Below are positions 1 through 64,000 of a stretch of 64,000 nucleotides of DNA, one piece after another. The notes beneath the pieces are model-generated. The model was not told where the DNA came from. It searched no databases and saw only the letters and a program-made list of their open reading frames with translations. This stretch comes from Candidatus Binatus sp. (lineage in GTDB: Bacteria > Desulfobacterota > Binatia > Binatales > Binataceae): positions 12,967-76,966 of the forward strand of contig NZ_JBEKFG010000004.1 of the NCBI RefSeq assembly GCF_050013435.1. Direction: 5' to 3'. How positions within the stretch are numbered: position 1 is the stretch's first letter; each line of letters starts with the position of its first letter. A program made the position numbers and the translations under genes.

Positions 1-740
1 TCGCATTCGCGCCCAACGCGACCGGCGCGCACAAAGCAACGCTACAGGTCTTCGATAACGCCGCCACGAACCCCCAGACCGTGGCGCTCAGCGGCACCGG
101 CATTGCGGGTCTGACCACCTCGAAGAGCAGCCTGGTATTCGGGAGCGTGAAGTTCGGCGCTAAGCAGGTGAAGTCCTTCAGTGTGACGAATCATCAAACT
201 CAGCCGGTGGCGCTGAGCGAAAGTATCGGCGGGATCAACGCCGCCGATTTCTCGATTACCGGCGGTTCCTGCGCTGCGACTCTGGCCGCCAGGACGGAGT
301 GCGCGATAATCGTGACGTTCACCCCGGGCGCTCTGGGAACGGAATCGGCGACGCTGATGGTCTCTGACAGTCCCGATCCGCTCAGTCCCTACACCGTCAC
401 GCTCAGCACCGGACCGACGATCCCGGCAAGGGTCACGCCGGTCACGCTTGGGTATGGCACGCTGACAAAAAAGAGACTCTCGAAGACCAGGACCGTGACG
501 ATCGGCGACCTGCCGCGATCCCCGCTAGCCTTAGGCGCAACTATCACCGGCGCAAATGGCGACTTCAAAGTGACCGGCGGTACCTGCGGCGCGACGCAAA
601 CGGCAGGCTCATCGTGCACGATCGCGGTGACGTTTAGACCCACGGGCGGCGGATCGGCCGAGAGCGCCAGCATGGCGGTGAACCTCAGCGGTGACCCCAC
701 CAGCCCGCACGCGGTGACCTTGACGGGCACCGGCACGTAG
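1..740 (+). CDS. C-terminal fragment (5' truncated at window edge) of a large secreted protein with repeated Ig-like choice-of-anchor-D/ASPM-type domains
   Basis: Open frame runs to position 1 with no stop. Repeated units of the form 'LSGTG..V.FG.V..G..K...VTN.G..PL.L....G.....F.VTGG.C...LA....C...VTFTP...G...A.L.V.D.P.SP..V.LSGTG', the same domain type as the C-termini of the 1064..4810 and 51484..54132 proteins. Confidence 0.6.
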   Translation, partial: AFAPNATGAHKATLQVFDNAATNPQTVALSGTGIAGLTTSKSSLVFGSVKFGAKQVKSFSVTNHQTQPVALSESIGGINAADFSITGGSCAATLAARTECAIIVTFTPGALGTESATLMVSDSPDPLSPYTVTLSTGPTIPARVTPVTLGYGTLTKKRLSKTRTVTIGDLPRSPLALGATITGANGDFKVTGGTCGATQTAGSSCTIAVTFRPTGGGSAESASMAVNLSGDPTSPHAVTLTGTGT

Positions 741-1063
741 CTCACTCGTCCCCCCCGCCAAATCTCAAAGCTTAGGCCGACACCCTGCTGCGCGGGGCGC
801 ACTGTTGCAGAAATGTGCCATTGCGGATGTATCGGGGCTGCTACGCGGCCATCCGGCGTAGTGATTCTCAGCACAATTTCACGGCATAAGAGTTGCTCCT
901 ACACTGTTTGGCCTAATTTTGCACACTTTCGCCTAAGTCGTTGTATTCAGAAACGTCGGTTTATTTATTGTCTGCTTAGGGATGGATTTGCGATGAACCG
1001 CATGCGTGGCCATGAATGTGGTCAAGTCCCAGCGTTAACCGCCGCTTTCCCAGGGGAATCGTA

Positions 1064-4000
1064 ATGCCTAAATCTGCACTTTGGAAACTCACAGCGCCGT
1101 GCCTGCTGATCATCGCCGCCGCCCTGGCGACTGCGTCCGTCACGGGCGACAACGCCAACATTGTGCTCGGCCAGGGCAACTTCACATATAACACCGCCAA
1201 TCCTCCCGACGCGCACAAACTTTCTTCTCCTCAGGGGGTTGCGGTCGATGCCAGTGGCCACCTTTATATCGCAGACACCGCCAACTCGAGGGTGCTGGGC
1301 TGGAGGGACGAGACGGCTTTCACCAATGGTTCTTCGGCCGACTTGGTTATTGGTCAGCCGGACTTTTTCTCGTTTGCCTCCAACAATGGCGGTGTGAGCG
1401 CGAGCAGCCTCAGCGATCCTTCTGGGGTTGCGGTGGACGGGTCGGGCAACCTCTACGTTGCCGACAAACAGAACAACCGCGTGCTCGAATACAACACGCC
1501 ATTCGGCGGTTCGTTCCCCTCCGCTGGGGGCTCCGCCAGCCTGGTGTTCGGCCAGGCAGACAGCTTTGCTTCGAATACCGCCAATAATGGCGGGCTGAGC
1601 GCGAACAGCCTCAACTATCCCACTGGGGTTGCGGTGGACGCATACGGCCACCTCTACGTCGCCGACTGGATCAACCACCGCGTGCTCGGATACACCTCTC
1701 CGCTTGCCGACACCACCGCCAACCTGGTGTTCGGGCAGGGCGGCAGCTTTACTTCGAATTCCGCGAATAACGGCGGCCTGAGCGCGAACAGCCTGAACTA
1801 TCCCGTTGGGGTTGCGGTGGACTCAAGCGGCGACCTCTACGTCGCGGACAGCCAGAATGACCGCGTCCTCGAATACAACACCCCGGTTATCAGCGGCGCC
1901 ACTGCCGCCAATGCCGTGTTCGGGCAGGGTGGCAGCTTCACTTCGTCGGGCTGCGGCGCGGCGACCGAGAGCAGCCTCTGCCTCCCCTATGGGGTTGCGG
2001 TGGACGGCTCGGGAGACCTCTACGTCGCCGACGAGGACAACAACCGGGTGCTTGAATACAACGCCCCGCTTGCGAACGGTGCCAGCGCTAATTTGGTGTT
2101 TGGGCAGGGCGGCAGCTCCACCTCGCGTGCCTGCAATTACGACACCGGCGTCCTCGTTCCCAGCGCCATCGACCTGTGCGGCCCCTTTGGCATCGCAGTT
2201 GATCCTACCGGCAACCTCTTGGTCGCCGACACCGACAACCACCGCGTGCTCGAATACGATACTCCGCTTGCGCCCAATGCCACTGCCGATGCTGTGCTGG
2301 GGCAGCCTGACTTCTCCCACAAGCAATCAAACTTCGTTGACCTATACTCCCTTTCCAGCCCATACGCGGTCGCGATCGACACAAGCGCAACGCCAAACCA
2401 CCTTTATGTAGCCGACTACTCCAACTCCAGGGTGCTGGCCTGGAACGACGTGGCGACGTTCACCAACGGCACTGCGGCCGACCTGGTCATTGGTCAGCCG
2501 GACCCTTACTCGATTCTCTGCAACGACGGCACCGCACCCGGTGATGTAATTGGACTTGGCGCTGACAGCCTGTGCTACCCATATGGGGTTGCGGTGGACT
2601 CAAGCGGCAACCTCTACGTGGCAGATGGCGGCAACAACCGCGTGCTCGAATACATCACCCCATTCGCCGGTTCGTTCCCCTCCGCTGGAGGGTCCGCCAG
2701 CTTGGTGTTCGGGCAGGGCGGCAGCTTCATCTCGGGTTTGTGCGATTACGACACCACCGATGGCAGCTCCACCGCCAACGACCTGTGTTATCCCTATGGC
2801 GTCGCAGTTGATACTGCCGGCGACCTCTACGTCGCCGACAACGGCAACAGCCGCGTGCTCGAATACAGCGCCCCGCTTACCAATGGCGCCGCCGCCAATC
2901 TGGTGATCGGGCAGGGCGGCAACTTCGCCTCGGATTCGTGCGATTACGACACCGGCGGCGGCACCTCCACCGCCATCGACCTATGCGCCCCCTCTGGGGT
3001 CGCAGTGGACGCAAACGCCGACCTCTACGTCGCCGACAACGGCAACAACCGCGTGCTCGAATACAGCGCCCCGCTTACCAATGGCGCCGCCGCCAATCTG
3101 GTGTTCGGACAGGGCGGCGACTTCGCCTCGGATTCGTGCAATTACGACACCGGCGGCGGCACCTCCACCGCCATCGACCTGTGCGCCCCCTCTGGGGTTA
3201 CGCTGGACTCAACCGGCAACCTCTGGGTCGCCGACCAGTCCAACAGCCGCGTGCTCGAGTACAATACGCCGCTCGCCCCCAACACCACCGCCAATACCGT
3301 CATCGGGCAGGATGCTTTTACTGACAACGACTGCAACCTCGGTGCGGCGAGCGCCAGCGCGGGTAGCCTGTGCTATCCAAGTGGCGCCGCGCTGGGCTCC
3401 GCCGGCCACCTCTACGTCGCCGACACGTCGAACAACCGGGTGCTCGAATACAACGAGCCGCTGAGTACACCATCACCAACCGCCACGCCGACCGCCACGC
3501 CGACGCCGGCGCCGCCTACCATCACGGTAGCTCCTACTTCGCTCTCATTCGGCAAGGTTCCGATAAGCAACTCGGTTACGAAGACTCTGACGGTCCATAA
3601 CACCGGCAAGACCACTTCGCTGGTCATCTCGAGTGCGACCTCGTCCGCCTCTGAATATACCCTAAGCGGCACAGGGACATGCGGTTCGATTCCCGTGACG
3701 GTCGCGCCCAAGTCGTCGTGCACGCTCGCAGTCACATTCACGCCCAACGAGATCGGGGCGCCCGGCGCAACGCTGATGCTCCACGACAACGCCACCGGCA
3801 GCCCACAGACCGTCACGCTCAGCGGCTCAGGCGTGGCCACGATGGCCGTCTCGCCCACCAGCTACGCATTTCCCAGCGAGAAGGACGGCTCCCGCAAGAT
3901 CAAGTCGATCACGGTGCACAACTATCAGAGCACCTCGGTTTCGCTCAGCGAAAGCATGAGCGGGGCCAACGCTGGCGACTTCCAGGTCACAGGCGGCACC

Positions 4001-4810
4001 TGCAGCTCATCGCTGGGCTCCAAGGCGGTCTGTACGCTGATTGTCACTTACTCTCCAACCGCGACGGGTACGGAATCGGCGACCATGACGGTTACCGACA
4101 GCCCCGACCCGCTGGGTCCATACACGGTTTCATTCACCACGGCGGAAACGATTCCGGATTCCATCTCCGCGAAGAAGTTGAACTTCGGCAACGTCGCTCA
4201 GACCGCGTCCAGGACACTGACCATCACGGTGACCAACCTCGCCACCGAGGCGCCGATCACGCTCACCACCCCGACCTTTGGCGGTACCAATCCCTCCGAC
4301 TTCTCGATCTCGAGTAGTAGCGCCACCACCTGCACAGGGTCGCTGGCGGCGGCGTCGAGCTGTACCTACGGGGTGATATTTACACCCAACACCGAAGGCG
4401 CCTTGAGCGGCACGCTTTCAATCGGGGTTGCGCAAGACCCCAATGGCGGTCCGCCCGCGGTCAGCCTGAGCGGAACCGGACTCATACCGATCAAGGTGAA
4501 TCCGTCGAGTCTCTCCTTCGGCACGGTCAAGCAAGGCAAGAAACCGGCCAAGACGGTCACCGTGACCAACAACGGCGGCGCGGCGGTTTCGCTGAGCAAA
4601 AGCATCACCACCGATACCGGTAATCCCGACTTCTCGGTGACGGGCGGGAATTGCGCAGCGTCTCTGGCGGGCGGCGGCACTTCGTGCACCTACACGGTGA
4701 CGTTTGCGCCAAGTCAGACTGGATCGGAAAGTGCCACGCTTGGGGTCAGCGCGGGCGGCGATGGGGCCAGCCCGCATAACGTCAACCTTTCGGGGACTGG
4801 CGGTTCCTGA
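1064..4810 (+). CDS. Giant secreted NHL-repeat beta-propeller protein with Thr/Pro linker and 5 C-terminal Ig-like (choice-of-anchor-D-type) domains
   Basis: Signal peptide MPKSALWKLTAPCLLIIAAALATASVTG with SD AGGGGAA upstream. At least 13 repeats of 'P.GVAVD.SGNLYVAD..NNRVLEY..P' (NHL repeat signature). Linker PSPTATPTATPTPAPPT, then repeated LSGTG-bounded beta-sandwich domains. Confidence 0.75.
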   Translation: MPKSALWKLTAPCLLIIAAALATASVTGDNANIVLGQGNFTYNTANPPDAHKLSSPQGVAVDASGHLYIADTANSRVLGWRDETAFTNGSSADLVIGQPDFFSFASNNGGVSASSLSDPSGVAVDGSGNLYVADKQNNRVLEYNTPFGGSFPSAGGSASLVFGQADSFASNTANNGGLSANSLNYPTGVAVDAYGHLYVADWINHRVLGYTSPLADTTANLVFGQGGSFTSNSANNGGLSANSLNYPVGVAVDSSGDLYVADSQNDRVLEYNTPVISGATAANAVFGQGGSFTSSGCGAATESSLCLPYGVAVDGSGDLYVADEDNNRVLEYNAPLANGASANLVFGQGGSSTSRACNYDTGVLVPSAIDLCGPFGIAVDPTGNLLVADTDNHRVLEYDTPLAPNATADAVLGQPDFSHKQSNFVDLYSLSSPYAVAIDTSATPNHLYVADYSNSRVLAWNDVATFTNGTAADLVIGQPDPYSILCNDGTAPGDVIGLGADSLCYPYGVAVDSSGNLYVADGGNNRVLEYITPFAGSFPSAGGSASLVFGQGGSFISGLCDYDTTDGSSTANDLCYPYGVAVDTAGDLYVADNGNSRVLEYSAPLTNGAAANLVIGQGGNFASDSCDYDTGGGTSTAIDLCAPSGVAVDANADLYVADNGNNRVLEYSAPLTNGAAANLVFGQGGDFASDSCNYDTGGGTSTAIDLCAPSGVTLDSTGNLWVADQSNSRVLEYNTPLAPNTTANTVIGQDAFTDNDCNLGAASASAGSLCYPSGAALGSAGHLYVADTSNNRVLEYNEPLSTPSPTATPTATPTPAPPTITVAPTSLSFGKVPISNSVTKTLTVHNTGKTTSLVISSATSSASEYTLSGTGTCGSIPVTVAPKSSCTLAVTFTPNEIGAPGATLMLHDNATGSPQTVTLSGSGVATMAVSPTSYAFPSEKDGSRKIKSITVHNYQSTSVSLSESMSGANAGDFQVTGGTCSSSLGSKAVCTLIVTYSPTATGTESATMTVTDSPDPLGPYTVSFTTAETIPDSISAKKLNFGNVAQTASRTLTITVTNLATEAPITLTTPTFGGTNPSDFSISSSSATTCTGSLAAASSCTYGVIFTPNTEGALSGTLSIGVAQDPNGGPPAVSLSGTGLIPIKVNPSSLSFGTVKQGKKPAKTVTVTNNGGAAVSLSKSITTDTGNPDFSVTGGNCAASLAGGGTSCTYTVTFAPSQTGSESATLGVSAGGDGASPHNVNLSGTGGS

Positions 4811-4949
4811 GCGCCACGGTGCAGGGGCCCCCGGTCCCTGCACCTGAATGAGGATAAGAATCGGCGCCGCCATGTGATTTGCGCCAGGTGCGGGCGATTC
4901 TCGATTCGGCGTTTATCGCGCGCCCATGGACGAGCGCCCCAAAGGCCTT

Positions 4950-5432
4950 CTACTTCCTGAAATCGATCGGCTGCGGGCAGGCCGAACCGCCGGCGTTGTA
5001 GCCGTAAACCATCTCGCCGCCGAGGTCCGCGCCCGCCGTTATCAAACCCATGACTGCGATCAGACCGGCGAGAAACACGTACCGTCCCCGCGCCGGCATC
5101 GGCCGCGTCAAAAGCGCCCACACCGTCAGCACGCCCGTCACCACCGACGCCGCGACCATCAGATGCTTATGATGCCGCAGCAGGTCGTGGCGGACCGATA
5201 CCGAAACCATCAGGCCGGGCGCCGCATAGAGACCGCTGGCAACCGACGCCGCCGCGCCCAGCGCGCCCAGCACCAGCATCCAGAGCGCGGTCCATTTGAG
5301 CCCTTCGCTCCCGCTAATCGACGCGAGGAAATAAAGCAGCGCCGCGCCATAGAGAAACGCGATCGGAAAATGCACCAGGAGGGGATGGATATTCTGCAGC
5401 TGCGATGCGCCCGGCGCGATGCGCTCTAGCAC
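4950..5432 (-). CDS. DUF2231-family integral membrane protein
   Basis: Four predicted TM helices. The 'HPLLVHFPIAF' motif is typical of DUF2231 proteins. Confidence 0.5.
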   Translation of the reverse strand: MLERIAPGASQLQNIHPLLVHFPIAFLYGAALLYFLASISGSEGLKWTALWMLVLGALGAAASVASGLYAAPGLMVSVSVRHDLLRHHKHLMVAASVVTGVLTVWALLTRPMPARGRYVFLAGLIAVMGLITAGADLGGEMVYGYNAGGSACPQPIDFRK

Positions 5433-5450
5433 GGCGAGGCCTGCCCGCGG

Positions 5451-5831
5451 CTACTTCACTGACTCGACGACGATGTATTCCGTGCCGTTCTTATTGTATT
5501 CCTTGCCGGTCACCGTCACCTCGTCTTCCATATGCTTGATAACGCTGTCGGGAAGCGGCGCCGCATTCTTGTTTGGCAACACGATGTAGGATTTCTCGGT
5601 TCCTTTTTCGATAAGTACCACCGGCGTCCCGCTGGATGCGCATTTGATCGCGCACGCCTTGTGGCCCGCGCCCTTCGCACCCATCGTGCCGTAACAGTAG
5701 GCGTCTTCGAGATTGCCGGTGACCGATTTCTCGCCGCCGTCAGCCGCCAGCACCAGCGGCGCGGTCGCTGCGCCCGCCACTCCGATAGCAACCACGAGTC
5801 CCAGTCCGAATTTCGCGAGTCGATTCATCAT
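5451..5831 (-). CDS. Small secreted hypothetical protein (signal peptide; Cys/Lys-rich core)
   Basis: SD GAGGGGGTG precedes the ATG. N-terminal signal peptide MMNRLAKFGLGLVVAIGVAGAATAPLVLAA. No recognisable family. Confidence 0.45.
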   Translation of the reverse strand: MMNRLAKFGLGLVVAIGVAGAATAPLVLAADGGEKSVTGNLEDAYCYGTMGAKGAGHKACAIKCASSGTPVVLIEKGTEKSYIVLPNKNAAPLPDSVIKHMEDEVTVTGKEYNKNGTEYIVVESVK

Positions 5832-5848
5832 TCACCCCCTCAAAGCGA

Positions 5849-6049
5849 TCAACGCCCGACGATGTGAAGCGAGCAGCGCGCTCCCATCCCGTGGCTGCCG
5901 CCGGAGCAACACGACGCGCTCGGGCAGCATGACTCCTTCTTCTGGCAGCATTCGGGTGTATCCGACGCACGCCTGCCGGTCGTGGAGGACATTCCAAATG
6001 GCGCAACCATCACGGTTGCGAGCAAAGCCATCAGCGCGAGCTTCTTCAT
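5849..6049 (-). CDS. Small secreted cysteine-rich protein (CC/CC/CC motifs), possible metal-binding periplasmic peptide
   Basis: Strong SD AGGAGG 8 nt before ATG (MKKLALMALLATVMVAPF signal peptide). Mature part reads ECCQKKESCCPSASCCSGGSHGMGARCSLH, with 8 Cys, His and Met. Confidence 0.45.
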   Translation of the reverse strand: MKKLALMALLATVMVAPFGMSSTTGRRASDTPECCQKKESCCPSASCCSGGSHGMGARCSLHIVGR

Positions 6050-6112
6050 GATGAAATCCTCCTGAATATTCTGGCCACCGGCAAACCCGGGCTTCACAAT
6101 CGGCGAAATGCA

Positions 6113-6185
6113 ATTCTAGCGGCGATACCAACGTGCTTCAACCGCCGCGCCGCCGTCGCCCCCCGCTGCTGCCGCCGCCACAGGG
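6113..6185. repeat. 75-bp dispersed direct repeat, copy 1 (family B: ..AGCGGCGATACCAACGTGCTTCAACCGCCGCGCCGCCGTCGCCCCC..)
   Basis: Near-identical to 8191..8262 and 10419..10488. Confidence 0.8.
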
Positions 6186-6620
6186 ATAAGGCGCGGCGCA
6201 GAGCGGAGCGGATTTCGGTGATGAGACAGGAGGGAAAGGGCTAAGTGTCTGAAAACTCGCTTGGAAAAGGGTCAGTTTCGGGTGTCTTATGCCAACGCGA
6301 GGCAGAACTGGTCCGTCGCGGCGCGCTGGAAAGCTCTTTGGACTTAAAACCGGGCTCGAACTCTGCGTTTGCGAAGCGCCCGCTGTCGGTGCTAATCCGA
6401 TTCAGGATTGAAGATAGAAATTCCGGATGAATTCCTCGACCGCCATTTCGAGAACGGTCGCGGGTCAAGGCTCATCTCTCATTTCATGCGGGGCTCGCGG
6501 GCTATGCGACCTCAAATTTGAGGCGCATGTAATGCATACGGCAAAAGTCTATCGCGTGGTCGCCGAGGAAATTATCGACAAGTTACTCGCCGAGCGCGCG
6601 CCATTGCAGGAAGAGAAACC

Positions 6621-8048
6621 GTGAGCCGCCGAAAAGCCCTCGTCCTGATCCTCATCTGTTATGTGATCTCGCGCCTGGTTTTCTTCTGGCTGGGCGTCAC
6701 GTTCTGGGGATACTCCATTGGCGATATGCAGGTGCTTGAGCCGATACTGCTCAAACAGCATCTCGTACAAAGTCTATGGTATCTGCATATGCAGCCGCCG
6801 CTTATGAATCTGGCGCTTGGCATATGGATGAAGTTTTTGCCGGACTACGCACCGGCGCTCTGCTTCAAGGTGCTCGGCCTCGGTATCAACCTGTGCATCT
6901 TGTCGGTCATGCTGGACTTGCGCGTGCCGACGCCGTTGGCCCTGTCCGCGACCATCCTTTTCATGCTGAGTCCCGAACAGATCGTCTATGAGAACTGGCT
7001 GTTCAATTCGTGGCCAACTATGTTCCTGCTGACGTTGGCCGCCTGTTGCCTGGCCCGCTTTTTTGTCACGGAGCGCAAGCCATGGGGCGTCGGATGTATC
7101 GTTTCGTTCGGGCTGCTGGTATTCCTCAACACGACGTACCAGATAGTCTGGTTCGGCGCGCTGGTCGGCGCGCTGTATTACTGCGCGCCGGAGTTCAGGC
7201 GGCTGCGCCCCGCGATAGGCTGGACAGGCGGCGCGATCCTGGCGCTCTACCTCAAGAATTTCTTGCTGTTTGGCACATTCGCGACTAGCAGTTGGTTCGG
7301 GATTAACCTGGCGGGCATGACGACCAGTGCGCTGATGGATCAGGATAGGCTCGTGGCGGCTGGCAAGCTACCTGCCTATTCGCTGGGTAGCGAGCTGGAG
7401 CCGCCCAAGGATTACTACGGCGCGGCTGGCCCGGCCACCGGCATACCCGCGCTTGACCGGCGCTTCAAGGAAAACGGCGCTTCTAATTACAACCACCTGG
7501 ACTGGGTCGGCATCGCACGGGAGCGCGCTATCGGCGCGCGGTGGGTATTGCGGCACCGACCTATGGTCTATCTGCGCGAGGTTTGGATGGCGTTTCGCGT
7601 TCAGCTCAGACCCGCGACGTGGTACGGCTATGTGGGAACCATCGCGGATCGCATGCCTTGGTGGCGCGTGTTTTATGAACGACTGATCTTGGCACCCGCC
7701 AGCCGCGAAATTCCGCTAGACCGCGTGCCGGTGCCGTTGGCGTTCGCGGTCGGGTTCCCGCTGATCTGGCTCGTCTCCGGCGTATGGCTATGGAGAGCCA
7801 GCGGGCCGGAGCGTCCGGTGGTGCTGGCTATGTGGCTGACGGTGCTGTACGTCACGGCGACGATTGTGCTTTTCAATGATCGTGAGAATAACCGGCTGCG
7901 CACGCCGATCGATCCCTACTACATCATCCTGGCGGTATTCTTCGCTAATCTGTGCTTCAACGGCATCAAACACACCTGCACTGGTCCCGGCGGTCCCCTT
8001 GCGAAATCTAATTCGCGCGAGCGCGAATGCACCGGAGAATGCCAATAG
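6621..8048 (+). CDS. Polytopic integral membrane protein, possible GT-C-type glycosyltransferase
   Basis: GTG start after GGAAGAG. At least 9 hydrophobic helices plus a C-terminal soluble region. No firm family assignment. Confidence 0.35.
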   Translation: MSRRKALVLILICYVISRLVFFWLGVTFWGYSIGDMQVLEPILLKQHLVQSLWYLHMQPPLMNLALGIWMKFLPDYAPALCFKVLGLGINLCILSVMLDLRVPTPLALSATILFMLSPEQIVYENWLFNSWPTMFLLTLAACCLARFFVTERKPWGVGCIVSFGLLVFLNTTYQIVWFGALVGALYYCAPEFRRLRPAIGWTGGAILALYLKNFLLFGTFATSSWFGINLAGMTTSALMDQDRLVAAGKLPAYSLGSELEPPKDYYGAAGPATGIPALDRRFKENGASNYNHLDWVGIARERAIGARWVLRHRPMVYLREVWMAFRVQLRPATWYGYVGTIADRMPWWRVFYERLILAPASREIPLDRVPVPLAFAVGFPLIWLVSGVWLWRASGPERPVVLAMWLTVLYVTATIVLFNDRENNRLRTPIDPYYIILAVFFANLCFNGIKHTCTGPGGPLAKSNSRERECTGECQ

Positions 8049-8190
8049 CCGCGGCTGACGGCCTGTGGCGATCGCCTCGACGATCCTGGGCGCCAGAAAC
8101 GCCAGTCGCATCTCAACGCCGCTTCATCCGCATCGGGACGAATCGAGCTAGCGCAAGTTCGTTCGGAGTCGCGGCATCACGCCCTTCATC

Positions 8191-8262
8191 AATTAGTGAA
8201 CGCGAGACTGGCGGCGATACCAACGTGCTTCAACCGCCGCGCCGCCGTCGCCCCCGCCGCTG
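8191..8262. repeat. 75-bp dispersed direct repeat, copy 2 (family B)
   Basis: AATTAGTGAACGCGAGACTGGCGGCGATACCAACGTGCTTCAACCGCCGCGCCGCCGTCGCCCCCGCCGC. Matches copies at 6113 and 10419. Confidence 0.8.
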
Positions 8263-8842
8263 ATGCGCTCGCATACGTCGATCGAGTCGATTTCCTTTGG
8301 CTCGATTTGATTTCGTCACATGGCACACGGCCCGACGCATAGGCGCGGTTTCTCCTGTGAGAATAACCGAGCGGCCGTCGCGCTCCCGCGCGTCGAAAAA
8401 TGCGCTGCATGACGTGCGCGCGCGTAATCTGTTTGGTCAGCACCTTCGCCGAACATCAATGATCGACTGACTTTTCGGACTCGATGAGTGGCCTCGGCTA
8501 TGAGCGCGATCCAAAATTCGGCAAAATTATACTTGCCGTAGCAAGAGCAGGGCGCTAGCACGAGTTGCCGCCGAGGGATTCAGCCCGGGAAAGCTTTGGA
8601 GCCTCTGGGATATGATAACCGCAAACGTTGGGGAGCTTTTCGAGTCATTTAATGTCCTGTCTTCGTTCGCGCAAATATTTATCCTATTTTTAATGGCGTC
8701 GACGCCTGATCAATAGCGTGGACGCACGGTCTACCGGCAGTTTGCACTCCCTACTCGGCGACTATCCGGGCCTTCCGCCCGCACCAAAGTGGGGAAGGAT
8801 TGGGCGTGATGCGGTCTCGTGATCCAGGTTATCGATCAGGCT

Positions 8843-10357
8843 CTATCCGTCGACGCCCGGGAGTGGAATCTGCGGCGCTTCGACATGCAGACCATATGAG
8901 AGCCAGGTCCAGAACAGCACCAAACCGTCTTGGCTCGCGGCCGTGCGCGGGTAGGTCAGCAAAAGCGGATTGCCGGCCAAGTCGGTTCCCGCCATCCACA
9001 GATAGGTTAGGACGCTTCTGTCTGGCTGGTTCGGGAAGTTCGGCGGCGCCAGCGGAAATTCTGGTGTCAGCGGGAATTGCGCCGAGTCGCCCTGCTGGGA
9101 ATCGCCGTAGGCGCAGTCATACATCAAGGCGAGCCCGAACGGCGCCAAGGGCAGGACGCCATTGGCCTGAGGCCGCTCCAGGATGAACTCGGCCGTGCGG
9201 CCGGTGAACCCCTGGCTGCTCAGACCGCCCAGGGTCACAGCAGCCGCGGGAAGCGTGAACATCTGCATTTGTCCGGTCGCTTGGTTGCCGAACACGAACC
9301 ACACGAAAGTGTTGCCGTTGCCGAGCCCGCCCCAGGTGCCATCGCCCGGCCCCGCAGCGAAATGGGTCTCGCCGTACTCGTCGGCGACGAAAATATCGAG
9401 GCTGATGGTGTCCTCGGGCGAGACCGGGAAGTTTGGAAGCGACCAAGCCGCGAAGGGCAGGCTCTCGATCCACGTGTAGTAGGTGGAAAAGCTGAACGGT
9501 ACTTCGACGGCGTCGGCGAAGTCGCCCGTGTTTTCATCATTAGGACCCTCGATGATCGTCCAGCTCGACCAGCATTGGGAATTGGTCCCTGCTTGGTAAA
9601 GATCATTGCCGCTGGCGTCCAAGCCCAGCCACATCGCCGCTTCGGCTCGGTTTGGCGCGGTGGGTTGATAAAAGACCATCGGCACGGGCCATTGCGCCTG
9701 GATATAGTAGAACTGCTTTGCCGGATTGGTCAGCTGGGCGCCGCTCCATATGCCGGAGTTTGCGATGCCGAAGTTTGCCGGGCCGCCGTCCGGAAAGACC
9801 GGCTTTTGCTGGACCTCTTCCAGTCGTAGCGTTTGGCCCTCCGGGATTGAGGGGCCTCGCTCGCGCACAACCTTCCGAGGGGGCGCAAGCACGAAATCGC
9901 GGGAGACGGCGCGAAGCCATCGTGCGTGACGTCGCGGAGATCGCGTCGGGTCGGGCCGCGGCGGATAGCCTCGAGCGATCAACTCCGAATTGGGGAGGGC
10001 CAGGTCAGCGCCGGTCAGCGCGGGGATCTTCCGCCCGACCGGCTCCCGCTTGGGCGCCGCGGTGGGCGGCGACGAAGGATCGCACGTGAGAAGCACCGTA
10101 TGAGCTTCCACGGCGCCGTCTTCGTCGATGCAAGTGAGCCCCAGTTTGATCGGCCGCACGCCTGGCGGCAGGCGAGTATGAAACCGCACGATTCCAGCGT
10201 CGTCCGCGTCGAGCCGGAACTCCCGATCAGGCGCCCCTGGTTCATGCAGATAGCAGGTGGATCTGGCGCGCACCTGGAGCGAAACGGTCGTCTCCACGTG
10301 CGGGGAGAGGTTGTAGTCGAAGCGTTTTCCCGGCGAATGAGTTGTGGGCTCTGACAT
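8843..10357 (-). CDS. Peptidase G1 (eqolisin/scytalidoglutamic peptidase-like) family protein with about 200-aa N-terminal extension
   Basis: SD GGGAGGGA before ATG (MSEPTTH). Motifs align to scytalidoglutamic peptidase: SGIWSGAQL ~ SNWAGAVL; AAMWLGLDASGNDLYQAGT ~ ASAWVGIDGDTCETAILQTGV (catalytic Gln); YYTWIESLP ~ YDAWYEWYP; TAEFILERP ~ NAEWIVEDF (catalytic Glu). Confidence 0.6.
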   Translation of the reverse strand: MSEPTTHSPGKRFDYNLSPHVETTVSLQVRARSTCYLHEPGAPDREFRLDADDAGIVRFHTRLPPGVRPIKLGLTCIDEDGAVEAHTVLLTCDPSSPPTAAPKREPVGRKIPALTGADLALPNSELIARGYPPRPDPTRSPRRHARWLRAVSRDFVLAPPRKVVRERGPSIPEGQTLRLEEVQQKPVFPDGGPANFGIANSGIWSGAQLTNPAKQFYYIQAQWPVPMVFYQPTAPNRAEAAMWLGLDASGNDLYQAGTNSQCWSSWTIIEGPNDENTGDFADAVEVPFSFSTYYTWIESLPFAAWSLPNFPVSPEDTISLDIFVADEYGETHFAAGPGDGTWGGLGNGNTFVWFVFGNQATGQMQMFTLPAAAVTLGGLSSQGFTGRTAEFILERPQANGVLPLAPFGLALMYDCAYGDSQQGDSAQFPLTPEFPLAPPNFPNQPDRSVLTYLWMAGTDLAGNPLLLTYPRTAASQDGLVLFWTWLSYGLHVEAPQIPLPGVDG

Positions 10358-10418
10358 GCGGTCCCTCCCTTGTGGTTGCGGAATCGGGGCTAACACCCCC
10401 GGTCGACCCGAACTCCAC

Positions 10419-10488
10419 AATTAGTGAACGCGAGACTAGCGGCGATACGAGCGTGCTTCAACCGTCGAGCCGACGTCGCCCCCGCCGA
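10419..10488. repeat. 75-bp dispersed direct repeat, copy 3 (family B)
   Basis: AATTAGTGAACGCGAGACTAGCGGCGATACGAGCGTGCTTCAACCGTCGAGCCGACGTCGCCCCCGCCG. Contains the stop codon of the LysM gene. Confidence 0.8.
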
Positions 10489-11422
10489 ACAGCTCGCGCC
10501 ATCCCTTGCGCCGCCGCGCCCCGGGCAATCGCGCGCCCAGACGCTGCAGGTGCAGCTCGAGAATTTGCTTGAGTTCGTCGTTGAGCCGCTCGATTTCGAT
10601 TTCCTCGGGCATCTTGGGCCGCGGCTGCCCTTCGGTAATTGCGCCGCGGCGCCGGCCGTAAAGCTGCTGCAAGCGCAACTCCGCCTTCGCGAACATCGCT
10701 TTGTACTTGTAGTCGAGCCGGCTGAGCGCGTCGGTCATCGCCGCCAGCGTCACGAACCTGCGCCGCATCCGCCACCATTCGAACAGCGTCAGCAGCGTCG
10801 CGCCGAGCATGAACAGCGCAAAGAATCCCAGGCTGATGGCGGTTGCACGCCACCACGGCAGCAGCTTGGCGCCAAGCTGCAAGTCCTGGTTGTCGCCGGT
10901 CAGCTCCTGGACCTGCGCCTGCAGCGATTTGACCTGCTCCTGCGCCGAATCGGCCTTCTGCTCCGCGGTTTGCTGCTGCGCGCTCAACGTCTCGATCTGT
11001 GACTTGAGCGTATTGACCTCGGTGGTGAAAGGATGCGGAACCTTCAACACCTCGTCCACCTGCAGTTCCTCGTCAGGATGAATCCGGTTGGCGTGGGCGA
11101 GTTCATCGGCGGTGATCCCGAACATCTGCGCAATTGCGCCGACCGAATCGCCCGGGCGAACCGTGTAAGGAATGATGTTCGCGGGATGACTCGGCTTGAC
11201 GACGGGGCTTGCCGCCGATTGGTCGGCGGGCTGCTGCGTGTCGCGAGCCTCAGACGGTTCGGCCTCGCTCGGCGGACTCACGACTCGCGAGGGCGGCGCA
11301 GAGGGCGGAATCGTGCTCTCGTTGAAATCGGATTGAGCGAACGCAAGTCCACCGCCGGCAACGACAAACGTCGCCGCGAGGGCCAGTCTGGATAAAGTCG
11401 AACTGAACCGTCGCGCGCTCAT
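10436..11422 (-). CDS. LysM domain membrane protein with coiled-coil region
   Basis: Start MSARRFSS with signal/TM. LysM motif YTVRPGDSVGAIAQMFGITADELAHANRI..LQVDEVLKVP. Gln-rich coiled coil, then a TM helix. Confidence 0.6.
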   Translation of the reverse strand: MSARRFSSTLSRLALAATFVVAGGGLAFAQSDFNESTIPPSAPPSRVVSPPSEAEPSEARDTQQPADQSAASPVVKPSHPANIIPYTVRPGDSVGAIAQMFGITADELAHANRIHPDEELQVDEVLKVPHPFTTEVNTLKSQIETLSAQQQTAEQKADSAQEQVKSLQAQVQELTGDNQDLQLGAKLLPWWRATAISLGFFALFMLGATLLTLFEWWRMRRRFVTLAAMTDALSRLDYKYKAMFAKAELRLQQLYGRRRGAITEGQPRPKMPEEIEIERLNDELKQILELHLQRLGARLPGARRRKGWRELFGGGDVGSTVEARSYRR

Positions 11423-11496
11423 GATGGATCCTTTGCCTGCCAACCCATTCCAGTATCCATCAGATCCCGCCAAGGGTCTAGGATGCGCCAAACATG

Positions 11497-12477
11497 CTAC
11501 GATCGCGTCGCTGGATGCAGCGCCGCGTAGGCAGCCCCCCCCACACCGCCTCGCGGACCCAGTGCCGCACGCACGATCTTCGCCTGCGATACGATCGCCG
11601 TGAAGGCCCGCTCGCGCACCTGCGCCATCATGGCTTTGCGCATGTATGGCATCGCGCCGGCGACGCCACCCCCGATCACAACCAGCTCGGGATTGAATAT
11701 GTCAAGAAAAGACGCAATCGCAATTCCGAGGTAATGGCCGGCCGTGGCGAACGCCTCGAGCGCGAGTCTGTCGCCGCCGCGAGCCTGGGCCGACAGTCCG
11801 CGCACCGAGAAATTTCCTTCCGAATCGACGATTTGCGCGGGCAACGGCGCACCCGGCGACAGTCCCAGGCGCTGTTCGACCAGGCCGCGCAGCCCCGACG
11901 CCGATGCGTATGACTCAAGGCATCCGTTCGCTCCGCAGTCGCATCGCGGACCGTCCGGATTGACCGTGACATGCCCCAATTCGCCCGCCATCCCGCTTCG
12001 CCCGTGAACCAGTTTGCCGCCGACGATCAGTCCGCCACCGACTCCGGTGCCGAGCGTCAGCAGCACGACGTCGCGCCGCCCGCGCGCCGCGCCGCGCCAG
12101 CATTCGCCGAGCGCCCACGCGTTGGCGTCGTTCTCGACGACGACGTTGCGGCCGATCAGCGCTTCGAGCTTGCGACGCAGCGGGTATGCGCGCCATGCGG
12201 CGACGTGCGGCGCCTGCATCACGGTTCCCGAGTACACGTTCAGCGGTCCGGGCACCGCGACTCCGATCGCTCGCGGCGATCCAAGTCCGCGCCGGCGCGC
12301 GGTGTCCAATAGATGAGTGAGCTGCGCGGCGATATTTTCAGCGACGGCTGCGGCGTGGCGCGATGCGTGCGAAGGCCCGTGCTCCATCAGGATCACATCG
12401 CCGCCACTGGCAGACACGGCTGCGCACCGGATATTGGTGCCACCCATATCCAACCCGACCGCCCATGCGCGCGTCAT
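11497..12477 (-). CDS. ROK-family sugar kinase (glucokinase-like)
   Basis: N-terminal GLDMGGTNIR. ENDANAWALGE motif. ROK zinc motif CDCGANGCLE. Confidence 0.75.
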   Translation of the reverse strand: MTRAWAVGLDMGGTNIRCAAVSASGGDVILMEHGPSHASRHAAAVAENIAAQLTHLLDTARRRGLGSPRAIGVAVPGPLNVYSGTVMQAPHVAAWRAYPLRRKLEALIGRNVVVENDANAWALGECWRGAARGRRDVVLLTLGTGVGGGLIVGGKLVHGRSGMAGELGHVTVNPDGPRCDCGANGCLESYASASGLRGLVEQRLGLSPGAPLPAQIVDSEGNFSVRGLSAQARGGDRLALEAFATAGHYLGIAIASFLDIFNPELVVIGGGVAGAMPYMRKAMMAQVRERAFTAIVSQAKIVRAALGPRGGVGGAAYAALHPATRS

Positions 12478-13340
12478 TTTCCGGATTGGCCGGGGAATTT
12501 CATCAGCGCGAGATATTCGCGATTTCCGGCCGCGCCTTCAATCGGCGATTCGATTGTGCCGACCACGTCGAGGCCGATACTCTCCGCGAACCCGACGATT
12601 CCCGCGACCGCTTCGCGCCGGAGTTTTTCGTCCCTGACGATGCCGCCCTTGCCGACCTTGCCCTTGCCGACTTCGAACTGCGGCTTGATCAGCGCGACGA
12701 TCTCGGCGCGCGGCGCGACCAGCACCAGTACCGCCGGAATCACCAGCCGCAGTGAGATAAAACTGGTGTCGATCGTCACCAGCTCGGGCGCGTGGGGCAA
12801 GTCGTCGGGCGAAGCGAGCCGGATGTTCATGCGATCGAGCACGGTGACGCGTGGATCCTCGCGCAGCTTCAGCGCCAGCTGCCCGTAGCCGACATCCATC
12901 GCGATCACGGCCTTGGCGCCGCGGCGCAGCAGCACGTCGGTAAAGCCGCCGGTCGATGCGCCCACGTCCATCGTGAGCTTGCCATCGACCGAGATGCCGA
13001 AATGCTCGAGCGCGGCGATCAGCTTGTACGCTCCGCGCGAGGCGAACTGCGGCGCACCGGCCATGAGCGCGATGGGAGTTTCAGAATCGACCTTGAGGTC
13101 GGCTTTGTAGGCGGGCCGCGAGTTGACGCGCACGCGCCCGGCCATTATCAGGCGCTGGGCGAGTTCGCGGCTGTCGGCCAGACCGCGGCGGGCCATTTCG
13201 GCGTCGAGCCTGAAGCGGACCAGCGGCGCCGCAGCGCGCCGCGGCTTGGGCTTGGGCTTGGCGCCGGGACCATTGCTAGAAGGGTGTTTCGTCGTCGTCC
13301 TTTGCGCCGGCGTGGTGCTCGTCCTCAGACGATGCTTCAA
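12474..13340 (-). CDS. tlyA: TlyA-family rRNA 2'-O-methyltransferase (S4 + FtsJ-like MTase)
   Basis: RLDAEMARRGLADSRELAQRLIMAGRVRVN (S4 domain). DVGASTGGFTDVLLRRGAKAV..AMDVGYGQL (SAM-MTase). The true start is probably internal, since the longest ORF overlaps xseB by 64 nt. Confidence 0.7.
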   Translation of the reverse strand: MKHRLRTSTTPAQRTTTKHPSSNGPGAKPKPKPRRAAAPLVRFRLDAEMARRGLADSRELAQRLIMAGRVRVNSRPAYKADLKVDSETPIALMAGAPQFASRGAYKLIAALEHFGISVDGKLTMDVGASTGGFTDVLLRRGAKAVIAMDVGYGQLALKLREDPRVTVLDRMNIRLASPDDLPHAPELVTIDTSFISLRLVIPAVLVLVAPRAEIVALIKPQFEVGKGKVGKGGIVRDEKLRREAVAGIVGFAESIGLDVVGTIESPIEGAAGNREYLALMKFPGQSGK

Positions 13341-13557
13341 AGGGCGCCGTGCGCAGTTCGCCGCCGGCGCTCCGCGTTAGCAGTTCGACCTTGCGCTCGA
13401 CTTCGTCGAGTTTCCCATTGAGCGCCTTCACCAGCATGACGCCGCGTTCGAAGGCTCCGATAGATTCTTCGAGCGTAAGCTCACCCGAATCGACCTGGTT
13501 GACGATCGTTTCAAGATCCTTGAGCTCGTCCTCGAATTTTTTCGTTTTTGCGACCAT
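13276..13557 (-). CDS. xseB: Exodeoxyribonuclease VII small subunit
   Basis: About 90-aa coiled-coil protein with FEDELKDLETIVNQVDSGELTLEESIGAFERG, the typical XseB pattern. Lies immediately downstream of xseA. Confidence 0.8.
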   Translation of the reverse strand: MVAKTKKFEDELKDLETIVNQVDSGELTLEESIGAFERGVMLVKALNGKLDEVERKVELLTRSAGGELRTAPFEASSEDEHHAGAKDDDETPF

Positions 13558-13574
13558 CGTTCAGCAACCAAACT

Positions 13575-14930
13575 CTAAATTGTCCGGCCGGTCGCGCGCG
13601 CGCTCAGCCGTCCCCTGGCCAGCCTGATATCGAGCTCATCGTCCAGCTTTACCGTGGCCGCGTCGAGCACCGCGCGTGAATTGGCCTTATTGATCACCAC
13701 GGCGTAGCCGCGGTCGAGAACTTTCAGCGGCGACAAAGCGTCGAGCCTGCCCGCCATCGCGCCGAGCTGGCGCCGCCGGCCTTCGAGCGCCGACACAGTG
13801 CCATGAACCAGACTGTTGCCGAGCCGGGAAGCCGCAAGGCGCATCTCGCGCACCATCGCATCGGGACTGCGAAGCCGCAGCCGCAATTCGCGGACGGTGC
13901 GCCGGCGCTCCGCGATTCGCGAAGACACCGCGTCCGACAGTTCGCCCTCGATCCCGGCAACGCGTTCGCGCGCCCCGGCGATAGCGACGCCGGGATGACG
14001 TATCCGCGCCGCCAGATCGTCGATCGATTCGCGCCGGCCCGACAGTTCGCGTTGCATCACGCCGGCGAGCGACGCGCCCAGCGATGCGACCCGCTCGGTC
14101 AACTCTGGCTGGCTGGGCACCACCATCTGCGCGGCCGCAGTGGGAGTGGGCGCGCGCAGGTCGGCGACGAAATCGGCGATCGTATAGTCCACTTCGTGGC
14201 CTACGGCGGAAATTACCGGGATCGCCGACTGGAAAATCGCCCGCGCGACGATCTCTTCGTTGAACGCCCACAAATCTTCGAGCGAGCCGCCGCCGCGTCC
14301 AACGATCAGCACCTCGGCGCGGCCGTCGCGATTGAGATCGGCGATCGCATCGGCGATCTCCTGGGCGGCGCCGTCGCCCTGCACCTTGGCGGGCCTGAAA
14401 ATCACCTGCAGGTTCGGGAATCGATCGAACAGGATGCGCAACATGTCGCGCAGTCCCGCGCCGCCGCGCGCCGTCACGATTCCGATCCCGTGCGGCAGGT
14501 ACGGCATCGCGCGTTTGCGCGCCCGATCGAACAGTCCTTCGGCCTCGAGGCGCCGCTTCAACTGCTCGAAGGCGACCTGCAACGCGCCGACGCCGCGCGG
14601 CTCCATTTCCTCGGCATAAAGCTGCAACGCGCCGCGCTGTTCGAAGATTTGCACCCGTCCGCGAACAATCACTTCCATCCCGTCGGCGGCTTTGAACCGC
14701 ATCCGGTTGAACGCCGACTTGAACATCACGACGTTGATCGCGCTGCGGGAGTCCTTGAGCGTGAAGTAAAAATGATTGGACGGGGCCAGCCGCGCGTTCG
14801 AGATCTCGCCGACCACCCAGCGCTCGCCGAGATTGGCGTCAAGCGCGTCGCGCACCATCCGCACCAGGTCCGATACGCTGATCGGGCCCGAGCGGCGGCT
14901 GCGGATCGAAAGATCGAGCTGCCCGTTCAT
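13575..14930 (-). CDS. xseA: Exodeoxyribonuclease VII large subunit
   Basis: N-terminal OB-fold region (VSDLVRMVRDALDANLGERWVVGEISN). Conserved catalytic core GIGIVTARGGAGLRDML..RGGGSLEDLWAFNEE. Confidence 0.85.
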   Translation of the reverse strand: MNGQLDLSIRSRRSGPISVSDLVRMVRDALDANLGERWVVGEISNARLAPSNHFYFTLKDSRSAINVVMFKSAFNRMRFKAADGMEVIVRGRVQIFEQRGALQLYAEEMEPRGVGALQVAFEQLKRRLEAEGLFDRARKRAMPYLPHGIGIVTARGGAGLRDMLRILFDRFPNLQVIFRPAKVQGDGAAQEIADAIADLNRDGRAEVLIVGRGGGSLEDLWAFNEEIVARAIFQSAIPVISAVGHEVDYTIADFVADLRAPTPTAAAQMVVPSQPELTERVASLGASLAGVMQRELSGRRESIDDLAARIRHPGVAIAGARERVAGIEGELSDAVSSRIAERRRTVRELRLRLRSPDAMVREMRLAASRLGNSLVHGTVSALEGRRRQLGAMAGRLDALSPLKVLDRGYAVVINKANSRAVLDAATVKLDDELDIRLARGRLSARATGRTI

Positions 14931-14977
14931 TGCCGTTTAGCTTATCAGAACCAATCGGCAGGCACCTACCTGGCGCA

Positions 14978-15649
14978 TTAGATGAGCTTTTCTACGATTG
15001 CCCGCGCCAGGGGCTCGCGATGGCGCATCCGGCCCAGATAGGGAGCCTTGGCGATTCGCATCAGCGACGCCTCGTTGGCCTCGGTCTCTGATGAGGCGGC
15101 GGGATCGCAATCGCAAAGGATGCAGCCTGCGACTTTGAGTCCCCGGCTCTCGCAGCGCTGAATCGTGAGCATCGTGGCGTCCACGCATCCGGAGCGGTTG
15201 CCTGCCACCACGATAACTTCGAGGCCGAGCATCGCGGCCAGATCGGCGAAATCGCTGTCGCAGGTAATCGGCGCAGTGATTGCGCCCGCGCTTTCGACGA
15301 GCACGACGTCGTTATCCGCGCCGATCTCGCCAAAGCATCGCGCGATATTCTCAAGGTCGGGTGGCGGCAGTCGATCGATGGCGGCCGCATCGGCGGGTGC
15401 AAGCGTCGAGCGATAGCGATACGGGCAAATCAACTCGAGCGGCGCAACGGAACCAACTGCCAGCGCCAACGCATCCGCATCCCTGGGCGCCAGCGCGCCG
15501 TCAATTTCCGCGCATCCGGTTTCTACCGGCTTCATTACGCCCACGCGCATCCCACGCGCTCGCAATGCGAATCCCAGCGCGCATCCGACAGTGATCTTGC
15601 CCACGCCAGCGCCGGTACCAGTGATGAGGAATCGATGTCGGTGTCCCAC
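14978..15649 (-). CDS. bioD: ATP-dependent dethiobiotin synthetase
   Basis: P-loop FLITGTGAGVGKT plus MKPVETGC, diagnostic of BioD. Confidence 0.75.
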   Translation of the reverse strand: MGHRHRFLITGTGAGVGKITVGCALGFALRARGMRVGVMKPVETGCAEIDGALAPRDADALALAVGSVAPLELICPYRYRSTLAPADAAAIDRLPPPDLENIARCFGEIGADNDVVLVESAGAITAPITCDSDFADLAAMLGLEVIVVAGNRSGCVDATMLTIQRCESRGLKVAGCILCDCDPAASSETEANEASLMRIAKAPYLGRMRHREPLARAIVEKLI

Positions 15650-15760
15650 GCGCGATCGCCCAGACCATTGAGGCTACCATCAAACCGATGCCCGCGTGAA
15701 AAAAAACGCGCCGGACATCAAGATGCCCGGCGCGTTGCGATCAATTTTTTTGCCGTCGGG

Positions 15761-17209
15761 CTAGTCGCCCTTGGATTTGGCGGTGTCGCCCTCTGCCGTG
15801 GATACCGCCGGCTGCGACTCGCCCTTGGCAAGCTGGAGCTTGAACGTGTTCCAATGCTTGAGGATGTCGACCGCGCGATCGAGTTGCACGTCCTTTTCCT
15901 CTTTGGCCTTGGCGCCCTTCGCGCCTGGTCCCTTGTCGCCCTTTTCGCTCCCGGGGGCAGGAGCCGCGCTCCCGCCATTGGCCGGATTCTTGTCGTTTTT
16001 CTTCTGCCCGTTCTGGAAATGATGGGGCAGATCAGACTCGTGGATTTCCGGGTTTTCGTCGAACTCGGCGCCCTGCTGGGTTAGCGATGCGATCGTTTCC
16101 TTGGGCAGCTCGACATCGACGTCGGGTGTAATTCCCACTGCCTGAATGGAGCGGCCGGTGGGAGTGTAGTAGCGCGCCGTGGTCAGCCGCAGCGCGGAAT
16201 GGTCGTCGAGCGGCAGAATCGTCTGCACCGAGCCCTTGCCGAAGGTCTGGGTGCCGAGAATGACGGCGCGCTTCTGATCCTGCAAAGCGCCGGCGACGAT
16301 CTCGCTGGCGCTGGCGCTGCCGCCGTTGACCAGCACCACCATCGGATAGTCGGCGAAATCCTTCTTCTTGTGCGAGAAGTATTTCTGCTGCTGATTTTCC
16401 TCGCGCCCCTGCGTGTAAACGATCAGGCCGCCGTCGAGAAAATCGTCCGAAACCTTTACCGCCTGGTTCAGCAATCCGCCCGGATTGTCGCGCAGGTCGA
16501 ACACGATTCCTTTGAGCTTGCCGTGCTCCTTCGCTTCGAACTCGTCAATTGCTTTTTCGACGCCCTCGCCCGTGTTCTCCTGGAAGGTGGTGACGCGGAT
16601 GTATCCGTAGCCGCCGTCAAGCATCTTCGACTTGACCGACTGAATCTTGATGACGTCGCGCGCGAGCGTCACCGTGAACAGCTCGGGCACGTTGTTGCGA
16701 TGCAGCGTCAGCTTGATCTTGCTGCCCTTGGGCCCGCGCATCCGCTTGACCGCCTCGGTCAGCGACATGTCCTTGGTGAAGTCGTCGTCGATCTTGATGA
16801 TCTGGTCGCCGGCCTTGAGTCCGGCGCGATACGCCGGCGTGTCCTCGATCGGCGCAACTACGGTGAGCGCGCCGTTCTTGATGGTTATTTCGATTCCGAG
16901 TCCGCCGAAGCTGCCGCGCGTCTCGACTTCGAGATCGCGGTACAGGTCGGGCGTCAGGTAGGCGCTATGCGGGTCGAGCGACGCCAGCATCCCGCTGATT
17001 GCGCCGTCGATCAGTTTTTTGGTCGATACCGGTTCGACGTAGTTTTTCTGCACGATTGCGAGCACGCTCGCGAACGTGTCGAGCTCCTGGTAGGTGTCGT
17101 TGGAGAGCGCCTGGGCTCGGCGCACGGCGACCTCCTGCAGCACAAGGAAACAGGCAACCAGGGAAACCGCCAGCGTGATGGACCATCGATGTCTTTTGAT
17201 CATGGACAT
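15761..17209 (-). CDS. ctpA: Carboxyl-terminal processing protease (S41 family, PDZ domain)
   Basis: PDZ segment GGLGIEI..GDQIIKIDD. S41 catalytic region VVLVNGGSASASEIVAGALQD..GKGSVQ. N-terminal TM anchor. Confidence 0.85.
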   Translation of the reverse strand: MSMIKRHRWSITLAVSLVACFLVLQEVAVRRAQALSNDTYQELDTFASVLAIVQKNYVEPVSTKKLIDGAISGMLASLDPHSAYLTPDLYRDLEVETRGSFGGLGIEITIKNGALTVVAPIEDTPAYRAGLKAGDQIIKIDDDFTKDMSLTEAVKRMRGPKGSKIKLTLHRNNVPELFTVTLARDVIKIQSVKSKMLDGGYGYIRVTTFQENTGEGVEKAIDEFEAKEHGKLKGIVFDLRDNPGGLLNQAVKVSDDFLDGGLIVYTQGREENQQQKYFSHKKKDFADYPMVVLVNGGSASASEIVAGALQDQKRAVILGTQTFGKGSVQTILPLDDHSALRLTTARYYTPTGRSIQAVGITPDVDVELPKETIASLTQQGAEFDENPEIHESDLPHHFQNGQKKNDKNPANGGSAAPAPGSEKGDKGPGAKGAKAKEEKDVQLDRAVDILKHWNTFKLQLAKGESQPAVSTAEGDTAKSKGD

Positions 17210-17325
17210 TTAATTAGTGTCGCTCGGGACTCGTGATTGTGAGTTTGTACATTTAATTTAAGCAGATGCGCTGCTCTAATGCATACGCCCGCGGCACCCC
17301 CCTCGTTACCGATATAATAGCATCT

Positions 17326-17910
17326 TTACCCCTGCTTTGAGTCGAGGAGTTGCTGCAAGGCGTCCTTGACATCCGGCCGCGACCAGTCGAATCCGCCCAT
17401 ATGGTGCGCGACAATCTGGCCCTTGCGATCGATTATGAAAGTCTCGGGCACCCCGCTCACCTCGTACGTCTCGCTGATCTTATTTTCGGGGTCGAGCAGT
17501 ATTGTGAAATGGTACCCGTTCTTCTTGACATAGGACGCCACCACGTCGCGCCCTCCGGTGTCCTGGCTGGCCGCGAGCATCACGAAGTCCTTGTTGCCCT
17601 TGAAATCGTCGTACAGCGTCTGCATCGAGGGCATTTCTTCCCGGCACGGTCCGCACCACGTCGCCCATACGTTGAGAAATACGACTTTGCCGCGCAGCGA
17701 TTCGAGCGAGACAGTTGTTCCGTCGAGCGTCTCGAGCTTGAAATCGGCCGCTCGACTGCCGGCCGCCACCGTCGTCCTGGACTGCTCGGCCGTTTCGGGC
17801 GAAATCGAATCGATGCGTGCGCCGCGATGCCCGCTCAGCGCGACGAGCGTAATGCCGGTCATCACGACGATGGCGGCGACGACGTAGAGGACTTTGTCCT
17901 TGATCTCCAT
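17326..17910 (-). CDS. TlpA/ResA-family thiol-disulfide oxidoreductase (thioredoxin fold, membrane anchored)
   Basis: WATWCGPCREEMP active site. N-terminal TM helix. Confidence 0.8.
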   Translation of the reverse strand: MEIKDKVLYVVAAIVVMTGITLVALSGHRGARIDSISPETAEQSRTTVAAGSRAADFKLETLDGTTVSLESLRGKVVFLNVWATWCGPCREEMPSMQTLYDDFKGNKDFVMLAASQDTGGRDVVASYVKKNGYHFTILLDPENKISETYEVSGVPETFIIDRKGQIVAHHMGGFDWSRPDVKDALQQLLDSKQG

Positions 17911-17915
17911 CGCGC

Positions 17916-18785
17916 TCAGGCCCGCGCCGCGTTCATGGCAGGAGGCTGGTTTTTTTCGCCGGGCTGCTGGCCGCCTTCCGCCTGGTCTTTTTCCCTGGTG
18001 AGAATCAGCGCGACGCCGCCGAGGACCATCATCGCGAACGCAATCAGCTGCGCCTCACTGAGACCATGGAAGACCCGCGGATTGATTCGCACGAACTCGA
18101 CGAGAAAGCGGGCGGCGCCCGCCAACAGCAGGTACCAATACATCAGCCGGCCAACCGGATGATACGTTTTGCGCATCGACCACAATATCGCGAACACGCC
18201 GAGATACAGAATCGTTTCGTAAACCGGTGCGGGATGCACGCGGACGCCGGGGAAGAAGCCGGAAACGAGACGGTAATGCTCGTCCAGTTTCAGCACGGTC
18301 TCGGAGTTCCAGCCGACGATCGCGCGCGGATAAGCCATCGCCCACGGCATCGTGGACGGCAGCCCCCAGTCGCCGTCGCCCGCAAGCTGGCATCCGATTC
18401 GCCCGATTGCCTGCCCGACGGCCATAGCAAGCGCGCACATGTCCATCGTTACGGCGAATCCGATTCGATACCACCGCGACACGAAGTAAGCGCCGAGGAT
18501 TCCACCGATCAAGCCGCCGTAAAACACGAATCCCGAGCCCGAGAAGATCATCGACTTGGGATCGGCCAGGTAGGTGGGCAGATCGTCGAGGATCGCGTAG
18601 ATGCGCGAACCGACCAGCCCCGCCACGGCTCCGGTGATCACGATCGAGGAGGAATATTCGGGATCGAGGCCGCGGCGGATGCATTCGAGGCGGATAACGA
18701 AGTCGGCCGCCAGGAATCCAAGCGCCATCATCAGCCCGAAGCTGTAAACGGTCAGCGGGCCCAGGTGGAACAAGACAGGAATCAT
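17916..18785 (-). CDS. lgt: Prolipoprotein diacylglyceryl transferase
   Basis: Polytopic membrane protein. Lgt signature GRIGCQLAGDGDWG (compare GRLGNFINGELWG). Confidence 0.8.
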   Translation of the reverse strand: MIPVLFHLGPLTVYSFGLMMALGFLAADFVIRLECIRRGLDPEYSSSIVITGAVAGLVGSRIYAILDDLPTYLADPKSMIFSGSGFVFYGGLIGGILGAYFVSRWYRIGFAVTMDMCALAMAVGQAIGRIGCQLAGDGDWGLPSTMPWAMAYPRAIVGWNSETVLKLDEHYRLVSGFFPGVRVHPAPVYETILYLGVFAILWSMRKTYHPVGRLMYWYLLLAGAARFLVEFVRINPRVFHGLSEAQLIAFAMMVLGGVALILTREKDQAEGGQQPGEKNQPPAMNAARA

Positions 18786-18869
18786 TGTGGCTCGAATTAT
18801 AGTACGCGACCGCCGGCCCAGACCACAAAGGCTTTCGCCTTGCAGCGATCACTATTATATGACGCCAGT

Positions 18870-19316
18870 ATGCGGGCAGTTGTTCAACGCGTCAGCCGCG
18901 CGGAGGTGCGCGCCAACGGGCGCATCCTGGGCAAAATTGCGCGTGGATTCGTCGTGCTGCTGGGAGTCGCCGGCGGCGACAGCGAGGCCGACGCGGCGCA
19001 TCTGGTAGATAGAATCGCCGGCATGCGCGTATTCGCCGACGACGCCGGCAAGATGAACCGCTCGTTGGGCCAAGCCGGTGGCGCAATCCTGGTCGTGTCG
19101 CAATTCACGTTGCTCGCCGACACGAATTCAGGCCGCCGGCCGTCGTTCACTGGAGCAGCCGCGCCCGACGAAGCGCGCCGCCTCTACGAGCACTTTCTCT
19201 CGCTCGCGCGGATGCGCGGTGTTAAGGTTGAGAACGGTGAGTTCGGTGCGACGATGGAAGTGGAAATCATCAATGACGGCCCGGTGACGATCATCCTCGA
19301 CAGTCGTGAAAAGTGA
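18870..19316 (+). CDS. dtd: D-aminoacyl-tRNA deacylase
   Basis: MRAVVQRVSRAEVRANG..GFVVLLGV..SQFTLLADT..GRRPSFT, the Dtd family pattern. The upstream part of the long ORF (18066..) is antisense to lgt and is rejected. Confidence 0.85.
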   Translation: MRAVVQRVSRAEVRANGRILGKIARGFVVLLGVAGGDSEADAAHLVDRIAGMRVFADDAGKMNRSLGQAGGAILVVSQFTLLADTNSGRRPSFTGAAAPDEARRLYEHFLSLARMRGVKVENGEFGATMEVEIINDGPVTIILDSREK

Positions 19317-19345
19317 AGATTGAAGGACTGGAGAAGTAGGTTACG

Positions 19346-19822
19346 ATGCCGCGAGCGGGATTCTATACCGCCGAATCGGGGAAGATCTCGTTTCGGCGCG
19401 ACGGCAACTGGTACAGCGACGACGAGCGGATCGACAACCCGCGTATCTCGCTGCTCTTCAGCCGGAGCATCAAGCGCAATCCCGACGGCAGTTACTATCT
19501 GCAAGTCGCTGAAGAACGCGCGCCGATCACGGTCGAGGACACGCCCTACGTAGTCAAGGCGCTCGAAGACGACGAGCTGGGCGGATTCGTGATCGTGCTG
19601 AACGACGAAAGCTGCGAGCCGCTCGATCCCACCGCGCTGGAGATCGGCGCCGGCCACGTTCTCTACGCGCGCGTCAAGGGCGGCGATGCGCGCGCCCGCT
19701 TCCTTCGCTCCGCCTACTACCATCTCAGTGACCGCTTCGAATCCGACGACGCCGGACGTTTCTACGTCAATCTCAGGGGCTATCGGTATCCCCTCAATAG
19801 CGCGCCAGCGCCGGGCGACTGA
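19346..19822 (+). CDS. DUF1285-family protein
   Basis: FRRDGNWYSDDERIDNPRISLLFSRSIKRNPDGSYYLQV..APITVEDTPYVV resembles the DUF1285 consensus (RDG.W.Y.G..I.R..LV.LF...L....G.YYL....E...I.VED.PF). Confidence 0.5.
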   Translation: MPRAGFYTAESGKISFRRDGNWYSDDERIDNPRISLLFSRSIKRNPDGSYYLQVAEERAPITVEDTPYVVKALEDDELGGFVIVLNDESCEPLDPTALEIGAGHVLYARVKGGDARARFLRSAYYHLSDRFESDDAGRFYVNLRGYRYPLNSAPAPGD

Positions 19823-20313
19823 TGCACCTGGCCGAGCCGAATCTACACATCGTTTTGGTTCGCCCCGAGATCCCGCAGAACACGGGATCGATCGCGCGTC
19901 TGGCCGCTGCGATCAGGGCCCGGCTGCACCTGGTGGGCCCGCTCGGATTCTCGCTCGAGGATCGCTATCTCAAGCGCGCGGGCCTCGATTACTGGCCGCT
20001 GGTGGATTTGCGCACGTATGAAGGATGGGAGCAGTTTGCCGCGACGCATGGCGATTTGCCGGAATCGAAGACGAAATTTTTCTCGACTCACGCCGGCGCG
20101 ACGTATCTCGATGCGCACTATGCGCGCGGCGATTTTCTTTTCTTCGGCTGCGAGACGGCGGGCCTGGGCCGCGATTTCGTGCTTGAAAGAATTGACCGTG
20201 CGTACCGGATTCCAATCTTCGAGGCGGGCGTCCGCAGCCTCAATCTCTCCAACGCGGTGTCGATCGTGGTTTATGAAGCGCTGCGCCAGAGCGGCGCGCT
20301 CAATGCTTCTTGA
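19822..20313 (+). CDS. trmL: tRNA (cytidine/uridine-2'-O-)-methyltransferase TrmL (SpoU family)
   Basis: LHIVLVRPEIPQNTGSIARLAAA..LHLVGPLGF..RAGLDYW, the typical TrmL pattern. About 160 aa. Confidence 0.8.
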   Translation: MHLAEPNLHIVLVRPEIPQNTGSIARLAAAIRARLHLVGPLGFSLEDRYLKRAGLDYWPLVDLRTYEGWEQFAATHGDLPESKTKFFSTHAGATYLDAHYARGDFLFFGCETAGLGRDFVLERIDRAYRIPIFEAGVRSLNLSNAVSIVVYEALRQSGALNAS

Positions 20314-20578
20314 CGGCGCAACTGCCGCAGCCCGTGCTGCAGCCGCCCTTCTCGCCGCCGTCGGCGGGCGGCGCGCCGAAATAATAACCCGCCTGCTCGA
20401 GTTCGCCGGGCGAGACCCACTTGAGATGGTCGGCGACGGCGGTATCGCAATGCACACAGACGCGGCGTTCGGCGCCATCGTCATCGAGCGCGACGTAGGT
20501 CAGCACCGGCTTGCCGCAAACCGCGCAATCCGCCATCGGGAATGACGCATCTCTAAGTGCGAGTAGAGGCGTGGGCAT
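20300..20578 (-). CDS. Small zinc-ribbon protein (CxxC..CxxC plus GCSTGCGSC tail)
   Basis: CAVCGKP...CVHCDTA and a C-terminal Cys cluster. No family assigned. Confidence 0.4.
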   Translation of the reverse strand: MPTPLLALRDASFPMADCAVCGKPVLTYVALDDDGAERRVCVHCDTAVADHLKWVSPGELEQAGYYFGAPPADGGEKGGCSTGCGSCAVKKH

Positions 20579-20719
20579 CGCGAACTAACCTAACATCATC
20601 GCGCGCAGTTGAGAAATCTGCGAGTTCACCCCTTCCACCCTCGCTCCTGAGATCGAGCACATCTCTCTTACCCCCTTACCCCTTCCTAACACGGACGAAG
20701 TCCCGCATCTTTTCTTAGT

Positions 20720-20780
20720 ATCGGGTGCAGGGATCACCCCTGCCCAAGGAAGTGTGAAACCCACGGTGGGTTTCACATTC
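20720..20780. repeat. Mosaic intergenic repeat module (family A) with two hairpins; probable terminator of the ABC operon
   Basis: GGGTGCAGGGATCACCCCTGCCC (20723..20745) and the perfect palindrome GTGAAACCCACGGTGGGTTTCAC (20753..20775). Related modules occur at 37030..37060. Confidence 0.6.
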
Positions 20781-20788
20781 AATTGAGT

Positions 20789-21700
20789 TTATGGTCGGCG
20801 GTACGGCTCCCCCAGCGCGCTCGGCGCGGCCGCCTGTCCGCCAAAGCCTGCCAGTACCACCAGCGTCAGCGCATACGGGAGCGCGAGAAACAGTTGGTAG
20901 GGAACGACGGTGCCGAGCGCCTGCAATCCGAATTGCAACGCCATCGCGGCGCCGAACAGCACCGACGCAGCCGCCAGGCCCCACGAATTCCATCGCCCGA
21001 CGATGACCACGGACAGCGCGACGAAGCCGCGGCCGGCCGAGATATTTTCGACGAACGTGTTGGCGTATGCGAGCGTCAGAAACGCGCCAGCCAGGCCGGT
21101 CAGCGCGCCAGACACGATCAGCGCCTGCCACCGGATGGCGATTACGCCGAGTCCGAGCGCGTCCGCCGCTTCGGGGCGCTCACCGCAAGCGCGAAGTCGC
21201 AGGCCATAGCGCGTGCGCGCGATCACGTACCAGAGCGTCGGCACGAGAATGAAGGTGAAGTAGACCAGTCCGTTGTGATCGAAGAGCACCGGACCGAGGA
21301 GCGGGATTCGCGCCAGCGCACCGAGCGGGATTTTCGCAATCGGCGCCACCATGAACGCCTTGCCGGTCACGCCGAACAGCTTGCGATAGAAGACGCCGGT
21401 CAATCCCAGCGCGAGGATGCTGACCGCGGTTCCAGTCACGACCTGGTTGACGGCGAGATTCACCACCAGCGTCGCAAAGATCGCATTGATCGCGACGCCC
21501 GCCGCGATCGCGCCCGCCAGACCCAGCGCGGTACTGCCGCTGAAATATGCGATCGCCAGCGCGACGAACGCGCCCGCCAGCATCGCGCCTTCGATGCCGA
21601 TATTGATGACGCCACTTTCCTCGACGAGCAGCTCGCCCAGCGCGGCCAGCAGGATGGGCGTCGCCATGGTGATCGCCGAGGTGAGGAACGCTTCAAGCAT
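20789..21700 (-). CDS. ABC transporter permease (CUT2/BMP-type, second permease)
   Basis: Polytopic protein with ILLAALGELLVEESGVINIGIEGAMLAGAFVAL, typical of CUT2 permeases. The start chosen at MLEAFLTS gives an 8-nt overlap with the upstream permease. Confidence 0.75.
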   Translation of the reverse strand: MLEAFLTSAITMATPILLAALGELLVEESGVINIGIEGAMLAGAFVALAIAYFSGSTALGLAGAIAAGVAINAIFATLVVNLAVNQVVTGTAVSILALGLTGVFYRKLFGVTGKAFMVAPIAKIPLGALARIPLLGPVLFDHNGLVYFTFILVPTLWYVIARTRYGLRLRACGERPEAADALGLGVIAIRWQALIVSGALTGLAGAFLTLAYANTFVENISAGRGFVALSVVIVGRWNSWGLAAASVLFGAAMALQFGLQALGTVVPYQLFLALPYALTLVVLAGFGGQAAAPSALGEPYRRP

Positions 21701-22769
21701 CCGGCATCTCCGCAAGCGGCGCCGCCGCGGCCGCATCATGAGGCGCGCCGAAAATATTCTCGCGCAGTCCGCTCCAGGCCGGGGTGTCGAAGGCGAGGAT
21801 GATCAAGATGACGAGGCCCTGGATAACCTGCACCAGCTCCGGCGAGACACCCTGGGTCCGCTGCATCGCCTGCGAGCCGTTGTCGAGCGCGCCGAACAGG
21901 ATCGCGGCGGGAATGATGCCGAGTGGATTGAGGCGCGCCACCAATGCGACCGCGATCGCCTCGAAACCCCATCCGGGCGAGAGCTTCTCGTACAATCGAT
22001 GCGAAATCGCGGAGATCTGCACCGCGCCGCCCAGCCCGGCCAGAGCGCCCGACAGTGCCATCACCCACAACGTGAGCGCCGGGATTCGGATGGCGAAGAA
22101 TGTCGCGGCGCGACGGTTGCGGCCCATCGCGCGCAGCTCGAATCCGGCTCCGGTACGGAACAAAAGCAGGTAGCACGCCGCGGCGAGCGCGACTGCGAGG
22201 ATCATGCCCAGGTTGATGCGGCTCGGCGCGAAGTAGAACTCGAGCTGCGCGGCGCGTGCGATTGGCGAGCTGGTCGGATACGCGCGCGACGGTTCCATCA
22301 GCGGACCATGCACGACCCAACTGAGCGCCTGCACGGCGACGAAGTTGAGCATGATCGTGCTGATAACTTCGTTTACGTCGCGCCGCGCGCGCAGCCATCC
22401 CGCCACGGCGCCCCAAACCGCGCCGCCAAGCGCGCCGGCGGCGAGAATGATCGCAATTGCGATCGCATGCGGAAAATTGCCGAGATGCGGACCGATCGCG
22501 CCGGCCGCGATCGCGCCGATCGTAAGCTGTCCGTCGGCGCCGATATTCCATAGCGCGCCCGAGAAAGCGAGCGAAACCGCAAGCCCGGTGAAGACCAGCG
22601 GTGTGGATTTCACAATGGTATCCGCGCACGCGTACCAGCTGCCGAACGCGCCTTCGCCAAGCGCCGCGAACACGCCGATGGGAGACGCGCCGAGCGCGGC
22701 GAGGACGATCGAGATGAGCGCGGCGGCGAGCGCCAGCGCCGCGAATGGTTTCGCAATCGAGGACAGCAT
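21693..22769 (-). CDS. ABC transporter permease (CUT2/BMP-type, first permease)
   Basis: Start MLSSIAKPF overlaps the ATPase stop (TGATG). The 152-codon N-terminal extension in the ORF track is Arg-rich junk antisense to other frames. Confidence 0.7.
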   Translation of the reverse strand: MLSSIAKPFAALALAAALISIVLAALGASPIGVFAALGEGAFGSWYACADTIVKSTPLVFTGLAVSLAFSGALWNIGADGQLTIGAIAAGAIGPHLGNFPHAIAIAIILAAGALGGAVWGAVAGWLRARRDVNEVISTIMLNFVAVQALSWVVHGPLMEPSRAYPTSSPIARAAQLEFYFAPSRINLGMILAVALAAACYLLLFRTGAGFELRAMGRNRRAATFFAIRIPALTLWVMALSGALAGLGGAVQISAISHRLYEKLSPGWGFEAIAVALVARLNPLGIIPAAILFGALDNGSQAMQRTQGVSPELVQVIQGLVILIILAFDTPAWSGLRENIFGAPHDAAAAAPLAEMPDA

Positions 22770-24247
22770 CAGTCGCGCGCCCCGGCCATCAGCAGGCCCA
22801 GCCGCTCGGGATCGCGCTGGCCAGGGCTGGTCTCGCGGATTTTTCCGCGGCTGATAATCAACAGCCGCCCGCATATCGCGAGCAACTCGTCGAGGTCGCT
22901 CGAAATCAGAACCGCAGCGCCCCCACTGGGGGCGGATGCGAAGTCGAGAATCGCGCGATGGACGTCGGCGGTCGCGGCGAGGTCGAGGCCGCGGCAGATA
23001 TTGTGCGCGACGATTACCCGCGGCCGCGACGCGATCGCGCGCGCCACTTCCAGGCGCTGGCGGTTGCCGCCCGAGAGCGCGCCGGCGAGCGTTTCGGGAC
23101 CGGGCGCGCGAATCCGAAAACGATCGATGAGCTGGCGGCATAGATCGATCGCGCGCGAAACGTTCAACCATCCATGCGAAGTAACCTGCTCCCGGAGCGG
23201 ACGCGCGAGAATCAGGTTTTCCCACAGCCGCATGTCGAGGATGAGTCCGTCGAGGTCGCGATTTTGCGGTATCACCGCCATCGCGCCCGACGAGCCGCCG
23301 TGCAGCGTGACTTTACCACTGCTCGGACGGCGCACGCCCGCGAGCACCTCGACGAGCTCGGTCTGGCCGTTGCCGTCAACGCCGGCAATTCCCACGATCT
23401 CGCCGGCGGCGACGCGAAACGAAAGCCGGTCGAGAATCCGCCGTCCGGTACGATCGTCGAGGGTCAGATTTTCGATTAGGAGCACGGGAGCGCCCGAAGG
23501 CGGCGGCGCCGCGGACGCAGCGGGCTGAGTCACGATTTCGCCAATCATAAGGCCGGCCAGTTGCGCCTCGCTGGTATCGGCCGGAGTGGTGCGGGCGACC
23601 ACGCGGCCGCGGCGCAGCACGGTGATTCGATCGGCGACGGCAATTGCTTCGGCAAGCTTGTGGGTAATCATCACGACGATTCGGCCGTCGGCGCGCAGGC
23701 TGCGCAGCAAGTCCAGGAATGCGGCCAGTTCCGAAGGTGCGAGCACGCTGGTCGGTTCGTCGAGAATCAGGACCCGCGGATTGAAGCTGAGCGCGCGCAG
23801 CACTTCGAGCCGAACGCGCTCGGCAACCGAACGATTCTCGACGGTGGCGCCCGCCGGCGGCATTTCGAATCCGAGTTTCGCGGCGAGCGAGCGCGCACGC
23901 GCCGCGACTGCGTCGAGGTCGAGCGCGCCGGCGCCGGTGTCGAAGCCGCCCAAAGCGAGATTTTCCTCCCAGGTCATCCGCTCGAACAGCATCGGGCTCT
24001 GATGCACCGCCGCAATTCCGGCGGCCAGCGCCGCGCGCGGCGAGCCGGACTGCAGCCGCCGTCCATCGAGGACGGCTTCGCCATGGTCGGCGGCGAGCGA
24101 GCCGGCCAGGACATTCATCAAGGTAGTCTTGCCGGCGCCGTTTTCGCCGACCAGCGCGTGAATCTCGCCGGGGAGCGCTTCGAAATCGACGGCGTCGAGC
24201 GCGAGGGTACGGCCGAAGCGCCTGGTTATGGCATTGGCGCGGAGCAC
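22769..24247 (-). CDS. ABC transporter ATP-binding protein, duplicated NBD (CUT2 type)
   Basis: Two Walker A motifs (GENGAGKTT; second half GVDGNGQTEL). LSGG signature motifs. Confidence 0.85.
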   Translation of the reverse strand: MLRANAITRRFGRTLALDAVDFEALPGEIHALVGENGAGKTTLMNVLAGSLAADHGEAVLDGRRLQSGSPRAALAAGIAAVHQSPMLFERMTWEENLALGGFDTGAGALDLDAVAARARSLAAKLGFEMPPAGATVENRSVAERVRLEVLRALSFNPRVLILDEPTSVLAPSELAAFLDLLRSLRADGRIVVMITHKLAEAIAVADRITVLRRGRVVARTTPADTSEAQLAGLMIGEIVTQPAASAAPPPSGAPVLLIENLTLDDRTGRRILDRLSFRVAAGEIVGIAGVDGNGQTELVEVLAGVRRPSSGKVTLHGGSSGAMAVIPQNRDLDGLILDMRLWENLILARPLREQVTSHGWLNVSRAIDLCRQLIDRFRIRAPGPETLAGALSGGNRQRLEVARAIASRPRVIVAHNICRGLDLAATADVHRAILDFASAPSGGAAVLISSDLDELLAICGRLLIISRGKIRETSPGQRDPERLGLLMAGARD

Positions 24248-25573
24248 CTAGGCGGCGGTTGCGCCGTAATGGACGCGCACATATTCGAGCGCGGCTTCGC
24301 GGGTTTCGAGCGCGCCGTCGAGTTGATGGTCCTCGACGTCCTTCAAAATTTCCTTGAAGCGCGGCCCCGGGGTGAATCCCAGCTGCTTGAGGTCCTCGCC
24401 GCCGATTAAACGCGGCGGACGAATCTCGGCCGGGGTCATCGTCGTCATGGCGTGGCGGCAAAAATGCCAGTAGCCCAGGCAGGAGCTCGACGCCATCGCG
24501 TCCATGAACGCGACTTCCATCAATTCGTCAAACCCGTCTTCCGCGAGCATTCGCTTGAGCGTCGCCGGGCGCATCCGCGGCGCCATGCAGAGCTTGAGAT
24601 GATTCTTCACCAGGTACGCGACCCGCTCCTGCACGGCGCGCGAGCGCTTGAGCCGCGCCATGATATTCGCCGCCACGACGGCGCCATCCTCGGTGTGCCC
24701 GTAGAACGTGACCTTGTCGCCGGCGACCGCACGGGATTGCGGCTTGGCGATGTCGTGCAGCAGGATGCCGAAGGCGACGGTCTCGGTGCATCCGGAGGCA
24801 AGCATCGCGACGCCGATTCGCGTGTGGGTGTACACGTCGCCCTCGGGATGGAAATTTTCGGGCTGCGCGCATCCGCGCATCGGGACGACTTCGGGCAGGA
24901 TCAATTGCATCAGACCGCTGTCCATCATCAGGTCCATCGCGCGCGCGGCGGCGCCCTCGGTCATCATCATGACGATTTCTTCGCCGATTCGTTCGGCCGC
25001 AATTCCAATAATCGTCGGCGCGGCGCGTTTCATCGCGGCCCAGGTCGCGGGATCGATGCTGAAGTTCAGGCGCGCGGCGAAGCGGGCGGCGCGCAGGATG
25101 CGCAAATGATCCTCGTCGAAGCGGTCGTAAGGATTTCCGATCGCGCGGATGATTCCGGCGCGCAAATCGCGCATTCCGCCGACCAAATCGATCAGGCGAT
25201 CGGCGATCGGATCGTAAAACATCCCGCCAATGGTGAAGTCGCGGCGGATTGCGTCTTCCTCGATCGCGCCGAAGCGCACCGAGGAGGGCCGGCGTCCGTC
25301 AGTATATTCGGCATCGGCGCGAAAGGTCGCGACTTCGATCGGCTTGAGGTCGTCGAGCACAACTCCGATCACGCCGAACTTCGCCCCGACCGCCACGGTG
25401 CGGTCGAACAGTTTCTGCACAACATTGGGACGCGCGTCGGTGGCAATGTCGTAATCCTTGGGCTCGACGCCAAGAATTCGATCGCGCACACATCCGCCGG
25501 CGAAAACGGCGCGAAAGCCGGAATCGATGAGACGGCGAACGATGTAGAGCGCCTTTTGTTCTATGTCGCTCAT
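24248..25573 (-). CDS. cca: CCA-adding tRNA nucleotidyltransferase (PolyA-pol head + HD domain)
   Basis: Start MSDIEQKALYIV. GGCVRDRILGVEPKDYDIAT (nucleotidyltransferase head). HD motif ILLHDIAKP. The 80-codon N-terminal extension of the track ORF is a translated intergenic repeat (CHPERSRRI..FAQNDSKK). Confidence 0.8.
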   Translation of the reverse strand: MSDIEQKALYIVRRLIDSGFRAVFAGGCVRDRILGVEPKDYDIATDARPNVVQKLFDRTVAVGAKFGVIGVVLDDLKPIEVATFRADAEYTDGRRPSSVRFGAIEEDAIRRDFTIGGMFYDPIADRLIDLVGGMRDLRAGIIRAIGNPYDRFDEDHLRILRAARFAARLNFSIDPATWAAMKRAAPTIIGIAAERIGEEIVMMMTEGAAARAMDLMMDSGLMQLILPEVVPMRGCAQPENFHPEGDVYTHTRIGVAMLASGCTETVAFGILLHDIAKPQSRAVAGDKVTFYGHTEDGAVVAANIMARLKRSRAVQERVAYLVKNHLKLCMAPRMRPATLKRMLAEDGFDELMEVAFMDAMASSSCLGYWHFCRHAMTTMTPAEIRPPRLIGGEDLKQLGFTPGPRFKEILKDVEDHQLDGALETREAALEYVRVHYGATAA

Positions 25574-25615
25574 GGGCGACTCTCCGGCCGCACATTTTAG
25601 CAGGGGCCGGGCGCG

Positions 25616-25810
25616 GCATGAAGGAAGAATCACCTGCGCGGTGGCAGGGCTCAGCCCTGCACGGTCTGTTGGGACTTTTTTTGAGTCATTCTGAGCGAAG
25701 CGAAGGAACCCGGATCCGGCGTCCGACGTCGGCCAGACACGCGCTGGCGCGCGCGAGATCCTTCGGCTTCGCTCAGGATGACACAAAGAGGAGACGCGGA
25801 GGGGCTTTTG
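25616..25810. repeat. Mosaic intergenic repeat (family A) copy
   Basis: GGCATGAAGGAAGAATCACCTGCGCGGTGG..GGGCTCAGCCCTGCAC..GAGTCATTCTGAGCGAAGCGAAGGAACCCGGATCCGG..TCCTTCGGCTTCGCTCAGGATGAC, a long imperfect inverted repeat. Modules are shared with 26862.., 37017.. and 39040... Confidence 0.8.
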
Positions 25811-25920
25811 CAAATGCCAACGCAGTTCACTATAGATTTGGCCAAGTGCACCGACGTCCGGTCTCGCTTAAATTGCGAAAGCGGGCGCATCAGAAACGGC
25901 AATCGGAAGGAGGCTGGCGC

Positions 25921-26769
25921 ATGAAATCGAAAGTTGCGGGTTGGCTATTGTTGTGTGCCGTAGCTTGCACGCTGATGGCCGCGCCGGCGATGGCTCAGCC
26001 TCGCTTCGGCGCCTACGACGACGGCCACGTTTGGCGCGACCCGGGATGGTGGCATACCAATAATCCCCAGTGGATGTATGCGTATCATCCTGAATGGGTA
26101 GTGGAGCGGCGCGATTGGTGGCAGTACGACCACCAATATCATCCGGACTGGTTCTGGGCGCCGTTCTGGGGATCGTATCCGCTTTGGACCTGGGGCGCTC
26201 CTTACGAAGGCGTCTATCACGACTACTGGTGGTGGCATCGGTACCATCCCGATTGGATGTATGCGAACCATCCTGAATGGGGTGAGCCATATGGCGGGTG
26301 GCTGCGCGCCGATTACGGCGCGCATCCCGGATGGTTCACGTCGAATTATTGGCGCGACCATCCGCGCGACTGGGCCCATCCTGACCGGGAATTCTGGAAT
26401 CGTGAGAACGGCCGCTTCAACAATTATTTAAACGAGCATCCAGAGCGTCGTTCTCAGCTAAGCGCCGGAGCAGGCCGGGGCGGCGCGCGGGGCCAGGAAC
26501 ACGGCGTCGAGGTCCAGCGCGGTACCGAACACCCGGGCGGCGCGCGGGGCGAGGAACACGGCGTCGAGGTCCGGCGCGGTTCCGAACACCCGGGCAACAT
26601 GCGCGGTGCCGAACACGAGGGAGGCGCCGAGCGGGGCGCCCGTCCGGGCGGCGAGCATCCTAATGAAGCCGCTCGCGGGCACACTGAAAATGCCCCTCAT
26701 CCGGAGCATCATGAGGAATCGCACCATGAGGGCGGTGGCGGCTCCGGCGGCGAACGGGAAAGGAAGTGA
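25921..26769 (+). CDS. Secreted Trp/His-rich repeat protein (YHPDW/HPEW repeats, then RGxEHGVEVxRGxEHPG repeats)
   Basis: SD GGAAGGAGG before ATG. Signal peptide MKSKVAGWLLLCAVACTLMAAPAMA. Composition is strongly biased to W, H, Y, P, E and G. Confidence 0.55.
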   Translation: MKSKVAGWLLLCAVACTLMAAPAMAQPRFGAYDDGHVWRDPGWWHTNNPQWMYAYHPEWVVERRDWWQYDHQYHPDWFWAPFWGSYPLWTWGAPYEGVYHDYWWWHRYHPDWMYANHPEWGEPYGGWLRADYGAHPGWFTSNYWRDHPRDWAHPDREFWNRENGRFNNYLNEHPERRSQLSAGAGRGGARGQEHGVEVQRGTEHPGGARGEEHGVEVRRGSEHPGNMRGAEHEGGAERGARPGGEHPNEAARGHTENAPHPEHHEESHHEGGGGSGGERERK

Positions 26770-26861
26770 AGGCGCATCGCGAGCGACTGACCAATCGTCG
26801 CGGACGGCGATGCGTCTGTGCTGTCCGCCCGGCTGTCGAGTGCTAAGGCCGCCCGCCGTTG

Positions 26862-27175
26862 GCGGGCGCGGCATGAAGGAAGAATCACCTGCGCGGTGGG
26901 CGGCGGGGGTGACCCCTGCACCCGGTGTTAAGAAGACGCGAAAATCTGCGCAGGCAGGGCTGAGCCCTGCACCCAGTATTAAGGCCGCCCGCCGTTGGCG
27001 GGCGCGGCCCCTCGCCGTGGCGACGGCAAAGAAGAAGATCCGGGATTCTTCGCTTCGCTCTAGAATGACACGGGCGCCGCTTGCTTTTTTTCCGTCATCC
27101 TGAGCGCAGCGAAGGATCTCGCGCGCCAGCGCGTATCGCTTCAGCACCAGCATCCGGTTATGCACAGCTCTCCTA
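26862..27175. repeat. Mosaic intergenic repeat (family A) copy
   Basis: Shares its 5' module with 25616 (GGCATGAAGGAAGAATCACCTGCGCGGTGG). Shares a 135-nt 3' module (>95% identity) with 39100..39239, including GTCATCCTGAGCGCAGCGAAGGATCTC. Confidence 0.85.
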
Positions 27176-27200
27176 ACAGAGAGAGGAAACCGGCAGCGAG

Positions 27201-27989
27201 CTAGCCCTCGCCCAGGCGCGATTGCCCCAGCAGGATTCCGCCATCGACGGCGATCACCTGGCCGGTCACGTTAAGCGCCTTGTCGGAGCAGAGCCACGCC
27301 ACCGTGCGGCCGATATCCTCGGCGGTCTGTTCGCGGCCGAGCGGAACGAGCTGGCGCACAACAGAGTCGAAGACCATGCGCGCGTTCGCATCGCCGCCGC
27401 CGAGCACTGCGCCCAAATCCTGCCATACCTTGGTGTAGATGAGCCCCGGCGCGACCGCATTGACGCGAATTCCGGCCGGACCAAGCTGGAGTGCGAGGGT
27501 TTTAGTGTACGAGATCACGCCAGCCTTGGCCGCGGCGTATGCGGCTAGCATCGGAGACGCTTGCAGGCCGGCAACCGATGAGGTGTTGCAGATCGCGGCG
27601 CCACTGGTCATCCGCGGCGCAACCTCACGCGAGACTAAATAGACCGAGTTCAGGTTGAGATCGACATAGCGGCGCCAGGTCTCGACGCTGTCCCACCCGG
27701 GTTGATTGCCACTCTCGAACCATGCCCGATCACCGCCGCCGGCGTTGTTGCATAGCACGTCAGGATGAGCGCCGAAGCGGGAGGCAATCTCCTCGACCGC
27801 GCGATTCACCTGCTTCTCGTCAGTGACGTCGGCGGCAAAGCCCTGAACCTGGGCGGCGATCGCGGCGGGGGGCGGCGCCAGATCGCGATCGATGACGGCG
27901 ACCTGCTCGACCACCTTTTCTTCAAGCAGCGCGTTGACGATCCCGAGTCCGAGTCCGCGCGCTCCTCCAGTCACGATTGCGTATTTCAC
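27201..27989 (-). CDS. SDR-family oxidoreductase (short-chain dehydrogenase)
   Basis: N-terminal AIVTGGARGLGLG (TGxxxGxG). NNAG motif. YxxxK region (YAAAKAGV). Confidence 0.8.
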   Translation of the reverse strand: MKYAIVTGGARGLGLGIVNALLEEKVVEQVAVIDRDLAPPPAAIAAQVQGFAADVTDEKQVNRAVEEIASRFGAHPDVLCNNAGGGDRAWFESGNQPGWDSVETWRRYVDLNLNSVYLVSREVAPRMTSGAAICNTSSVAGLQASPMLAAYAAAKAGVISYTKTLALQLGPAGIRVNAVAPGLIYTKVWQDLGAVLGGGDANARMVFDSVVRQLVPLGREQTAEDIGRTVAWLCSDKALNVTGQVIAVDGGILLGQSRLGEG

Positions 27990-28028
27990 TGATTTTTTCT
28001 CCGGACGAGCTGGGTGCGGGCCGGGCGC

Positions 28029-29102
28029 TCAGGCGGCTTCCTTGCGGTTGCCCGAGTATTCCTTTCTATAGACGCGCAGCAGCGACGCAAACACCGACAT
28101 GATCGCGGGGCCCAGGAACAGGCCGAGCGGACCGTACGCTTCGAGTCCGCCGAGAATCCCGAGAAACAGCGCGATAGTGGGCAGGCCGGTGCCGTGCTTC
28201 ATCGCCAGCGGCTTGATGAAATTGTCGATCACCGCGAGCGCGATCGAACACCAGATGACCAGGCCGACCGCCGCCGACCATCCCGAGGCAAGGCCCAGGT
28301 AGAGTGTGGCGGGAATCCATACCAACGCGGTGCCGCCGATGGGCATCAGTCCCGCGGCAGCCGAGGCGATCGCAAGGAACAGCCAGTACGGCACGCCGAA
28401 GATCAGCATGCCCACGCCGATCGTCACGCCCTGCAGCACCGCCGACAGCATCAGCCCGCGCATCACCGACGAAAGCGTGGTGCGCAGGGTGTCGAAAATC
28501 GCTTTCTTGTCGTCTTCATGCAGCGGGGTCAGGTCGCGCAGGCCGCGGTAGTAATAGTCGCCGTCGCGCAGCATGTAGAAGAACGCGAGCAGCGCGATAC
28601 CGAAGTCGATGATGAACGAGAGGATGTTTTTCGCGGCCTGGGTCGCATTCCTGGCGACGAAATTGCTGGTCATCTGCGCCGCTTGCAGCGTGAGCTTGGG
28701 CAGCTCCTCGTCGAGCTTGTAACCGCGTTCGCCCATTTTTTTGGAGACCCATGCACCGAGATCGGTGTGGACCGCCCAGTCGTGCAGCTTCGTCACGCCC
28801 CCGCTATTGACCAATTCCGTGGCCTGCGTGTAAAGCGTCTGCGCCTCGACCACGAGGCGGCCCGAGGCCCAGATTGCCGGCAGAATGACGCCAAGCCCGA
28901 CGATAATGCTGATGATCGCCGTCGACAGCGATCGGCGCTTGACGTACTTTTCGACTTCGATCAGCGCGGGATGCGCCATGAATGCGAGCAGGATTCCCCA
29001 CACCAGCGGGGTCAGGAACGGCAACAGCAGTTCGTACAGCTCGTAGGCCATCACGGCCAGAAAGCCGAAGAAGAAAAGCTGCACTATGCGTTCGCGTTCC
29101 AT
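28029..29102 (-). CDS. AI-2E family transporter (PerM/UPF0118)
   Basis: 8-TM protein with length and pattern typical of the family (LLPFLTPLVWGILLAFMAHP, GGLEAYGPLGLFLGP). Confidence 0.75.
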   Translation of the reverse strand: MERERIVQLFFFGFLAVMAYELYELLLPFLTPLVWGILLAFMAHPALIEVEKYVKRRSLSTAIISIIVGLGVILPAIWASGRLVVEAQTLYTQATELVNSGGVTKLHDWAVHTDLGAWVSKKMGERGYKLDEELPKLTLQAAQMTSNFVARNATQAAKNILSFIIDFGIALLAFFYMLRDGDYYYRGLRDLTPLHEDDKKAIFDTLRTTLSSVMRGLMLSAVLQGVTIGVGMLIFGVPYWLFLAIASAAAGLMPIGGTALVWIPATLYLGLASGWSAAVGLVIWCSIALAVIDNFIKPLAMKHGTGLPTIALFLGILGGLEAYGPLGLFLGPAIMSVFASLLRVYRKEYSGNRKEAA

Positions 29103-29290
29103 TCTCGTGGCCGTGGCGTCGATCCGTCGGGATGCGATACTCGGCGCGAAATGCTAGCAGATGCCGCCGCTATCGTCGCCTGCCGCGGGACGGTGAATCG
29201 GGACGCGCGGTTTTTCGGTTGCCCGCGAGCGCAAGATCGGTTACCGTCAGCGTTTGCTTGATGTATCTACTCAACACGCCTCGCCCGTGA

Positions 29291-29365
29291 AGGCACGTAG
29301 CTCAGTGGGAGAGCGCTTCCTTGACACGGAAGAGGTCGGCGGTTCAATCCCGCCCGTGCCTACCA
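29291..29365 (+). tRNA. tRNA-Val (anticodon GAC)
   Basis: Cloverleaf: acceptor AGGCACG/CGTGCCT. D arm GCTC-AGTGGGA-GAGC. Anticodon arm CTTCC-TTGACAC-GGAAG. T arm GGCGG-TTCAATC-CCGCC. Encoded CCA. Confidence 0.85.
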
Positions 29366-29436
29366 GGTCCGTGCCCACAGCCGCGCGCGCGAATTTCGCC
29401 CCGCCAGTTTCCCGCAATGATTAGAATCTTCGCTTG

Positions 29437-31377
29437 ATGAGTTCCAAAGTAACCGTAACCGTCGGCGGCGAATCCCGCGTCGTGCCGGTTGGCACTATCG
29501 TTCGCGACGTACTGGACGGGATTCCAAGCCGCGAGCTGGTGGCCGCGCGCATCGACGGCAAGGTGGTCGATCTCACGCACAAGCTCGAGCACGACGCGTC
29601 GGTCGAGCCGGTGATTGCGGACTCGCCCGAGGGTCTCGAGACAATCCGTCATTCTACGGCGCATCTGATGGCGATGGCGGTGCAATCGCTGTATCCCGGG
29701 ACGCAGGTGACGATCGGCCCGGTTATCGAGGACGGCTTTTTCTACGACTTCGCGCCCGCCGCGCCGTTCACGGTCGAGGATCTGCCGAAGATCGAAGCCA
29801 GAATGCGCGAGTTGGTGAAGGCCGACCACAAGATTCAGCGAAGTGAAGTGTCGCGCGAGGACGCGATCCGCAAGTTCTCGGCGATGGGCGAGAAATACAA
29901 GGTCGAGATAATCCAGGGCATCCCCGACGATCACGTATCGATCTACAGCCAGGGCGACTGGTTGGATCTGTGCCGCGGACCGCACGTCCCCTCGACCCGC
30001 TATCTCAAGGCGTTCAAGCTCACCAGCGTGGCGGGCGCGTACTGGCGCGGCGACGAGCACAACGCGATGCTCTCGCGCATCTACGGCACCGCGTTCGCCA
30101 GCAAGGAGGCGCTCGAGGAGCATCTGAAACTCGTCGAGCTCGCCCGCCATCGCGACCATCGCAAGCTGGGCCGCGAGATGGGCCTGTACATTTTCGATCC
30201 GATCTCGCCGGGCTCGCCGTTCTACCTGCCCAAGGGCGTCATCATCTTCAACGCGCTCGTCGACTACATGCGCCGCCTGTACCGGCGCTACGGCTACGAC
30301 GAGGTGGTCACGCCGCTGATTTTCAAGAATGAGCTTTTCAATACGTCGGGGCATTGGGAAAATTTCCGCGAGAATATGTTTCTCTCGCCGGATCCCGACA
30401 GCGCGACGAACACTATCGACACCGGCCCCGAAGGATGGCATCACGGCTACGGGCTCAAGCCCATGAATTGCCCCGGCCATACCTTCGTGTACCGCGCCGA
30501 GAAGCGCTCGTACCGCGATCTTCCGCTGCGCATCGCGGAGTTCAGCCGGCTGCATCGCGCCGAACGCTCGGGCACGCTGCACGGCCTGATGCGGGTGCGC
30601 GCGATGTCGCAGGACGACGCGCACATCTTCTGCCGGGAAGATCAGATCGAGGACGAAATCGGGCTGAATCTGCAGATGGTTCGCGAGGTTTACGCCGCGC
30701 TGGGTTTCGAGCGCGTCGAGTTCAAGCTGGCGACGATGCCCGAGCATCATCTCGGCACCGCGGAGCAATGGCAGATGAGCGAGGCCAAGCTCGGCAACGC
30801 GATGAAGCGCAACGAAATCGCGTACGAGATAAATCCGAAGGAGGGCGCCTTCTACGGCCCCAAGATCGAGATTTACGTTTCCGACGCGCTCAAGCGTAAG
30901 TGGCAGGTGGCGACGATACAGCTCGATCCCAACATGCCCGAGCGCTTCGACCTGACCTACACCAACCGCGCCGGCGCCGAAGAGCGTCCGGTGATGATTC
31001 ATCGCGCGATCCTGGGCTCGCTCGAACGCTTTATCGGCGTGCTGATCGAGCATACCGGCGGCGTGCTGCCGTTGTGGCTCGCGCCGGAGCAGGTGCGGGT
31101 GCTGTCGCTTAGCGAAAAGGTCGAGGACTACGCCAAGGAAGTCACCGGGCTGCTCAGGCGCGAGGGACTGCGCGCCCACAGCGACATCCGCAACGAGAAG
31201 CTCGGTTTCAAGGTTCGCGAGGCCGAACTGGCCAAGGTGCCGTATATGATTGTGGTCGGCGAGCGCGAGGCCGCCGATCGATCGGTGTCGGTGCGGCTGC
31301 TGCGCGGCGAGAAGAGCAATGCGATGCCGCTGGCGGCGCTGGTCGAGCTATTGAAGAAGGAGCCGATCCCGGCTTAG
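29437..31377 (+). CDS. thrS: Threonine--tRNA ligase
   Basis: TGS domain N-terminus. Class II motifs (HRDHRKLGREM, FRAE..RSYRDLP, GLMRVRAMSQDDAHIF). Conserved thrS-infC-rpmI-rplT order. Confidence 0.9.
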   Translation: MSSKVTVTVGGESRVVPVGTIVRDVLDGIPSRELVAARIDGKVVDLTHKLEHDASVEPVIADSPEGLETIRHSTAHLMAMAVQSLYPGTQVTIGPVIEDGFFYDFAPAAPFTVEDLPKIEARMRELVKADHKIQRSEVSREDAIRKFSAMGEKYKVEIIQGIPDDHVSIYSQGDWLDLCRGPHVPSTRYLKAFKLTSVAGAYWRGDEHNAMLSRIYGTAFASKEALEEHLKLVELARHRDHRKLGREMGLYIFDPISPGSPFYLPKGVIIFNALVDYMRRLYRRYGYDEVVTPLIFKNELFNTSGHWENFRENMFLSPDPDSATNTIDTGPEGWHHGYGLKPMNCPGHTFVYRAEKRSYRDLPLRIAEFSRLHRAERSGTLHGLMRVRAMSQDDAHIFCREDQIEDEIGLNLQMVREVYAALGFERVEFKLATMPEHHLGTAEQWQMSEAKLGNAMKRNEIAYEINPKEGAFYGPKIEIYVSDALKRKWQVATIQLDPNMPERFDLTYTNRAGAEERPVMIHRAILGSLERFIGVLIEHTGGVLPLWLAPEQVRVLSLSEKVEDYAKEVTGLLRREGLRAHSDIRNEKLGFKVREAELAKVPYMIVVGEREAADRSVSVRLLRGEKSNAMPLAALVELLKKEPIPA

Positions 31378-31456
31378 GAAGTTCATCCGGCCACCAAGCC
31401 GGAGGAGGTGTCATATCCGAAGAGATTTCAGAACCCCGCCCTCAAGGGAGCCCGCG

Positions 31457-31948
31457 ATTCGCGTCAATAACCTGATTCGCGCTCAAGAAGTCCGTGTAAT
31501 CGACGCCGACGGCAGCCAGGTCGGAATCCTGCCGCTGCGCGAGGCGATCAAAGTGGCGGAGAGCCGCGGCCTGGACCTGGTCGAGGTCTCATCGACAGCG
31601 ACGCCGCCGGTGTGCCGGGTCACCGACTTCGACAAGTACCGGTACTCGCAGAAGAAAAAGACGCACGACTCCAAGAAGCACACCATCAGCATGATCAAGG
31701 AAGTGAAGATGGGGTCGGCGACCGGGCAGCATGATGTGGACTTCAAAGTTAATCACATCAAGCGCTTTATCGGTGAAGGTCATCGTGTTAAGCTCACCGT
31801 TTCGTTCCGCGGCCGCGCGATTACCCATCCGGAACTCGGACGGGCGCTGATCGAGAGAATCATCGCGCAGGTTACGGAAATCGCGCAGGCGGAAGGCACG
31901 CCCCGGATGGAAGGACGCAACATGTCCGTGCTGCTGACGCCGCGATAG
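31457..31948 (+). CDS. infC: Translation initiation factor IF-3, with probable non-AUG (ATT) start
   Basis: IRVNNLIRAQEVRVIDADGSQVGILPLREAIKVAE...PPVCRVTDFDKYRY matches the IF-3 N-domain. There is no in-frame ATG upstream of the domain. ATT at 31457 is preceded by SD AAGGGAG at 6-nt spacing (AUU starts infC in E. coli). Confidence 0.75.
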   Translation: MRVNNLIRAQEVRVIDADGSQVGILPLREAIKVAESRGLDLVEVSSTATPPVCRVTDFDKYRYSQKKKTHDSKKHTISMIKEVKMGSATGQHDVDFKVNHIKRFIGEGHRVKLTVSFRGRAITHPELGRALIERIIAQVTEIAQAEGTPRMEGRNMSVLLTPR

Positions 31949-31983
31949 AAAAAAGTTCAGGAAAGAAGCAAAGCGACCATCGT

Positions 31984-32181
31984 ATGCCGAAAATCAGAAC
32001 CAGCCGTACCGCGGCCAAGCGCTTTTCCGTGACCAAGAGCGGCAAGGTCAAGTTCAAACACGCGTATGCCCGCCATATGTTCTCGGCCAAAAATCCGAAA
32101 CAGAAAGCGCGGCTGCGCAGGACCGGTATCCTGGGCAAGGCCGACGCCGAAAAAATTAAGATAATGATGCCGTACGGTTGA
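31984..32181 (+). CDS. rpmI: 50S ribosomal protein L35
   Basis: MPKIRTSRTAAKRFSVTKSGKVKFKHAY... Confidence 0.9.
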   Translation: MPKIRTSRTAAKRFSVTKSGKVKFKHAYARHMFSAKNPKQKARLRRTGILGKADAEKIKIMMPYG

Positions 32182-32241
32182 GCGCGGCCAACTAAGAATT
32201 AACTTACCCGATATCTACCAAGGAAGGATTTCACCACTCCG

Positions 32242-32607
32242 ATGCCTCGCGCCAAAGGCGGACCCAAGACGCGCCGCCGTCATAAGCGTCAACTCAAGCT
32301 CGCCTCCGGCTTCGTCGGCGGGCGCAAACTTTACCGGCAGGCTCGCTCGACCCTCGAGAAGGGCCTCACCTACGCCTATCGCGATCGCAAGCAGAAAAAG
32401 CGCGATTACCGCACGCTATGGATTGCGCGTATCAATGCGCTGGCGCGCGAAAGCGGAATCTCGTACAGCAGCCTGATGAACGGGCTCAAGAAAGCGGGCG
32501 TCGAGGTCGATCGCAAGATGCTCGCGAAGCTGGCGCAGGAGCGCGACGGATTGTTTACCGAGCTGGTGCGCACCGCCAAGAGCGCGCTCGGCTTGCAAGC
32601 AGCATAG
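32242..32607 (+). CDS. rplT: 50S ribosomal protein L20
   Basis: MPRAKGGPKTRRRHKRQLKLASGFVGGRKLYRQA... Confidence 0.9.
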   Translation: MPRAKGGPKTRRRHKRQLKLASGFVGGRKLYRQARSTLEKGLTYAYRDRKQKKRDYRTLWIARINALARESGISYSSLMNGLKKAGVEVDRKMLAKLAQERDGLFTELVRTAKSALGLQAA

Positions 32608-32751
32608 AGCCGCGCCGTTCCAGGGGCCGCGCACCAGGAAACCATGTGGGTCGTTCGCCCACGTGGTTTTTTGTTTTTGGTTTTTCAGTGGGTGCAATAT
32701 GGCACCACGGATGAATGGCGAGACTGAGCTGGACGGCCGGGGAAGAGCACG

Positions 32752-33798
32752 ATGAGAGAACAACTCGAGGAAATCAGGCGCCGTGCGATGGCGGAACTCG
32801 GCGACGACGCCGGCGAGGCGCAGATCGACGCGGTCCGGGTGCGCGTGCTCGGCCGCTCGGGCGAGCTTACGGAAATCATGCGCGGGATGCGCGAAGTCCC
32901 CAATGCGGAGCGTCCCGCCATCGGCCAGCTCATCAATCAGATCAAGGGCGAAGTCGAAGCGCGCATCGAGGCTCTGAGCGAGAAACTCAAAGCCGCGGCG
33001 CTGAGCAAATCGCTCAATGAAAAACGCCTCGACGTGACGCTGCCCGGGATGCGCATCGCGCGCGGCCATCTCCATCCGATCACCGACATTCTCGAAAAAA
33101 TGCTGCAAATTTTCGAGTCGATGGGCTTCGAAGTCGCGATGACCCAGGATATCGAGGACGACTTCCACAACTTCGCGGCGCTCAACTTCACCCCGCATCA
33201 TCCCGCGCGCGACATGCAAGACACCTTCTACCTCGAGGGCGGGATGCTGCTGCGAACGCATACCTCCAACGGCCAGATCCGCGTGATGGAGAAACGGCGG
33301 CCGCCGCTGGCGGTGGTTTGTCCCGGGCGATGCTATCGGCGCGACGACCTGTCGGTGCGCGCCTCGCCGATGTTCACGCAGATCGAGGGCTTCATGGTCG
33401 ATAAACGCGGGCGCATCACGATGGCGCAACTCAAGGGCGTGCTGACCGAATTCGCGCGCGCGTTCTTCGGCACGACGGCGGTGCGCTTTCGCGCCAGTTA
33501 TTTTCCATTCACCGAGCCGAGCGCCGAACTCGACATGCATTGCATCCTGTGCGACGGCGCCGGATGCCCGGTCTGCAAGCATTCGGGATGGACCGAAGTG
33601 CTCGGCTGCGGAATGATCCACCCCAACGTGATGCGCGCGGTGCAGTACGATCCCGACGAGTACCAGGGCTTCGCCTTCGGCATGGGCGTCGAGCGCACGG
33701 GTCTGCTCAAGCTCGGGGTTGACGACATGCGTCTGTTTTTCGAGAACGACCTGCGCTTTTTGAGCCAGTTCCCGGCGCTGAGCGGAGGTGTGCGATGA
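32752..33798 (+). CDS. pheS: Phenylalanine--tRNA ligase alpha subunit
   Basis: Class II core (FTPHHPARDMQDTFY, RTHTS, GMGVERT). Confidence 0.9.
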   Translation: MREQLEEIRRRAMAELGDDAGEAQIDAVRVRVLGRSGELTEIMRGMREVPNAERPAIGQLINQIKGEVEARIEALSEKLKAAALSKSLNEKRLDVTLPGMRIARGHLHPITDILEKMLQIFESMGFEVAMTQDIEDDFHNFAALNFTPHHPARDMQDTFYLEGGMLLRTHTSNGQIRVMEKRRPPLAVVCPGRCYRRDDLSVRASPMFTQIEGFMVDKRGRITMAQLKGVLTEFARAFFGTTAVRFRASYFPFTEPSAELDMHCILCDGAGCPVCKHSGWTEVLGCGMIHPNVMRAVQYDPDEYQGFAFGMGVERTGLLKLGVDDMRLFFENDLRFLSQFPALSGGVR

Positions 33799-36212
33799 AG
33801 CTTCCGCTCAGTTGGATGCGCGACTTCGTCAGCGTGGACGCGCCGGTCGAGGAAATCTCGCGGCGCCTCAGTTACGCGGGGCTGGTGGTCGAGAATGTCG
33901 AAAAACTCACGCCCGGATTCGCGGGCGTGTTCGCCGCCAGGGTGCTCAACGTCGAAAAGCATCCCAACGCGGACCGGCTGAATCTTTGCGACGTGGACGC
34001 GGGCACCAAAGGCCAATTCAAAGTCGTGTGCGGCGCGCCCAACGTGAAGGCGGGCATGATGGCGCCGCTCGCTCTGGTTGGCGCGCAGCTTGGCAAGCAG
34101 CCGCCGCTGGAGGCAGCCGTCATTCGCGGTGTGCGTTCCGAGGGCATGCTCTGCTCGGAGCGCGAGCTTGGCCTGTCGCTGGATCAGGCTGGAATCCTGA
34201 CGCTCGGCGCCGATGCGCCGCTGGGTGGCGACGTGGCCGCGTATTTGCACCTCGACGATACCGTGCTCGATGTCGAAATCACGCCGAATCGGGGCGATTG
34301 CCTGTCGGTGCTGGGCCTGGCGCGCGAGGTCGCGGCCTTGTTCGCCGCCCGGCTGCGCGCACCACGGCTGCGCGCGGCGCATTCGGCCGGCTCGCCCGAC
34401 GGCGCGCGCTTCACGGTTTCGGTTTCGATCGACGCGCCCGATCTATGCCCTCGTTACGCCGCGCTCGCGATGACCGGAATCAAGATCGGTCCTTCGCCGG
34501 CGTGGCTCAAGCGCCGGCTGGAACTATGCGGGATGCGCGCGCTCAACAACGTCGTCGATGCGACCAACTACGTGATGCTCGAACTCGGCCAGCCCTTGCA
34601 CGCGTTCGACTTCGGCAAAATCGCAGACGGAAAGATCATCGTGCGCCGCGCCGGCGACACGCGCGAGTTCGTCACGCTCGACAACGTCGCGCGCACGCTC
34701 GATCCGAACGATCTGCTGATCGCCGACGGCGACAAGCCGCTGGCAATCGCGGGCGTGATGGGCGGTCTCAACTCCGAGGTCGGCGATCCGACCGGGACTA
34801 TTTTGCTCGAGAGCGCATACTTCGAGCCGATGACCATAGCGCGCACGGCGCGGCGCCTGGGTTTGCGCAGCGAGGCGAGTTACCGCTTCGAACGCGGCGT
34901 CGATCGAGCGGGACAAGTCGGCGCGCTGATTCGCGCCGCCGAATTGATCCGCAGGATCGCGCGCGGACGCGAGGCGTCGCCGATAGCCGACTTCGAGCCG
35001 CGCAAAGCCGAGCCGCGCGAGATTGCGCTCGACCTCGGCGCGATGGAATCGTTGCTGGGCGCCGCGATAGCGCCGACTGTGGCCAGGAGCCGGCTCAAAT
35101 CGCTGGGCGCGCAAGTGAGCACGCGCGCCAAGGGTGTGCTGGCGGTGGTGCCGCCGTCGTTCCGCTCCGACCTGGTCGAGCAGACCGACTTGATCGAGGA
35201 AGTCGCGCGGCTCGGCGGCTTCGAGGACATCCCGGCCCTGCTGCCGCAACGCGTCACCGCGCTGGCTCCCGTCAATCGCGAGCGCGAGTTCTTGAAGGGC
35301 ACGCGCGAAGTGATGCTGGGATGCGGCCTGACCGAAGCCGCCACTATCGCGTTCATCGCGCCCGCCGACAACGCGCGCTTTTCGGGGATTGTGGCCGCCG
35401 CCCGGCCCGTCAAAGTAACCAACCCGCTGTCCGCGGAACTCAGCGAACTGCGGGTGAGCCTGATACCGGGGCTGGTCACCGCGCTCAGGTTCAACTTGAA
35501 CCGCGAGGCCCGCGCCTTTCACGCATTTGAAATGGGCAAGACCTTCCGCATGGACGGCGACGCCGCGACCGAGCAACATCATCTCGCCGCCGTCAGCTAC
35601 GGAGCCTACGCGCTCTCCGCGATCGGCGAGCACAGCGTCGCGGCGGGATTTTTTTCGATCAAGGGAATCCTCGAGACGTACCTGGAAGCGATTGGAATTT
35701 CGCCGCGGGTGGCGTTCAAAGCTCTCGAGAGCGCCGATGCGCCATTCCTGCATCCCGGCCGCAGCGCTATCGTTATGCTCGACGACGCGCCGATCGGTTT
35801 GATTGGCGAGTTGCACCCCGCGGAGGCGATGCGGCTGGACCTCGACGATCCATGCGCGGTCTATGAACTTGACTTGAGTGGGCTCATTGCCTATGGTTTC
35901 TCGCCGCGCAAAACTTTCCAGCCGCCGCCAAAATATCCCGCGATCAGGCGCGATTTGGCGTTGGTGCTGGATCGAAATTTCCCGGCGGATATGGTAATCA
36001 AAGCCATTTGGGAATGCGGCGCATCGCTGCTGGAAAGCGTCGAGGTGTTCGACGTGTACGAGGGCACGGCGGTGGCCGCCGGGAAAAAGAGCGTGGCGTT
36101 GGCTTGTCGTTACCGTGCAAAGGATCGCACGCTGACCGATGAGGAGGTTAACCGCATTCACGCCGTGTTGATCGAGCAGGCGCTGATGCGATTAGGGGCG
36201 GAGTTGCGGTAA
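33795..36212 (+). CDS. pheT: Phenylalanine--tRNA ligase beta subunit
   Basis: ATGA overlap with pheS. tRNA-binding domain N-terminus (MKLPLSWMRDFV). B3/4, B5 and FDX-ACB regions. Confidence 0.9.
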   Translation: MKLPLSWMRDFVSVDAPVEEISRRLSYAGLVVENVEKLTPGFAGVFAARVLNVEKHPNADRLNLCDVDAGTKGQFKVVCGAPNVKAGMMAPLALVGAQLGKQPPLEAAVIRGVRSEGMLCSERELGLSLDQAGILTLGADAPLGGDVAAYLHLDDTVLDVEITPNRGDCLSVLGLAREVAALFAARLRAPRLRAAHSAGSPDGARFTVSVSIDAPDLCPRYAALAMTGIKIGPSPAWLKRRLELCGMRALNNVVDATNYVMLELGQPLHAFDFGKIADGKIIVRRAGDTREFVTLDNVARTLDPNDLLIADGDKPLAIAGVMGGLNSEVGDPTGTILLESAYFEPMTIARTARRLGLRSEASYRFERGVDRAGQVGALIRAAELIRRIARGREASPIADFEPRKAEPREIALDLGAMESLLGAAIAPTVARSRLKSLGAQVSTRAKGVLAVVPPSFRSDLVEQTDLIEEVARLGGFEDIPALLPQRVTALAPVNREREFLKGTREVMLGCGLTEAATIAFIAPADNARFSGIVAAARPVKVTNPLSAELSELRVSLIPGLVTALRFNLNREARAFHAFEMGKTFRMDGDAATEQHHLAAVSYGAYALSAIGEHSVAAGFFSIKGILETYLEAIGISPRVAFKALESADAPFLHPGRSAIVMLDDAPIGLIGELHPAEAMRLDLDDPCAVYELDLSGLIAYGFSPRKTFQPPPKYPAIRRDLALVLDRNFPADMVIKAIWECGASLLESVEVFDVYEGTAVAAGKKSVALACRYRAKDRTLTDEEVNRIHAVLIEQALMRLGAELR

Positions 36213-36259
36213 TTAAGCGTGCCTAACGCGAGCGGGTGGGGATCGTTACGCCGCAGGGC

Positions 36260-36553
36260 ATGACTAAAGCCGATCTTGTAGATCTGATCTACGAGCGGGT
36301 AGGCTCCTCGAAGAAGGAAGCCTGTGAAGTGGTCGAAGCGGTATTTGCGATCATCAGGGATTCATTGCGCCACGGTCAGAAAGTGAAAATTTCCGGCTTC
36401 GGCACCTTTCTCGTCAATCAAAAACATGCGCGCCGCGGGCGCAACCCGCAGACCGGCGAGCCGATTACCATCGACTCCCGCCGCGTCCTCTCCTTCAAGC
36501 CCAGCCAGGTATTGAAGGAGCGGGTTAACAACGGCGCCAAGCCGGCGGTATGA
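36260..36553 (+). CDS. ihfA: Integration host factor alpha subunit (HU/IHF family)
   Basis: MTKADLVDLIYERVG..VKISGFGTFLVNQKHARRGRNPQTGEPITIDSRRVLSFKPS. Immediately downstream of pheT, as in the pheST-himA arrangement. Confidence 0.85.
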   Translation: MTKADLVDLIYERVGSSKKEACEVVEAVFAIIRDSLRHGQKVKISGFGTFLVNQKHARRGRNPQTGEPITIDSRRVLSFKPSQVLKERVNNGAKPAV

Positions 36554-37014
36554 CGCCGATGCCACGCCAGCCGTCAGTTCGCCGGCAAAAATCCAAGCCG
36601 GATGCGCGCGCCACGATGTCCTTGTTCCCCGAGCGCGGGCTGAAGATCGGCGAAGCGGCGCGCGCGCTGGGCGTCGAGACCTACGTGCTGCGTTTTTGGG
36701 AAACCCAGTTCCCATTTCTGAAACCCAGGCACACCCGCACCAAGCATCGCTTCTACAATGAAAAGGACCTCGACGTGCTGCGCCTCATCAAGCGCCTGCT
36801 GCACGACGAAGGCTTCACGATCGTAGGCGCCAACAAGCACATCAAGGAATTCGGCATCGACGCGCTGATGACCGGCAAGCCGATCGCGAAGCCGTCCCCG
36901 GCGTCATCGGAGCGCGCGCCGGCGCGATCTCCCGGAATCGACGGTCAAGCCCGCCGCGTGCTCAATGAGGTCCGCCGCGACCTCGAATCGATCCACAAGA
37001 TTCTGGAAGACTGA
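36550..37014 (+). CDS. MerR-family transcriptional regulator
   Basis: HTH LKIGEAARALGVETYVLRFWETQFPFLKP...FYNEKDLDVLRLIKRLL. 4-nt overlap with ihfA. Confidence 0.75.
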   Translation: MTPMPRQPSVRRQKSKPDARATMSLFPERGLKIGEAARALGVETYVLRFWETQFPFLKPRHTRTKHRFYNEKDLDVLRLIKRLLHDEGFTIVGANKHIKEFGIDALMTGKPIAKPSPASSERAPARSPGIDGQARRVLNEVRRDLESIHKILED

Positions 37015-37016
37015 GT

Positions 37017-37325
37017 CGCGCACTCACCAAGCTAAGGGAGAGCGAAACCCACCGTGGGTTCCGGCAGGGGTGACCCCTGCACCCAATGTTAAGGCCGCGC
37101 TCCGTTGTCGCGCGCGGCCCCTGCACCCGCAGTGAGAAGTCGTGAAAATCTGCGCAGCGCATCTTTTCACGACTACGCACTGGCAGGGGTGAGCAGGGCT
37201 GAGCCCTGCACCCAGTGTTAAGGAGAAGATGCGGCCTGACGGCCTGCTAGGACTTTTTTTGAGTCATCCTGAGCGAAGCGAAGGAACCCGGATCCGGGCT
37301 TCGCCCTGTTAGAAGTGGTTAAGGG
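37017..37325. repeat. Mosaic intergenic repeat (family A) copy, multi-module
   Basis: GAAACCCACCGTGGGTTCC hairpin. GGCAGGGGTGACCCCTGCACCC. GGCTGAGCCCTGCACCCAGTGTTAAGG (shared with 26930..). GAGTCATCCTGAGCGAAGCGAAGGAACCCGGATCCGG (shared with 25690..). Confidence 0.85.
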
Positions 37326-37456
37326 GGAAAAAATAGTCGTCGTTGGCCGTAGTGTTTTCTGTCATCGCGAGCGAAGTCTGCGTAATCGAGGGACCCCGGA
37401 TCTTACCCCGCCCGTTACTTCATGGGAGAGGCGGCCGGCCGTCCGGTAGTCGGCTT

Positions 37457-37528
37457 GATTCCGTGGGAACCTGCCTCCTTCGTTCTCTCACGTCGGGAAC
37501 GCGGGTTCGACTCCGGCTGGGATCACCA
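37457..37528 (+). pseudogene. Degenerate tRNA-like element (possible decayed tRNA-Arg(ACG) or integration-site remnant)
   Basis: Acceptor GATTCCG/TGGGATC (two G-U pairs). T arm GCGGG-TTCGACT-CCGGC (one G-G mismatch). CCA end. Anticodon-like loop TCACGTC. The D loop lacks GG, there is no variable loop, and position 33 is C, so it is not a functional canonical tRNA. Confidence 0.3.
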
Positions 37529-37598
37529 CTAGAATGAATAACTCTCAAAAGAATGTACGTGCAGTAAGTGTTCGATAGCCACGGAGGCTGCGCAGGTA

Positions 37599-38873
37599 GT
37601 GGAGGAGGACATGGGCACCAAAACAGCGATCGAATTAATGCAAGAGGAGTTGTTCAGAAAATCGCAAATGTTCGAGCGATATTCGGGATTCTGGTACGAG
37701 CAGCAGTCGTTCCTAGAAATGACCCGGATTGCAGGCTCAAGTCAGCTGGAATTCCTTTCCAAGGCAACCGAAGCGGCGCGTCTGTCGTTTAGCGCGGCTG
37801 ATCTAGTGGGTAGTTCGCTTTTGAAAACCCCTCTCGCTGCCCTTACGAAATCTTTTGCTGAACAGGCGACAGCCTTTCAGCAGATCAATAGATCGATAGC
37901 TAGCGATATGGGACGATTTGCACTGATTTCTGAGCAAATCGCGGCTCGGTTCCGTATGCCAGCGATCGAAGAAATGGCCGCGCTTAGAAATATGCTCGAA
38001 GCTGCTCACGAGGCCACAAGGTTCGTTGCGGAAAAAATGAATTTCCTTCGGGCGGCGGAGTCTTTTCAGGTCGCTTGGATCAATATCGAATCTCCGTTGA
38101 ATTCGCTTAAAGCCTTGTCTGATCTGAACGGGATTGGAAACGCCCTCAAGACTTTCCAACCCTTCGAATCTGAGTTAACGGGTATCCTACGATCGTCTCT
38201 AGGTGACTGGCGGAACGTGACAATTCCACAACCAGTCTATGAAGACGCTCTCGAAAGAGTTGATTTCTACGCGGGACAAGGCTTTGACCTCGAACTCACA
38301 AATTTCCCACAGCCCGCATTCGACCTGATTCTTGATGCGGCAGAGATCCGGCCCAGGTCGCCCTCGCTGGCGGTACGCAAGCTTGAAGGCGCGGTCACGA
38401 TAGAGCTTCTCACGGATCACGAATCTATGATGGGATTCGCCTACGATCTGTTGTTTGAACTCGAGAGCCGATTTAGAGCTTTCATCCACCGGCAGATGGT
38501 CAGCAGGTTCGGAGAGCAGTGGTTACAGCGTCAGGTTCCGGGTCCGATGCGGAAAGCGTGGGAAAGTAAACGAGCGGTGGCCCTTGAGCGAGGCGAACCC
38601 ATACAGGATTTGATTTTCTACGCAGACTTTACAGACTATGTAACAATCATATGCAGACGCGATAACTGGAATAGTGCTTTTCGAGAAGTGTTTCTCCGAA
38701 AGGAGGGCGTCCAGGAGGCATTTTATCGTCTCTTCCCGATCCGGATTTGCACAATGCACGCGCGACCGATCACACAGGCAGACCTGCTGCTGCTCTTCGT
38801 AGAGTCGGACCGCCTGCTCAAAGCCATCGACGCTAAATCGCGAAGAGCCACCAGAGAGGTCACGGCCCGATAA
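37599..38873 (+). CDS. HEPN-domain protein (C-terminal Swt1/Abi-like HEPN with Rx4H motif) in low-GC islet
   Basis: The C-terminal 140 aa read ..DLIFYADFTDYVTIICRRDNWNSAFREVFLRKEGVQEAFYRLFPIRICTMHARPIT.. (R-x4-H HEPN signature). The N-terminal 280 aa are helical and unassigned. Local GC is about 48-50% against about 66% in the flanks. Confidence 0.5.
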   Translation: MEEDMGTKTAIELMQEELFRKSQMFERYSGFWYEQQSFLEMTRIAGSSQLEFLSKATEAARLSFSAADLVGSSLLKTPLAALTKSFAEQATAFQQINRSIASDMGRFALISEQIAARFRMPAIEEMAALRNMLEAAHEATRFVAEKMNFLRAAESFQVAWINIESPLNSLKALSDLNGIGNALKTFQPFESELTGILRSSLGDWRNVTIPQPVYEDALERVDFYAGQGFDLELTNFPQPAFDLILDAAEIRPRSPSLAVRKLEGAVTIELLTDHESMMGFAYDLLFELESRFRAFIHRQMVSRFGEQWLQRQVPGPMRKAWESKRAVALERGEPIQDLIFYADFTDYVTIICRRDNWNSAFREVFLRKEGVQEAFYRLFPIRICTMHARPITQADLLLLFVESDRLLKAIDAKSRRATREVTAR

Positions 38874-39039
38874 TCGGATTAGTCTGCGGCCCCGCGCATC
38901 GTGGATCAAAACCGGCAAAACCTTGCAGAGCGAGGCAATCCGGAGCCAAGCGGCGGTCGGGATGACGGAGTGAGACGGAATGGGGCGCGAGAGGAACTTG
39001 GAATTTGGACCCGCTCCCGACGCTCGATGACTCGCGTCG

Positions 39040-39240
39040 GCCTCGCCCTGTCAGGGCGAGGCACGACTAACGCCGGACACCGGAGTTTCCGGCGAGATTC
39101 TTCGCTACAGCAGCTTTCGCTCAGAATGACACGGGCGCCGCTTGCTTTTTTTCCGTCATCCTGAGCGCAGCGAAGGATCTCGCGCGCCAGCGCGTATCGC
39201 TTCAGCACCAACATCCGGTTACGCACAGCTCTCCTGTCGG
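39040..39240. repeat. Mosaic intergenic repeat (family A) copy
   Basis: Palindrome GGCCTCGCCCTGTCAGGGCGAGGC, then a 135-nt module nearly identical to 27046..27174. Confidence 0.85.
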
Positions 39241-39271
39241 AGTGGTGCCGAGGGATGGAGGCTGGAGAAAA

Positions 39272-41821
39272 CTATTCCGCGATGCGGTCGCGCGAGGCTA
39301 GTTGGGCGCGGGCGGGCTTGCGTGCAGAGGCCGTCGCTTCCGCAGTCGAAGGCTGACGTATCAGCACGCCGAGCGGCGCGAGATTCAGTTCGGTGGCGCA
39401 TTGCTCGGTCGCGCGATGCGCGACGCGTCCGGCCTCGACCATCTCGGCAATTATGCACACCGCGCCGGCCATCGTGAGCGCCCCCAGGCCAAGCGCGATC
39501 TCAGGCAGTCCCGCGATCGCGGCGACGGCCGCGCTGATCACGCCCGCCGCCAGAGCCAGCTTGGTGATTCGAGTGGACTTTATCCGCACCAGTACGCGGT
39601 TGGTGACCTTGCCCGCCTCGTGCTCTTCGTCGGCGGTCTTGAGTTCGATTCGGGTCCACGGATTGGGGCGCACTTCGAGGTCGTAGTCGTTCCATCCCGC
39701 ATCGACGACGGCGCCATGGCCGCTGCGCGCGAACAGCTTCAGCATCCGGTCCATCAGGCGGTCACGCGTGATGCTTTCGTCGTTCCAATAGTCCAGCCGG
39801 ATCGAACGCCTGAGCCAGTTGATGGTTGGGCGTTGGCGCACGCCGTCGGCGCCCGCGAGTCCGGTCAGGGCTTTCGCCCGCGTCTTGTAGCGCGTCATCG
39901 TTCGCACCATCGGTCCCGTGTAAGCGAGATACGCGATCAGAAGTCGCGCGGTAAAACTTTGGTGAGATTTTTCCAGCGGCGCATGCCACGCATAGTAGAG
40001 CGCCCAAATCGGCCCGAGCGCGAGCATCGCAGCCGCGGGAATGATCGACACCCCAAGCACGATCGACGCGGCAATCGCGATCGCCGAGAGCACGGTCCAT
40101 TCGAGCGTCTGCGGGAGAACCCTGGCCAGGGTAAGTGCGGGATCGAAAATCGTCTGCGCGCCTGCGGTTGCATTCCAGAGCACGCGTTTGCGGCTGCCGC
40201 CCGGAATAGTGCGCGCGAGGCCGGGAATCGTGCCGCGCCACGCGATTTGGCCCATCACGTTGAAGCGCTCGGGATAGCGCGGATACAGCATCGCCTCGGC
40301 GCGTCCATAGCCGCGCTGCTGTCCGTAGTAAGCCTTGACCGTGTTGCGCCGGAAGTGCCAGACGAAGGCGGCCGGCGAGAAGCCGAGCTTGAAGCCCGCG
40401 TCGAGCAATCGCCAGCAAATGTCAACGTCGTCGCCCGCCGACGTGAACTGCGGATCGAATCCGCCAATCTTCGCGAGCGCCGCCTTGGAGAAGAGCATGT
40501 TGCAGCCTGCCAGATGCTCGGCGCGATCCTCGGCGACCAGCACGTGGCACGGGGCGCCCGGCGATGCGGCGCAACTGGCTTCGATCCAGCCGTCTTCGTG
40601 CGGCGCGTAGTTCGGTCCGCCGCATCCGTCGAAGTTGTTTTCGATCATCAAGCGGACCATCAGCGTCAGCCAATGCGGATCGACGACGCAGTCCGAATCG
40701 GTGTAGGCGATTATTTCGCCGCGCGCCGCATGCATCCCGACGTTGCGCGCGACGCCGAGGCCCTTGTTGGGCTGGCGAATGAGACGGAACTCCGGAAAGT
40801 CCATCGAGATGTCAGCGGTGCGATCGCGCGAGCCGTCATCGACGATGACCACCTCGAAATTGGGGTAGTCGAGGCGGCGCAGCGACTCCAGGCAATCGCG
40901 CATGGTGCGCTCGGCGTCGTACGCGCAAATCACCACCGACACCATCGGCGTCTTCGGCGGCCGCGGCGGGCAGGTGCCATTGAGCGTCACGAACGGCATC
41001 ACATCCGACGCGCGCATCATGCGCACGCCAAGCCAGTCTTGAGAAACCGGAGCAGGAACGGGAGGAGCAACCACGCCAGCCGCACCCGTGCCAAACGCCA
41101 CTGCTACCGCCTCGTCCTGCCCCGGCGATGCCTGTCTGAATTCGATCACCACCGGCCGCGCCTCCGCGAGGTTGTGCAAGGCGACGACGAAATCGCGAAT
41201 CTCGAGCGGCTCGAGCGCCGGGATTTCCGCGTAAAGAAAATCTTCTTCGAGGATTGAAAGGGCGCGCGTTTCCGGCCGCACCTTTATCCCGACCATCGCG
41301 TCAGGCGCGCGTCCCTTGATCGTCTTTACCACGCCGCGCAGGCGCCGCCGCGCGTTTTCGAGTCCGCCCGCGCGCAGCGCGTCCGGGGCGATTTCGCAAT
41401 TGAGGATGTAACCGGCCAGGGCCGGATGCGTGGCGAAAATGTTTGTTGTATGCGCGATCCGCGAGACCACGGATTTCCATCCGCGGCGGCTGGTCAGCTC
41501 GTCGGCCGTGATTCTCAACTCGACCATCGCGACCAGTCCCGACTGGGCCGCGATGTCCAGGCAGGGCTGCGCATTCGCCTCGGTCAGCACCAGGCCGGTG
41601 GTGTGCGAGGCTCTGAGGTCGTCGAGTCGCTTTCTTAGTTTGAGCTTGTGAGCAAACTCGAGTGTCGCGCTGACGTCGGCGAGGCGCATCGCCTTGAAAA
41701 AGAACTTCTGTCCGGCACGGGCAAGGAACTTACCGTGCGGGGTGACGCGTTGGACCGGACCGGAATTGGTAAGCATCTGATGTAGGCGCCCTCTCGATAA
41801 GGACCCAAGTGCCAAAGCCAT
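39272..41821 (-). CDS. Multidomain processive family-2 glycosyltransferase (N-terminal GH-like/unknown domain + GT2 + C-terminal multi-TM domain)
   Basis: GT2 core MVSVVICAYDAERTMRDCL..VVIVDDGS..YTDSDCVVDPHWL (DxD). GQQRGYGRAEA occupies the QxxRW position of cellulose/chitin/PNAG synthase-type GT2 enzymes. At least 6 TM helices follow. Confidence 0.6.
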   Translation of the reverse strand: MALALGSLSRGRLHQMLTNSGPVQRVTPHGKFLARAGQKFFFKAMRLADVSATLEFAHKLKLRKRLDDLRASHTTGLVLTEANAQPCLDIAAQSGLVAMVELRITADELTSRRGWKSVVSRIAHTTNIFATHPALAGYILNCEIAPDALRAGGLENARRRLRGVVKTIKGRAPDAMVGIKVRPETRALSILEEDFLYAEIPALEPLEIRDFVVALHNLAEARPVVIEFRQASPGQDEAVAVAFGTGAAGVVAPPVPAPVSQDWLGVRMMRASDVMPFVTLNGTCPPRPPKTPMVSVVICAYDAERTMRDCLESLRRLDYPNFEVVIVDDGSRDRTADISMDFPEFRLIRQPNKGLGVARNVGMHAARGEIIAYTDSDCVVDPHWLTLMVRLMIENNFDGCGGPNYAPHEDGWIEASCAASPGAPCHVLVAEDRAEHLAGCNMLFSKAALAKIGGFDPQFTSAGDDVDICWRLLDAGFKLGFSPAAFVWHFRRNTVKAYYGQQRGYGRAEAMLYPRYPERFNVMGQIAWRGTIPGLARTIPGGSRKRVLWNATAGAQTIFDPALTLARVLPQTLEWTVLSAIAIAASIVLGVSIIPAAAMLALGPIWALYYAWHAPLEKSHQSFTARLLIAYLAYTGPMVRTMTRYKTRAKALTGLAGADGVRQRPTINWLRRSIRLDYWNDESITRDRLMDRMLKLFARSGHGAVVDAGWNDYDLEVRPNPWTRIELKTADEEHEAGKVTNRVLVRIKSTRITKLALAAGVISAAVAAIAGLPEIALGLGALTMAGAVCIIAEMVEAGRVAHRATEQCATELNLAPLGVLIRQPSTAEATASARKPARAQLASRDRIAE

Positions 41822-42088
41822 GCCACCGGGAAACCCCAGCGATTATGCGGCTTTTTCGGCAAACGCCCACCTCGCGCCAACCAATTGGGATGAGCCCTGT
41901 ACGATTTGCGCCTCGGGCACGGACTCGGAGCGAACGATTCGCAGGGTGCAAAATCAGGCAGGGTGCCTCCTTTGCAAAATCAGGCAGGATTCCTCGTAAT
42001 CGACACGCTAGATTGGTTATTTTGCGAATGTTATACGTCATTTGGTTGACACATCAACGTTGGAATCCTCCGACCGGGTTTTACCGCA

Positions 42089-43834
42089 ATGAAACTACTG
42101 CTTGCTTGTGGATGCTGCAGGCCATCAAAGTTCAAACGACACCGTGATACGACCGACGCGCCAATTGAGGCCACCCCCGAAGAACTGCAGGCGATAAGGC
42201 TGCAGCTGGCTGAGATCGAGCAATCGCTCTCGCGCCTATGGGGTCCGACAATTTGGAGCCGCACGCCCGAGTGCATCCAGGTACGCGCCGAGGCGGCGGA
42301 CCTGATCGACCGGCACTTCGACGGCATCGTCGACCAGTGGGTAGAGGCGATCGCCGCCATCACCGACAGCCGCGCTGAATACGATGAAAAGGCGCGCAGA
42401 GCCAGTTTGATCAATGCGCTGATCCGGCTGGGCGATCATCTGCGCGATCCCGACGACATTTGCACCTACGTTTATCTGCGCAAGCATTGCCAGGAGGGGA
42501 TGCTGGCGCGGGCCAAACCCTCTCAGTTCAACACTATCCACATCGCGCTCAAGCAAATAATTCTCAATCACGTAAAATCCTCAATGACCGGTCCCGCGAT
42601 GGAATTGGTGCGCGACCTGGTGGTCGCGGCAATCGACGAGCGGCGCCTGATGGTCTCGCAGTTCTACATCGAATCGCGCGAACGGTTGCTGCGCGAATCC
42701 GAAGAGAAGTACCGCAACACGATCGACCACGCGCCCGATCCAATGTATGAGATCGAAGCGGATACCTGGATCGTGACCGGGCTGAATGCGGCTGCCCTGC
42801 GGCTCCATCAAACGGAGGTGCCAGCAGCCGCCAGAGGTTGGTATGACCACGGCCATGACAAGATGCAGATTATTGGATATCCGATCACAGATTTCGTACC
42901 GCCGGAGCTAAGGGGAAGGGTGATCGACAGCCTGGAGACGGTTTTGCGCCAGGGATCGGCACAGAGCTCGGAATTTCCGATCGGGCCGCTCTTCTTCGAC
43001 GTAAACATCGCGCTGATCACCTATGGCAAGAAGGAATTCATCCAGATGATCTTGCGCGACGTGACGCAACGGCGCGACATGCTCGACTCGCTGATCAAGG
43101 CCGAGCGATTGGCGGCGGCGGGCACCTTCGCGGCGGGCGTGGCGCATGAGGTGAACAACCCGTTGGCGTCGATTTCATCGCTGGTTCAATCGATCCTGAC
43201 CGGCGAGAACGACCCCCAGCGGCGCACCACGCTGCACACCATCCTGTCCCAGATCACGCGCATCTCGAGCACGCTCAAGGACCTGGTGAATTTCGCGCGA
43301 CCGACCACGGCGCAACGCAAGCCGGTGGACGTCAACGGGCTGATCGGCGAGACGCTGCGGCTGATCAGCTACAACACCCGCTTCAGCGGCATCCAGGTTG
43401 AACCCATCCTTGATCCCGATCTGCGCCGCGCGTTTGCCGACGACAACGAAATTCAGCAGGTGCTGCTCAATCTGCTGTTCAACGCCGCCGACGCCTCCCC
43501 TGCCCAGGGCGGCGTGATCAAGGTGATCACCGAGAACCAGCGCGCCGGACAGGGCGCGGACAAATCGCGCCGGGTGGTTATCAAGGTGGTGGACAACGGG
43601 ATCGGAATCCCGCGCGAATATCTGGAACGCGTGTTCGATCCATTCTTCACCACCAAGCCCGCGGGCGCCGGCGTCGGACTGGGGCTGTCGCTATGCCAGC
43701 GCATGATCCTGTCCAACCAGGGCACCATTCGGGTTGACAGCGAGGTCGGCCACGGCACCACCATCACCATCACGCTGGCGGCCGCGGAGGATTCGGTCCG
43801 CGCGGAGCAGGCAGCGAGCATGGCCGCGTCTTGA
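42089..43834 (+). CDS. Sensor histidine kinase (PAS + HisKA + HATPase)
   Basis: H-box HEVNNPLASISS. N/G boxes NLLFNAADAS, VVDNGIGIPREYLERVFDPFFTTK, GVGLGLS. PAS region around residues 200-320. Confidence 0.8.
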   Translation: MKLLLACGCCRPSKFKRHRDTTDAPIEATPEELQAIRLQLAEIEQSLSRLWGPTIWSRTPECIQVRAEAADLIDRHFDGIVDQWVEAIAAITDSRAEYDEKARRASLINALIRLGDHLRDPDDICTYVYLRKHCQEGMLARAKPSQFNTIHIALKQIILNHVKSSMTGPAMELVRDLVVAAIDERRLMVSQFYIESRERLLRESEEKYRNTIDHAPDPMYEIEADTWIVTGLNAAALRLHQTEVPAAARGWYDHGHDKMQIIGYPITDFVPPELRGRVIDSLETVLRQGSAQSSEFPIGPLFFDVNIALITYGKKEFIQMILRDVTQRRDMLDSLIKAERLAAAGTFAAGVAHEVNNPLASISSLVQSILTGENDPQRRTTLHTILSQITRISSTLKDLVNFARPTTAQRKPVDVNGLIGETLRLISYNTRFSGIQVEPILDPDLRRAFADDNEIQQVLLNLLFNAADASPAQGGVIKVITENQRAGQGADKSRRVVIKVVDNGIGIPREYLERVFDPFFTTKPAGAGVGLGLSLCQRMILSNQGTIRVDSEVGHGTTITITLAAAEDSVRAEQAASMAAS

Positions 43835-43853
43835 GAATCGAAATGCGATGAAC

Positions 43854-45272
43854 AACGACGCTTCATGGACCGCACAGGAGCGCGGACCGTACCGGCTGCT
43901 GATCGTCGAGGACGAACCCTTGATGCGCTCGATCATCGTTCAGCTGGCGCGCAGCGAAGGCTACGAGGTGACGGAGGCGCCGGCCGCCGCGGTCGCGCTG
44001 CACATCTTCGAAAAAGAAAAAATCGATCTCGCGATTCTCGACCTTAACCTGACCAGCGGCGGCAGCGGACTCGATCTGCTGCGCAAGATGCGCGAACTCG
44101 ACCCCGAGGTGATGGGAATAATCGTCACCGCCTACGCCAGCGTCGAGTCAGCCGTCGAGGCGCTGCACCAGGGCGCTTACGATTACATCACCAAGCCGTT
44201 TGCCAACGATCACCTGAAGAAGGTGATGCGCAACGCGCTCGAGGGCAAGGCGCTGTTCAGGGAGAACCGTTTTCTGCGCCAGGAACTGCGCGAGAAGTAT
44301 CGCTTCGAGAGCATCATCGGCAAAAGCGACGCTATCGAAAGCGTGTTCCGCGTCATGGAAAAAGTCGCGCGCACCGACACCAGCGTGTTGATCACCGGTG
44401 AGTCCGGCACCGGCAAGGAACTGGTCGCCCGCGCGATTCATTTCAGCTCCGACCGGGCCAGCAACCGCTTCCTGCCGATCAATTGCGGCGCGCTGCCCGA
44501 GAACCTGCTCGAGAGCGAACTGTTCGGCTACAAACGCGGGGCATTCACGGGCGCCGGGGCGGACAAGGTGGGCCTGCTCAAGGCCGCCGACAAGGGCACC
44601 GTCCTGCTCGACGAGATTGGCGAGTTGCCGCTCGCGCTGCAGGTCAAACTGCTGCGCGCGCTCCAGGAGCGCGAGGTCTACCCGCTGGGCGCCAACGATC
44701 CGGTGGCGTTCGACGTGCGCGTGCTGTGCGCCACCAATCGCAACCTCGAATCCGAGGTCAAGGCCGGCCGCTTCCGCGAGGAACTGCTCTACCGAATCAA
44801 CGTCATCAACATCAACCTGCCCGGTTTGCGCGAGCGTCAGGACGATATTCCCCTGCTCGCCAACCATTTCCTGCGCAAGTACGAGAAGTCGTTGCCGCGA
44901 ACTGCGATGCGCTTTTCCAAAGGCGCGATGCGCCTGCTGATCAACTACGCGTGGCCGGGCAACGTCCGCGAACTCGAAAACGCCGTCGAGCGCGCCGCGA
45001 TTCTGGCCGAGACCGACGTCATCCATTCGCACGATTTGCCCGACAAGCTGCGCAGCACGTCGCCGGTGATGGCGAGTATCGAGAACTCGGGCCTCACGCT
45101 CGAGGAGCTCGAGCGCGAGCATATCAAACGCGTGCTCGACAAGGTCGAAAACGACAAGGTGAGGGCCGCGCAGGTGCTCGGCATTCACCTCTCGACGCTC
45201 TATCGCAAGGTTCAGCGCTACCACCTCGACGGCGACCTCCCGGTGAATCAGGAGCCTGCGCGCTCGGCATGA
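43854..45272 (+). CDS. Sigma-54-dependent response regulator (NtrC family: REC + AAA+ sigma54-activator + Fis HTH)
   Basis: [22 protein letters not shown]+ GESGTGKEL with GAFTGA motif and ESELFGY. C-terminal [17 protein letters not shown]. Confidence 0.85.
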
Positions 45273-45360
45273 GGGGATGGCAACAGGCGTGGCAATCCGG
45301 CAGTCAAGGATATAGACTTTTCGCTAGACCGACTGGACGGCAGCCGGCGCGGAGAAAAAT

Positions 45361-45576
45361 ATGGATCTGTTTGCGCCAACTCACCTGCTGATCATTCTGC
45401 TGATCATTCTGGTCATCTTCGGGCCCAGCAAGCTCGGCGATGTCGGCGGCGCGATGGGCAAAGCGATTCGCGATTTCAAACGCGCGATGAACGAGCCCGA
45501 CGATACGGCCAAGACGGTAGCCAAGCCCGACGAGGCGAAGGCCGCCGATGTTGTAAAGCCCGACAAGATTTCCTGA
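45361..45576 (+). CDS. tatA: Twin-arginine translocase subunit TatA/E
   Basis: MDLFAPTHLLIILLIILVIFGPSKLGDVGGAMGKAIRDFKRAM, the canonical TatA TM plus amphipathic helix. Confidence 0.85.
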   Translation: MDLFAPTHLLIILLIILVIFGPSKLGDVGGAMGKAIRDFKRAMNEPDDTAKTVAKPDEAKAADVVKPDKIS

Positions 45577-45983
45577 TCCGCCGCGCTCCGCCAACTTTCC
45601 CGGACATTCACTTAATGCGCCTGCGATAACGCGCGTCCGTAACACGCGTCATCGATCCTTTCGATCCGTCCGCAGCGTGGGCCCAGCCTGATTGGATGCG
45701 CCATGCGCCCGACATCAAGACGGTCCCGGCGCGCCGCACAAGCGAGTGCGGCAGACTGCCCGAGCGCGCACGCGATCAAATCCAATTTTGTTCGCGCTGA
45801 TCGCACTGACCGCCATCAGCGTATTCGCCGCGAGGAGGATCGGTGTACCTGATGGAGCTGAAGGTGCTCTGCAGAACCAAATTGGTCTGGAAAATCTTGC
45901 AGAGGGAGGCTGTCTGGATTAAAAACAATTTGTAATCAGGAAGTTAAAATCAAAGAGCAAATTGTGATCGCGCGGATTGCGTT

Positions 45984-45999
45984 CGGCATAAAAATTGCT
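45984..45999 (+). promoter_or_regulatory. Candidate sigma-54 (-24/-12) promoter for the upstream cytochrome operon
   Basis: cGGCAT-AAAAA-TTGCT, with GG and GC 12 nt apart as in the TGGCAC-N5-TTGC consensus. Same element ahead of the second cytochrome operon. An NtrC-type activator is encoded 700 nt upstream. Confidence 0.45.
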
Positions 46000-46017
46000 T
46001 AAATAACAGAGCAATGA

Positions 46018-46328
46018 TTTTAGAAATATTAATGAGCGGGCATTTTCCCAAGGTTTACAAGGCGGTCGCCGAAGCGCCCAAAACCATGCTGACTCTTTCG
46101 GATACGACCACATCGCCTTTTGGATACAGTTGTGCCGCTCGGGACAATGTGCGACCGCCGGCATTGAGCCGCTGAACGAACGTTTTTAACGACGGCAGGC
46201 GCCTGAAACGGAGACGGCAAGATGGACAGGGTTACCGCCGATCAGTCCAAAGAGTTGATGGGTTTGCCGCTCAGGAGCCACCTAATGGTACTGGCTAGCC
46301 ACACGAACCGACGGCAGATGGTGAGCGA
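46018..46328 (+). promoter_or_regulatory. Long conserved 5' leader (about 210 nt shared with 54657..54863), candidate cis-regulatory RNA / upstream-ORF region
   Basis: About 75% identity over 210 nt with blocks of exact identity (TTTAGAAATATTAATGAG, GGGCATTTTCCCAAGG, CGGATACGA, CTTTTGGA-ACAGTTGT, CGACGGC, GGAGACGGCAA-ATGGA). In this copy the conserved block ends at an ATG opening a 36-codon upstream ORF (46221..46331), directly ahead of the cytochrome start. Confidence 0.5.
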
Positions 46329-47513
46329 ATGCGCTCGTTGATGTCAGGTACACTAGTAGTGTTGCTGCTCGCGGCGCCGGCGTGGGTGCTGGGCGGCAGT
46401 TCGGAGGCGTCGGCGGCGTCGCCCGAGTTAGCGGCGGTCGCGCCCGGCATAACCTATCCTGTGCTCCCCACCGAGCTGACGCCGCCGACCTACGACTATG
46501 CGGCGCCCGAGACGTGCGCCGGTTGTCATTTTATAGAGGAAGGGAACTTACCTGGCCTCGACCACACTTCGCGTGTATTGGGCGTTTGGTTTGAGAGCGC
46601 TGCCGCTGTCAACGCTTCGTGTACGGCCGGTCCTACGACTTCGGGCGGGGTTACGACCCCCGGCGCTCCATTTGCGTGCTGTACAGGGAAAGGAGCAGGC
46701 ACTTGCTCGAGCATGTGGCAATTGACGGGCAGCGGATGGTTCGCCTCGCGGCACGCGCAGTCCGATTATGCCACGACCGAGAACGGGTTTTGCGCGAAGT
46801 GTCATTCGCCCCTTCAAGCTTACGCTCCCGCAAGCTTCAGCAATGGAGCCGTTGCCAATGCTCCCTCTGTTCCGCAGCAGCGATTCCAAGCTGTGACCTG
46901 TGCAACGTGTCATCCTCCGGATAACATCACCGCGCAGATCGGCGCGTTGAATCCAAGTGCTATGGACGGCGGGGCGGTCTCCATCTATCTCTGGAAGGGC
47001 TACAACAATCCCGCCTCCTATCAGACTCTGAGCACCGGAGTGAACTCCGACGGCACTTCGCAGGAAGACCTGCTATGCCTCAACTGCCATGAGCAGCGTC
47101 ACAACACCGACGATTCGGCCATGTGGGCTATGATGACGACCACCTACGGTCCTAACGGTGGTCCGGTCAGGTGCATCGATTGCCACATGTCGGAGTACCA
47201 GTTCATCGGTGGCGGCAGCACCGGCCTGCCGCTGCTCGAGGAAAGGTTTCACGACTGGAACGTTGGCGCGGACCTTCCTTACTCCTGCGGCGCGGTAGGA
47301 TCAGTGTCGGGATGTCATAACAGCACATATTCCACGTTCACTGTAGCCGACGCGCAGAACCTTATCCCGTTCATTAAAGAGCAGCACACCGATTGGTGGA
47401 CCCTGCCGCCGTTCAATGGAGTGGTACAGGCCGCAGTGCCGGCACACGGGGCGCCTACGCTCATTGAGTACAAGACACTAGAGCGAGAGATATCGAAAAT
47501 TGACGCCATGTGA
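46329..47513 (+). CDS. Secreted multiheme c-type cytochrome (5 CxxCH + one CX8CH)
   Basis: Signal peptide. CAGCH, CAKCH, CATCH, CLNCH, CIDCH, plus LPYSCGAVGSVSGCH (Cys-8 residues-Cys-His). Confidence 0.75.
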   Translation: MRSLMSGTLVVLLLAAPAWVLGGSSEASAASPELAAVAPGITYPVLPTELTPPTYDYAAPETCAGCHFIEEGNLPGLDHTSRVLGVWFESAAAVNASCTAGPTTSGGVTTPGAPFACCTGKGAGTCSSMWQLTGSGWFASRHAQSDYATTENGFCAKCHSPLQAYAPASFSNGAVANAPSVPQQRFQAVTCATCHPPDNITAQIGALNPSAMDGGAVSIYLWKGYNNPASYQTLSTGVNSDGTSQEDLLCLNCHEQRHNTDDSAMWAMMTTTYGPNGGPVRCIDCHMSEYQFIGGGSTGLPLLEERFHDWNVGADLPYSCGAVGSVSGCHNSTYSTFTVADAQNLIPFIKEQHTDWWTLPPFNGVVQAAVPAHGAPTLIEYKTLEREISKIDAM

Positions 47514-47526
47514 GCGCAGTAGGAAG

Positions 47527-49086
47527 ATGATGAATATCAACCCCGCCACATCGAGGCGACCGACGCAGCTACCCCCGGAGGCTTTTGTTCGTCCGGCTGG
47601 GCTCTACGGGCAGTTGCCAATCCCGAGACTGGCTCGGATCGCTGCGATTCTATGTGCGTTGATCCTCGCGTGGAATGCTCAGGGTTGGTGCGCCGGTCCC
47701 CTTCCCCTGAACCTGGACCGTCCCGACTATAATTACTCCGGCCTTACGTGTATGAGCTGCCACTTTAATGCTGCTGAGGGAAATCCCCTCCACACGTCGC
47801 GCGCCGCCGGTGTTACGTATAGCACCACCACGGGCATGTGGGAGCGAACCGGCCATGGCTGGTGGGATTCGCGGCACGCCCAGTCGCAGAACGGCTGGTC
47901 GAATCCGACGTCTACACTTGGCTGGGAACAGCCCAGCGGGACCTACGGCGAGAACGACAATACTTTCTGCGCCAACTGCCACTCGCCGCTTCAGGCCAGC
48001 GTGTACGGGGTCGCATCAATTTCGGAATCGGGCACCACGGCGACAGTGACGCTCTCGGCGCCAGGAATTCCGCTTGCGGACATCGCAGTCGGTGACACCA
48101 TATTCATCGCTGGCAACACCGTTGCTGGCTACAACAACGTTGAAACCACGGCGCCAGCCCCGGCCATAGGTGGATGGACGGTGACCGGTATCACGGATGA
48201 CCCCACCGACACCTTAGCGGCGACAATTACGTTCACAGGGCTTAGCCCTGGTGGTCTTGCGACCGGCACAGGCGGCACTCTCGGAGATACTACCAGGACG
48301 AGCGTGGTGTTCAGCGGCCAGGTGCAAAACCCGGTCACAGTTGTGAGCACTGCTACAGGTACGATCGCTGCAAGTGCTGTAGGCTTTACAGGCGTGTGGT
48401 GCAGTTCGTGCCATCCGAGCAGCAGCCTCGGCGCAGCGATTATTGCGCGATATCCCGGTGTTACTCTGGTATCGGGTGGCGTAACGGCTACGCTCGTCCG
48501 CGGCGCGAATCCGGCCCTGGCAGCCTCGTGGGTTCCGATACTCCCGGGTTTCGACCCTAATGGTGTTTCGTATGAAAGCGACTTCTGCCTGACCTGCCAC
48601 GAACAGGATCCGCATAACGCGGCGTCGAATTCGGTCTTTCAGGTAATGTACGCTTCGGGGGTCTCTTGTATCGATTGTCACATGGCACCATTTGCCATTA
48701 ATACCGGCACCACGGTCGATTCGTTCGGAACTCCGGCGGGGCTTACGGAGCGGTTCCATGACTGGAAGGTCGCCGAAAACTTACCGTACTCGTGCGGCGC
48801 ACAGGGTTCCCTAACTCAATACACCTGCCACTCGGGGTTCAACGCCGCCTCCGCTTTGGCTTATATCCCTTTCATGACCGGCCAACACAGCGCATGGTGG
48901 AGCCTGCCGCCGTTTTCGTCCTCCTCGGAAGCGGTATCAGCACATGAACTGAACGCGACCTCGGACCAGCTCGCGCTGTGGCGCGAGATACAGGCGGTTT
49001 ACGGAGCGAGCGGTAAAGATACCAACTATAAAGAAGCCAGCTATGAGGAAGGGGCCCGGCTGAAGGCCGTGGTCGCAAGGCCATGA
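47527..49086 (+). CDS. Secreted multiheme c-type cytochrome, paralog of 46329..47513 with about 130-aa insertion (5 CxxCH + one CX10CH)
   Basis: CMSCH, CANCH, CSSCH, CLTCH, CIDCH, plus LPYSCGAQGSLTQYTCH. Shares an ERFHDW.V...LPYSCGA block and a C-terminal 'HTDWWTLPPF'/'HSAWWSLPPF' block with its neighbour. Confidence 0.75.
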   Translation: MMNINPATSRRPTQLPPEAFVRPAGLYGQLPIPRLARIAAILCALILAWNAQGWCAGPLPLNLDRPDYNYSGLTCMSCHFNAAEGNPLHTSRAAGVTYSTTTGMWERTGHGWWDSRHAQSQNGWSNPTSTLGWEQPSGTYGENDNTFCANCHSPLQASVYGVASISESGTTATVTLSAPGIPLADIAVGDTIFIAGNTVAGYNNVETTAPAPAIGGWTVTGITDDPTDTLAATITFTGLSPGGLATGTGGTLGDTTRTSVVFSGQVQNPVTVVSTATGTIAASAVGFTGVWCSSCHPSSSLGAAIIARYPGVTLVSGGVTATLVRGANPALAASWVPILPGFDPNGVSYESDFCLTCHEQDPHNAASNSVFQVMYASGVSCIDCHMAPFAINTGTTVDSFGTPAGLTERFHDWKVAENLPYSCGAQGSLTQYTCHSGFNAASALAYIPFMTGQHSAWWSLPPFSSSSEAVSAHELNATSDQLALWREIQAVYGASGKDTNYKEASYEEGARLKAVVARP

Positions 49087-50336
49087 TGACTGGAGCATCG
49101 AAGCGAAGTAAGCGCAATCGGGCACCTGCCATGTGGTCGTTGTCGCTGTTGTTCTTTGGGCTGCTTGCGGTGCTGCCTGCGGCAGGCGCGCAAGCTGCCT
49201 CGAGCGACGAAGGCATGCTGCTTGCGGGAGGCCTGGATCAGCTCAATGGCCCGATGACCACCGCGGAGTATTACAACTTTAAGACGGCAGCCTTCTCCTG
49301 CAAGTTTTTAGGAGGAGTAAATGCTGCTGCCGGAGCGTGCAAGAACACTTTAGCGACGGGCCGTTTCTACGCGTCGGTGGCGCCGCTATCAAGCGGCGGG
49401 GTGTTGATTGCGGGCGGCAACAGCACCGGCGTGACCTGCCTCAACTCCGCGGAGATTTACAATCCGTCAACCGGCAGGTTTACTCCAACCGCTACCAGCA
49501 TGACTGACGCCCATTGTTTCGCGCATACCACCACCGTGCTGACGAATGGCTGGGTTCTAATCACCGGCGGAGAGGACACAACCGGAAACATCGTCAACAC
49601 CGCGGATATGTACAATCCGGCGACTGGGTTCACTTGCTCAACGCTTGGAGGAGTCTCGGCTACTACCGGCTACTGCACAAACACGATGACCGATGTCCGC
49701 TTCCTCGACACCGCAACGCTGTTAAAGAATGGCAGCGTGCTGATCGCGGGCGGTAACGATGGTTCGATCGTTAACACGGCGGAGCTTTTCAACCCCGTCG
49801 CGGGAACCTTCACTGCGACAGGGACGATGACCGACAGCCGCGAAAACCACACCGCCGCCCTGATCGTAACCGGGTCTAATTCAGGCGACGTGCTCATCGC
49901 CGGCGGTATCGACGCTGCGGGCAACGTGCTGCAAACTGCCGAGCTCTACAGTCCGACGGCCGGCACTTTTGCAGCAACCGGCACGATGACCCATCCCCGC
50001 TATCTGCATACCGCGACCCAGCTTAACACCGGGAAAATCCTGATCACCGGTGGCGAAGACGGAGCCGGTGCCGTGCTGGCGAGCGCCGAGGTATACGATC
50101 CTGTTTCCGCAACCTTCGCGTCGGTTAGCTCCATGACCACCGCTCGCGCGCTTCATACGGCTGTGCTGATTACCTCGGGACCCAAGAAGGGTTCTGTCCT
50201 GATCGCCGGCGGGATCGACAACAACGGCAATACACTCGGCACGGCTGAGTTGTACAATCCCAAAACCGGCAAGTTTACCGCGGCCGGTAGCATGGAACTG
50301 GGGCGCTCGTCGCAGGATGGTACGGCGCTGCCATAG
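49083..50336 (+). CDS. Secreted Kelch-repeat beta-propeller protein
   Basis: Signal peptide. Six or seven repeats of 'G.VLIAGG.D..G..L.TAELYNP.TG.FT..G.M...R..HTA.LL..G'. ATGA overlap with the upstream cytochrome. Confidence 0.7.
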   Translation: MMTGASKRSKRNRAPAMWSLSLLFFGLLAVLPAAGAQAASSDEGMLLAGGLDQLNGPMTTAEYYNFKTAAFSCKFLGGVNAAAGACKNTLATGRFYASVAPLSSGGVLIAGGNSTGVTCLNSAEIYNPSTGRFTPTATSMTDAHCFAHTTTVLTNGWVLITGGEDTTGNIVNTADMYNPATGFTCSTLGGVSATTGYCTNTMTDVRFLDTATLLKNGSVLIAGGNDGSIVNTAELFNPVAGTFTATGTMTDSRENHTAALIVTGSNSGDVLIAGGIDAAGNVLQTAELYSPTAGTFAATGTMTHPRYLHTATQLNTGKILITGGEDGAGAVLASAEVYDPVSATFASVSSMTTARALHTAVLITSGPKKGSVLIAGGIDNNGNTLGTAELYNPKTGKFTAAGSMELGRSSQDGTALP

Positions 50337-50351
50337 GGCGACGAGTGACCG

Positions 50352-51281
50352 ATGGCCGATTGTTCGCAATGTGAGACACCGTTCCCGATAGGCGCGAAGT
50401 TCTGCGCTGCGTGCGGCAATCGCGTCGATGCGGCTGGCGTGGACGAACTCCGGCGGCCAAGCGACAGCTGGCCTGGCCGTGGTGGCTTATCAGCTTCATG
50501 GATTGTCGCAGTCAGTGGCGCATTTTTGCTCGGCGGAGTCCTGACGTGGATGTTTATGCCTGCCGGGAAACACGACCGCTCGCAAGTCGCCATGCAGCCA
50601 ACTACCCAGGGACGTGCATCGACTTTGAACGGCCAGGTATCTGGCGTCATGCCGCCCGGACATTCGACGCCCTCCTTACCTTCTGGGCATCCGATGGCTG
50701 GTGGTCCGGCCCACGCCGCCGGCACGCTTATCGCCAAGGCGGAGAAACAGGCCAAGGCCAGTCCCAACGACATCGCAGCCTGGAACCGCCTCGGCGACGT
50801 GGCCTTCCGATCCGCGGTGTTCGACCCCGCGAATTATGACCACGCGCGTGAAGCGTTCACGCACGTGCTGGAACTCGACCCCGACAATCTCGACGCTCTG
50901 CGCGGGCTCGGAAACGTATGCTTCGATCAAAGACAACTCGACAAAGCGATCGCGGCGTACCAGCACTACCTGCGGCTTAAACCGAAAGACGCGCAGGTAC
51001 TAACCGATCTCGGCACGATGTATATGGCCCAGCAAAACTCGCACGAGGCGATCGCGCGCTACTCCGCGGCGCTCGCGCTGGCGCCGAGGTCCTTTCCAGC
51101 TCAGTTTAACCTTGGGGTGGCCTATCTGATGCTCAATGATAACCCCAATGCACGTGAGGCTTTGTCGCGCGCGCGCTCGCTTGCACCTGGAGACGCTGCT
51201 CGCACCAGGATCGATATGCTGTTGGCGCGAATAGATTCAAATGAAATGGCGAAGGGCACTGCTGCCAGCAAGTCGCGATGA
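50352..51281 (+). CDS. Zinc-ribbon / TM / TPR-repeat protein (CcmI/NrfG-like architecture)
   Basis: N-terminal CSQC..CAAC zinc ribbon. One TM helix. A periplasmic region with 4-5 TPR motifs (AWNRLGDVAF.., ALRGLGNVCF.., VLTDLGTMYM.., AQFNLGVAYL..). Confidence 0.6.
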   Translation: MADCSQCETPFPIGAKFCAACGNRVDAAGVDELRRPSDSWPGRGGLSASWIVAVSGAFLLGGVLTWMFMPAGKHDRSQVAMQPTTQGRASTLNGQVSGVMPPGHSTPSLPSGHPMAGGPAHAAGTLIAKAEKQAKASPNDIAAWNRLGDVAFRSAVFDPANYDHAREAFTHVLELDPDNLDALRGLGNVCFDQRQLDKAIAAYQHYLRLKPKDAQVLTDLGTMYMAQQNSHEAIARYSAALALAPRSFPAQFNLGVAYLMLNDNPNAREALSRARSLAPGDAARTRIDMLLARIDSNEMAKGTAASKSR

Positions 51282-51483
51282 AATTTCCCTCACGCTTCAG
51301 TGTGCCGAGTCAAAAGTGGCATCGCTGAACATTGGACCAGTTAAGAGAGCAATCAGGTTAACTTAGAGTAGCTAGAGGCGCCGATATAATTGTTGCCTAA
51401 TCCTCCCAACGGGATCATTAGGCTCGCTTAAGCCGTGTTCCAGTGGTCCGGTTGTTTTCCCCGTCAACACGGGGGAGAAGCAA

Positions 51484-54132
51484 ATGAACAAGTACGCAGG
51501 AAAAGTACGGATCGGCGTGATCGCGATCTTTTGTGGGCTCGCGTTTGCGATTGTCGGCCTTCATCGTTCTTCAGGCCGCGCCTATAGCGGGGTTCCCACC
51601 CCGACCCTACTGGTTTCGGACGTTTGCTCCTACGCCGTCACGGCTTACTCTGCCGCGAGCAACGGCGACGTCTCCCCGCTGATCCCCGTCCCTACCGGAC
51701 TTTCCGCACCGCAATTTGTGACCATTGACCCGAGTGGAAACATTTACGCCACCAACGCCTGCACCAACACCATCACCATTTACGCCGCGGGGAGCAAAGG
51801 CGACACCGGTCCCATCGCCATCATCGGCGGGCCCATGACCGGCCTGAGCGACCCAGCAGGCATCGCGCTGGATTCCAACCTCAACATCTATGTGGCGAAT
51901 GCAGGCGCCCCAGGCGTGTCTGTCTATCAGCCACTGGGAAGCAGCACCGGGCTGCTCAACGAGACCCCCATCGCCACCATCAGCGGGAGCAACACCGGCC
52001 TGCTCTACCCACAAGGCATCGCGGTGGATTCCAGTGGCAACATCTATGTGGCGGATGAAAGCGCCGCCAGCGTGTTTGTCTATCCGCCGCTGGCAAGCAG
52101 CACCGGGCTGCCCAACGAGAGCCCCATCGCCACCATCAGCGGGCTCGACACCGGCCTGAGCAGCCCCGAAGGCATCGCGCTGGATTCCAGCCTCAACATC
52201 TATGTGGCGGATGAAAGCGCCTCGAGTGTGTTTGTCTATCCGCCGCTGGCAAGCAGCAGCGGGCTGCCCAACGAGGCCCCCATCGCCACCATCAGCGGGA
52301 TCGATACCGGCCTGATCAGCCCATACGGCATCGCGTTGGATTCCACCACCGGCAAGATCTATGTGGCGGACGCGCTCGCCACCGGCGTGTTTGTCTATCC
52401 GGCGCTGGGAAAGAGCGTCGGACTGCCCGACGAGGTCCCCCTCGTCACCATCACCGGGAGCAAGACCGGCCTGAGCTACCCACAAGGCATCGCGCTGGAT
52501 TCCAGCGACGACATTTATGTGGCGGACACCAGCAGCGTGTTTGTCTATTCGGCGGGGAGTAAGGGCAATGCCGCTCCCAGTTCGGCCACCATCAGCACGA
52601 CCATGACCACCGGCCTGGGATGGCCACAAGGCATCGCGCTGGATTCCAGCGGCAAAATCTATATGGCGGATGACGGACCTGGAGCCAATGGCCCCGGCAG
52701 CGTGTTTGTCTATCCGGCCGGGAGCAAGGCCAATGCCGCTCCCACCGCCACCATCAGCGGGACCAACACCGGCCTGAGCTACCCACAAGGCGTCGCGCTG
52801 GATTCCAGCAAAAATATATATGTGGCGGACGAAGGCGCCGTCAGCGTGTTTGTCTATTCGGCGGGGAGCAATGGCAACGTCGCCCCCACCACCATCATTA
52901 GCGGGAGCAACACCGAGTTGGACACCCCGGAAGGCATCGTGGTGGATCCCAGCCTCAACATCTACGTGGCCGACGACGGTGACGGATCTTGCGATGGCAC
53001 CGAGAGTTTGTATGTCTATACGGCCGGGAGCATCGGCAATGCCGCCCCTGGCGCCACCATCAGTGGTGGCAACACCGGTCTGTGCTACCCGTACGGCATC
53101 GCGCTGGATTCCAACCTCAACATCTATGTGGCGGACGAGGGCGCCGCCAGCGTGTTTGTCTATCCTCCCTTGGCCAGCCTCCCCAGCCAGCCCAATTATC
53201 CCAACGTGACTCCCATCGCCACCATCAGCGGGAACAACACCGGCCTGAGCGGTCCGTACGGCATCGCGTTGGATTCCAGCGGCAACATCTATGTGTCGGA
53301 CTATTCCGCCAACGGCGTGCTTACCTATCCGGCGCTGGGAAGCAGCACCGGGCTGCTCAACGAGCCCCCCACCGCCACCATAAGCGGTCCGCTCACAGAA
53401 CTGGGGGAGCCTCAGTTCATCGCCGTCCAGCCGGCTGCCGCGCCGACACCGACGGCAACGGCGACTACCACGCCGACTGTGACGGCCACTCCAACCGCGG
53501 TGGCGACGACCTCGATATCGGTACCGAAGAAGCTGGACGTGGGCAAATCGACGCTGGGCAACACGGTGTCCAAGAACCTCGACGTGAAGAACACGGGGAA
53601 GGCGGACTTGTTCATCAACAGCGTATCCTCATCCGACCCTGAGTTCGTCCCCGGCGCCTCGACCTGTCCGGCGGGCGGGCTTGCGCCCAAGGGCAAGTGC
53701 ACGATCGCGATCGGATTCACGCCGACCGTGCTTGGCGCGGGTAGCGCGACGCTCACGCTCGACGATAACGCGGGCACGGGCACGCAGAACGTGGCGCTGT
53801 CGGGGACGGGGGAGCCCGATGTGACGGTATCGCCCGACAGCATCGCTTACGGCAAGGTGAAGTTGAGCGCAAAGAAAAGCAAGACGGTGAAGGTGAAGAA
53901 CGAGCAGCCGGTGGCGGTGACGCTGAGCCAGATCATCACCGGGACCGACGCGAGCTACTTCACGGTGACGGGCGGGACGTGCAGCGGCACGCTGGCGGCC
54001 AAGGCGAAATGCACCTACATCGTGACGTTCACGCCGGTGCTCGGCGTCGAGCGCACGGCGACGCTCAGTGTCACGGCGAGCCCCGACCTGCTAAGCCCGC
54101 ACAATGTGAGTCTAGCCGGCACCGGCTCATAG
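51484..54132 (+). CDS. Secreted NHL-repeat beta-propeller protein with Thr/Pro linker and C-terminal Ig-like (choice-of-anchor-D-type) domains
   Basis: SD GGGGAGAAG. TM/signal anchor. At least 12 repeats of 'P.GIALDSS.NIYVADE.A.SVFVYP' and an AAAPTPTATATTTPTVTATPTAVATT linker. Three LSGTG-bounded domains as in 1064..4810. Confidence 0.75.
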   Translation: MNKYAGKVRIGVIAIFCGLAFAIVGLHRSSGRAYSGVPTPTLLVSDVCSYAVTAYSAASNGDVSPLIPVPTGLSAPQFVTIDPSGNIYATNACTNTITIYAAGSKGDTGPIAIIGGPMTGLSDPAGIALDSNLNIYVANAGAPGVSVYQPLGSSTGLLNETPIATISGSNTGLLYPQGIAVDSSGNIYVADESAASVFVYPPLASSTGLPNESPIATISGLDTGLSSPEGIALDSSLNIYVADESASSVFVYPPLASSSGLPNEAPIATISGIDTGLISPYGIALDSTTGKIYVADALATGVFVYPALGKSVGLPDEVPLVTITGSKTGLSYPQGIALDSSDDIYVADTSSVFVYSAGSKGNAAPSSATISTTMTTGLGWPQGIALDSSGKIYMADDGPGANGPGSVFVYPAGSKANAAPTATISGTNTGLSYPQGVALDSSKNIYVADEGAVSVFVYSAGSNGNVAPTTIISGSNTELDTPEGIVVDPSLNIYVADDGDGSCDGTESLYVYTAGSIGNAAPGATISGGNTGLCYPYGIALDSNLNIYVADEGAASVFVYPPLASLPSQPNYPNVTPIATISGNNTGLSGPYGIALDSSGNIYVSDYSANGVLTYPALGSSTGLLNEPPTATISGPLTELGEPQFIAVQPAAAPTPTATATTTPTVTATPTAVATTSISVPKKLDVGKSTLGNTVSKNLDVKNTGKADLFINSVSSSDPEFVPGASTCPAGGLAPKGKCTIAIGFTPTVLGAGSATLTLDDNAGTGTQNVALSGTGEPDVTVSPDSIAYGKVKLSAKKSKTVKVKNEQPVAVTLSQIITGTDASYFTVTGGTCSGTLAAKAKCTYIVTFTPVLGVERTATLSVTASPDLLSPHNVSLAGTGS

Positions 54133-54621
54133 GCGGTGCGATCGGGCGCGAACGATCCCGCCGCAATAGAACGAAACGCCCGTCCGGCCATCGTGGCATG
54201 GCATTGGCGAGAACGATATTGGCGATGATCAGCTCGCGCCATGGTCGGCGGCGTCGGCGAATCATGGTATCGTCGCCTAATCAATGTCCCTCGGCAACGC
54301 CGCCCGGACTTCATTCAGAGGAATGGCGCCGACATGACGAGGGATATCGACGGGTGTCCCTCCTCAAAACCTCATCGGGGGCGATGATGCTGTCGTGGAC
54401 ATTGTCCGCGCCAAAAGTTCCATCCGAACACGAGACGGCCGGAAAGCGCTATCGACGATTGCTCACGGCGCCGGAAGTTCGAATCTTGCCCTTTACACTC
54501 GCCTTTGAAGGTGCCGCGCGGAACAGAGCCGCGGCTGGAAAAATCTTGCAACGGGGGGGGCGGTTTGGACTACAAAGCGACTTAAAATGCGAGCGTAAAA
54601 TGCGGCCGGGAGAATTGGGGC

Positions 54622-54637
54622 CGGTATAAAAATTGCT
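54622..54637 (+). promoter_or_regulatory. Candidate sigma-54 (-24/-12) promoter for the mtrAB-like operon
   Basis: cGGTAT-AAAAA-TTGCT. Identical architecture and flanking ATAAAAATTGCTTA as at 45984. Confidence 0.4.
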
Positions 54638-54656
54638 TACTTGGCAGGCTGACGTC

Positions 54657-54860
54657 TTTAGAAATATTAATGAGAGGGCATTTTCCCAAGGGTCACAAGG
54701 CCGCCACGGAAGGGTCCTAAAGCTGAATGGTTCTTCCGGATACGATCGCGTTGTCTTTTGGACACAGTTGTCCTGTCTTGGGGGCGATGTGTAACCGACG
54801 GCGGTAAGCCGCTAGAGGGCGCGTTTGCCGACGGCGGACGCCCGAAATGGAGACGGCAAT
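54657..54860 (+). promoter_or_regulatory. Conserved 5' leader, second copy (see 46018..46328)
   Basis: Aligns to 46018..46223. Here the conserved GGAGACGGCAATATGGA ends exactly at the decaheme cytochrome start codon. Confidence 0.5.
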
Positions 54861-55883
54861 ATGGAGGAGGAACGCAGCTCGCGAAAGTTTTGGGCAGGTC
54901 TTTTGGTGGCACTGGTCGCGGTTGGAATCGCCTTCGTGTTTTCATCGCCCCCCGCAATCGGCGCGGAAGGCACCCTGCTTTCCCAAGCCGCGGGATCGGG
55001 GACGACGCTGCCGCCCGGCTACGTCCATAATGACACCTGCGTCAGTTGCCATGATGTGCAGGTCAAGGCCTTCCGCAACACGATGATGGGCCATCTTATG
55101 CTGGGCCGGCCGCGCGACGACCGAGAAAGCCTCGCGTGCCAGGCCTGTCATGGTCCCGGCCGCGAGCACTTACGCCATCCGAGCAAGCCGTCGCCGGGAT
55201 TTGTGAGCTTTCGCGAGACCTCCTTCAAGGACATCAAGGTTGAGAACGAGCGGTGCCTCGAATGCCATCAAAACGGCGAGCGCGGCTTCTGGCGGGCCAG
55301 CACCCACGCCGAGCGCGGCATTCGATGCGTCGATTGTCACGCCGTGATGTGTCCGGTGACGGCGAGCGCGCTGCCGCAGGCGCAACTCAAGAAGTCGCCG
55401 CTTGGCACGGAGTTCGTCAATCCATTCATCGTGACGCGCCCCGAAACCCAGGTTTGCCTGCGCTGCCATCTCGACAAAAAGATGGAGATCAATCTGCCGT
55501 CGCACATGCCGCTGCGCGAGGGATTGATGACGTGCACCGACTGCCACAACCCACATGGCGGGCCGTATCAGAAGCAATTGCGGGCGGCGATGGTCAATGA
55601 GGTCTGCTACCGCTGCCATGCCGAGAAGCGCGGGCCGTTCCTGTGGATGCATGCGCCGGTGGCGATGAACTGCATCAATTGCCATGTCCCGCACGGCAGC
55701 GTGAATCAGCACATGCTGGTGATCAACATGCCGGTGCTGTGCCAGCGCTGCCACATCGGAACTAGTCATACGAGTCAACCTCATAGGAGAGGTCAAATTT
55801 TCGTGATCAACCAGCAATGCGCCAATTGCCATTCACAGATACACGGCTCGAACTCGCCGGGCGGGAGATATTTCACGCGTTGA
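54861..55883 (+). CDS. Periplasmic decaheme c-type cytochrome, MtrA/PioA/MtoA/DmsE family
   Basis: Start MEEERSSRKFWAGLLVALVAV (signal anchor). Ten CxxCH motifs in about 340 aa, several as CxxCHxPHG. Directly followed by an MtrB/PioB-type barrel gene. Confidence 0.75.
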   Translation: MEEERSSRKFWAGLLVALVAVGIAFVFSSPPAIGAEGTLLSQAAGSGTTLPPGYVHNDTCVSCHDVQVKAFRNTMMGHLMLGRPRDDRESLACQACHGPGREHLRHPSKPSPGFVSFRETSFKDIKVENERCLECHQNGERGFWRASTHAERGIRCVDCHAVMCPVTASALPQAQLKKSPLGTEFVNPFIVTRPETQVCLRCHLDKKMEINLPSHMPLREGLMTCTDCHNPHGGPYQKQLRAAMVNEVCYRCHAEKRGPFLWMHAPVAMNCINCHVPHGSVNQHMLVINMPVLCQRCHIGTSHTSQPHRRGQIFVINQQCANCHSQIHGSNSPGGRYFTR

Positions 55884-55954
55884 AGCGGGAGGCACAGGAA
55901 AGCACGGCATCGCTGGGCCGCACCGCGTTTTGCAACCGGCCCGGGAGGAAAGTC

Positions 55955-58210
55955 ATGAACCTCAAGCGGTTGTTAGCCGGATGTGGAACGATGGCGCTCG
56001 TGTTGTCGATGGTCTCGCCGGCACTGGCACAGGTCGATGTCGGGAAATACACGGTGCAGGGATCGGTCGAGGCGGGCGCCATCCCCCAGCCCGTCCCCTA
56101 TGACGACTCCGCGGCGAAGTATCAGGAGTACCGCGATCTGGCGCAGCAGTTCATCGTGCCGAAACTCCAGTTGATCCTGGGCGACAAGGCGGAGAACTAC
56201 TACGTGCAGTTCGACGCGGTTAACGTCGCACAAAAGAACCAGATGTATTCGCTGCGCTTCGGCGAGTACGGCCTGCTCGATGTTCAGGCAAAATTCTTCG
56301 AGATTCCACACGCCTTCAGCGACGGCGTCGCGAGCACGCCATACGACGAAAACGGCGGCAGCTTCACGCTATCCTCGAAGCCCACTGGTACCGGCACCGC
56401 CCTCCAATCCTGGCTGGCAGCGAACGACAAACCGTTCGACATGAGCCTGCTCGAAGGTGTCGCGGACATCAACGTGCGCTATACGCCCACGCCGTCGCTG
56501 AGCTTCAGCGCGAACCTGGATTATCAGAACCCCACCGGCCAACAGCCATTCGGTGGCAGCTTCATGTTTGGCGCCAATCCGGGCAGTTACAAAGTGAACG
56601 AACTCTGGGCGCCAATTCAGTACTACATCTATAACTTCGGCACCGGCATGGAATACGCGAAAAACGGATGGCTGGTGGGGTTCCAGTACCAGGGATCCTT
56701 CTTCGTCGACGACTACAGCACCCTGACCTGGGACAACCCGCTCAATACCAGCGGAGTAGGCGGCAATTGCGTGGATTCCACCGTCTTCAGTTCCACGTCG
56801 CTTACCGGCCCATGCGAGGGACGGGCAGCGATGTATCCGAACAACCAGGCTCACAACTTCATCGTGAATGGAGCGGGTCAGCTTCCATTCAACACGCACG
56901 TGATGGGCAGCCTCGAGTACGGATTCTGGCTCCAGAACTCTCCCTTCATCCCGCTTACGAGCAACAGCACGCTGAAGCAGTCATTAAGTTCGGTCGGGGC
57001 GCCCAATAGCCTCGGCGGCGACGTGCAACCTTTCTTCGCCAACTTCACGATCGACAGCAATCCGATCGAGCCGCTGGACATCAAGGCGGTCTATACCTAT
57101 TTCGATTACGACAACCTGACGCCGGGGGTCACCTTCAAAGGCGTTAAGTCGCTCAATGACATCTCGGACCCGCAGATGCCTTTCAGCGCTTATCCCTTTT
57201 CATTTTCGGAGCAGGACGTCAGCCTCGAGCCAACCTACCACGTGACTGATACTATAGCCGCGCACTTTACTATGAAGTGGCAGACCAACCACAACGAGGG
57301 GCTGGAGGTGCTGCAGCAGGATCAGCTCAGCTATGGGCCTGCGCTCGATTGGAACCCATATCCGTGGCTGACTTTCCGGGCGGATTACCAGCACGCGCAC
57401 CGCGACTCGCCGGGATACAACAACAACCGCGCCGACCTAGTCGAGATCCTTGGCGGGATCCCGGGAGGGATCGCGGAGGTTCAGGACCTGCGGCGGTTCG
57501 ACGAGGCCACGGTCGATGTGAACCAGACTTCGCTCTATGCCTCCGTGCAGCCGATCGAAAACGTCAGCCTGTTCAGCTCCTTCAGCTACGACGACTATAA
57601 CTACCCCTCGACCGACTTCGGCCTGCAGCATACGTCGAGCTACACGCCGTCGGTGGGGGGCAGTTACGATCCGCTTCCGACCCTGCATTTTTTCGGCGAC
57701 TACGCATGGCAAGCGTACGATTGGAACCTAAGGTCGCTTTACGGGGGTACCGGCGTAAAGCCGGGTGTGCCGGGAAAATCGTGGGTTTGGACGGCGGATG
57801 GCCGCAACCAGGGCAACAATTTCGATCTCGGGATGGACGTCGCGATACCGCAGAATCATATCCTGAAGCGGCCGTCGCACCTGAAAATCCAGTACACCTA
57901 TACGGTTGGCAGCAACCTCACCCACCAATCGGGCGCTACGGCGGCCGGTTCGGCGTCGGAGGCGATCGACTATCCAAATGCCGGCACCCAGATGGAAGAG
58001 TTGATGGTTCAGTACGAGTACGATTTGCGCGACAACCTCGCGATCAACATCGGGTACTACTTCAACAATTTCGGCGAACACAATTACATGGTGGACCAGA
58101 TGGCGAACTACATGCCCGGCGCCAGCAAAAACTCGACATTTCTCGGCAACTCCGACATGTCCCCCTACAACGCCAATGTCGGATTCATAACTCTTAAATA
58201 CAAATTTTAA
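55955..58210 (+). CDS. MtrB/PioB-family outer-membrane beta-barrel (porin component of porin-cytochrome conduit)
   Basis: SD GGAGGA. Signal peptide MNLKRLLAGCGTMALVLSMVSPALA. About 750 aa, rich in alternating aromatic beta-strand pattern. C-terminal ..GFITLKYKF ends in the aromatic residue typical of OMPs. Position after the decaheme gene. Confidence 0.7.
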   Translation: MNLKRLLAGCGTMALVLSMVSPALAQVDVGKYTVQGSVEAGAIPQPVPYDDSAAKYQEYRDLAQQFIVPKLQLILGDKAENYYVQFDAVNVAQKNQMYSLRFGEYGLLDVQAKFFEIPHAFSDGVASTPYDENGGSFTLSSKPTGTGTALQSWLAANDKPFDMSLLEGVADINVRYTPTPSLSFSANLDYQNPTGQQPFGGSFMFGANPGSYKVNELWAPIQYYIYNFGTGMEYAKNGWLVGFQYQGSFFVDDYSTLTWDNPLNTSGVGGNCVDSTVFSSTSLTGPCEGRAAMYPNNQAHNFIVNGAGQLPFNTHVMGSLEYGFWLQNSPFIPLTSNSTLKQSLSSVGAPNSLGGDVQPFFANFTIDSNPIEPLDIKAVYTYFDYDNLTPGVTFKGVKSLNDISDPQMPFSAYPFSFSEQDVSLEPTYHVTDTIAAHFTMKWQTNHNEGLEVLQQDQLSYGPALDWNPYPWLTFRADYQHAHRDSPGYNNNRADLVEILGGIPGGIAEVQDLRRFDEATVDVNQTSLYASVQPIENVSLFSSFSYDDYNYPSTDFGLQHTSSYTPSVGGSYDPLPTLHFFGDYAWQAYDWNLRSLYGGTGVKPGVPGKSWVWTADGRNQGNNFDLGMDVAIPQNHILKRPSHLKIQYTYTVGSNLTHQSGATAAGSASEAIDYPNAGTQMEELMVQYEYDLRDNLAINIGYYFNNFGEHNYMVDQMANYMPGASKNSTFLGNSDMSPYNANVGFITLKYKF

Positions 58211-58331
58211 GCCGAGGCTATTGGAGTACGAGCAGCAAGAGTCCGGGACAAACAACGAATGACCTATCTTCCGCCGCGGCCCGGCCCGCAAATCAAACGG
58301 CGGAAAAGGAATGGAAGGAAGGAGAGAAGAC

Positions 58332-58745
58332 ATGACCGAGAGTTTGACAACCAAGGGTCGATCGAGAGTGTGGATTTGGACCGCGACGGTTATACCGGCG
58401 GTTGCAGCGCTGGCGTTGATCTCAACCGCCGCCCGCGCAGCCGATCTCACGTCCGCGGCCAGCAGCTACACGGATACGTGCGCCAAGTGCCACGGCCCGG
58501 CCGGCAAGGGCGACGGTCCCAAAGCGGCCGAGCTGAAAGACAAGGACGGCAAACCGGTCGCCATCGGAGATTTGTCCGATTGCGCCAAGATGAGCAAGGT
58601 TACCGATGACGACTTGTTCAAGGAGCTGAAAGAGGGCGGCGCGTCGGTGGGCAAGAGCAAGTTCATGACGCCCTATGGCGATGCGATGGAGGATGACGAG
58701 ATCAAGGCGATGGTTGCGTACGTCAGAACCTTGTGCAAGAAGTAG
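58332..58745 (+). CDS. Periplasmic monoheme class-I cytochrome c (MtoD-like position)
   Basis: SD GGAAGGAAGGAG. Signal peptide. Single CAKCHG heme site. Met-containing C-terminal half (KFMTPYGDAMEDDEIKAMVAYV). Confidence 0.75.
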   Translation: MTESLTTKGRSRVWIWTATVIPAVAALALISTAARAADLTSAASSYTDTCAKCHGPAGKGDGPKAAELKDKDGKPVAIGDLSDCAKMSKVTDDDLFKELKEGGASVGKSKFMTPYGDAMEDDEIKAMVAYVRTLCKK

Positions 58746-58774
58746 CGGCGCGCACCACGTCGGCAATCGGCCAT

Positions 58775-58880
58775 CCCAATACGGGCACTCAGTTCCATGG
58801 GTTGATGTTTTAGTATGTGTACGATTTTGCGCGATAACGTCGCGATCAACGTCGGCTACTACTTCAGCAAGTTTAGATAA
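58775..58880 (+). pseudogene. Remnant of a second mtrB-like gene 3' end
   Basis: Aligns to mtrB 57966..58210 with internal deletions (..ACGATTTTGCGCGATAACGTCGCGATCAACGTCGGCTACTACTTCAGCAAGTTTAGATAA against ..ACGATTTGCGCGACAACCTCGCGATCAACATCGGGTACTACTTC..AAATACAAATTTTAA). Confidence 0.55.
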
Positions 58881-58910
58881 CCCGCTTTCACCGAAGGAAG
58901 GAGATAAGCC

Positions 58911-59324
58911 ATGTCGAAGAGTTTGAGCAGTAAAATTCGATCGAGTCTGTGGATTTGCACCGCGTCGGCCATACCGGCGGTTGCAGCACTGGCGTTGTTC
59001 TCAACCACCGCCCGCGCAGCCGATCTCACGTCCGCGGCCAGCAGTTATACGGATACGTGCGCCAAGTGCCACGGTGCGGCCGGCAAGGGCGACGGCCCTA
59101 AAGCGGCCGAACTGAAAGACGCGGCCGGCAAGCTGGTCGCCATCGGAGATTTGTCCGATTGCGCCACGATGGCCAAGGTTACTGACGACGACATGTTCAA
59201 GGAGCTGAAAGAGGGCGGCGTGTCGGTGGGCAAGAGCAAGTTCATGACGCCCTATGGCGATGCGATGGAGGACGACGAGATCAAGGCGATGGTTGCGTAC
59301 GTCAGAACCTTGTGCAAGAAGTAG
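58911..59324 (+). CDS. Periplasmic monoheme class-I cytochrome c, tandem duplicate of 58332..58745
   Basis: About 90% identical protein with the same CAKCHG site and its own strong SD (GAAGGAAGGAG). Confidence 0.75.
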   Translation: MSKSLSSKIRSSLWICTASAIPAVAALALFSTTARAADLTSAASSYTDTCAKCHGAAGKGDGPKAAELKDAAGKLVAIGDLSDCATMAKVTDDDMFKELKEGGVSVGKSKFMTPYGDAMEDDEIKAMVAYVRTLCKK

Positions 59325-59612
59325 CGACGCGCGTCAAGCTCGAGTATGAGTCCAGGCGCGCGGGATTGAGGGCGAGCAGACTTAGGCAGCCGCCGGCTTG
59401 TAGTTGGCCGGCGGCCTTGCGCAGCAGTTGTACTGGCATTCCCTCTGACCACCCAAAGCAGCCGAGTGAATGCCCTCGCACGGGTAACCGACTAGATCTC
59501 ACCAGAGAGCGACTCACGGCAAGCGGGTCCGATCCCAGGGATCGGACCGCTTGCCGCTCGGAAACCGGGCGTCGCTTCCCTATATTCAAAAAAGAAGCAA
59601 CGCAGGTGGAAT

Positions 59613-61145
59613 ATGCAAACGAGCGGAGATGAGCCGGGCGCGCCGGAAGTGGAGCGCCCGGAGGGGCAAAATGGCGGCGCAGCCGAACGCCAATTGCCAA
59701 GTTTGGCTCGCAATCGGCTGAGTATCGCTGGTCTGATCATTGCCGTCATCATCCTGGCGGACATGCTTTCCCTGGCCGGCATGACGATGCTGGGGGTGCA
59801 GCTGAACCCCTACGTCGGCATTTTTGCCTACCTGATCGGTCCGGCCGTCATGATAGTAGGCCTGTTGCTCATTCCGGCCGGCATGCTGATCGAACGTCGA
59901 CGGCGCCGGAGATTTTTGCCCGGTGAGCTGCCGCCCTTTCCCAAGCTCGATCTCAACCAGCCTTCGGTTCGGCGCGGCTTTCTCGGCGCGGTCGGCTTTG
60001 CGTTCTTTTTCGTGGCTCTCAGCATGGTGGCGAGCTACCAGGGCTACCAGTTCACGGACTCGGTGATGTTCTGCGGGCAGACCTGTCACGTCCCGATGAA
60101 GCCGGAATTCGACGCCTACCAGGATTCGCCGCACGCGCGGGTCGCATGCGCGGGCTGCCACGTGGGACCCGGCGCCACCTGGTTTGTTCGCTCCAAGCTG
60201 TCGGGCGCCTATCAGGTCTATGCGGTAATGTTCAACAAGTACCCCAGACCTATCGAAACTCCGATCAAGGAGTTGCGCCCGATTCGCGCTGCCTGCGAGC
60301 AATGCCATTGGCCACAGAAGTTCTACGGCGCGCAACTCAAGGTCTTCCCGCATTATGGATACGACGAGAAGAACACTCCCATGCGTATCCAGATGCTGAT
60401 CAAGACCGGAGGAGGAACTGCCGAATTCGGCCACGCCACCGGAATTCACTGGCACATGAACATCGCCAACGAAGTATGGTTCGCGGCTACTGACAAGCAG
60501 TCCCAGGTGATTCCGTGGGTAAAAGTGAGGACGCCTGACGGAAGGACCACGGAATACCTTGCCAAGGGCAGTACGCTGACCCCAAAGCAGATCGAAGCGA
60601 TGCCCATCCAGCAGATGGACTGCGTGAGCTGCCATGCCCGCCCGTCGCATAAGTTCCTTCCGCCCGATCAGGCGGTCGATGCGTCGTTCGAGGCGGGTCA
60701 GCTAGACCCTTCGCTGCCCTTCCTGAAGAGGCAGGCGGTCAAGGCCCTGATTAAGCACTACAGCACGTCGGAGGAGGCGGCCGAGGGAATCGCAACCTCC
60801 CTCGATACCTTTTACCGCAATCGCTATTCCGAGATTTATACCGTGAAGTGGCCGCAAATCCGCGCTGCCATCGCCGCCGTGCAGCAGATCTACAAAAAGA
60901 ACATGTTTCCTTTCATGCACGTTGACTGGCGCACTCATCCCGACAACATCGGCCACCTCTATTACCCGGGATGTTTCCGCTGTCACGATGGGCAGCACGT
61001 CAGCTCTGATGGCCGGGTGATACCGCAGGATTGCGATACCTGTCACTCGGTCCTTGCAACTCCTACAAGTGTCGCCCAGTTCAAGCATCCAGTTGATGTG
61101 GGCGACACGACTTGCAGCGCCTGTCATACAGGAGGCGTGCTGTAA
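59613..61145 (+). CDS. Inner-membrane heptaheme c-type cytochrome, ImcH-like (NapC/NirT-related quinol dehydrogenase)
   Basis: Two or three N-terminal TM helices. Seven CxxCH (CGQTCH, CAGCH, CEQCH, CVSCH, CFRCH, CDTCH, CSACH). Length (510 aa) and layout match Geobacter ImcH-type proteins. Confidence 0.5.
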   Translation: MQTSGDEPGAPEVERPEGQNGGAAERQLPSLARNRLSIAGLIIAVIILADMLSLAGMTMLGVQLNPYVGIFAYLIGPAVMIVGLLLIPAGMLIERRRRRRFLPGELPPFPKLDLNQPSVRRGFLGAVGFAFFFVALSMVASYQGYQFTDSVMFCGQTCHVPMKPEFDAYQDSPHARVACAGCHVGPGATWFVRSKLSGAYQVYAVMFNKYPRPIETPIKELRPIRAACEQCHWPQKFYGAQLKVFPHYGYDEKNTPMRIQMLIKTGGGTAEFGHATGIHWHMNIANEVWFAATDKQSQVIPWVKVRTPDGRTTEYLAKGSTLTPKQIEAMPIQQMDCVSCHARPSHKFLPPDQAVDASFEAGQLDPSLPFLKRQAVKALIKHYSTSEEAAEGIATSLDTFYRNRYSEIYTVKWPQIRAAIAAVQQIYKKNMFPFMHVDWRTHPDNIGHLYYPGCFRCHDGQHVSSDGRVIPQDCDTCHSVLATPTSVAQFKHPVDVGDTTCSACHTGGVL

Positions 61146-61172
61146 GCGAATCGGCGCGGACGAGAGAGACAA

Positions 61173-62474
61173 ATGGCGCACGGATCAAGACGGATGGTTA
61201 GCGGCTTTGGGCGCATCGCGTGCGCTGTTGCGGCAATGCTGCTGTGTGCGGTCGCGATGGGCCATGCCGCAGCGACGACCAAGGCCGCTGCGACCGAGGG
61301 CGCTGCGACGACCAAGGCCGCTGCGGCCAAGGTGCTCACCGATAAGGATTGCCTGGGATGCCATAATCTGAAGGCCAGCGCCAAGTTGCAGGCGCGGGTG
61401 GTTAGCGTCTACGTCAATGCGGAGATTTACCAGCCCTCGGTCCATTCGAAGGTAGGTTGTGTCGCCTGCCATTCTGACATCCATGCCTTTCCACATCCCG
61501 ATTCGGTCAAGCCGGTTTCATGCGCCGGCTGCCACGCGAGCGAGACTTCGGGGTATGCGGGCAGCGTTCATGCAATCGCCGAGCGGGAGAAGAAGAGCCG
61601 CTTTCCGGCCTGTCTCAACTGTCACGGCAACCCCCACGGCATCCTGGCCAAGACTGACCCGAAGTCGCGAGTCTATCCGCTCAACCTGCCGCGCACCTGT
61701 GGCACCTGCCACGGAAATCCCGAGCTTGCCAAGAAATATGGCTTTCCGGATGTGTACGCGTTGTACATGGATTCGATTCACGGCTTCGCCCTGACCTCCG
61801 ACGGGCTGTTGGTGGCGGCAACCTGCGCCAGTTGCCATGGGGCGCACGATATCCTGAGCAGAAAGGACCCGAAGAGCCGGACCTTCCCTAAAAATGTGCC
61901 CGCCACCTGTGGCGGGTGCCATGCCGGCGTCCAAGTCGACTACCTTGCCGGAGCGCACGGCCAGGCGATGACCGCCGGGCGCGCGAATGCTCCGGTATGC
62001 ACCAATTGCCATACCGCGCATCAGATTGCCCAGGTGGACGTCGTGAACTGGCAACTCAAAACCGTCGCCACCTGCGGCAACTGTCACAAGACGAGGCTTA
62101 AGAGCTACCGCGATACTTTCCACGGCCAGGTGACCGAACTCGGTTTCGTCGCCACGGCACGATGCTGGAGTTGCCATGGCTCTCACCTGATTCTGAAGGC
62201 TTCCGATCCGAAGTCCAAGGTCGCGCCGGCCAACCTCCCAACCACGTGCGGCAAGTGCCACGCCGGCGCAACCGCGAGTTTTGTCAGCTACGAGCCACAT
62301 CCCAATGTGCACGACCGGCGGCAGAACCCGGCTTTATATTACGCGGCCCTCTTCATGAACCTGCTGCTGGTGGGGGTTTTCCTCTTCTTCGGCCTGCACA
62401 CAGCGCTATGGCTTGCGCGGTCGCTGGGGAACGGGTCGCGGGGGAAGGGCAATGGAGTGAGCGGTGAACAGTAA
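61173..62474 (+). CDS. 11-heme c-type cytochrome with C-terminal TM anchor (Cbc/CbcL-type periplasmic subunit)
   Basis: Signal peptide. Eleven CxxCH, many as CxxCHxxH/CxxCHGxPHG. C-terminal hydrophobic helix LYYAALFMNLLLVGVFLFFGL. Overlaps the downstream b-type cytochrome gene by 11 nt. Confidence 0.7.
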   Translation: MAHGSRRMVSGFGRIACAVAAMLLCAVAMGHAAATTKAAATEGAATTKAAAAKVLTDKDCLGCHNLKASAKLQARVVSVYVNAEIYQPSVHSKVGCVACHSDIHAFPHPDSVKPVSCAGCHASETSGYAGSVHAIAEREKKSRFPACLNCHGNPHGILAKTDPKSRVYPLNLPRTCGTCHGNPELAKKYGFPDVYALYMDSIHGFALTSDGLLVAATCASCHGAHDILSRKDPKSRTFPKNVPATCGGCHAGVQVDYLAGAHGQAMTAGRANAPVCTNCHTAHQIAQVDVVNWQLKTVATCGNCHKTRLKSYRDTFHGQVTELGFVATARCWSCHGSHLILKASDPKSKVAPANLPTTCGKCHAGATASFVSYEPHPNVHDRRQNPALYYAALFMNLLLVGVFLFFGLHTALWLARSLGNGSRGKGNGVSGEQ

Positions 62475-63294
62475 CGATTCAGAACAATATTATTTTCGCT
62501 TCTCGCTGGGGCAGCGCTACCTGCACGGCTTGGTGATCACAACCTTTTTGGGTCTTGCCGCCACCGGAATGACCCTGCGGTTCAGCGAACGGGGTTGGGC
62601 AAAGTCACTGGCGGAAATCGCCGGCGGATTCACTGCGATCCTATCTCTGCATAAGTTCTGCGCGGTGCTTATATCAGCCGGCTTTCTCTACCATATTGGA
62701 GAGCTCTTCTATCGGGCGATGATAAAGAAGGAGCGGGGCCTTTTTTTGGGGCCATACTCGATGACTCCGCAGCCCAAGGATGCCGTGGACCTCTTTGAGA
62801 TGCTGCGCTGGTTCCTTTGGATGGGTCCGCAGCCCAAATTCGACCATTTTGCCTACTGGGAGAAGTTCGACTATTGGGCGGTGTTCTGGGGAATGGCGAT
62901 TATCGGCGCCACCGGCTACATGATGTGGTTCGGACCTTTCTTTGCCCGCTTCGTGCCCGGCTACCTACTCAATATCGCGCTCCTGATTCACGGTGAGGAA
63001 GCTCTGCTGGCCGTCTGGTTCATCTTCATTATCCACTTTTTTAATTCCCACCTGCGCCCTGAGAAGTTTCCGCTCGACCCTGTGATATTTACCGGCCGCG
63101 TCAGCGGTGGAGACTACCAGCACGAGCGCCCGCTGGATTATTCGCGGCTTGGCGAGTCCGGCGCCCTGGAAGCGTTGCGCAGTGACCCGCCTCCCCTTTG
63201 GCTCAAGAATTTCTCCCGCTTGATCGCGATTGTTGCGGTCGGCATCGGCTTTGCGTTGCTCGCGCTTACCTGGATCGCCTTTTGGACCGAGTAG
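62464..63294 (+). CDS. Membrane di-heme b-type cytochrome (HydC/FdnI/cytochrome b561-like) partner of the 11-heme cytochrome
   Basis: Five TM helices. RYLHG motif in helix 1 and conserved His in later helices (LIHGEE, IHFFNSH), consistent with the PF01292-type fold. Confidence 0.55.
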
Positions 63295-63445
63295 CCGCAT
63301 GCCCGCCAATTATAATTTTTCTGTCACGGCCCGCAGGCTTGTTTTTGTTGCCTGCTCGCCGTATGTTCACGCGCATTAAACTACAGACTCCTATTGAACT
63401 GGAGCACCAGAACATGAACGCCGCTATCGCACAAGGAGAATCGCA

Positions 63446-64000
63446 ATGGTATCCGGTGTAATTATACTCATCGCCGCAATCTTCATTTTGAGCGGCGTCA
63501 AAATCCTTAACGAATACCAGCGCGCCGTAGTCTTCCGCCTTGGGCGGCTCATGCGGTACCGCGGCCCAGGCATAATTTACGTGATCCCCTTCATTGAGCG
63601 GATGGTCCGGATCGATCTGCGTACGGTCGTGCTCGATGTCCCACCGCAGGACGTAATCACCAAGGACAACGTGACCGTCAAGGTGAGCGCGGTGCTCTAC
63701 TTCCGGGTGAGCGATCCATCGCGCGCGGTTACCGAGGTGGCAAATTACCTGTTCGCGACCATGCAGCTCGCGCAGACCACGCTGCGCTCCGTCGGCGGAC
63801 AGACCGAACTCGACGAACTCTTAAGCCAGCGCGACAAAGTCAACGCGCGCATCCAGTCGATCGTCGATGCCCATACTGAGCCGTGGGGAATCAAGGTCAT
63901 TCTCGTCGAGTTGAAGAACATTGACCTGCCGCAGGACATGCAGCGCGCGATCGCCGCGCAGGCCGAGGCCGAGCGCGAACGGCGCGCCAAGGTTATCGCG
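63446..64000 (+). CDS. SPFH/band-7 (stomatin/HflC-like) protein, 3' end beyond window
   Basis: SD AAGGAG. N-terminal [23 protein letters not shown] core ([35 protein letters not shown]..). Reading frame open to 64000. Confidence 0.75.

Follow-up and report, generated by a model that had tools for sequence, protein, structure and literature searches.

The gene at 1064..4810 of the window (the whole 64-kb stretch of DNA analyzed here) raises two questions: how neighboring blades of a propeller came to be almost identical in DNA, and what a large exported protein of this architecture does. The host would be a Binataceae bacterium, and the product is predicted to be Sec-exported, disulfide-rich, and modular. 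It is probably an ordinary exported bacterial protein whose two six-bladed NHL propellers are carried by four Ig-like domains as a stalk, and in which a recent gene conversion has homogenized parts of two neighboring blades.

Gene and Domain Organization

The gene is real, and its start Met is common to the orthologs P0001 and P0002 (MPKSALWKL) and the window protein. An exact look-up retrieved RefSeq WP_428104815.1, a "choice-of-anchor D domain-containing protein" of Candidatus Binatus sp.; the protein is already known from this entry of the same sequence, which carries a domain-level name only. The 1248-aa protein begins with a predicted signal peptide, continues with 12 NHL blades and a Thr/Pro linker, and ends in four choice-of-anchor D (ASH-type) Ig domains, encoded as follows.

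1052..1057, plus strand: Shine-Dalgarno-like AGGGGA 5′ of the ATG at 1064, read directly in the sequence
1064..4810, plus strand: gene of the predicted exported NHL-propeller/Ig-stalk protein, one ORF, 1248 aa
1064..1135, plus strand: predicted Sec signal peptide, aa 1-24 (...AALATA/SV), from hydrophobicity and the A-T-A motif by eye
1148..2257, plus strand: propeller 1, NHL blades 1-6, aa 29-398 (blade segmentation, AlphaFold model, Foldseek with TMt 0.83-0.87)
2258..3451, plus strand: propeller 2, NHL blades 7-12, aa 399-796 (blade identity matrix, direct repeats, model, fold search)
3452..3520 (to about 3530 by a looser delimitation), plus strand: Thr/Pro-rich linker, EPLSTPSPTATPTATPTPAPPTI (translation, TRF, low pLDDT where the tail model begins)
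3521..4804, plus strand: four tandem ASH-type/choice-of-anchor D Ig-like domains (NCBIfam, Pfam, tail model, Foldseek, Cys positions)

The assignments of NHL propeller, choice-of-anchor D Ig domains, and Thr/Pro linker, made earlier from the sequence alone, were borne out by Pfam and NCBIfam searches above the cut-offs. Pfam NHL (PF01436) scores 291.6 bits (cut-off 20, E 5.6e-90) over 11 stretches, and blade segmentation with an NHL motif regular expression yields 12 blades, each of 52-71 aa. The AlphaFold model of the propeller region (pLDDT 91.4, pTM 0.89) likewise has 12 blades of four strands apiece, and its best Foldseek matches are six-bladed NHL propellers, i.e., Thin (6d69), Pizza6, TRIM71, and PknD (1rwi), each of which spans approximately 350-370 columns, about half of the model, with a TMt of 0.78-0.87. 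The predicted division into two closed six-bladed rings rests on this fold-search coverage and on the 6+6 sequence pattern rather than on model coordinates. Propeller 2 duplicates the six-blade unit in the blade identity matrix, where blade 1 resembles blade 7, blade 2 blade 8, and blade 3 blade 9, and direct repeats lie between the propellers at a spacing of 1140-1161 nt; duplication of a six-blade unit probably produced the two-propeller head. Two further similarities were found within this region.

1533..1877, plus strand: pair of blades 3/4, an older and weaker homogenization, period 183 nt with 83% matches (TRF, repeat search)
2633..2727, plus strand: blade 8/9 junction, 95-nt tract 89% identical to 1472-1566 at the blade 2/3 junction (repeat search)

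The latter tract marks a similarity between the two propellers that exceeds background.

Six-bladed NHL propellers are also found in the sensor domain of Mycobacterium tuberculosis PknD (PDB 1RWI/1RWL), which is likewise bacterial and extracytoplasmic, and in the Pizza proteins, whose design was based on PknD; the sequence matches are 3e-22 and 1e-30, respectively, and no catalytic function is known for either. PknD, however, has one propeller with blades of approximately 42 aa and a membrane helix leading to a kinase, whereas the window protein has two propellers with blades of 52-71 aa, long and mostly Cys-bridged D-A loops, no membrane segment, and a C-terminal Ig stalk. Teneurins and bacterial teneurin-like proteins (PF25021; PDB 9IFO, 7BAN) share long-bladed NHL propellers within large extracellular proteins (TEN_NHL 120 bits; PDB teneurin-like protein 4.8e-23 over approximately 300 residues), although the window protein is devoid of the YD-shell, FN-plug, and toxin domain, and its NHL unit is present twice, ahead of the ASH-type Ig domains.

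Origin of the Near-Identical Tract Pair

The sequence-only reading had described tandem repeat units of approximately 180 nt at 2830..3240, more than 95% identical in DNA, and had attributed them to a very recent duplication. Two tracts account for the high identity, and their strand assignments were taken from the AlphaFold model.

2821..3000, plus strand: conversion tract copy A, strands B-C of blade 9, strand D and the Cys-bridged D-A loop of blade 10
3019..3198, plus strand: conversion tract copy B, the equivalent elements of blades 10 and 11

At an offset of 198, the two copies are identical at 174/180 nt (96.7%), in agreement with the reported identity, and the six differences comprise four non-synonymous and two synonymous substitutions. 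The near-identical repeat is real, although it recurs every 198 nt (66 aa); the figure of 180 nt corresponds to how far the high identity extends. Furthermore, the high-identity copies number two and form no array: A and B are the sole 180-nt pair above 90% identity in the gene, and the 2.8 copies at 86% given by TRF take in the more diverged blade 9. The flanks of the tracts match at 75-79%, other blade pairs at 65-83%, and the last 18 nt of the 198-nt period together with the next 46 nt at 75% only. For the 176/181 matches over 2820-3000, the binomial tail is approximately 1e-13 against a 78% background.

Twelve blades are present in the window protein and in the orthologs P0001-P0005 (62-98% protein identity), among which P0001, P0002, P0003, and P0005 are syntenic with the window gene. 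Copies A and B are each approximately 77% identical to their own counterpart in P0002 (copy B, 76.9%), in which the whole gene is 83.5% identical. The tracts are thus more alike within the gene than either is to its P0002 counterpart, which is a signature of gene conversion; moreover, a 180-nt tract shorter than the 198-nt period, with background similarity on both sides, is a pattern that tandem duplication cannot give. On these comparisons the near-identical pair is best taken as the product of intragenic gene conversion, an event that appears to recur across the family. In P0002, the homogenized pair is blades 9/10 (88% over 180 nt), and its blade 11, of 59 aa, is only 42% identical to its blade 10; in P0052 and P0073, blades 5/6 and 3/8, respectively, are 95-97% identical in protein. 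The presence of a Cys-pair loop at a given blade position also varies between orthologs. Mechanistically, two strands and a long Cys-bridged D-A loop would have been copied between the neighboring blades 10 and 11, in either direction, after divergence from the lineage with 83.5% DNA identity (P0002) and before that from the lineage with 97.8% (P0001), in which both units are present with substitutions of their own. The blade number would have been held at 12 throughout, and patchy homogenization between blades is probably a general feature of the family. Cycles of unequal crossing-over, i.e., blade gain followed by loss, would leave a pattern similar to that of conversion.

The earlier interpretation, gain of one blade through very recent tandem duplication, is very unlikely. 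The 96.7% DNA identity of adjacent units speaks for it, but orthologs as distant as 62% identity also have 12 blades, identity falls short of a full period and drops to 75% beyond the tract, and the C-terminal half of blade 11 (NLWVAD...) is orthologous to that of P0002 blade 11. Recent blade gain was rejected on the conserved blade number, the sub-period tract, and the different homogenized pair in P0002.

Concerted evolution inside a propeller has been described for the WD40 domains of the HNWD/NLR proteins of Podospora anserina (het-d, het-e, het-r; PMC1805685, PMC2873952, 10.1101/2025.01.13.632504). The window gene resembles them in that blades are homogenized in DNA by exchange between repeats and in that short-read assemblies are unreliable. 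The Podospora genes reportedly have many near-identical repeats, polymorphic repeat numbers, and positive selection at binding-face positions. By contrast, the window gene has one near-identical 180-nt pair and a conserved blade number; it lacks the combination of many near-identical repeats with demonstrated number polymorphism, and its six differences (four non-synonymous, two synonymous) carry no selection signal.

Assembly of the Repeat and an 11-Blade Form

A collapse or expansion artifact of assembly as the source of the repeat had been raised together with the original observation. Near-identical tandem repeats are indeed mishandled by short-read metagenome assemblies, as a report on fungal WD40 repeats describes (10.1101/2025.01.13.632504). 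However, the full 3747-nt gene occurs without a single DNA difference on six contigs of as many assembly records (JGI and ENA), and because the gene DNA is identical there, the six substitutions that distinguish A from B are present in all six. An identical 12-blade gene on contigs of different assemblies indicates that the repeat is not an assembly artifact, as judged by comparison of contigs. P0001 (97.8% DNA identity) has both units with its own substitutions, every ortholog from P0001 to P0005 has 12 blades, and the 12-blade model is confident. An expansion or chimera is very unlikely as the source of the repeat.

An 11-blade protein, P0129 (1182 aa), is the window protein shortened by exactly 66 aa. 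It is encoded on two MEGAHIT (k141_) contigs of the ENA assemblies ERZ27250065 (77.7 kb) and ERZ27249980, both with an exact deletion of one 198-nt unit.

2943..2982, plus strand: 40-nt exact repeat holding the junction of the 198-nt deletion, second copy at 3141-3180

This form may reflect a true polymorphism, the repeat-number variation that the sequence-only reading had expected, in which unequal recombination between the 97%-identical tracts gave rise to 12- and 11-blade alleles in populations, as is consistent with its occurrence on two contigs of two ENA assemblies, with a 40-nt exact repeat at the junction long enough for homologous recombination, and with an in-frame deletion that yields a clean hybrid blade. 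This account is possible but doubtful. Both deletion contigs were assembled with MEGAHIT, and none of the JGI contigs compared carries the deletion. L035 has no SNPs over 14.6 kb relative to the 12-blade contigs, which leaves the deletion without a linked strain marker. Furthermore, a 48-nt deletion within a 59-nt exact repeat of the linker of the upstream gene is likewise confined to MEGAHIT contigs and co-occurs with both blade counts, a pattern that resembles independent collapses. Eleven blades would also break the 6+6 geometry that is kept in all close orthologs. We lean towards collapse in assembly, rather than a real deletion, as the origin of the 11-blade form.

Export, Linker, and Ig Stalk

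Export of the protein, which the sequence-only reading had proposed, is likely from the N-terminal hydrophobic signal with its A-T-A motif and from the local Cys pairs. The hydrophobic core covers aa 9-24 (Kyte-Doolittle means up to 2.6), and the 22 Cys of the mature protein all fall into 11 local pairs, seven in blade loops and four in Ig domains. After aa 40, 19-residue hydrophobicity peaks at 1.5, at a position within a blade. The linker contains a 12-nt repeat at 3479-3504 (TRF). The Ig domains are located at about 3521-3835, 3842-4147, 4157-4483, and 4490-4804, with one Cys pair per domain; NCBIfam choice-of-anchor D (NF012200) scores 196.4 bits (cut-off 45) over four stretches, and the Pfam Ig models ASH, Cep192_D4, and HYDIN-VesB match the tail. 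The tail model (pLDDT 88.2, low at the start, in the linker) matches HYDIN/CFAP-type ASH arrays and adhesin stalks (RTX adhesin extender, PrgB Ig domains) in Foldseek.

The choice-of-anchor D family is named for members with varied C-terminal anchors. All four window domains lie above the cut-off for this group (NF012200; ASH/PapD-like Ig, PF15780, PF22073, PF22544), and the fold of the tail matches the ASH arrays of HYDIN/CFAP and CEP192. Unlike the anchored members, the chain stops directly after the last Ig strand (...NVNLSGTGGS), with no anchor or hydrophobic stretch; a sorting signal after the domain is typical of many members but not obligatory. No C-terminal sorting or anchor signal (PEP-CTERM, LPXTG, T9SS CTD) and no NCBIfam sorting-signal match was found in the protein, and no sortase, exosortase, or rhombosortase gene within the 64-kb window, so that the search for PEP-CTERM/exosortase or another sorting system suggested earlier was negative in both. 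No outer-membrane secretion route or anchor was identified for the protein. A short Thr/Pro linker and a rod of four ASH-type Ig-like domains, with no recognizable sorting signal, would follow the head.

Neighboring Genes

Three genes of this kind had been proposed in the window, all beside multiheme cytochrome clusters. The other two are as follows.

1..740, plus strand: C-terminal Ig domains of the upstream gene, an S53 kumamolisin/sedolisin-like peptidase of 1231 aa
51484..54132, plus strand: the other NHL+Ig gene, 882 aa, approximately 11 NHL blades of 52 aa and two choice-of-anchor D domains (Pfam, NCBIfam)

The second is an NHL+Ig gene as proposed, whereas the first is the tail of a peptidase (Pro-kuma_activ 1.1e-25; PDB kumamolisin 1t1e 3.3e-21) and not an NHL protein: it has a TA/TP linker of approximately 200 aa and three Ig domains, 50% identical to Ig domains 1-3 of the window protein, and shares linker and Ig only. 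The product of 51484..54132 has a TP/TA linker, blades approximately 30% identical to those of the window protein and 67% alike among themselves, and a tail 45% identical to that of the window protein. Its gene is part of a multiheme-cytochrome/porin cluster, in which the genes for a decaheme cytochrome and an MtrB/PioB porin follow it directly; the proposed location is correct for this gene but not for 1064..4810, from which the nearest CxxCH-rich ORF is more than 41 kb away and which is flanked by a DUF2231 membrane protein and small Cys-rich secreted proteins. The conserved neighbors in four ortholog loci are DUF2231, small secreted proteins, LysM, ROK, TlyA, and XseAB, with no cytochromes among them.

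NHL proteins of electron-transfer clusters include UetH/UetI of Tenderiales and Gallionella (10.1101/2022.05.06.490989; PMC9900912) and DFE_0451/DFE_0463 of Desulfovibrio ferrophilus (PMC9769857). The recurrence of NHL proteins in such clusters and the siting of 51484..54132 would make an accessory role in extracellular electron transfer conceivable for the window protein as well. Such a role is improbable given the distance of its gene from the nearest CxxCH-rich ORF, the cytochrome-free ortholog loci, and an identity of only approximately 30% to the cytochrome-cluster paralog; the UetH/UetI-like location is that of 51484..54132, not of 1064..4810.

Functional Implications

The propellers could also be catalytic, i.e., a lactonase, lyase, or esterase of the SGL/arylesterase/strictosidine-synthase-like kind, forming an extracellular degradative pair with the S53 peptidase. 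Weak partial Pfam matches to SGL (summed E 8.4e-16), Arylesterase, Phytase-like, and SdiA-regulated models, the label "sugar lactone lactonase YvrE" given to relatives by JGI pipelines, and the adjoining secreted peptidase with a similar tail are in favor of this view, which is nevertheless unlikely. The enzyme-family matches contain no individually significant stretch and cover the generic blade motif; for SMP-30/gluconolactonase/LRE-like (PF08450; COG3386 "YvrE"), the match is not full-length, its strongest stretch being confined to profile positions 145-211 of 246. In both sequence and fold, the protein is closest to NHL propellers that are not enzymes (PknD sensor, TRIM-NHL, teneurin NHL). 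Among 75 homologs, the invariant columns are confined to the repeated structural G/Q/P/D/R/L/A/V motif, with no conserved blade-specific His, Glu, or Cys and no conserved blade-specific acidic or His residues of a lactonase metal site. Furthermore, the syntenic P0003 ortholog has no sedolisin neighbor beside it.

Among the scytonemin-cluster propellers (NF033206, NF035926), ScyF is matched at 113 bits, below its cut-off of 350. ScyE_fam reaches 88.8 (cut-off 80) as a sum over two partial stretches, the best covering profile positions 6-164 of 333; this score looks like generic blade similarity inflated by the 12 repeats, and no scytonemin gene context surrounds the window gene.

A binding role is plausible, and the most likely function would be that of a binding head on a stalk: the propellers probably serve as non-catalytic ligand-binding heads, which the linker and Ig stalk would keep at a distance from the point of attachment. 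Similar linker-plus-Ig tails are present on the upstream S53 peptidase and on the NHL propeller of the cytochrome cluster, so the functional part would seem to be the head, with the tail as a module for positioning or retention that these proteins share.

Domain Organization and Predicted Structure

The gene at 1064-4810 lies within an open reading frame spanning 1016 to 4810 on the plus strand, and translation from the ATG at 1064 yields a product of 1248 aa. This ATG is likely the start codon because AGGGGA occurs 7–12 nt 5′ of it and the beginning MPKSALWKL is common to all close orthologs. The sequence-only reading had described NHL repeats, choice-of-anchor D domains, and a Thr/Pro linker, and this reading was right: in the searches that it suggested, the Pfam NHL model matched the 1248-aa product with 291.6 bits (E 5.6e-90) in 11 stretches, and the NCBIfam choice-of-anchor D model matched it with 196.4 bits in four stretches, against a cut-off of 45. 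Furthermore, the product matched TEN_NHL (120 bits) and ASH-type Ig models, namely Cep192_D4 (135.5 bits, four stretches), ASH, and HYDIN_VesB_CFA65-like, in Pfam.

Motif-based segmentation divides the head into 12 blades of 52–71 aa each. The first three blades have counterparts in the second half, with blade 1 similar to blade 7, blade 2 to blade 8 (60%), and blade 3 to blade 9 (62%), in agreement with DNA direct repeats spaced 1140–1161 nt; both observations point to duplication of a six-blade unit. An AlphaFold2 model of residues 25–801, built on 75 homologs, has a mean pLDDT of 91.4 and a pTM of 0.89, with four strands in each of the twelve blades. Its best fold matches in the PDB are the six-bladed NHL propellers of Drosophila Thin, Pizza6, TRIM71, and PknD, each of which covers approximately 350–370 columns, i.e., half of the model, with a target-normalised TM score of 0.78–0.87; the closest solved relatives by sequence are Pizza/PknD and the NHL domain of a teneurin-like protein. 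We conclude that the head is predicted to form two six-bladed propellers, whose rings we infer to be closed.

The tail (residues 797–1248; model pLDDT 88.2) comprises the Thr/Pro linker (TPSPTATPTATPTPAPP) and, after it, four Ig-like domains. Its fold is matched by CEP192 and by the ASH-domain arrays that occur in ciliary central-apparatus proteins, and more loosely by bacterial adhesin stalks (RTX adhesin extender, PrgB). The last strand forms the end of the chain, with neither a hydrophobic C-terminal segment nor a sorting-signal match in NCBIfam, and Pfam searches of the window ORFs detected no exosortase, sortase, rhombosortase, or T9SS. The protein is probably exported because its N-terminus is hydrophobic with an A-T-A motif and the mature protein has 22 Cys residues, which group into 11 local pairs, seven in blade loops and one per Ig domain. 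Scans for sigma-70 promoters and terminators around the gene returned nothing beyond shuffled expectation.

Origin of the Near-Identical Repeat

Tandem Repeats Finder (TRF) reports a period of 198 nt at 2703-3263, with 2.8 copies and 86% matches. Within this region, the tracts at 2821-3000 and 3019-3198 (offset 198) are identical at 174 of 180 positions (96.7%), whereas identity is 79% in the left flank, 75% in the right flank, and 65–83% in other blade pairs; for 176/181 over 2820-3000 against a background of 78%, the binomial tail is approximately 1e-13. The near-identity first noticed is therefore real, although the unit is 198 nt rather than about 180 nt and only one pair is near-identical. 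Four of the six tract differences are non-synonymous (S596N, I615F, N620D, and D627N) and two are synonymous. Mapped onto the model, the tract comprises strands B and C of one blade and then strand D with the long Cys-bridged D–A loop into the next. Standard propeller topology puts D–A loops on the "top" face, where binding usually takes place, and the loop of the tract would be placed there.

The near-identity had been taken to indicate very recent duplication, which is contradicted by a fixed blade number, a tract shorter than the period, and paralogous copies that are closer to each other than orthologous ones. The five orthologs P0001 (97% protein identity), P0002 (73%), and P0003, P0004, and P0005 (62–63%) have 12 blades each. 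Genes for a DUF2231 protein and a small secreted protein adjoin the P0001, P0002, P0003, and P0005 loci, and LysM and ROK genes are also found at the P0001, P0003, and P0005 loci, the short P0002 contigs not showing them; these four are positional orthologs. A tandem duplication would leave identity over the full 198-nt period, whereas the tract spans 180 nt between flanks at background identity, which favours conversion. The two copies are 77.5 and 76.9% identical to their P0002 counterparts, against 83.5% gene-wide and 96.7% to each other. Moreover, other pairs are homogenised in other lineages: blades 9/10 in P0002 (88% over 180 nt, offset 195), where blade 11 is short (59 aa) and 42% identical to blade 10; blades 4/5 in P0003 (79% protein identity); and blades 2/8 and 4/6 (76%) in P0005. 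Together, the fixed blade number, the short tract, the closer paralogous units, and the differing pairs favour conversion over duplication. The loop type at a given blade position, with or without a Cys pair, also differs among orthologs.

The near-identical tracts are attributed to intragenic gene conversion between neighbouring blades; cycles of unequal exchange without net change in blade number would have an equal outcome. The event occurred after the split from P0002 and before the window gene and P0001 separated, because P0001 holds the same homogenised pair (94.4%). Blade pairs are even more alike in two distant family members, namely blades 5/6 of P0052 (97% aa identity) and blades 3/8 of P0073 (95%), which lie in different propellers; therefore, blade homogenisation is a family-wide habit. 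The gene serves as a worked example of how near-identical repeats within a propeller gene can reflect gene conversion at fixed blade number and not copy gain.

A diversity-generating retroelement was also considered and rejected: Pfam searches of the window ORFs revealed no reverse transcriptase, and the six differences (G/A, A/T, G/A, A/G, G/A, and A/G) are not adenine-specific. In P0125, a partial 791-aa variant of the same 90% cluster, a patch of blade 10 is like blade 9 (YDTTDG in place of YDTGGG), which suggests further micro-conversion among blades 9–11 within strains of approximately 97% identity.

Blade Number among Assemblies

The exact 1248-aa protein is present on 13 contigs, and the gene DNA in six contigs (from four JGI samples and two ENA assemblies) shows no differences from the window; therefore, the 12-blade form is not an artefact of a single assembly, and the concern that the repeats might arise from assembly is not borne out for this form. 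The 90%-identity cluster additionally contains one member of 1182 aa (1248 minus 66), which corresponds to the window protein less exactly one unit, with blades 10 and 11 fused into a hybrid. This 11-blade form is found on two MEGAHIT contigs, ERZ27250065 (77.7 kb) and ERZ27249980, of different ENA assemblies. The linker of the upstream gene also varies in length between contigs.

Length variants at the locus
L035:10001-13549 and L036:1563-5111, 11-blade gene, equal to window 1064-4810 minus 198 nt and otherwise DNA-identical
L001:5982-9677 versus L005:6030-9677 and L035:6030-9677, 48-nt indel in the linker of the upstream gene

The junction of the 198-nt deletion falls within a 40-nt exact repeat (2943-2982/3141-3180), and the 48-nt (16-aa) indel in the TA/TP linker likewise has its junction in an exact repeat, of 59 nt. 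The short linker is confined to MEGAHIT contigs, where it accompanies 12 blades in L005 and 11 blades in L035, while L036 has 11 blades and the long form in the part of the linker that it covers. Outside the deletion, L035 carries no SNPs relative to the window across 14.6 kb. A real recent deletion, i.e., an unequal-crossover allele, is the less probable explanation of the 11-blade form: the short linker assorts with both blade counts, linked SNPs are absent, and the loss of one blade breaks the 6+6 propeller geometry. For these reasons, assembly collapse is favoured, and the difference in repeat number at the locus probably reflects assembler behaviour. A 77-nt pattern across the 11-blade junction had no matches in a metagenome contig collection, and neither had a 12-blade control that JGI contigs do contain; the samples are therefore absent from this collection, and the lack of matches is uninformative about the 11-blade form. 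Public short-read assemblies differ here by exactly one repeat unit, which is a warning for repeat counts in metagenome-assembled genes.

It is quite improbable that the 97%-identical blade pair constitutes a recombination-prone contingency locus in which 12- and 11-blade alleles are both natural and the second propeller alternates between six blades and a five-blade or broken state. If this were true, recurrent conversion of Cys-bridged top-face loops between blades would diversify ligand specificity across a large bacterial family of surface propellers, and bacteria would have an equivalent of the fungal HNWD repeat system.

Family, Tail-Bearing Genes, and Predicted Function

An identical sequence is deposited in RefSeq as WP_428104815.1, [quoted passage not shown] and the nearest species-representative relatives in a genome contig scan are Binataceae MAGs (51–53%). 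The family is very large and uncharacterised (6816 of 8000 scored candidates with E ≤ 1e-10), and many of its members bear just the label "NHL repeat-containing protein" or the pipeline-assigned "sugar lactone lactonase YvrE." No relevant work was found on NHL or propeller proteins of Binatota/Binatia, and none visibly relevant by title or abstract was found for "choice-of-anchor." The gene on its own matters little; the feature was rightly spotted, yet it is ordinary.

Three such genes had been proposed in the window. This holds for 51484-54132, which encodes an 882-aa NHL+Ig protein (NHL 185 bits, choice_anch_D 84.9 bits) with blades of 52 aa that are approximately 30% identical to those of 1064-4810 and only 67% identical among themselves. 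By contrast, window 1-740 is the end of a 1231-aa protein with a Pro-kumamolisin activation domain (E 1.1e-25) and matches to kumamolisin and tripeptidyl-peptidase 1 structures (3.3e-21); this protein is an S53 peptidase rather than an NHL protein. It has a linker of approximately 200 aa, and its three Ig domains share 50% identity with those of 1064-4810.

The linker-plus-Ig tail is common to three heads in one genome, the S53 peptidase and two kinds of NHL propeller, an arrangement suggestive of a shared positioning module in Binataceae. By sequence and by fold, the head is closest to non-catalytic NHL propellers, and the variable parts of the family are top-face loops. On these grounds, the product is, with slightly better than even probability, a ligand-binding head of two propellers held on a spacer stalk, and its tail would serve a shared positioning or retention function. 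The main rival, an enzymatic propeller head, is unlikely: matches to enzyme families in Pfam are partial, with an individually significant stretch in none, and the invariant columns among the 75 homologs comprise only the repeating structural motif, which likewise agrees with a binding head.

Genomic Neighborhood

The proteins had been placed beside multiheme cytochrome clusters. This applies to 51484-54132, directly downstream of which lie a decaheme cytochrome and an MtrB/PioB porin, but not to 1064-4810, for which neither the window nor four ortholog loci showed multiheme cytochromes nearby. ORFs with CxxCH motifs lie at 46329, 54825, 59613, and 61173 (5, 10, 6, and 11 motifs, respectively). 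NHL proteins in multiheme-cytochrome clusters have already been described, i.e., UetH/UetI (10.1101/2022.05.06.490989; PMC9900912) and DFE_0451/0463 (PMC9769857). The region 42089-63294 is a candidate extracellular-electron-transfer cluster and looks of greater interest than the gene at 1064-4810.

Candidate extracellular-electron-transfer cluster
42089-63294, whole cluster, including a histidine kinase and a sigma-54 response regulator
46329-49086, two multiheme cytochromes
49083-50336, Kelch propeller
50352-51281, TPR protein
51484-54132, NHL+Ig protein
54825-55883, decaheme cytochrome
55817-58210, MtrB/PioB porin, followed by two monoheme cytochromes c
59613-62474, 6-heme and 11-heme cytochromes
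62464-63294, cytochrome b561

A sedolisin–NHL gene pair as a fixed functional unit was rejected, the sedolisin being missing beside the syntenic P0003 ortholog. Three small genes follow the NHL gene on the opposite strand.

Genes downstream of 1064-4810
4950-5432, minus strand, DUF2231 membrane protein
5451-5831, minus strand, 126-aa secreted protein
5849-6097, minus strand, 82-aa Cys-rich protein with CC..CC..CC motifs

The first two are convergent to the NHL gene at every ortholog locus examined. These small genes lack a family assignment, and the product of the third could bind metal. Further downstream, 6621-8048 (plus strand) encodes a multi-pass membrane protein of 475 aa for which Pfam returned no match, and the 525-aa product of 8843-10420 (minus strand) contains a Peptidase A4 (eqolisin-like) domain; together with the upstream S53 gene, two acid-type secreted peptidase families are found within 10 kb. 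At 26478-26617, a 57-nt unit is tandemly repeated (2.1 copies, 95% matches) in an overlap of opposite-strand ORFs (25618-26769, plus; 26458-27165, minus). Finally, a 424-aa ORF at 37599-38873 (plus strand), flanked by pheST/IHF/MerR genes and a large family-2 glycosyltransferase, has a C-terminal Swt1-like HEPN domain (E 1.4e-6) and may be a defence or toxin-type gene.

What the first reader, a model, noticed from the sequence alone, without database searches (positions are those of the whole stretch)
37330..38990. Low-GC single-gene islet encoding a HEPN (Rx4H) protein, bracketed by mosaic repeats and a tRNA-like remnant
GC drops from about 66% to about 49% across 37540..38880. The only credible ORF (424 aa) ends in a Swt1/Abi-like HEPN fold motif (FREVFLRKE...FPIRICTMHARP) and has an unassigned 280-aa N-terminal helical region. 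HEPN proteins are typically RNases of toxin-antitoxin, abortive-infection or other defence systems. The flanking family-A repeats and a degenerate tRNA-like 3' end (37457..37528) suggest horizontal acquisition. No cognate antitoxin or partner ORF is evident, so this could be a stand-alone or novel defence gene.
Basis: partly seen in the sequence, partly recalled or inferred. Interest (0 to 1): 0.7.

Follow-up and report, generated by a model that had tools for sequence, protein, structure and literature searches.

The report
Orphaned HEPN RNase gene from mobile element
A foreign, low-GC stretch of about 1.4 kb in a Candidatus Binatus genome carries one intact gene for a predicted RNA-cutting (HEPN) protein of an untested, defence-associated family, and it looks like the leftover edge of a small mobile element that normally inserts into a tRNA-Glu gene: interesting but not unusual in kind.

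Summary
Window 37485..38876 is a foreign module with the lowest GC in the 64 kb. It contains one intact ORF (37611..38873, 420 aa). The C-terminus of that ORF passes the Pfam Swt1-like HEPN threshold and has an Rx4H motif that is invariant in 146 distant relatives.

The "tRNA-like remnant" is real only for its last 44 nt. Those match the 3' half of tRNA-Glu(CUC) at 43 of 44 positions, starting in the anticodon loop.

In two related genomes the same module sits as tRNA-Glu | HEPN | integrase, followed by excisionase, primase, methylase and small terminase. That gene set resembles a phage satellite. Here only the tRNA half and the HEPN gene remain. They lie between merR and a glycosyltransferase, a gap that is only 9 bp long in one sister genome.

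The flanking "mosaic repeats" are dispersed intergenic repeats and do not mark the islet borders.

The protein family is large (429 clusters at E<=1e-30), untested, and has no constant partner gene. Some members are fused to HigA behind HigB, or follow MqsRA, or lie near CBASS or HipA genes.

Most likely it is a single-protein, self-regulated HEPN RNase used in defence or conflict. That function is inferred, not shown. I rate it a new member of a known kind, of moderate interest.

The parts
37485..38876 (+). Extent of the foreign module (tRNA-Glu 3' half, spacer and HEPN gene)
   Evidence: blastn: 80.6% identity over 1400 nt to L007 3628..5025 and 72% to L009 7871..9216. Homology starts in the tRNA anticodon loop and ends about 30 nt past the stop-codon position of the relatives. 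It is absent from the same merR|GT2 gap in sister genomes L010, L011 and L012.
37485..37528 (+). 3' 44 nt of tRNA-Glu(CUC), from anticodon loop to CCA: an att-type remnant, not a functional tRNA
   Evidence: 43/44 identical to the intact tRNA-Glu(CUC) of L007 and L009; the one difference is C->G in the T stem. ARAGORN finds no tRNA and Rfam is below threshold. The upstream sequence has no similarity to the tRNA 5' half.
37529..37610 (+). Spacer with a promoter-like site (TCGACT at 37507 in the T loop, 17 nt, TAGAAT at 37530-37535) and ribosome-binding site GGAGGAGGA (37601-37609)
   Evidence: Consensus scan, (the number of matches is at chance level, so this is only suggestive). The RBS and ATG are conserved in L007 and L009.
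37611..38873 (+). CDS, 420 aa, Swt1-family HEPN domain protein (public record: hypothetical protein, Candidatus Binatus sp.)
   Evidence: dN/dS is 0.29-0.36 against the two closest relatives. The protein is 100% identical on all 22 contigs read; one search lists 33 contigs for the cluster.
37611..37910 (+). Variable N-terminal helical region (aa 1-100)
   Evidence: Low pLDDT long helices. Not conserved across the family. dN/dS 0.56-0.66. Replaced by HTH_3 (HigA-like) or other sequence in relatives.
37923..38360 (+). Conserved all-alpha domain of unknown fold (aa ~105-250; motifs FRLP, PWL, SLGDWR, FY..GFD..LT.FP..AF)
38424..38855 (+). Swt1-like HEPN domain (aa ~272-415)
38742..38759 (+). Rx4H catalytic motif (R378-ICTM-H383)
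   Evidence: R378 and H383 are invariant in 146 representatives of 50%-identity clusters. H383 is invariant and R378 is conserved in >=90% of the 23 closer homologs.
37043..37297 (.). Dispersed intergenic repeats (context only, not part of the module)
   Evidence: Copies elsewhere in the window and at unrelated sites in other genomes.
39089..39235 (.). Dispersed intergenic repeats (context only, not part of the module)
   Evidence: 97.5% identical to window 27054-27174; also matches L009 977-1089.

Best explanation
The islet is the surviving edge of a small integrative element that looks like a phage satellite and targets tRNA-Glu(CUC).

In intact relatives the order is tRNA-Glu | HEPN gene | integrase, excisionase, primase or replication initiator, methyltransferase, small terminase. 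The HEPN gene therefore sits between the attachment site and the integrase. In this Binatus lineage the piece 'tRNA 3' half + HEPN gene' ended up in a variable intergenic gap between merR and a glycosyltransferase gene. The rest of the element is missing. The likely route is integration at a secondary site followed by deletion (inferred).

The gene is intact and under purifying selection. Its product has three parts:
- a variable helical N-terminus;
- a conserved all-alpha domain of unknown fold;
- a Swt1/AbiD-F-like HEPN domain with an invariant Rx4H motif.

By analogy with characterised HEPN enzymes, two HEPN domains would pair to form a metal-independent endoribonuclease. The conserved alpha domain would then hold the enzyme inactive or sense a trigger such as phage infection. 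Once released, RNA cleavage would arrest the cell or the invader, as in abortive infection.

Shown: foreign origin, module borders, domain identity, motif conservation, lack of a constant partner gene. Inferred: RNase activity, self-regulation, defence role.
For: Origin:
- Borders and homology to L007 and L009.
- The element gene set confirmed with PHROGs.
- Sister genomes lack the gene in the same gap, which is only 9 bp in L012 and holds other cargo in L010, L011, L013 and L016.
- GC and GC3 are outliers.

Protein:
- Pfam Swt1-like HEPN above cutoff.
- Fold matches to Swt1 and AbiF.
- Rx4H invariant.
- dN/dS 0.22-0.25 in the HEPN part.

Family:
- 1534 cluster representatives at E<=1e-3 and 429 at E<=1e-30. 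Among the 150 best, most matches cover the alpha domain plus HEPN.
- No neighbour family is shared by more than 5 of 90 loci.

Conflict-system contexts:
- HigB next to HigA-fused members.
- MqsR-MqsA-HEPN on a plasmid, in an island that also has PLD, GIY-YIG, mCpol and a CBASS cyclase.
- ParDE plus integrase.
- Cap15 and HipA neighbours.
- A PADLOC defence-candidate hit.

Precedent: HEC-08, a single-protein HEPN defence that is lost on mutation of the motif histidine (bioRxiv 10.1101/2024.01.29.577857, read).
Against: - No experiment exists on any member of this family.
- PDC-M34 is itself an untested candidate. Only its B component matches, and only over the HEPN part.
- No homolog was found in 50,697 phage records or in IMG/VR.
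- No attR repeat was found in the relatives, so whether the HEPN gene lies inside the element is inferred.
- No statistically supported integrase remnant and no att repeat at the right border in the window.
- The -35-like TTGACA seen upstream in L007 and L009 is changed here, so expression is unproven.
- The alpha domain's role is a guess, because it has no structural relative.
Confidence: 0.55

Rival explanations
1. Addiction or stabilisation module. The HEPN protein is a toxin-like RNase whose main role was to keep the mobile element (or now this locus) from being lost. It would work with TA-type regulators rather than against phages.
For: Family members are fused to HigA behind HigB, follow MqsRA, or sit beside ParDE or HipA. 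The gene sits at the edge of an integrative element. Homologs occur on 20 plasmids.
Against: No antitoxin partner exists here or in most of the 90 loci. A lone toxin cannot act as an addiction module without a labile inhibitor. Here the element it would stabilise is gone, yet the gene is still conserved.
Confidence: 0.2
2. Domesticated or housekeeping RNA-binding or RNA-processing factor. The HEPN domain would be used for a host function, as in eukaryotic Swt1 or Las1, not for conflict.
For: Some homologs are lone chromosomal genes among ordinary genes. The closest solved fold is yeast Swt1. The gene is identical across many samples of this species.
Against: It is absent from three sister genomes with the same synteny. 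Its composition is foreign. Contexts across relatives are patchy and mobile. The Rx4H motif is invariant, which argues for catalysis rather than binding alone.
Confidence: 0.1
3. Non-functional relic. The gene is a passenger left by a decayed element and is no longer expressed or useful.
For: The integrase and the rest of the element are lost. The original stop codon has changed (TGA->CGA), adding 11 residues. The upstream -35-like hexamer of the relatives is altered.
Against: The 420-codon frame is intact. dN/dS is 0.29-0.36 overall and 0.22-0.25 in the HEPN part, but those values mostly reflect history before the insertion. All catalytic and family-invariant residues are kept. The tRNA fragment has only one change, so the insertion is recent and decay may not have had time to show.
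Confidence: 0.12

Closest known systems
Swt1-like HEPN domain family (Pfam PF18731; Abi2/Swt1 clade of Anantharaman et al. 2013, PMC3710099)
   Same: It passes the Pfam gathering score, has the Rx4H motif, and its predicted fold is closest to the yeast Swt1 C-terminal domain. NCBI annotates plasmid homologs as 'Swt1 family HEPN domain-containing protein'.
   Different: Yeast Swt1 has a PIN domain and a probably inactive HEPN. The bacterial Swt1-like forms described in 2013 are fused to an AAA+ ATPase (DUF499) in R-M operons, or to a TM helix. This family instead carries a conserved ~150-aa all-alpha domain of unknown fold and is usually a lone gene.
AbiD/AbiF (Abi_2) abortive-infection HEPN RNases
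   Different: No Pfam Abi_2 hit at E<=1. [quoted passage not shown] No such RNA was found in 35000..41000 at E<=1.
HEC-08, a single-protein HEPN (DUF3644) defence found embedded in Hachiman systems (bioRxiv 10.1101/2024.01.29.577857)
   Same: A lone HEPN protein with extra uncharacterised domains. Defence depends on the histidine of the Rx4-6H motif. It is the best functional precedent for the proposed mechanism.
   Different: It belongs to a different HEPN subfamily, its accessory domains are C-terminal zinc-finger-like, and no sequence relationship was detected here.
PADLOC candidate PDC-M34 (component B)
   Same: The HEPN part matches the PDC-M34B profiles (E 1.5e-11).
   Different: PDC-M34 is a multi-gene, untested candidate. 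No A component was found next to the gene. The match covers only residues 270-391.
HEPN-MNT and other type II toxin-antitoxin systems (HigBA, MqsRA)
   Same: A HEPN RNase as a toxin-like effector. Relatives of this protein are fused to HigA behind HigB or follow MqsRA.
   Different: The window has no MNT, HigB, MqsR or HTH partner, and the window protein has no HTH domain.
Accessory (cargo) genes next to the integrase of phage satellites (PICI or P4-like elements; from my own knowledge of the literature, not read here)
   Same: In L007 and L009 the gene lies between the tRNA attachment site and the integrase of an element that has excisionase, primase or replication initiator, methylase and small terminase but no structural genes in the stretches read.
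   Different: In the window the element is gone. att repeats were not found even in the relatives, so satellite status is a resemblance, not a demonstrated membership.

Membership tests
Swt1-like HEPN (PF18731) | Profile match above Pfam's gathering score | tested here: met
   29.0 bits against a cutoff of 27.5, residues 286-411. Of ten long relatives scanned, nine pass the cutoff (27.9-44.5 bits) and one scores 23.1 bits, below it.
Swt1-like HEPN (PF18731) | Rx4-6H motif conserved | tested here: met
   R378-x4-H383. Both residues are invariant in 146 representatives.
Swt1-like HEPN (PF18731) | HEPN helical fold | tested here: met
Swt1-like HEPN (PF18731) | Endoribonuclease activity | not testable with these tools
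   Needs biochemistry.
AbiD/AbiF (Abi_2) | Abi_2 profile match | tested here: not met
AbiD/AbiF (Abi_2) | Associated non-coding RNA (RF03085) | tested here: not met
   An Rfam scan of 35000..41000 at E<=1 returned only the sub-threshold tRNA hit.
HEPN-MNT type II toxin-antitoxin | Adjacent nucleotidyltransferase (MNT) antitoxin gene | tested here: not met
   No credible neighbouring ORF. No conserved neighbour across 90 loci.
PADLOC PDC-M34 | Component B present | tested here: met
   PDLC04592 E 1.5e-11, but only over residues 270-391.
PADLOC PDC-M34 | Component A encoded nearby | tested here: not met
   None of seven flanking ORFs matched a PDC-M34A model.
HigB / HigA-HEPN fusion subfamily | N-terminal HTH_3 domain and an upstream HigB gene | tested here: not met
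   The window protein has no HTH_3 and no HigB is upstream. Both are present in L092, L094, L095, L148 and L153.
Functional tRNA gene | Complete cloverleaf detected by tRNA finders | tested here: not met
   ARAGORN finds none. Rfam gives 22.9 bits against a gathering score of 29. The 5' half is no better than shuffled sequence.
Integrated element or genomic island at a tRNA | Border at a tRNA 3' segment | tested here: met
   Homology starts in the anticodon loop, and 43/44 positions are identical to tRNA-Glu(CUC).
Integrated element or genomic island at a tRNA | Integrase gene and flanking direct att repeats | tested here: not met
   No integrase similarity in the window. The apparent remnant after the stop codon is not significant: 31 of 300 shuffles score as high. 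No direct repeat longer than 7 nt between the two borders.

The most novel reading that the evidence does not exclude
The conserved ~150-aa all-alpha domain (FRLP / PWL / SLGDWR / LT.FP..AF motifs), joined to a Swt1-type HEPN domain, defines a widespread and so far untested single-protein immune effector. In this reading the alpha domain is a new trigger-sensing or self-inhibiting module. The same two-domain core can be attached to HigA or placed behind MqsA, giving toxin-antitoxin-gated RNases. Satellite-like elements would carry it in the slot between their attachment site and integrase.
Probability: 0.3. Interest if true: 0.55.

Novelty: new member of a known kind. Interest (0 to 1): 0.4.

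Why it matters
If the protein is an active, self-controlled RNase, it adds a large family (hundreds of 50%-identity clusters in soils, waters and plasmids) to the list of single-gene HEPN defences. It would also supply a conserved accessory domain with no structural relative, whose trigger could be studied.

The HigA-fused and MqsRA-linked relatives suggest a modular link between classic toxin-antitoxin pairs and a second RNase effector.

For genome annotation, the locus is a clear worked example of how a lone 'orphan' defence-like gene can arise. A half tRNA plus the first cargo gene survive after the rest of a tRNA-integrating element is lost, at a gap that holds different cargo in each sister genome.

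None of this is surprising in kind. HEPN genes in mobile, low-GC islets are a well-known pattern.

Tried and rejected
- **Integrase remnant right of the gene.** tblastn found nothing near 38870-39270. The local DNA similarity to the integrase 3' end is not above shuffles. Rejected as unsupported.
- **Whole degenerate tRNA at 37457..37528.** The 5' half shows no similarity to tRNA-Glu: 990 of 1000 shuffles score at least as high. Only the 3' 44 nt is real.
- **att direct repeats at the islet borders, and attR in L007, L008 and L009.** None found.
- **Flanking repeats as island borders.** Rejected. They are dispersed in the window and occur at unrelated sites in other genomes.
- **A hidden partner or antitoxin.** Antisense ORFs are not conserved. 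No neighbour cluster occurs in more than 5 of 90 loci. No PADLOC hit on flanking ORFs other than a weak, generic mad1 (HTH) match on merR.
- **Phage origin.** No hit in PHROGs, the phage collection or IMG/VR.
- **Literature.** Nothing on PDC-M34 or on bacterial Swt1-family HEPN proteins beyond the 2013 survey.
- **Cargo in sister genomes' gaps.** No Pfam hits except a RidA/L-PSP ORF in L011.
- **Pfam scan of all 146 representatives.** Ten long members were scanned instead.

Full report

Yes. In 300-nt windows, GC falls to 0.49-0.55 across 37500..38850, against 0.60-0.70 on both sides. The gene has GC 0.517 and GC3 0.563. Its neighbours pheT, merR and the glycosyltransferase have GC 0.63-0.65 and GC3 0.78-0.81. 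A gene-sized window here is the lowest in the whole 64 kb, about 3.6 sd below the mean.

There is one long ORF on the + strand, 37599..38873. The likely start is ATG 37611. It is preceded by GGAGGAGGA, aligns with the starts of the closest relatives, and matches the 420-aa public record, a 'hypothetical protein' of Candidatus Binatus sp.. ORFs on the opposite strand are not kept in position or frame in the two closest relatives, so they are spurious.

**2. What is the protein?**

- **Database matches.** Pfam gives Swt1-like HEPN (PF18731) at 29.0 bits, above the curated cutoff of 27.5, on residues 286-411. PADLOC matches the HEPN part to the untested candidate PDC-M34B (E 1.5e-11). NCBIfam and PHROGs give nothing.
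- **Predicted structure.** The AlphaFold model is confident (pLDDT >90) for residues ~105-250 and 272-415, and poor for the first ~100 residues.
- **Catalytic motif.** The motif is R378-ICTM-H383 (38742..38759). Both residues are invariant in an alignment of 146 representatives of 50%-identity clusters.
- **N-terminus.** The first ~100 residues are variable across the family and evolve faster, with dN/dS 0.56-0.66 against 0.22-0.25 in the HEPN part.

**3. Where did it come from?**

The two closest homologs (75% and 63% amino-acid identity) lie in the order tRNA-Gln, tRNA-Glu(CUC), 88 nt, HEPN gene. A convergent tyrosine integrase follows. After it come a hypothetical gene, an HTH_17 excisionase-type regulator, a primase-helicase (or a replication initiator), a DNA methyltransferase and a small terminase. 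That gene set resembles a phage satellite. No structural genes are present in the stretches read.

At the DNA level, window 37485..38876 matches L007 3628..5025 at 80.6% over 1400 nt.

- **Left border.** It falls in the anticodon loop of tRNA-Glu. The window keeps only the last 44 nt of the tRNA, at 43/44 identity; the one change is in the T stem. This explains why ARAGORN finds nothing and Rfam scores 22.9 bits, below its threshold of 29. The sequence to the left has no similarity to the tRNA 5' half.
- **Right border.** It lies about 30 nt past the position of the relatives' stop codon, where their integrase gene ends. I found no supported integrase remnant and no att repeat there.

A block of tRNA identity running from the anticodon loop to the 3' end is what a tRNA-targeting integrase leaves at a junction. 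That statement rests on established knowledge of such integrases, not on a test done here.

**4. Is it an insertion?**

Yes. Three sister genomes (PheT protein 90-91% identical) keep the order pheT-ihfA-merR-glycosyltransferase with no HEPN homolog. In one of them the merR|GT2 gap is only 9 bp. In other relatives the same gap is 169 bp to 5.1 kb and holds unrelated cargo. None of these gaps contains a tRNA. The gap is thus a variable hotspot, and the HEPN module is specific to this lineage.

Within the species the protein is identical on all 22 contigs read, and the six places displayed share the same neighbours; one search lists 33 contigs for its cluster.

The tRNA fragment differs from a real tRNA-Glu at one position only, while the rest of the module is 20% diverged from L007. 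This suggests a recent arrival from a different variant of the element (inference).

**5. The flanking repeats**

They exist (37043-37297 and 39089-39235) but do not mark the borders of the module. The same units occur at 20714, 25656-25787 and 26901-27174 in the window, and at unrelated intergenic sites of other Binatus-like genomes. They are a dispersed intergenic repeat family and say nothing about transfer.

**6. The family and its contexts**

A full HMMER search of 1.84 billion cluster representatives finds 1534 relatives at E<=1e-3 and 429 at E<=1e-30. Among the 150 best, most matches cover the middle domain plus HEPN.

I compared ORFs within 2.5 kb of the gene across 90 loci. No neighbour family occurs in more than five of them, so there is no constant partner.

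Recurrent but minority contexts are all of the conflict type:
- a HigB toxin directly upstream of members whose N-terminus is a HigA-like HTH_3 domain, in five loci;
- MqsR-MqsA-HEPN on a conjugative Sulfitobacter plasmid, in an island that also carries a PLD nuclease, a GIY-YIG nuclease, mCpol and a CBASS cyclase;
- ParDE and an integrase;
- Cap15 and HipA neighbours;
- IS elements and a large-terminase gene.

Twenty plasmids carry homologs, which NCBI names 'Swt1 family HEPN domain-containing protein'. No homolog was found in phage genomes or in IMG/VR. At least one homolog is a lone chromosomal gene.

**7. How it most likely works**

- **Shown:** it is a foreign, intact gene that has been under purifying selection (dN/dS 0.29-0.36). 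It encodes a Swt1-type HEPN domain with an invariant catalytic motif and a conserved accessory domain, and it has no partner gene.
- **Inferred from what is known of HEPN enzymes** (PMC3710099): two HEPN domains pair to form a metal-independent endoribonuclease. A lone HEPN effector must be held in check, and here the conserved alpha domain most plausibly does this. It would then be released by a trigger such as infection.
- **Precedent:** a lone HEPN protein acting in defence, dependent on the motif histidine, is HEC-08 (bioRxiv 10.1101/2024.01.29.577857).

I put about 0.8 on the 'relic of a tRNA-Glu element' part, about 0.65 on an active RNase, and about 0.4-0.5 on a defence role. Overall confidence is 0.55.

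The rivals are an addiction-type toxin, a domesticated RNA factor and a silent relic. They are listed with their tests in the rival explanations.

**8. Comparison with known families**

- **Member of:** the Swt1-like HEPN Pfam family. The profile, the motif and the fold criteria are all met.
- **Not a member of:**
  - Abi_2 (AbiD/F): no profile hit and no RF03085-type RNA.
  - HEPN-MNT: no MNT gene.
  - The HigBA-fused branch: no HTH domain and no HigB here.
  - A complete PDC-M34 system: no A component.
- **Difference from described bacterial Swt1-like forms:** those are AAA+ fusions in R-M operons or TM-anchored forms. This family has its own accessory domain and is usually a lone gene.

**9. 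Verdict**

This is a new, untested member of a well-known kind, a HEPN RNase gene in a mobile-element relic. The origin story is unusually clean, and the accessory domain is unassigned. Interest is moderate (0.4).

Noticed in passing
window 37043-37297, 39089-39235, 20714-20774, 25656-25787, 26901-27174; also L009 888-1089, L010 3746-3769, L011 21696-21727, L012 4166-4240: A dispersed family of short intergenic repeats shared by several Binatus-like genomes at unrelated sites. Core sequences are GTCATCCTGAGCGnAGCGAAGGA and CCCTGCACCCArTGTTAAGG. One pair (39116-39235 and 27054-27174) is 97.5% identical over 121 nt.
   Followed up: partly
gap between merR and the glycosyltransferase: window 37015-39271; L012 13222-13229; L010 13242-14010; L011 13249-14577; L016 13222-15516; L013 13481-18587: This intergenic gap is a variable hotspot. 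It is 9 bp in L012. L010 and L011 share a two-ORF cassette on the minus strand (99/90 aa plus 132 aa, no Pfam match), and L011 adds a RidA/L-PSP ORF. L016 holds a 412-aa ORF with no Pfam hit plus two small ORFs. L013 holds 5.1 kb of other ORFs.
   Followed up: partly
L092 5707-7449, L094 3706-5452, L095 3706-5458, L148 295-2044, L153 4151-5936: A branch of the family is a three-part protein (HigA-like HTH_3, then the conserved alpha domain, then HEPN). In the three loci with gene calls (L092, L094, L095) it starts 16 nt after a HigB-like toxin gene, so the antitoxin is fused to a second RNase-type domain. In one of these (P0030) the motif arginine is replaced by histidine (IHLDTMH).
   Followed up: partly
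L097 (Sulfitobacter sp. CB2047 plasmid pSpoCB-3) 1-10897: MqsR, MqsA and a family member are consecutive genes. The surrounding island also carries a PLD-like protein, a GIY-YIG nuclease, an mCpol protein and a CBASS-type cyclase.
   Followed up: no
window 38838-38873: The window protein is 11 residues longer than its closest relative (L007). The relative's TGA stop is CGA here, so translation runs on into sequence that in the relative is the antisense of the integrase 3' end.
   Followed up: yes
window 37130-37182: A near-perfect hairpin (26-nt arms, 85% complementary, 1-nt loop) lies between two copies of the CCCTGCACCCArTGTTAAGG repeat, downstream of merR. It could be a terminator or part of the repeat element.
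   Followed up: no
L007 3481-12992 and L009 7725-14828: A small element sits next to tRNA-Gln/tRNA-Glu, downstream of rny. It carries an integrase, an excisionase-type HTH, a primase-helicase or replication initiator, a methyltransferase and a small terminase, with no structural genes in the stretches read. In L007 a type I Cas3 gene follows. No attR repeat was found in the DNA fetched.
   Followed up: partly
L007 3481-3669 and L009 7725-7912, minus strand: Rfam 'Plastid-ycf2' sub-threshold hits (about 30 bits against a gathering score of 65.7) fall on the antisense strand of ordinary tRNA genes. This is a database artefact, not a feature.
   Followed up: no

Follow-up and report, generated by a model that had tools for sequence, protein, structure and literature searches.

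Two similar segments preceding cytochrome operons in an uncultured Candidatus Binataceae genome are probably copies of one sigma-54-type promoter and leader cassette

Two segments that precede separate cytochrome operons in the genome of a peat-derived, uncultured member of Candidatus Binataceae are probably paralogous copies of one whole regulatory cassette, an ordinary sigma-54 regulatory region that was duplicated when the cytochrome genes were rearranged. Both lie within a window of 64,000 nucleotides (64 kb), the whole stretch of DNA analyzed here. Each copy consists of an upstream block, a promoter with GG-N10-GC spacing, a leader of approximately 212 nt, and a common SD sequence plus ATG (Table 1). 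Related loci from other genomes are cited by L numbers.

Upstream of copy 1 are genes for a histidine kinase, presumed to be the sensor of the system, for an NtrC-type activator whose gene ends approximately 710 nt before copy 1, and for TatA. The kinase gene is also immediately 5' of the activator gene in L018, L019, L022, L027, L037, and L041 as judged by gene order, and tatA precedes the cassette in all relatives with a contig that is long enough. Copy 1 is followed by operon 1 and copy 2 by operon 2, the remainder of which encodes two cytochrome c paralogues, two multihaem cytochromes and a cytochrome b (Pfam). Homologues of the mtrA product are annotated as DmsE family decahaem cytochromes of Candidatus Binataceae.

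Table 1. Coordinates of the two cassette copies and of the genes around them in the 64-kb window.
Feature	Coordinates	Strand	Basis
Histidine kinase, presumed sensor of the system	42089..43834	+	Pfam: weak PAS match, HisKA, HATPase_c
NtrC-type sigma-54 enhancer-binding response regulator	43848..45272	+	Pfam: receiver, AAA+, Fis-type HTH
tatA	45361..45576	+	Pfam; gene order
Copy 1 upstream conserved block, CTGGAAAATCTTGCA ... GCTGTCTGGAT, candidate activator-binding region	45862..45915	+	Alignment to copy 2 and orthologues
Copy 1 sigma-54-type promoter core, GGCATAAAAATTGCT (GG-N10-GC)	45985..45999	+	Sequence; kept in all orthologues
Copy 1 leader, predicted 5' UTR, about 212 nt	46010..46221	+	Alignment; predicted start near 46010
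Copy 1 relic of the mtrA translation start, GGAGACGGCAAGATG	46210..46224	+	Alignment
39-codon ORF from the relic ATG	46222..46341	+	Sequence; overlaps cytochrome start (46329) by 13 nt
Operon 1, cytochrome/Kelch/TPR/NHL	46329..54132	+	Pfam
Operon 1: multihaem cytochromes	46329-47513 and 47500-49086	+	Pfam
Operon 1: Kelch protein	49083-50336	+	Pfam
Operon 1: TPR protein	50352-51281	+	Pfam
Operon 1: NHL/Ig protein	51484-54132	+	Pfam
Copy 2 upstream conserved block, CTGGAAAAATCTTGCA ... GGTTTGGACTACAA	54507..54572	+	Alignment
Copy 2 sigma-54-type promoter core, GGTATAAAAATTGCT	54623..54637	+	Sequence
Copy 2 leader, predicted 5' UTR, about 213 nt, up to the mtrA ATG	54648..54860	+	Alignment; predicted start near 54648
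Operon 2, starting with mtrA and mtrB	54861..63294	+	Pfam
Operon 2: MtrA/DmsE-type decahaem cytochrome	54861-55883	+	Pfam
Operon 2: MtrB/PioB porin	55817-58210	+	Pfam

The first-pass annotation had placed two leader segments of approximately 75% identity here, with long exact blocks, and both observations hold. Aligned with MAFFT, the copies have a mean column identity of 78% over 494 columns when taken whole (approximately 365 nt, 45862-46226 and 54507-54865) and of 74% from the predicted start site to the ATG, and they contain exact blocks of 18 nt and 16 nt (TTTAGAAATATTAATGAG and GGGCATTTTCCCAAGG). The boundaries need to be redrawn, however, with homology extending from approximately 125 nt 5' of the promoter to 5 nt into the conserved ATG. 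The pair was found as family D11 in an independent repeat search of the window, and a profile built from both copies recovers each of them with E values of about 1e-118 to 1e-120 and no third match in the 64 kb.

At the junction of copy 1 with operon 1 there is a relic of the SD sequence and ATG of mtrA, differing from copy 2 by one base. The upstream ORF previously described in copy 1 does exist, but it has 39 codons rather than 36, and instead of lying inside the conserved block it begins where conservation ends, at the bases equivalent to the start codon of mtrA, and is therefore located past the block. This ORF is a by-product of the junction. The relic ATG opens a separate ORF in the window but continues in frame into the cytochrome signal peptide in L017, and L020a and L021a lack the 39-codon ORF.

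A single cassette is present between tatA and mtrA in seven genomes (L018, L019, L022, L027, L036, L037, and L041), and among the relatives compared only the window, L017, and L038 have two full cassettes, because the cytochrome/Kelch/TPR(/NHL) module precedes mtrA in them. The cytochrome-to-TPR module lies 3' of mtrB in L040-L042 and 5' of mtrA in the window, L017, L020, and L021; in L020 and L021, where the module is also before mtrA, the second copy (b) has decayed to its 3' 60-100 nt, and L020b and L046 also bear an inverted fragment. The direction of the rearrangement, taken from genome counts rather than from a rooted tree, suggests an original layout that was likely to have begun with the kinase, the NtrC-type activator and tatA, followed by the cassette and then by mtrA, mtrB and the genes beyond. 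In the lineage of the window the module would later have come to stand in front of mtrA, with the cassette on both its sides, so that the new operon and mtrAB would be read from the same kind of promoter.

The matching sigma-54-type promoter elements reported earlier are present, each with a GG-N10-GC element within a ATAAAAATTGCTTA context that is identical in both copies. The cores read GGCAT/GGTAT-AAAAA-TTGCT with GG and GC exactly 10 nt apart, and the motif GGYAYN5TTGCW has four matches in the 64-kb window where 0.83 are expected. Both promoters depart from the strict consensus TGGCACGN4TTGCW at three positions; sites with at most two mismatches number six in the window against 12.1 expected, which is below chance, and neither promoter is among them. 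The core is present in every aligned leader, and the GG-N10-GC/TTGCT arrangement persists at the distant orthologous loci L013, L015, L043, and L045 despite flanks that cannot be aligned. At the start of copy 2 there is an overlapping sigma-70-like TTGGCA-16-AATATT, but it is one weak site with no counterpart found in copy 1, and is therefore not the feature common to both.

The proposed involvement of an adjoining NtrC-type pair stands insofar as the kinase is accompanied by an activator bearing the GAFTGA loop, which can be read in its translation. The activator also has receiver and HTH_8 domains in addition to Sigma54_activat (E 4e-68, Pfam), and is 97-99% identical to its relatives. Any sites to which it may bind would more plausibly lie in the upstream block, approximately 70-125 nt 5' of the -24 element in copy 1, than in the leader; a search of the conserved upstream block revealed no clear dyad. 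By eye, an IHF-site match, WATCARNNNNTTR, was seen in copy 1 only. We propose that the kinase would phosphorylate the activator, which would bind the upstream block of both copies and remodel sigma-54 RNA polymerase, such that both extracellular-electron-transfer operons would be switched on together.

The leaders had been considered unusually conserved for 5' UTRs, a view that does not survive comparison with other sites in the cluster. Between the window and its relatives the leaders are 71-95% identical, fourfold-degenerate sites 77-93%, and the other intergenic spacers of the cluster 78-98% with near-full coverage. The leaders are alike mainly because they share an ancestor, and they have diverged about as fast as the background for non-coding DNA in this cluster. 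The leader is nonetheless clearly better conserved than the stretch linking the upstream block to the promoter, and has fewer indels (majority-base conservation of 0.8-0.95 against 0.5-0.65). In L013, some of its blocks survive even though fourfold identity is only 63%, namely TTAG..A...TAATGAG (+13 to +29), a CTTTYGGAYAC pair 22 nt apart, and a GC segment before the SD sequence, and some sequence-specific function within the leader is therefore likely.

Independent persistence is clearest for the final 60-100 nt, in which a GC-rich GGGCGC..GCGCCC is followed by GAAATGGAGACGGCAAGATG. These nucleotides are retained at the mtrA start even after loss of the promoter, and so most likely serve translation initiation or mRNA stability. 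In L043, which has 81% MtrA identity, the leader is only approximately 40 nt long but still keeps the SD/ATG motif GGAGACGGCAAGATG, and the leaders of L045 and L015 are unrelated to those of the window.

It is rather unlikely that the leader is a docking platform for protein, either for a CsrA/RsmA-like translational regulator that binds RNA at GGA motifs including the SD sequence, or for a DNA-binding regulator with downstream operators, for which TTA-N7-TAA at about +13 to +25 and two CTTTYGGAYAC repeats with 22-nt spacing are candidates. The most invariant columns do form short blocks rather than helices (TTAG..A...TAATGAG, CTTTTGGA, ATGTG, and CCGCT), and the repeat search identified the direct repeat CTTTCGGATAC / CTTTTGGATAC with a 22-nt spacing that is kept in L013. 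GGA motifs recur, mostly conserved, as far as the SD sequence (AUGGAGA), and a TTTGGA.TACA-like motif is found in the upstream block as well. All of these motifs are short and were spotted post hoc, however, and three of the 15 leaders (L027b, L040b, and L042b) have GGGCAC in place of GGATAC in the first repeat. The CsrA/RsmA consensus is CANGGANG, which the flanks of the GGA motifs do not resemble; presentation of GGA in loops depends on a fold that is unsupported, and L043 lives without the whole region. A Fur-box or palindrome was sought in the AT-rich +9 to +30 block and no convincing dyad was seen.

On another reading, which we regard as distinctly unlikely, extracellular-electron-transfer operons of Binataceae would be controlled post-transcriptionally by the leader as a clade-specific element, possibly an RNA to which a protein or a small ligand binds through the invariant blocks. 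Binding could involve TAATGAG, at about +23 to +29, together with the two CUUUYGGAYAC copies and the GC hairpin that precedes the SD sequence. The last 60-100 nt might then act as a portable translation or stability module, as they are also located 5' of a gene for cytochrome c in L018 and L019. If this were true, the two operons would be under one post-transcriptional signal as well as one sigma-54 activator.

The first-pass annotation had also suggested that the leader is a structured regulatory RNA (riboswitch or attenuator) or is processed into an sRNA, and the results do not support this. A cis-regulatory RNA such as a riboswitch, thermosensor or attenuator, gating both cytochrome operons on a sensed signal, is very unlikely. 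RNAalifold does give a consistent set of hairpins, with 94-95% of cells paired and many changes compatible with G-U pairing, and nine of the 15 aligned leaders have a 19-nt hairpin-like insert, CCTCGTCGTTGCGAGGAGC, at a predicted junction with the flanks undisturbed. At one position of the GGGCGC/GCGCCC segment before the SD sequence, divergent copies also have C-G, U-G, or U-A. But A-C mismatches seem about as common as G-U pairs on inspection of the per-pair tables, and in the alignment, as inspected, helices P1 and P2 are disrupted in L013, the full-length homologue that has diverged most. The short leader of L043 and the unrelated ones of L045 and L015 also speak against it.

Searches of Rfam 15 with gathering thresholds over the whole window returned only a tRNA elsewhere, and at E values up to 10 both copies and L027 gave chance matches only. 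Folding energies compared with shuffles have z scores of +1.5 and -1.0 for the two copies, neither being more stable. Alifold on the two copies alone carries too little information, and with 15 leaders statistical power is small because they are so similar (82% mean identity): the covariation term is -0.82 kcal/mol, 94.8% of cells are paired as against 93.9% in shuffles, and pairs changed on both sides number 4 where 2.7 are expected, a value reached in 121 of 500 shuffles. Sub-domains fare no better, the value for the 5' domain including its optional hairpin being reached in 70/500 shuffles, and those for two mutually exclusive 3' alternatives in 20 sequences, a hairpin before the SD sequence and the upstream helices 8/9, in 62/500 and 33/500, none of them significant. 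There is no terminator-like site in the region of either copy, nor a helix that sequesters the SD sequence, which RNAalifold places in a loop.

Further copies were likewise sought. Neither nhmmer nor the covariance model finds the leader in other gene contexts, and a covariance model of the 5' domain recovers only its training sequences, missing L013. A pattern scan of metagenome contigs gave seven matches, of which six are true and all upstream of mtrA, the match in L039 being rejected as AT-rich chance; the remaining copies found are all within the same gene cluster. The absence of additional copies and of covariation support in relatives, which the annotation had itself named as evidence against its proposal, is essentially what was observed. 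Two candidate pairings were also rejected. A 9-bp perfect complement in copy 1 (46061-46069 with 46151-46159) is lost even in L017 on inspection of the alignment and so is treated as chance, and a UUUGCCG / CGGCAAG pairing between the SD sequence and AUG is, by eye, unsupported in L020b, L023b, and window copy 1.

A coding role for the leader, for a small protein or a leader peptide, is scarcely credible, be it through the ORF that opens at the invariant TAATGAG or through the 39-codon one in copy 1. An ORF of 44-47 codons does follow the invariant ATG in 9/15 copies, but it has no SD sequence and was rejected because frameshifts or a stop shorten it to 6-19 codons in the other six, window copy 2 included; judged by eye, its peptide loses identity at about the pace expected of nucleotide change without constraint. 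These disruptions and the lack of an SD sequence and of terminators are not what a leader-peptide attenuator should show. The 39-codon ORF does have a conserved SD sequence, but it is missing or in a different frame relation in the relatives described above. Lastly, although the two copies are in direct orientation and 8.6 kb apart, it is extremely improbable that gene conversion keeps them alike or that they are a mobile or repetitive element, since each is nearer to its orthologues than to its paralogue (copy 1 and copy 2, 74%; copy 1 and L022b, 82%; copy 2 and L036b, 87%), neither is bounded by terminal inverted repeats in the repeat search, and there are only two in the window, both, like the copies found elsewhere, in the same gene cluster.

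A duplicated sigma-54 regulatory region, the reading that we prefer, can be compared with known systems. NtrC-family two-component systems with an adjacent sigma-54 promoter have been catalogued for Desulfovibrio vulgaris (PMC4641369) and the RpoN regulon described for Geobacter sulfurreducens (PMC2725144). As in those cases, a kinase and an activator with receiver, AAA+ (GAFTGA), and HTH domains are encoded beside a presumed target that has a GG-N10-GC promoter, a TTGCT -12 element, and a conserved block approximately 70-125 nt 5' of -24. The differences are that the presumed target here is an MtrAB/PioAB-type porin-cytochrome cluster in Binataceae, and that the cassette occurs twice, including its long 5' UTR and the start codon of the first gene.

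In Geobacter, cGAMP (GEMM-Ib) riboswitches precede extracellular-electron-transfer cytochrome genes (PMC6456294, PMC8835794). The Binataceae leaders are similar in being long, conserved, placed before multihaem cytochrome operons, and repeated in one genome, but they have no match to GEMM or another Rfam family, no terminator, expression platform or significant covariation, and are confined to one gene cluster of one narrow clade. The distribution of the MtrAB / PioAB / MtoAB porin-cytochrome conduits has been reviewed (PMC8805035). Here too the gene for a decahaem cytochrome of the DmsE/MtrA family comes before one for an MtrB_PioB porin (Pfam), a likeness that concerns the cargo genes and not the leader, whereas the linked extra cytochromes, the Kelch, TPR, and NHL proteins, and apparently the sigma-54 control set the Binataceae cluster apart. 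A literature search on the regulation of Mtr in Binataceae found nothing. We know of no description of sigma-54 control of an MtrAB/PioAB-type module.

The analysis adds no new class of regulatory RNA. It does show that operon rearrangement can copy a whole cassette of promoter and leader, the start codon of the first gene included, and the relatives in intermediate states illustrate how a duplicated cassette is retained or decays. The two cytochrome operons are probably switched by a single kinase/NtrC-type activator pair acting at the duplicated sigma-54 promoters, a concrete and testable regulatory picture for the iron or electron-transfer genes of an uncultured but abundant peat lineage.

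Two similar segments lie upstream of the two cytochrome operons, and the positions proposed for them in the first-pass annotation are correct: 45860-46345 and 54505-54900 align pairwise at 78% column identity, the repeat finder independently returned the same pair (family D11), and a profile built from the two copies hits both of them, with E values of about 1e-118 to 1e-120, and nothing else in the 64-kb window. The homology is wider than first described, beginning about 125 nt 5' of the promoter, and it extends to 5 nt into the GGAGACGGCAAnATGGA common to both copies. In copy 2 the MtrA-type gene begins at the shared ATG, as had been noted; in copy 1 that ATG opens an ORF of 39 rather than 36 codons, which overlaps the true cytochrome start.

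Features of the two cassettes and the adjacent genes (window coordinates)
Feature	Copy 1 or single position	Copy 2	Sequence or evidence
Histidine kinase	42089-43834		Pfam
NtrC-type activator	43848-45272		Pfam (receiver, Sigma54_activat, HTH_8); GAFTGA visible in translation
tatA	45361-45576		Pfam
Conserved upstream block	from 45862	from 54507	CTGGAAAA(A)TCTTGCA ... G(C/G)TGT(C/T)TGGA
Spacer, upstream block to promoter			AT-rich, poorly conserved
GG-N10-GC element	45985-45999	54623-54637	within identical ATAAAAATTGCTTA context
Leader			about 212 nt, downstream of GG-N10-GC element
39-codon ORF	46222-46341		opened by shared ATG
Start of following gene	46329 (cytochrome)	54861 (MtrA-type)

Copy 1 follows tatA and precedes operon 1, which by Pfam encodes two multihaem cytochromes and Kelch, TPR and NHL/Ig proteins. 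Copy 2 precedes operon 2, in which a DmsE/MtrA-family decahaem cytochrome and an MtrB_PioB porin come first, followed by two cytochrome c paralogues, two multihaem cytochromes and a cytochrome b (Pfam). The cytochrome c pair downstream of mtrB (58314-58613 and 58893-59192; family D7; Pfam) is a tandem duplication with 87% nucleotide identity. Nine peat metagenome contigs encode an identical MtrA protein, whose closest named relatives are from Candidatus Binataceae.

The matching sigma-54-type promoters and the adjacent NtrC-type pair of the earlier reading are both borne out, with a histidine kinase and a GAFTGA activator encoded upstream of copy 1. Both sites have three mismatches to the strict sigma-54 consensus, for which a scan was uninformative, and there are four occurrences of the relaxed core GGYAYN5TTGCW in the window, compared with an expectation of 0.83. 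The argument for sigma-54 comes from the exact GG-N10-GC spacing, the adjacent activator, and retention of the element in orthologues with unalignable flanks; the related loci L045, L015 and L013 all keep GG-N10-GC/TTGCT, the leaders of the first two differing and that of L013 being alignable only in part. A sigma-70-like TTGGCA-16-AATATT (54641-54668) overlaps the predicted start of leader copy 2 and is absent from copy 1; its -35-like hexamer is TTGACA in the related copies L018b and L038b. A third sigma-54-like core, GGCATAAGAGTTGCT at 883-897 (+), lies about 165 nt 5' of a gene (1064-4810) for a 1248-aa NHL-repeat/Ig-like protein that appears paralogous to the operon 1 NHL protein, with common NHL/Ig domains and DNA repeats. 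This gene may be a further member of the regulon, and its leader is not similar to either cytochrome leader.

Related loci were drawn from an exact-protein look-up, from one genome per species, and from a scan of metagenome contigs with a DNA pattern built from conserved blocks, and their gene order was mapped by tblastn; they form a series of duplication and decay. A single cassette, in the order kinase, activator, tatA, cassette, mtrA, mtrB, is present in L018, L019, L022, L027, L036, L037 and L041, and in L040-L042 the cytochrome-to-TPR module is downstream of mtrB. The module stands before mtrA together with a full second cassette only in the window, L017 and L038. L020 and L021 also have it before mtrA, with a decayed copy b in which only the 60-100 nt adjoining the mtrA ATG are intact. 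The decayed second cassettes of L020 and L046 contain part of the CGCCTTTTGGATACAG block in inverted orientation (minus-strand matches at 9808-9843 and 556-591, respectively) and a degenerate promoter, GGTGGTATAAAATCCCTG. At L010 9319-9750 what we read as an IS110-type transposase remnant takes the place of the promoter and of the leader's 5' half, with only about 150 nt of leader left before mtrA. L043 (81% MtrA identity) lacks a long leader, its TGGCACGCGTAATGCTTA lying a mere 50 nt or so from the ATG. In L022 (about 8650-9500) and L036 (about 1700-2560), tatA and the upstream block are separated by an insertion of about 800 nt that the other relatives lack.

In all arrangements about 45 nt directly 5' of the first cytochrome gene move with that gene, and at the window junction they are joined to a relic of the mtrA start. 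Because L017 1416-1600 and window 46222-46341 differ by 4 nt, the cytochrome signal peptide shares the frame of the relic ATG in L017, whereas in the window this ATG opens a separate ORF; the 39-codon ORF is therefore a junction by-product and not conserved.

The level of conservation, previously regarded as unusual, is not. Between the window and relatives the leaders share 71-95% identity, comparable with fourfold-degenerate sites in the flanking genes (77-93%) and with the cluster's remaining intergenic spacers (mtrB-cytc1, cytc1-cytc2 and cytc2-multihaem; 78-98%), the last of which aligns over its full length almost gap-free. The paralogous leaders are 74% identical, whereas orthologues are closer (82% for copy 1 with L022b and 87% for copy 2 with L036b), so the copies have diverged independently since an old duplication, with no homogenisation. 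Majority-base conservation is 0.8-0.95 in the leader versus 0.5-0.65 in the spacer between upstream block and promoter, and several short leader blocks persist in L013 (fourfold identity 63%), so some constraint within the leader is likely.

A structured regulatory RNA had been proposed, and the Geobacter cGAMP riboswitch (PMC6456294, PMC8835794) is the obvious precedent, in that conserved leaders precede electron-transfer cytochromes there too; the present leader, however, has no match in Rfam. Minimum free energies are not below those of shuffles (z +1.5 and -1.0), and the ten helices that RNAalifold places on 15 distinct leaders have a covariation term of only -0.82 kcal/mol. Pairing cells in this fold amount to 94.8% versus 93.9% in shuffles, and four pairs show changes at both positions where 2.7 would be expected, a number that 121 of 500 shuffles reach. 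Taken by itself, with an optional 19-nt hairpin that 9 of the 15 aligned leaders have, the 5' domain is not significant (70/500), and the 3' module, aligned over 20 sequences with divergent ones included, gives two mutually exclusive folds, both near controls (62/500 and 33/500). One position in the hairpin before the SD is C-G, U-G or U-A, but also C-A, G-G and C-C. By inspection the proposed helices P1 and P2 are broken in L013, and a covariance model of the 5' domain recovered only its training sequences from 0.49 Mb of related loci, missing L013. Neither copy's region has a terminator-like site. A defined regulatory fold is thus not demonstrated, in an alignment (82% mean identity) too shallow to exclude one. 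An ORF from the invariant TAATGAG, 44-47 codons long in 9 of 15 copies, was rejected as a coding sequence: frameshifts or a stop reduce it to 6-19 codons in the other six, window copy 2 included, and it lacks an SD.

The last 60-100 nt of the leader remain with the mtrA start even where the promoter is gone, and probably have a role in translation initiation or mRNA stability. The last 65 nt or so recur between tandem cytochrome c paralogues in L018 (13908-13973) and L019 (13897-13961) as CCGCTGAACG..GGCAGGCAC..AAATGGAAACGGCAAG, with two compensatory changes (GAGTGC/GCACTC) in the GC segment of L018; the equivalent window spacer (58746-58910) lacks this element. The invariant blocks TTAG..A...TAATGAG and the CTTTYGGAYAC pair (22-nt spacing) could be protein-binding sites, a lead only.

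The window has other repeats. Families of 31-120 nt at 25644-27181 and 37064-39242, about 11-12 kb apart (D12, D15, D16 and D19; for example GCAGGGCTGAGCCCTGCACCC.. and ACGG..TTTTTTT..GTCATCCTGAGCG.AGCGAAGGA), look like REP-type intergenic elements. A 70-nt repeat (D13; 6098-6167, 8190-8259 and 10418-10487), with copies about 2.1-2.2 kb apart and 77-91% identical, may mark tandem paralogous genes.

The closest known system is an NtrC-family two-component system encoded beside its sigma-54 target, a common arrangement (PMC4641369, PMC2725144) of which the duplicated cassette is a new instance. In both cassettes the kinase/activator pair would bind the upstream block and activate sigma-54 polymerase, so that both electron-transfer operons would be co-induced, the leader presumably having been inherited together with the promoter. 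The duplication of the whole cassette is a clear case and, with this regulatory hypothesis for the Binataceae, is mainly where the modest interest of the locus lies.
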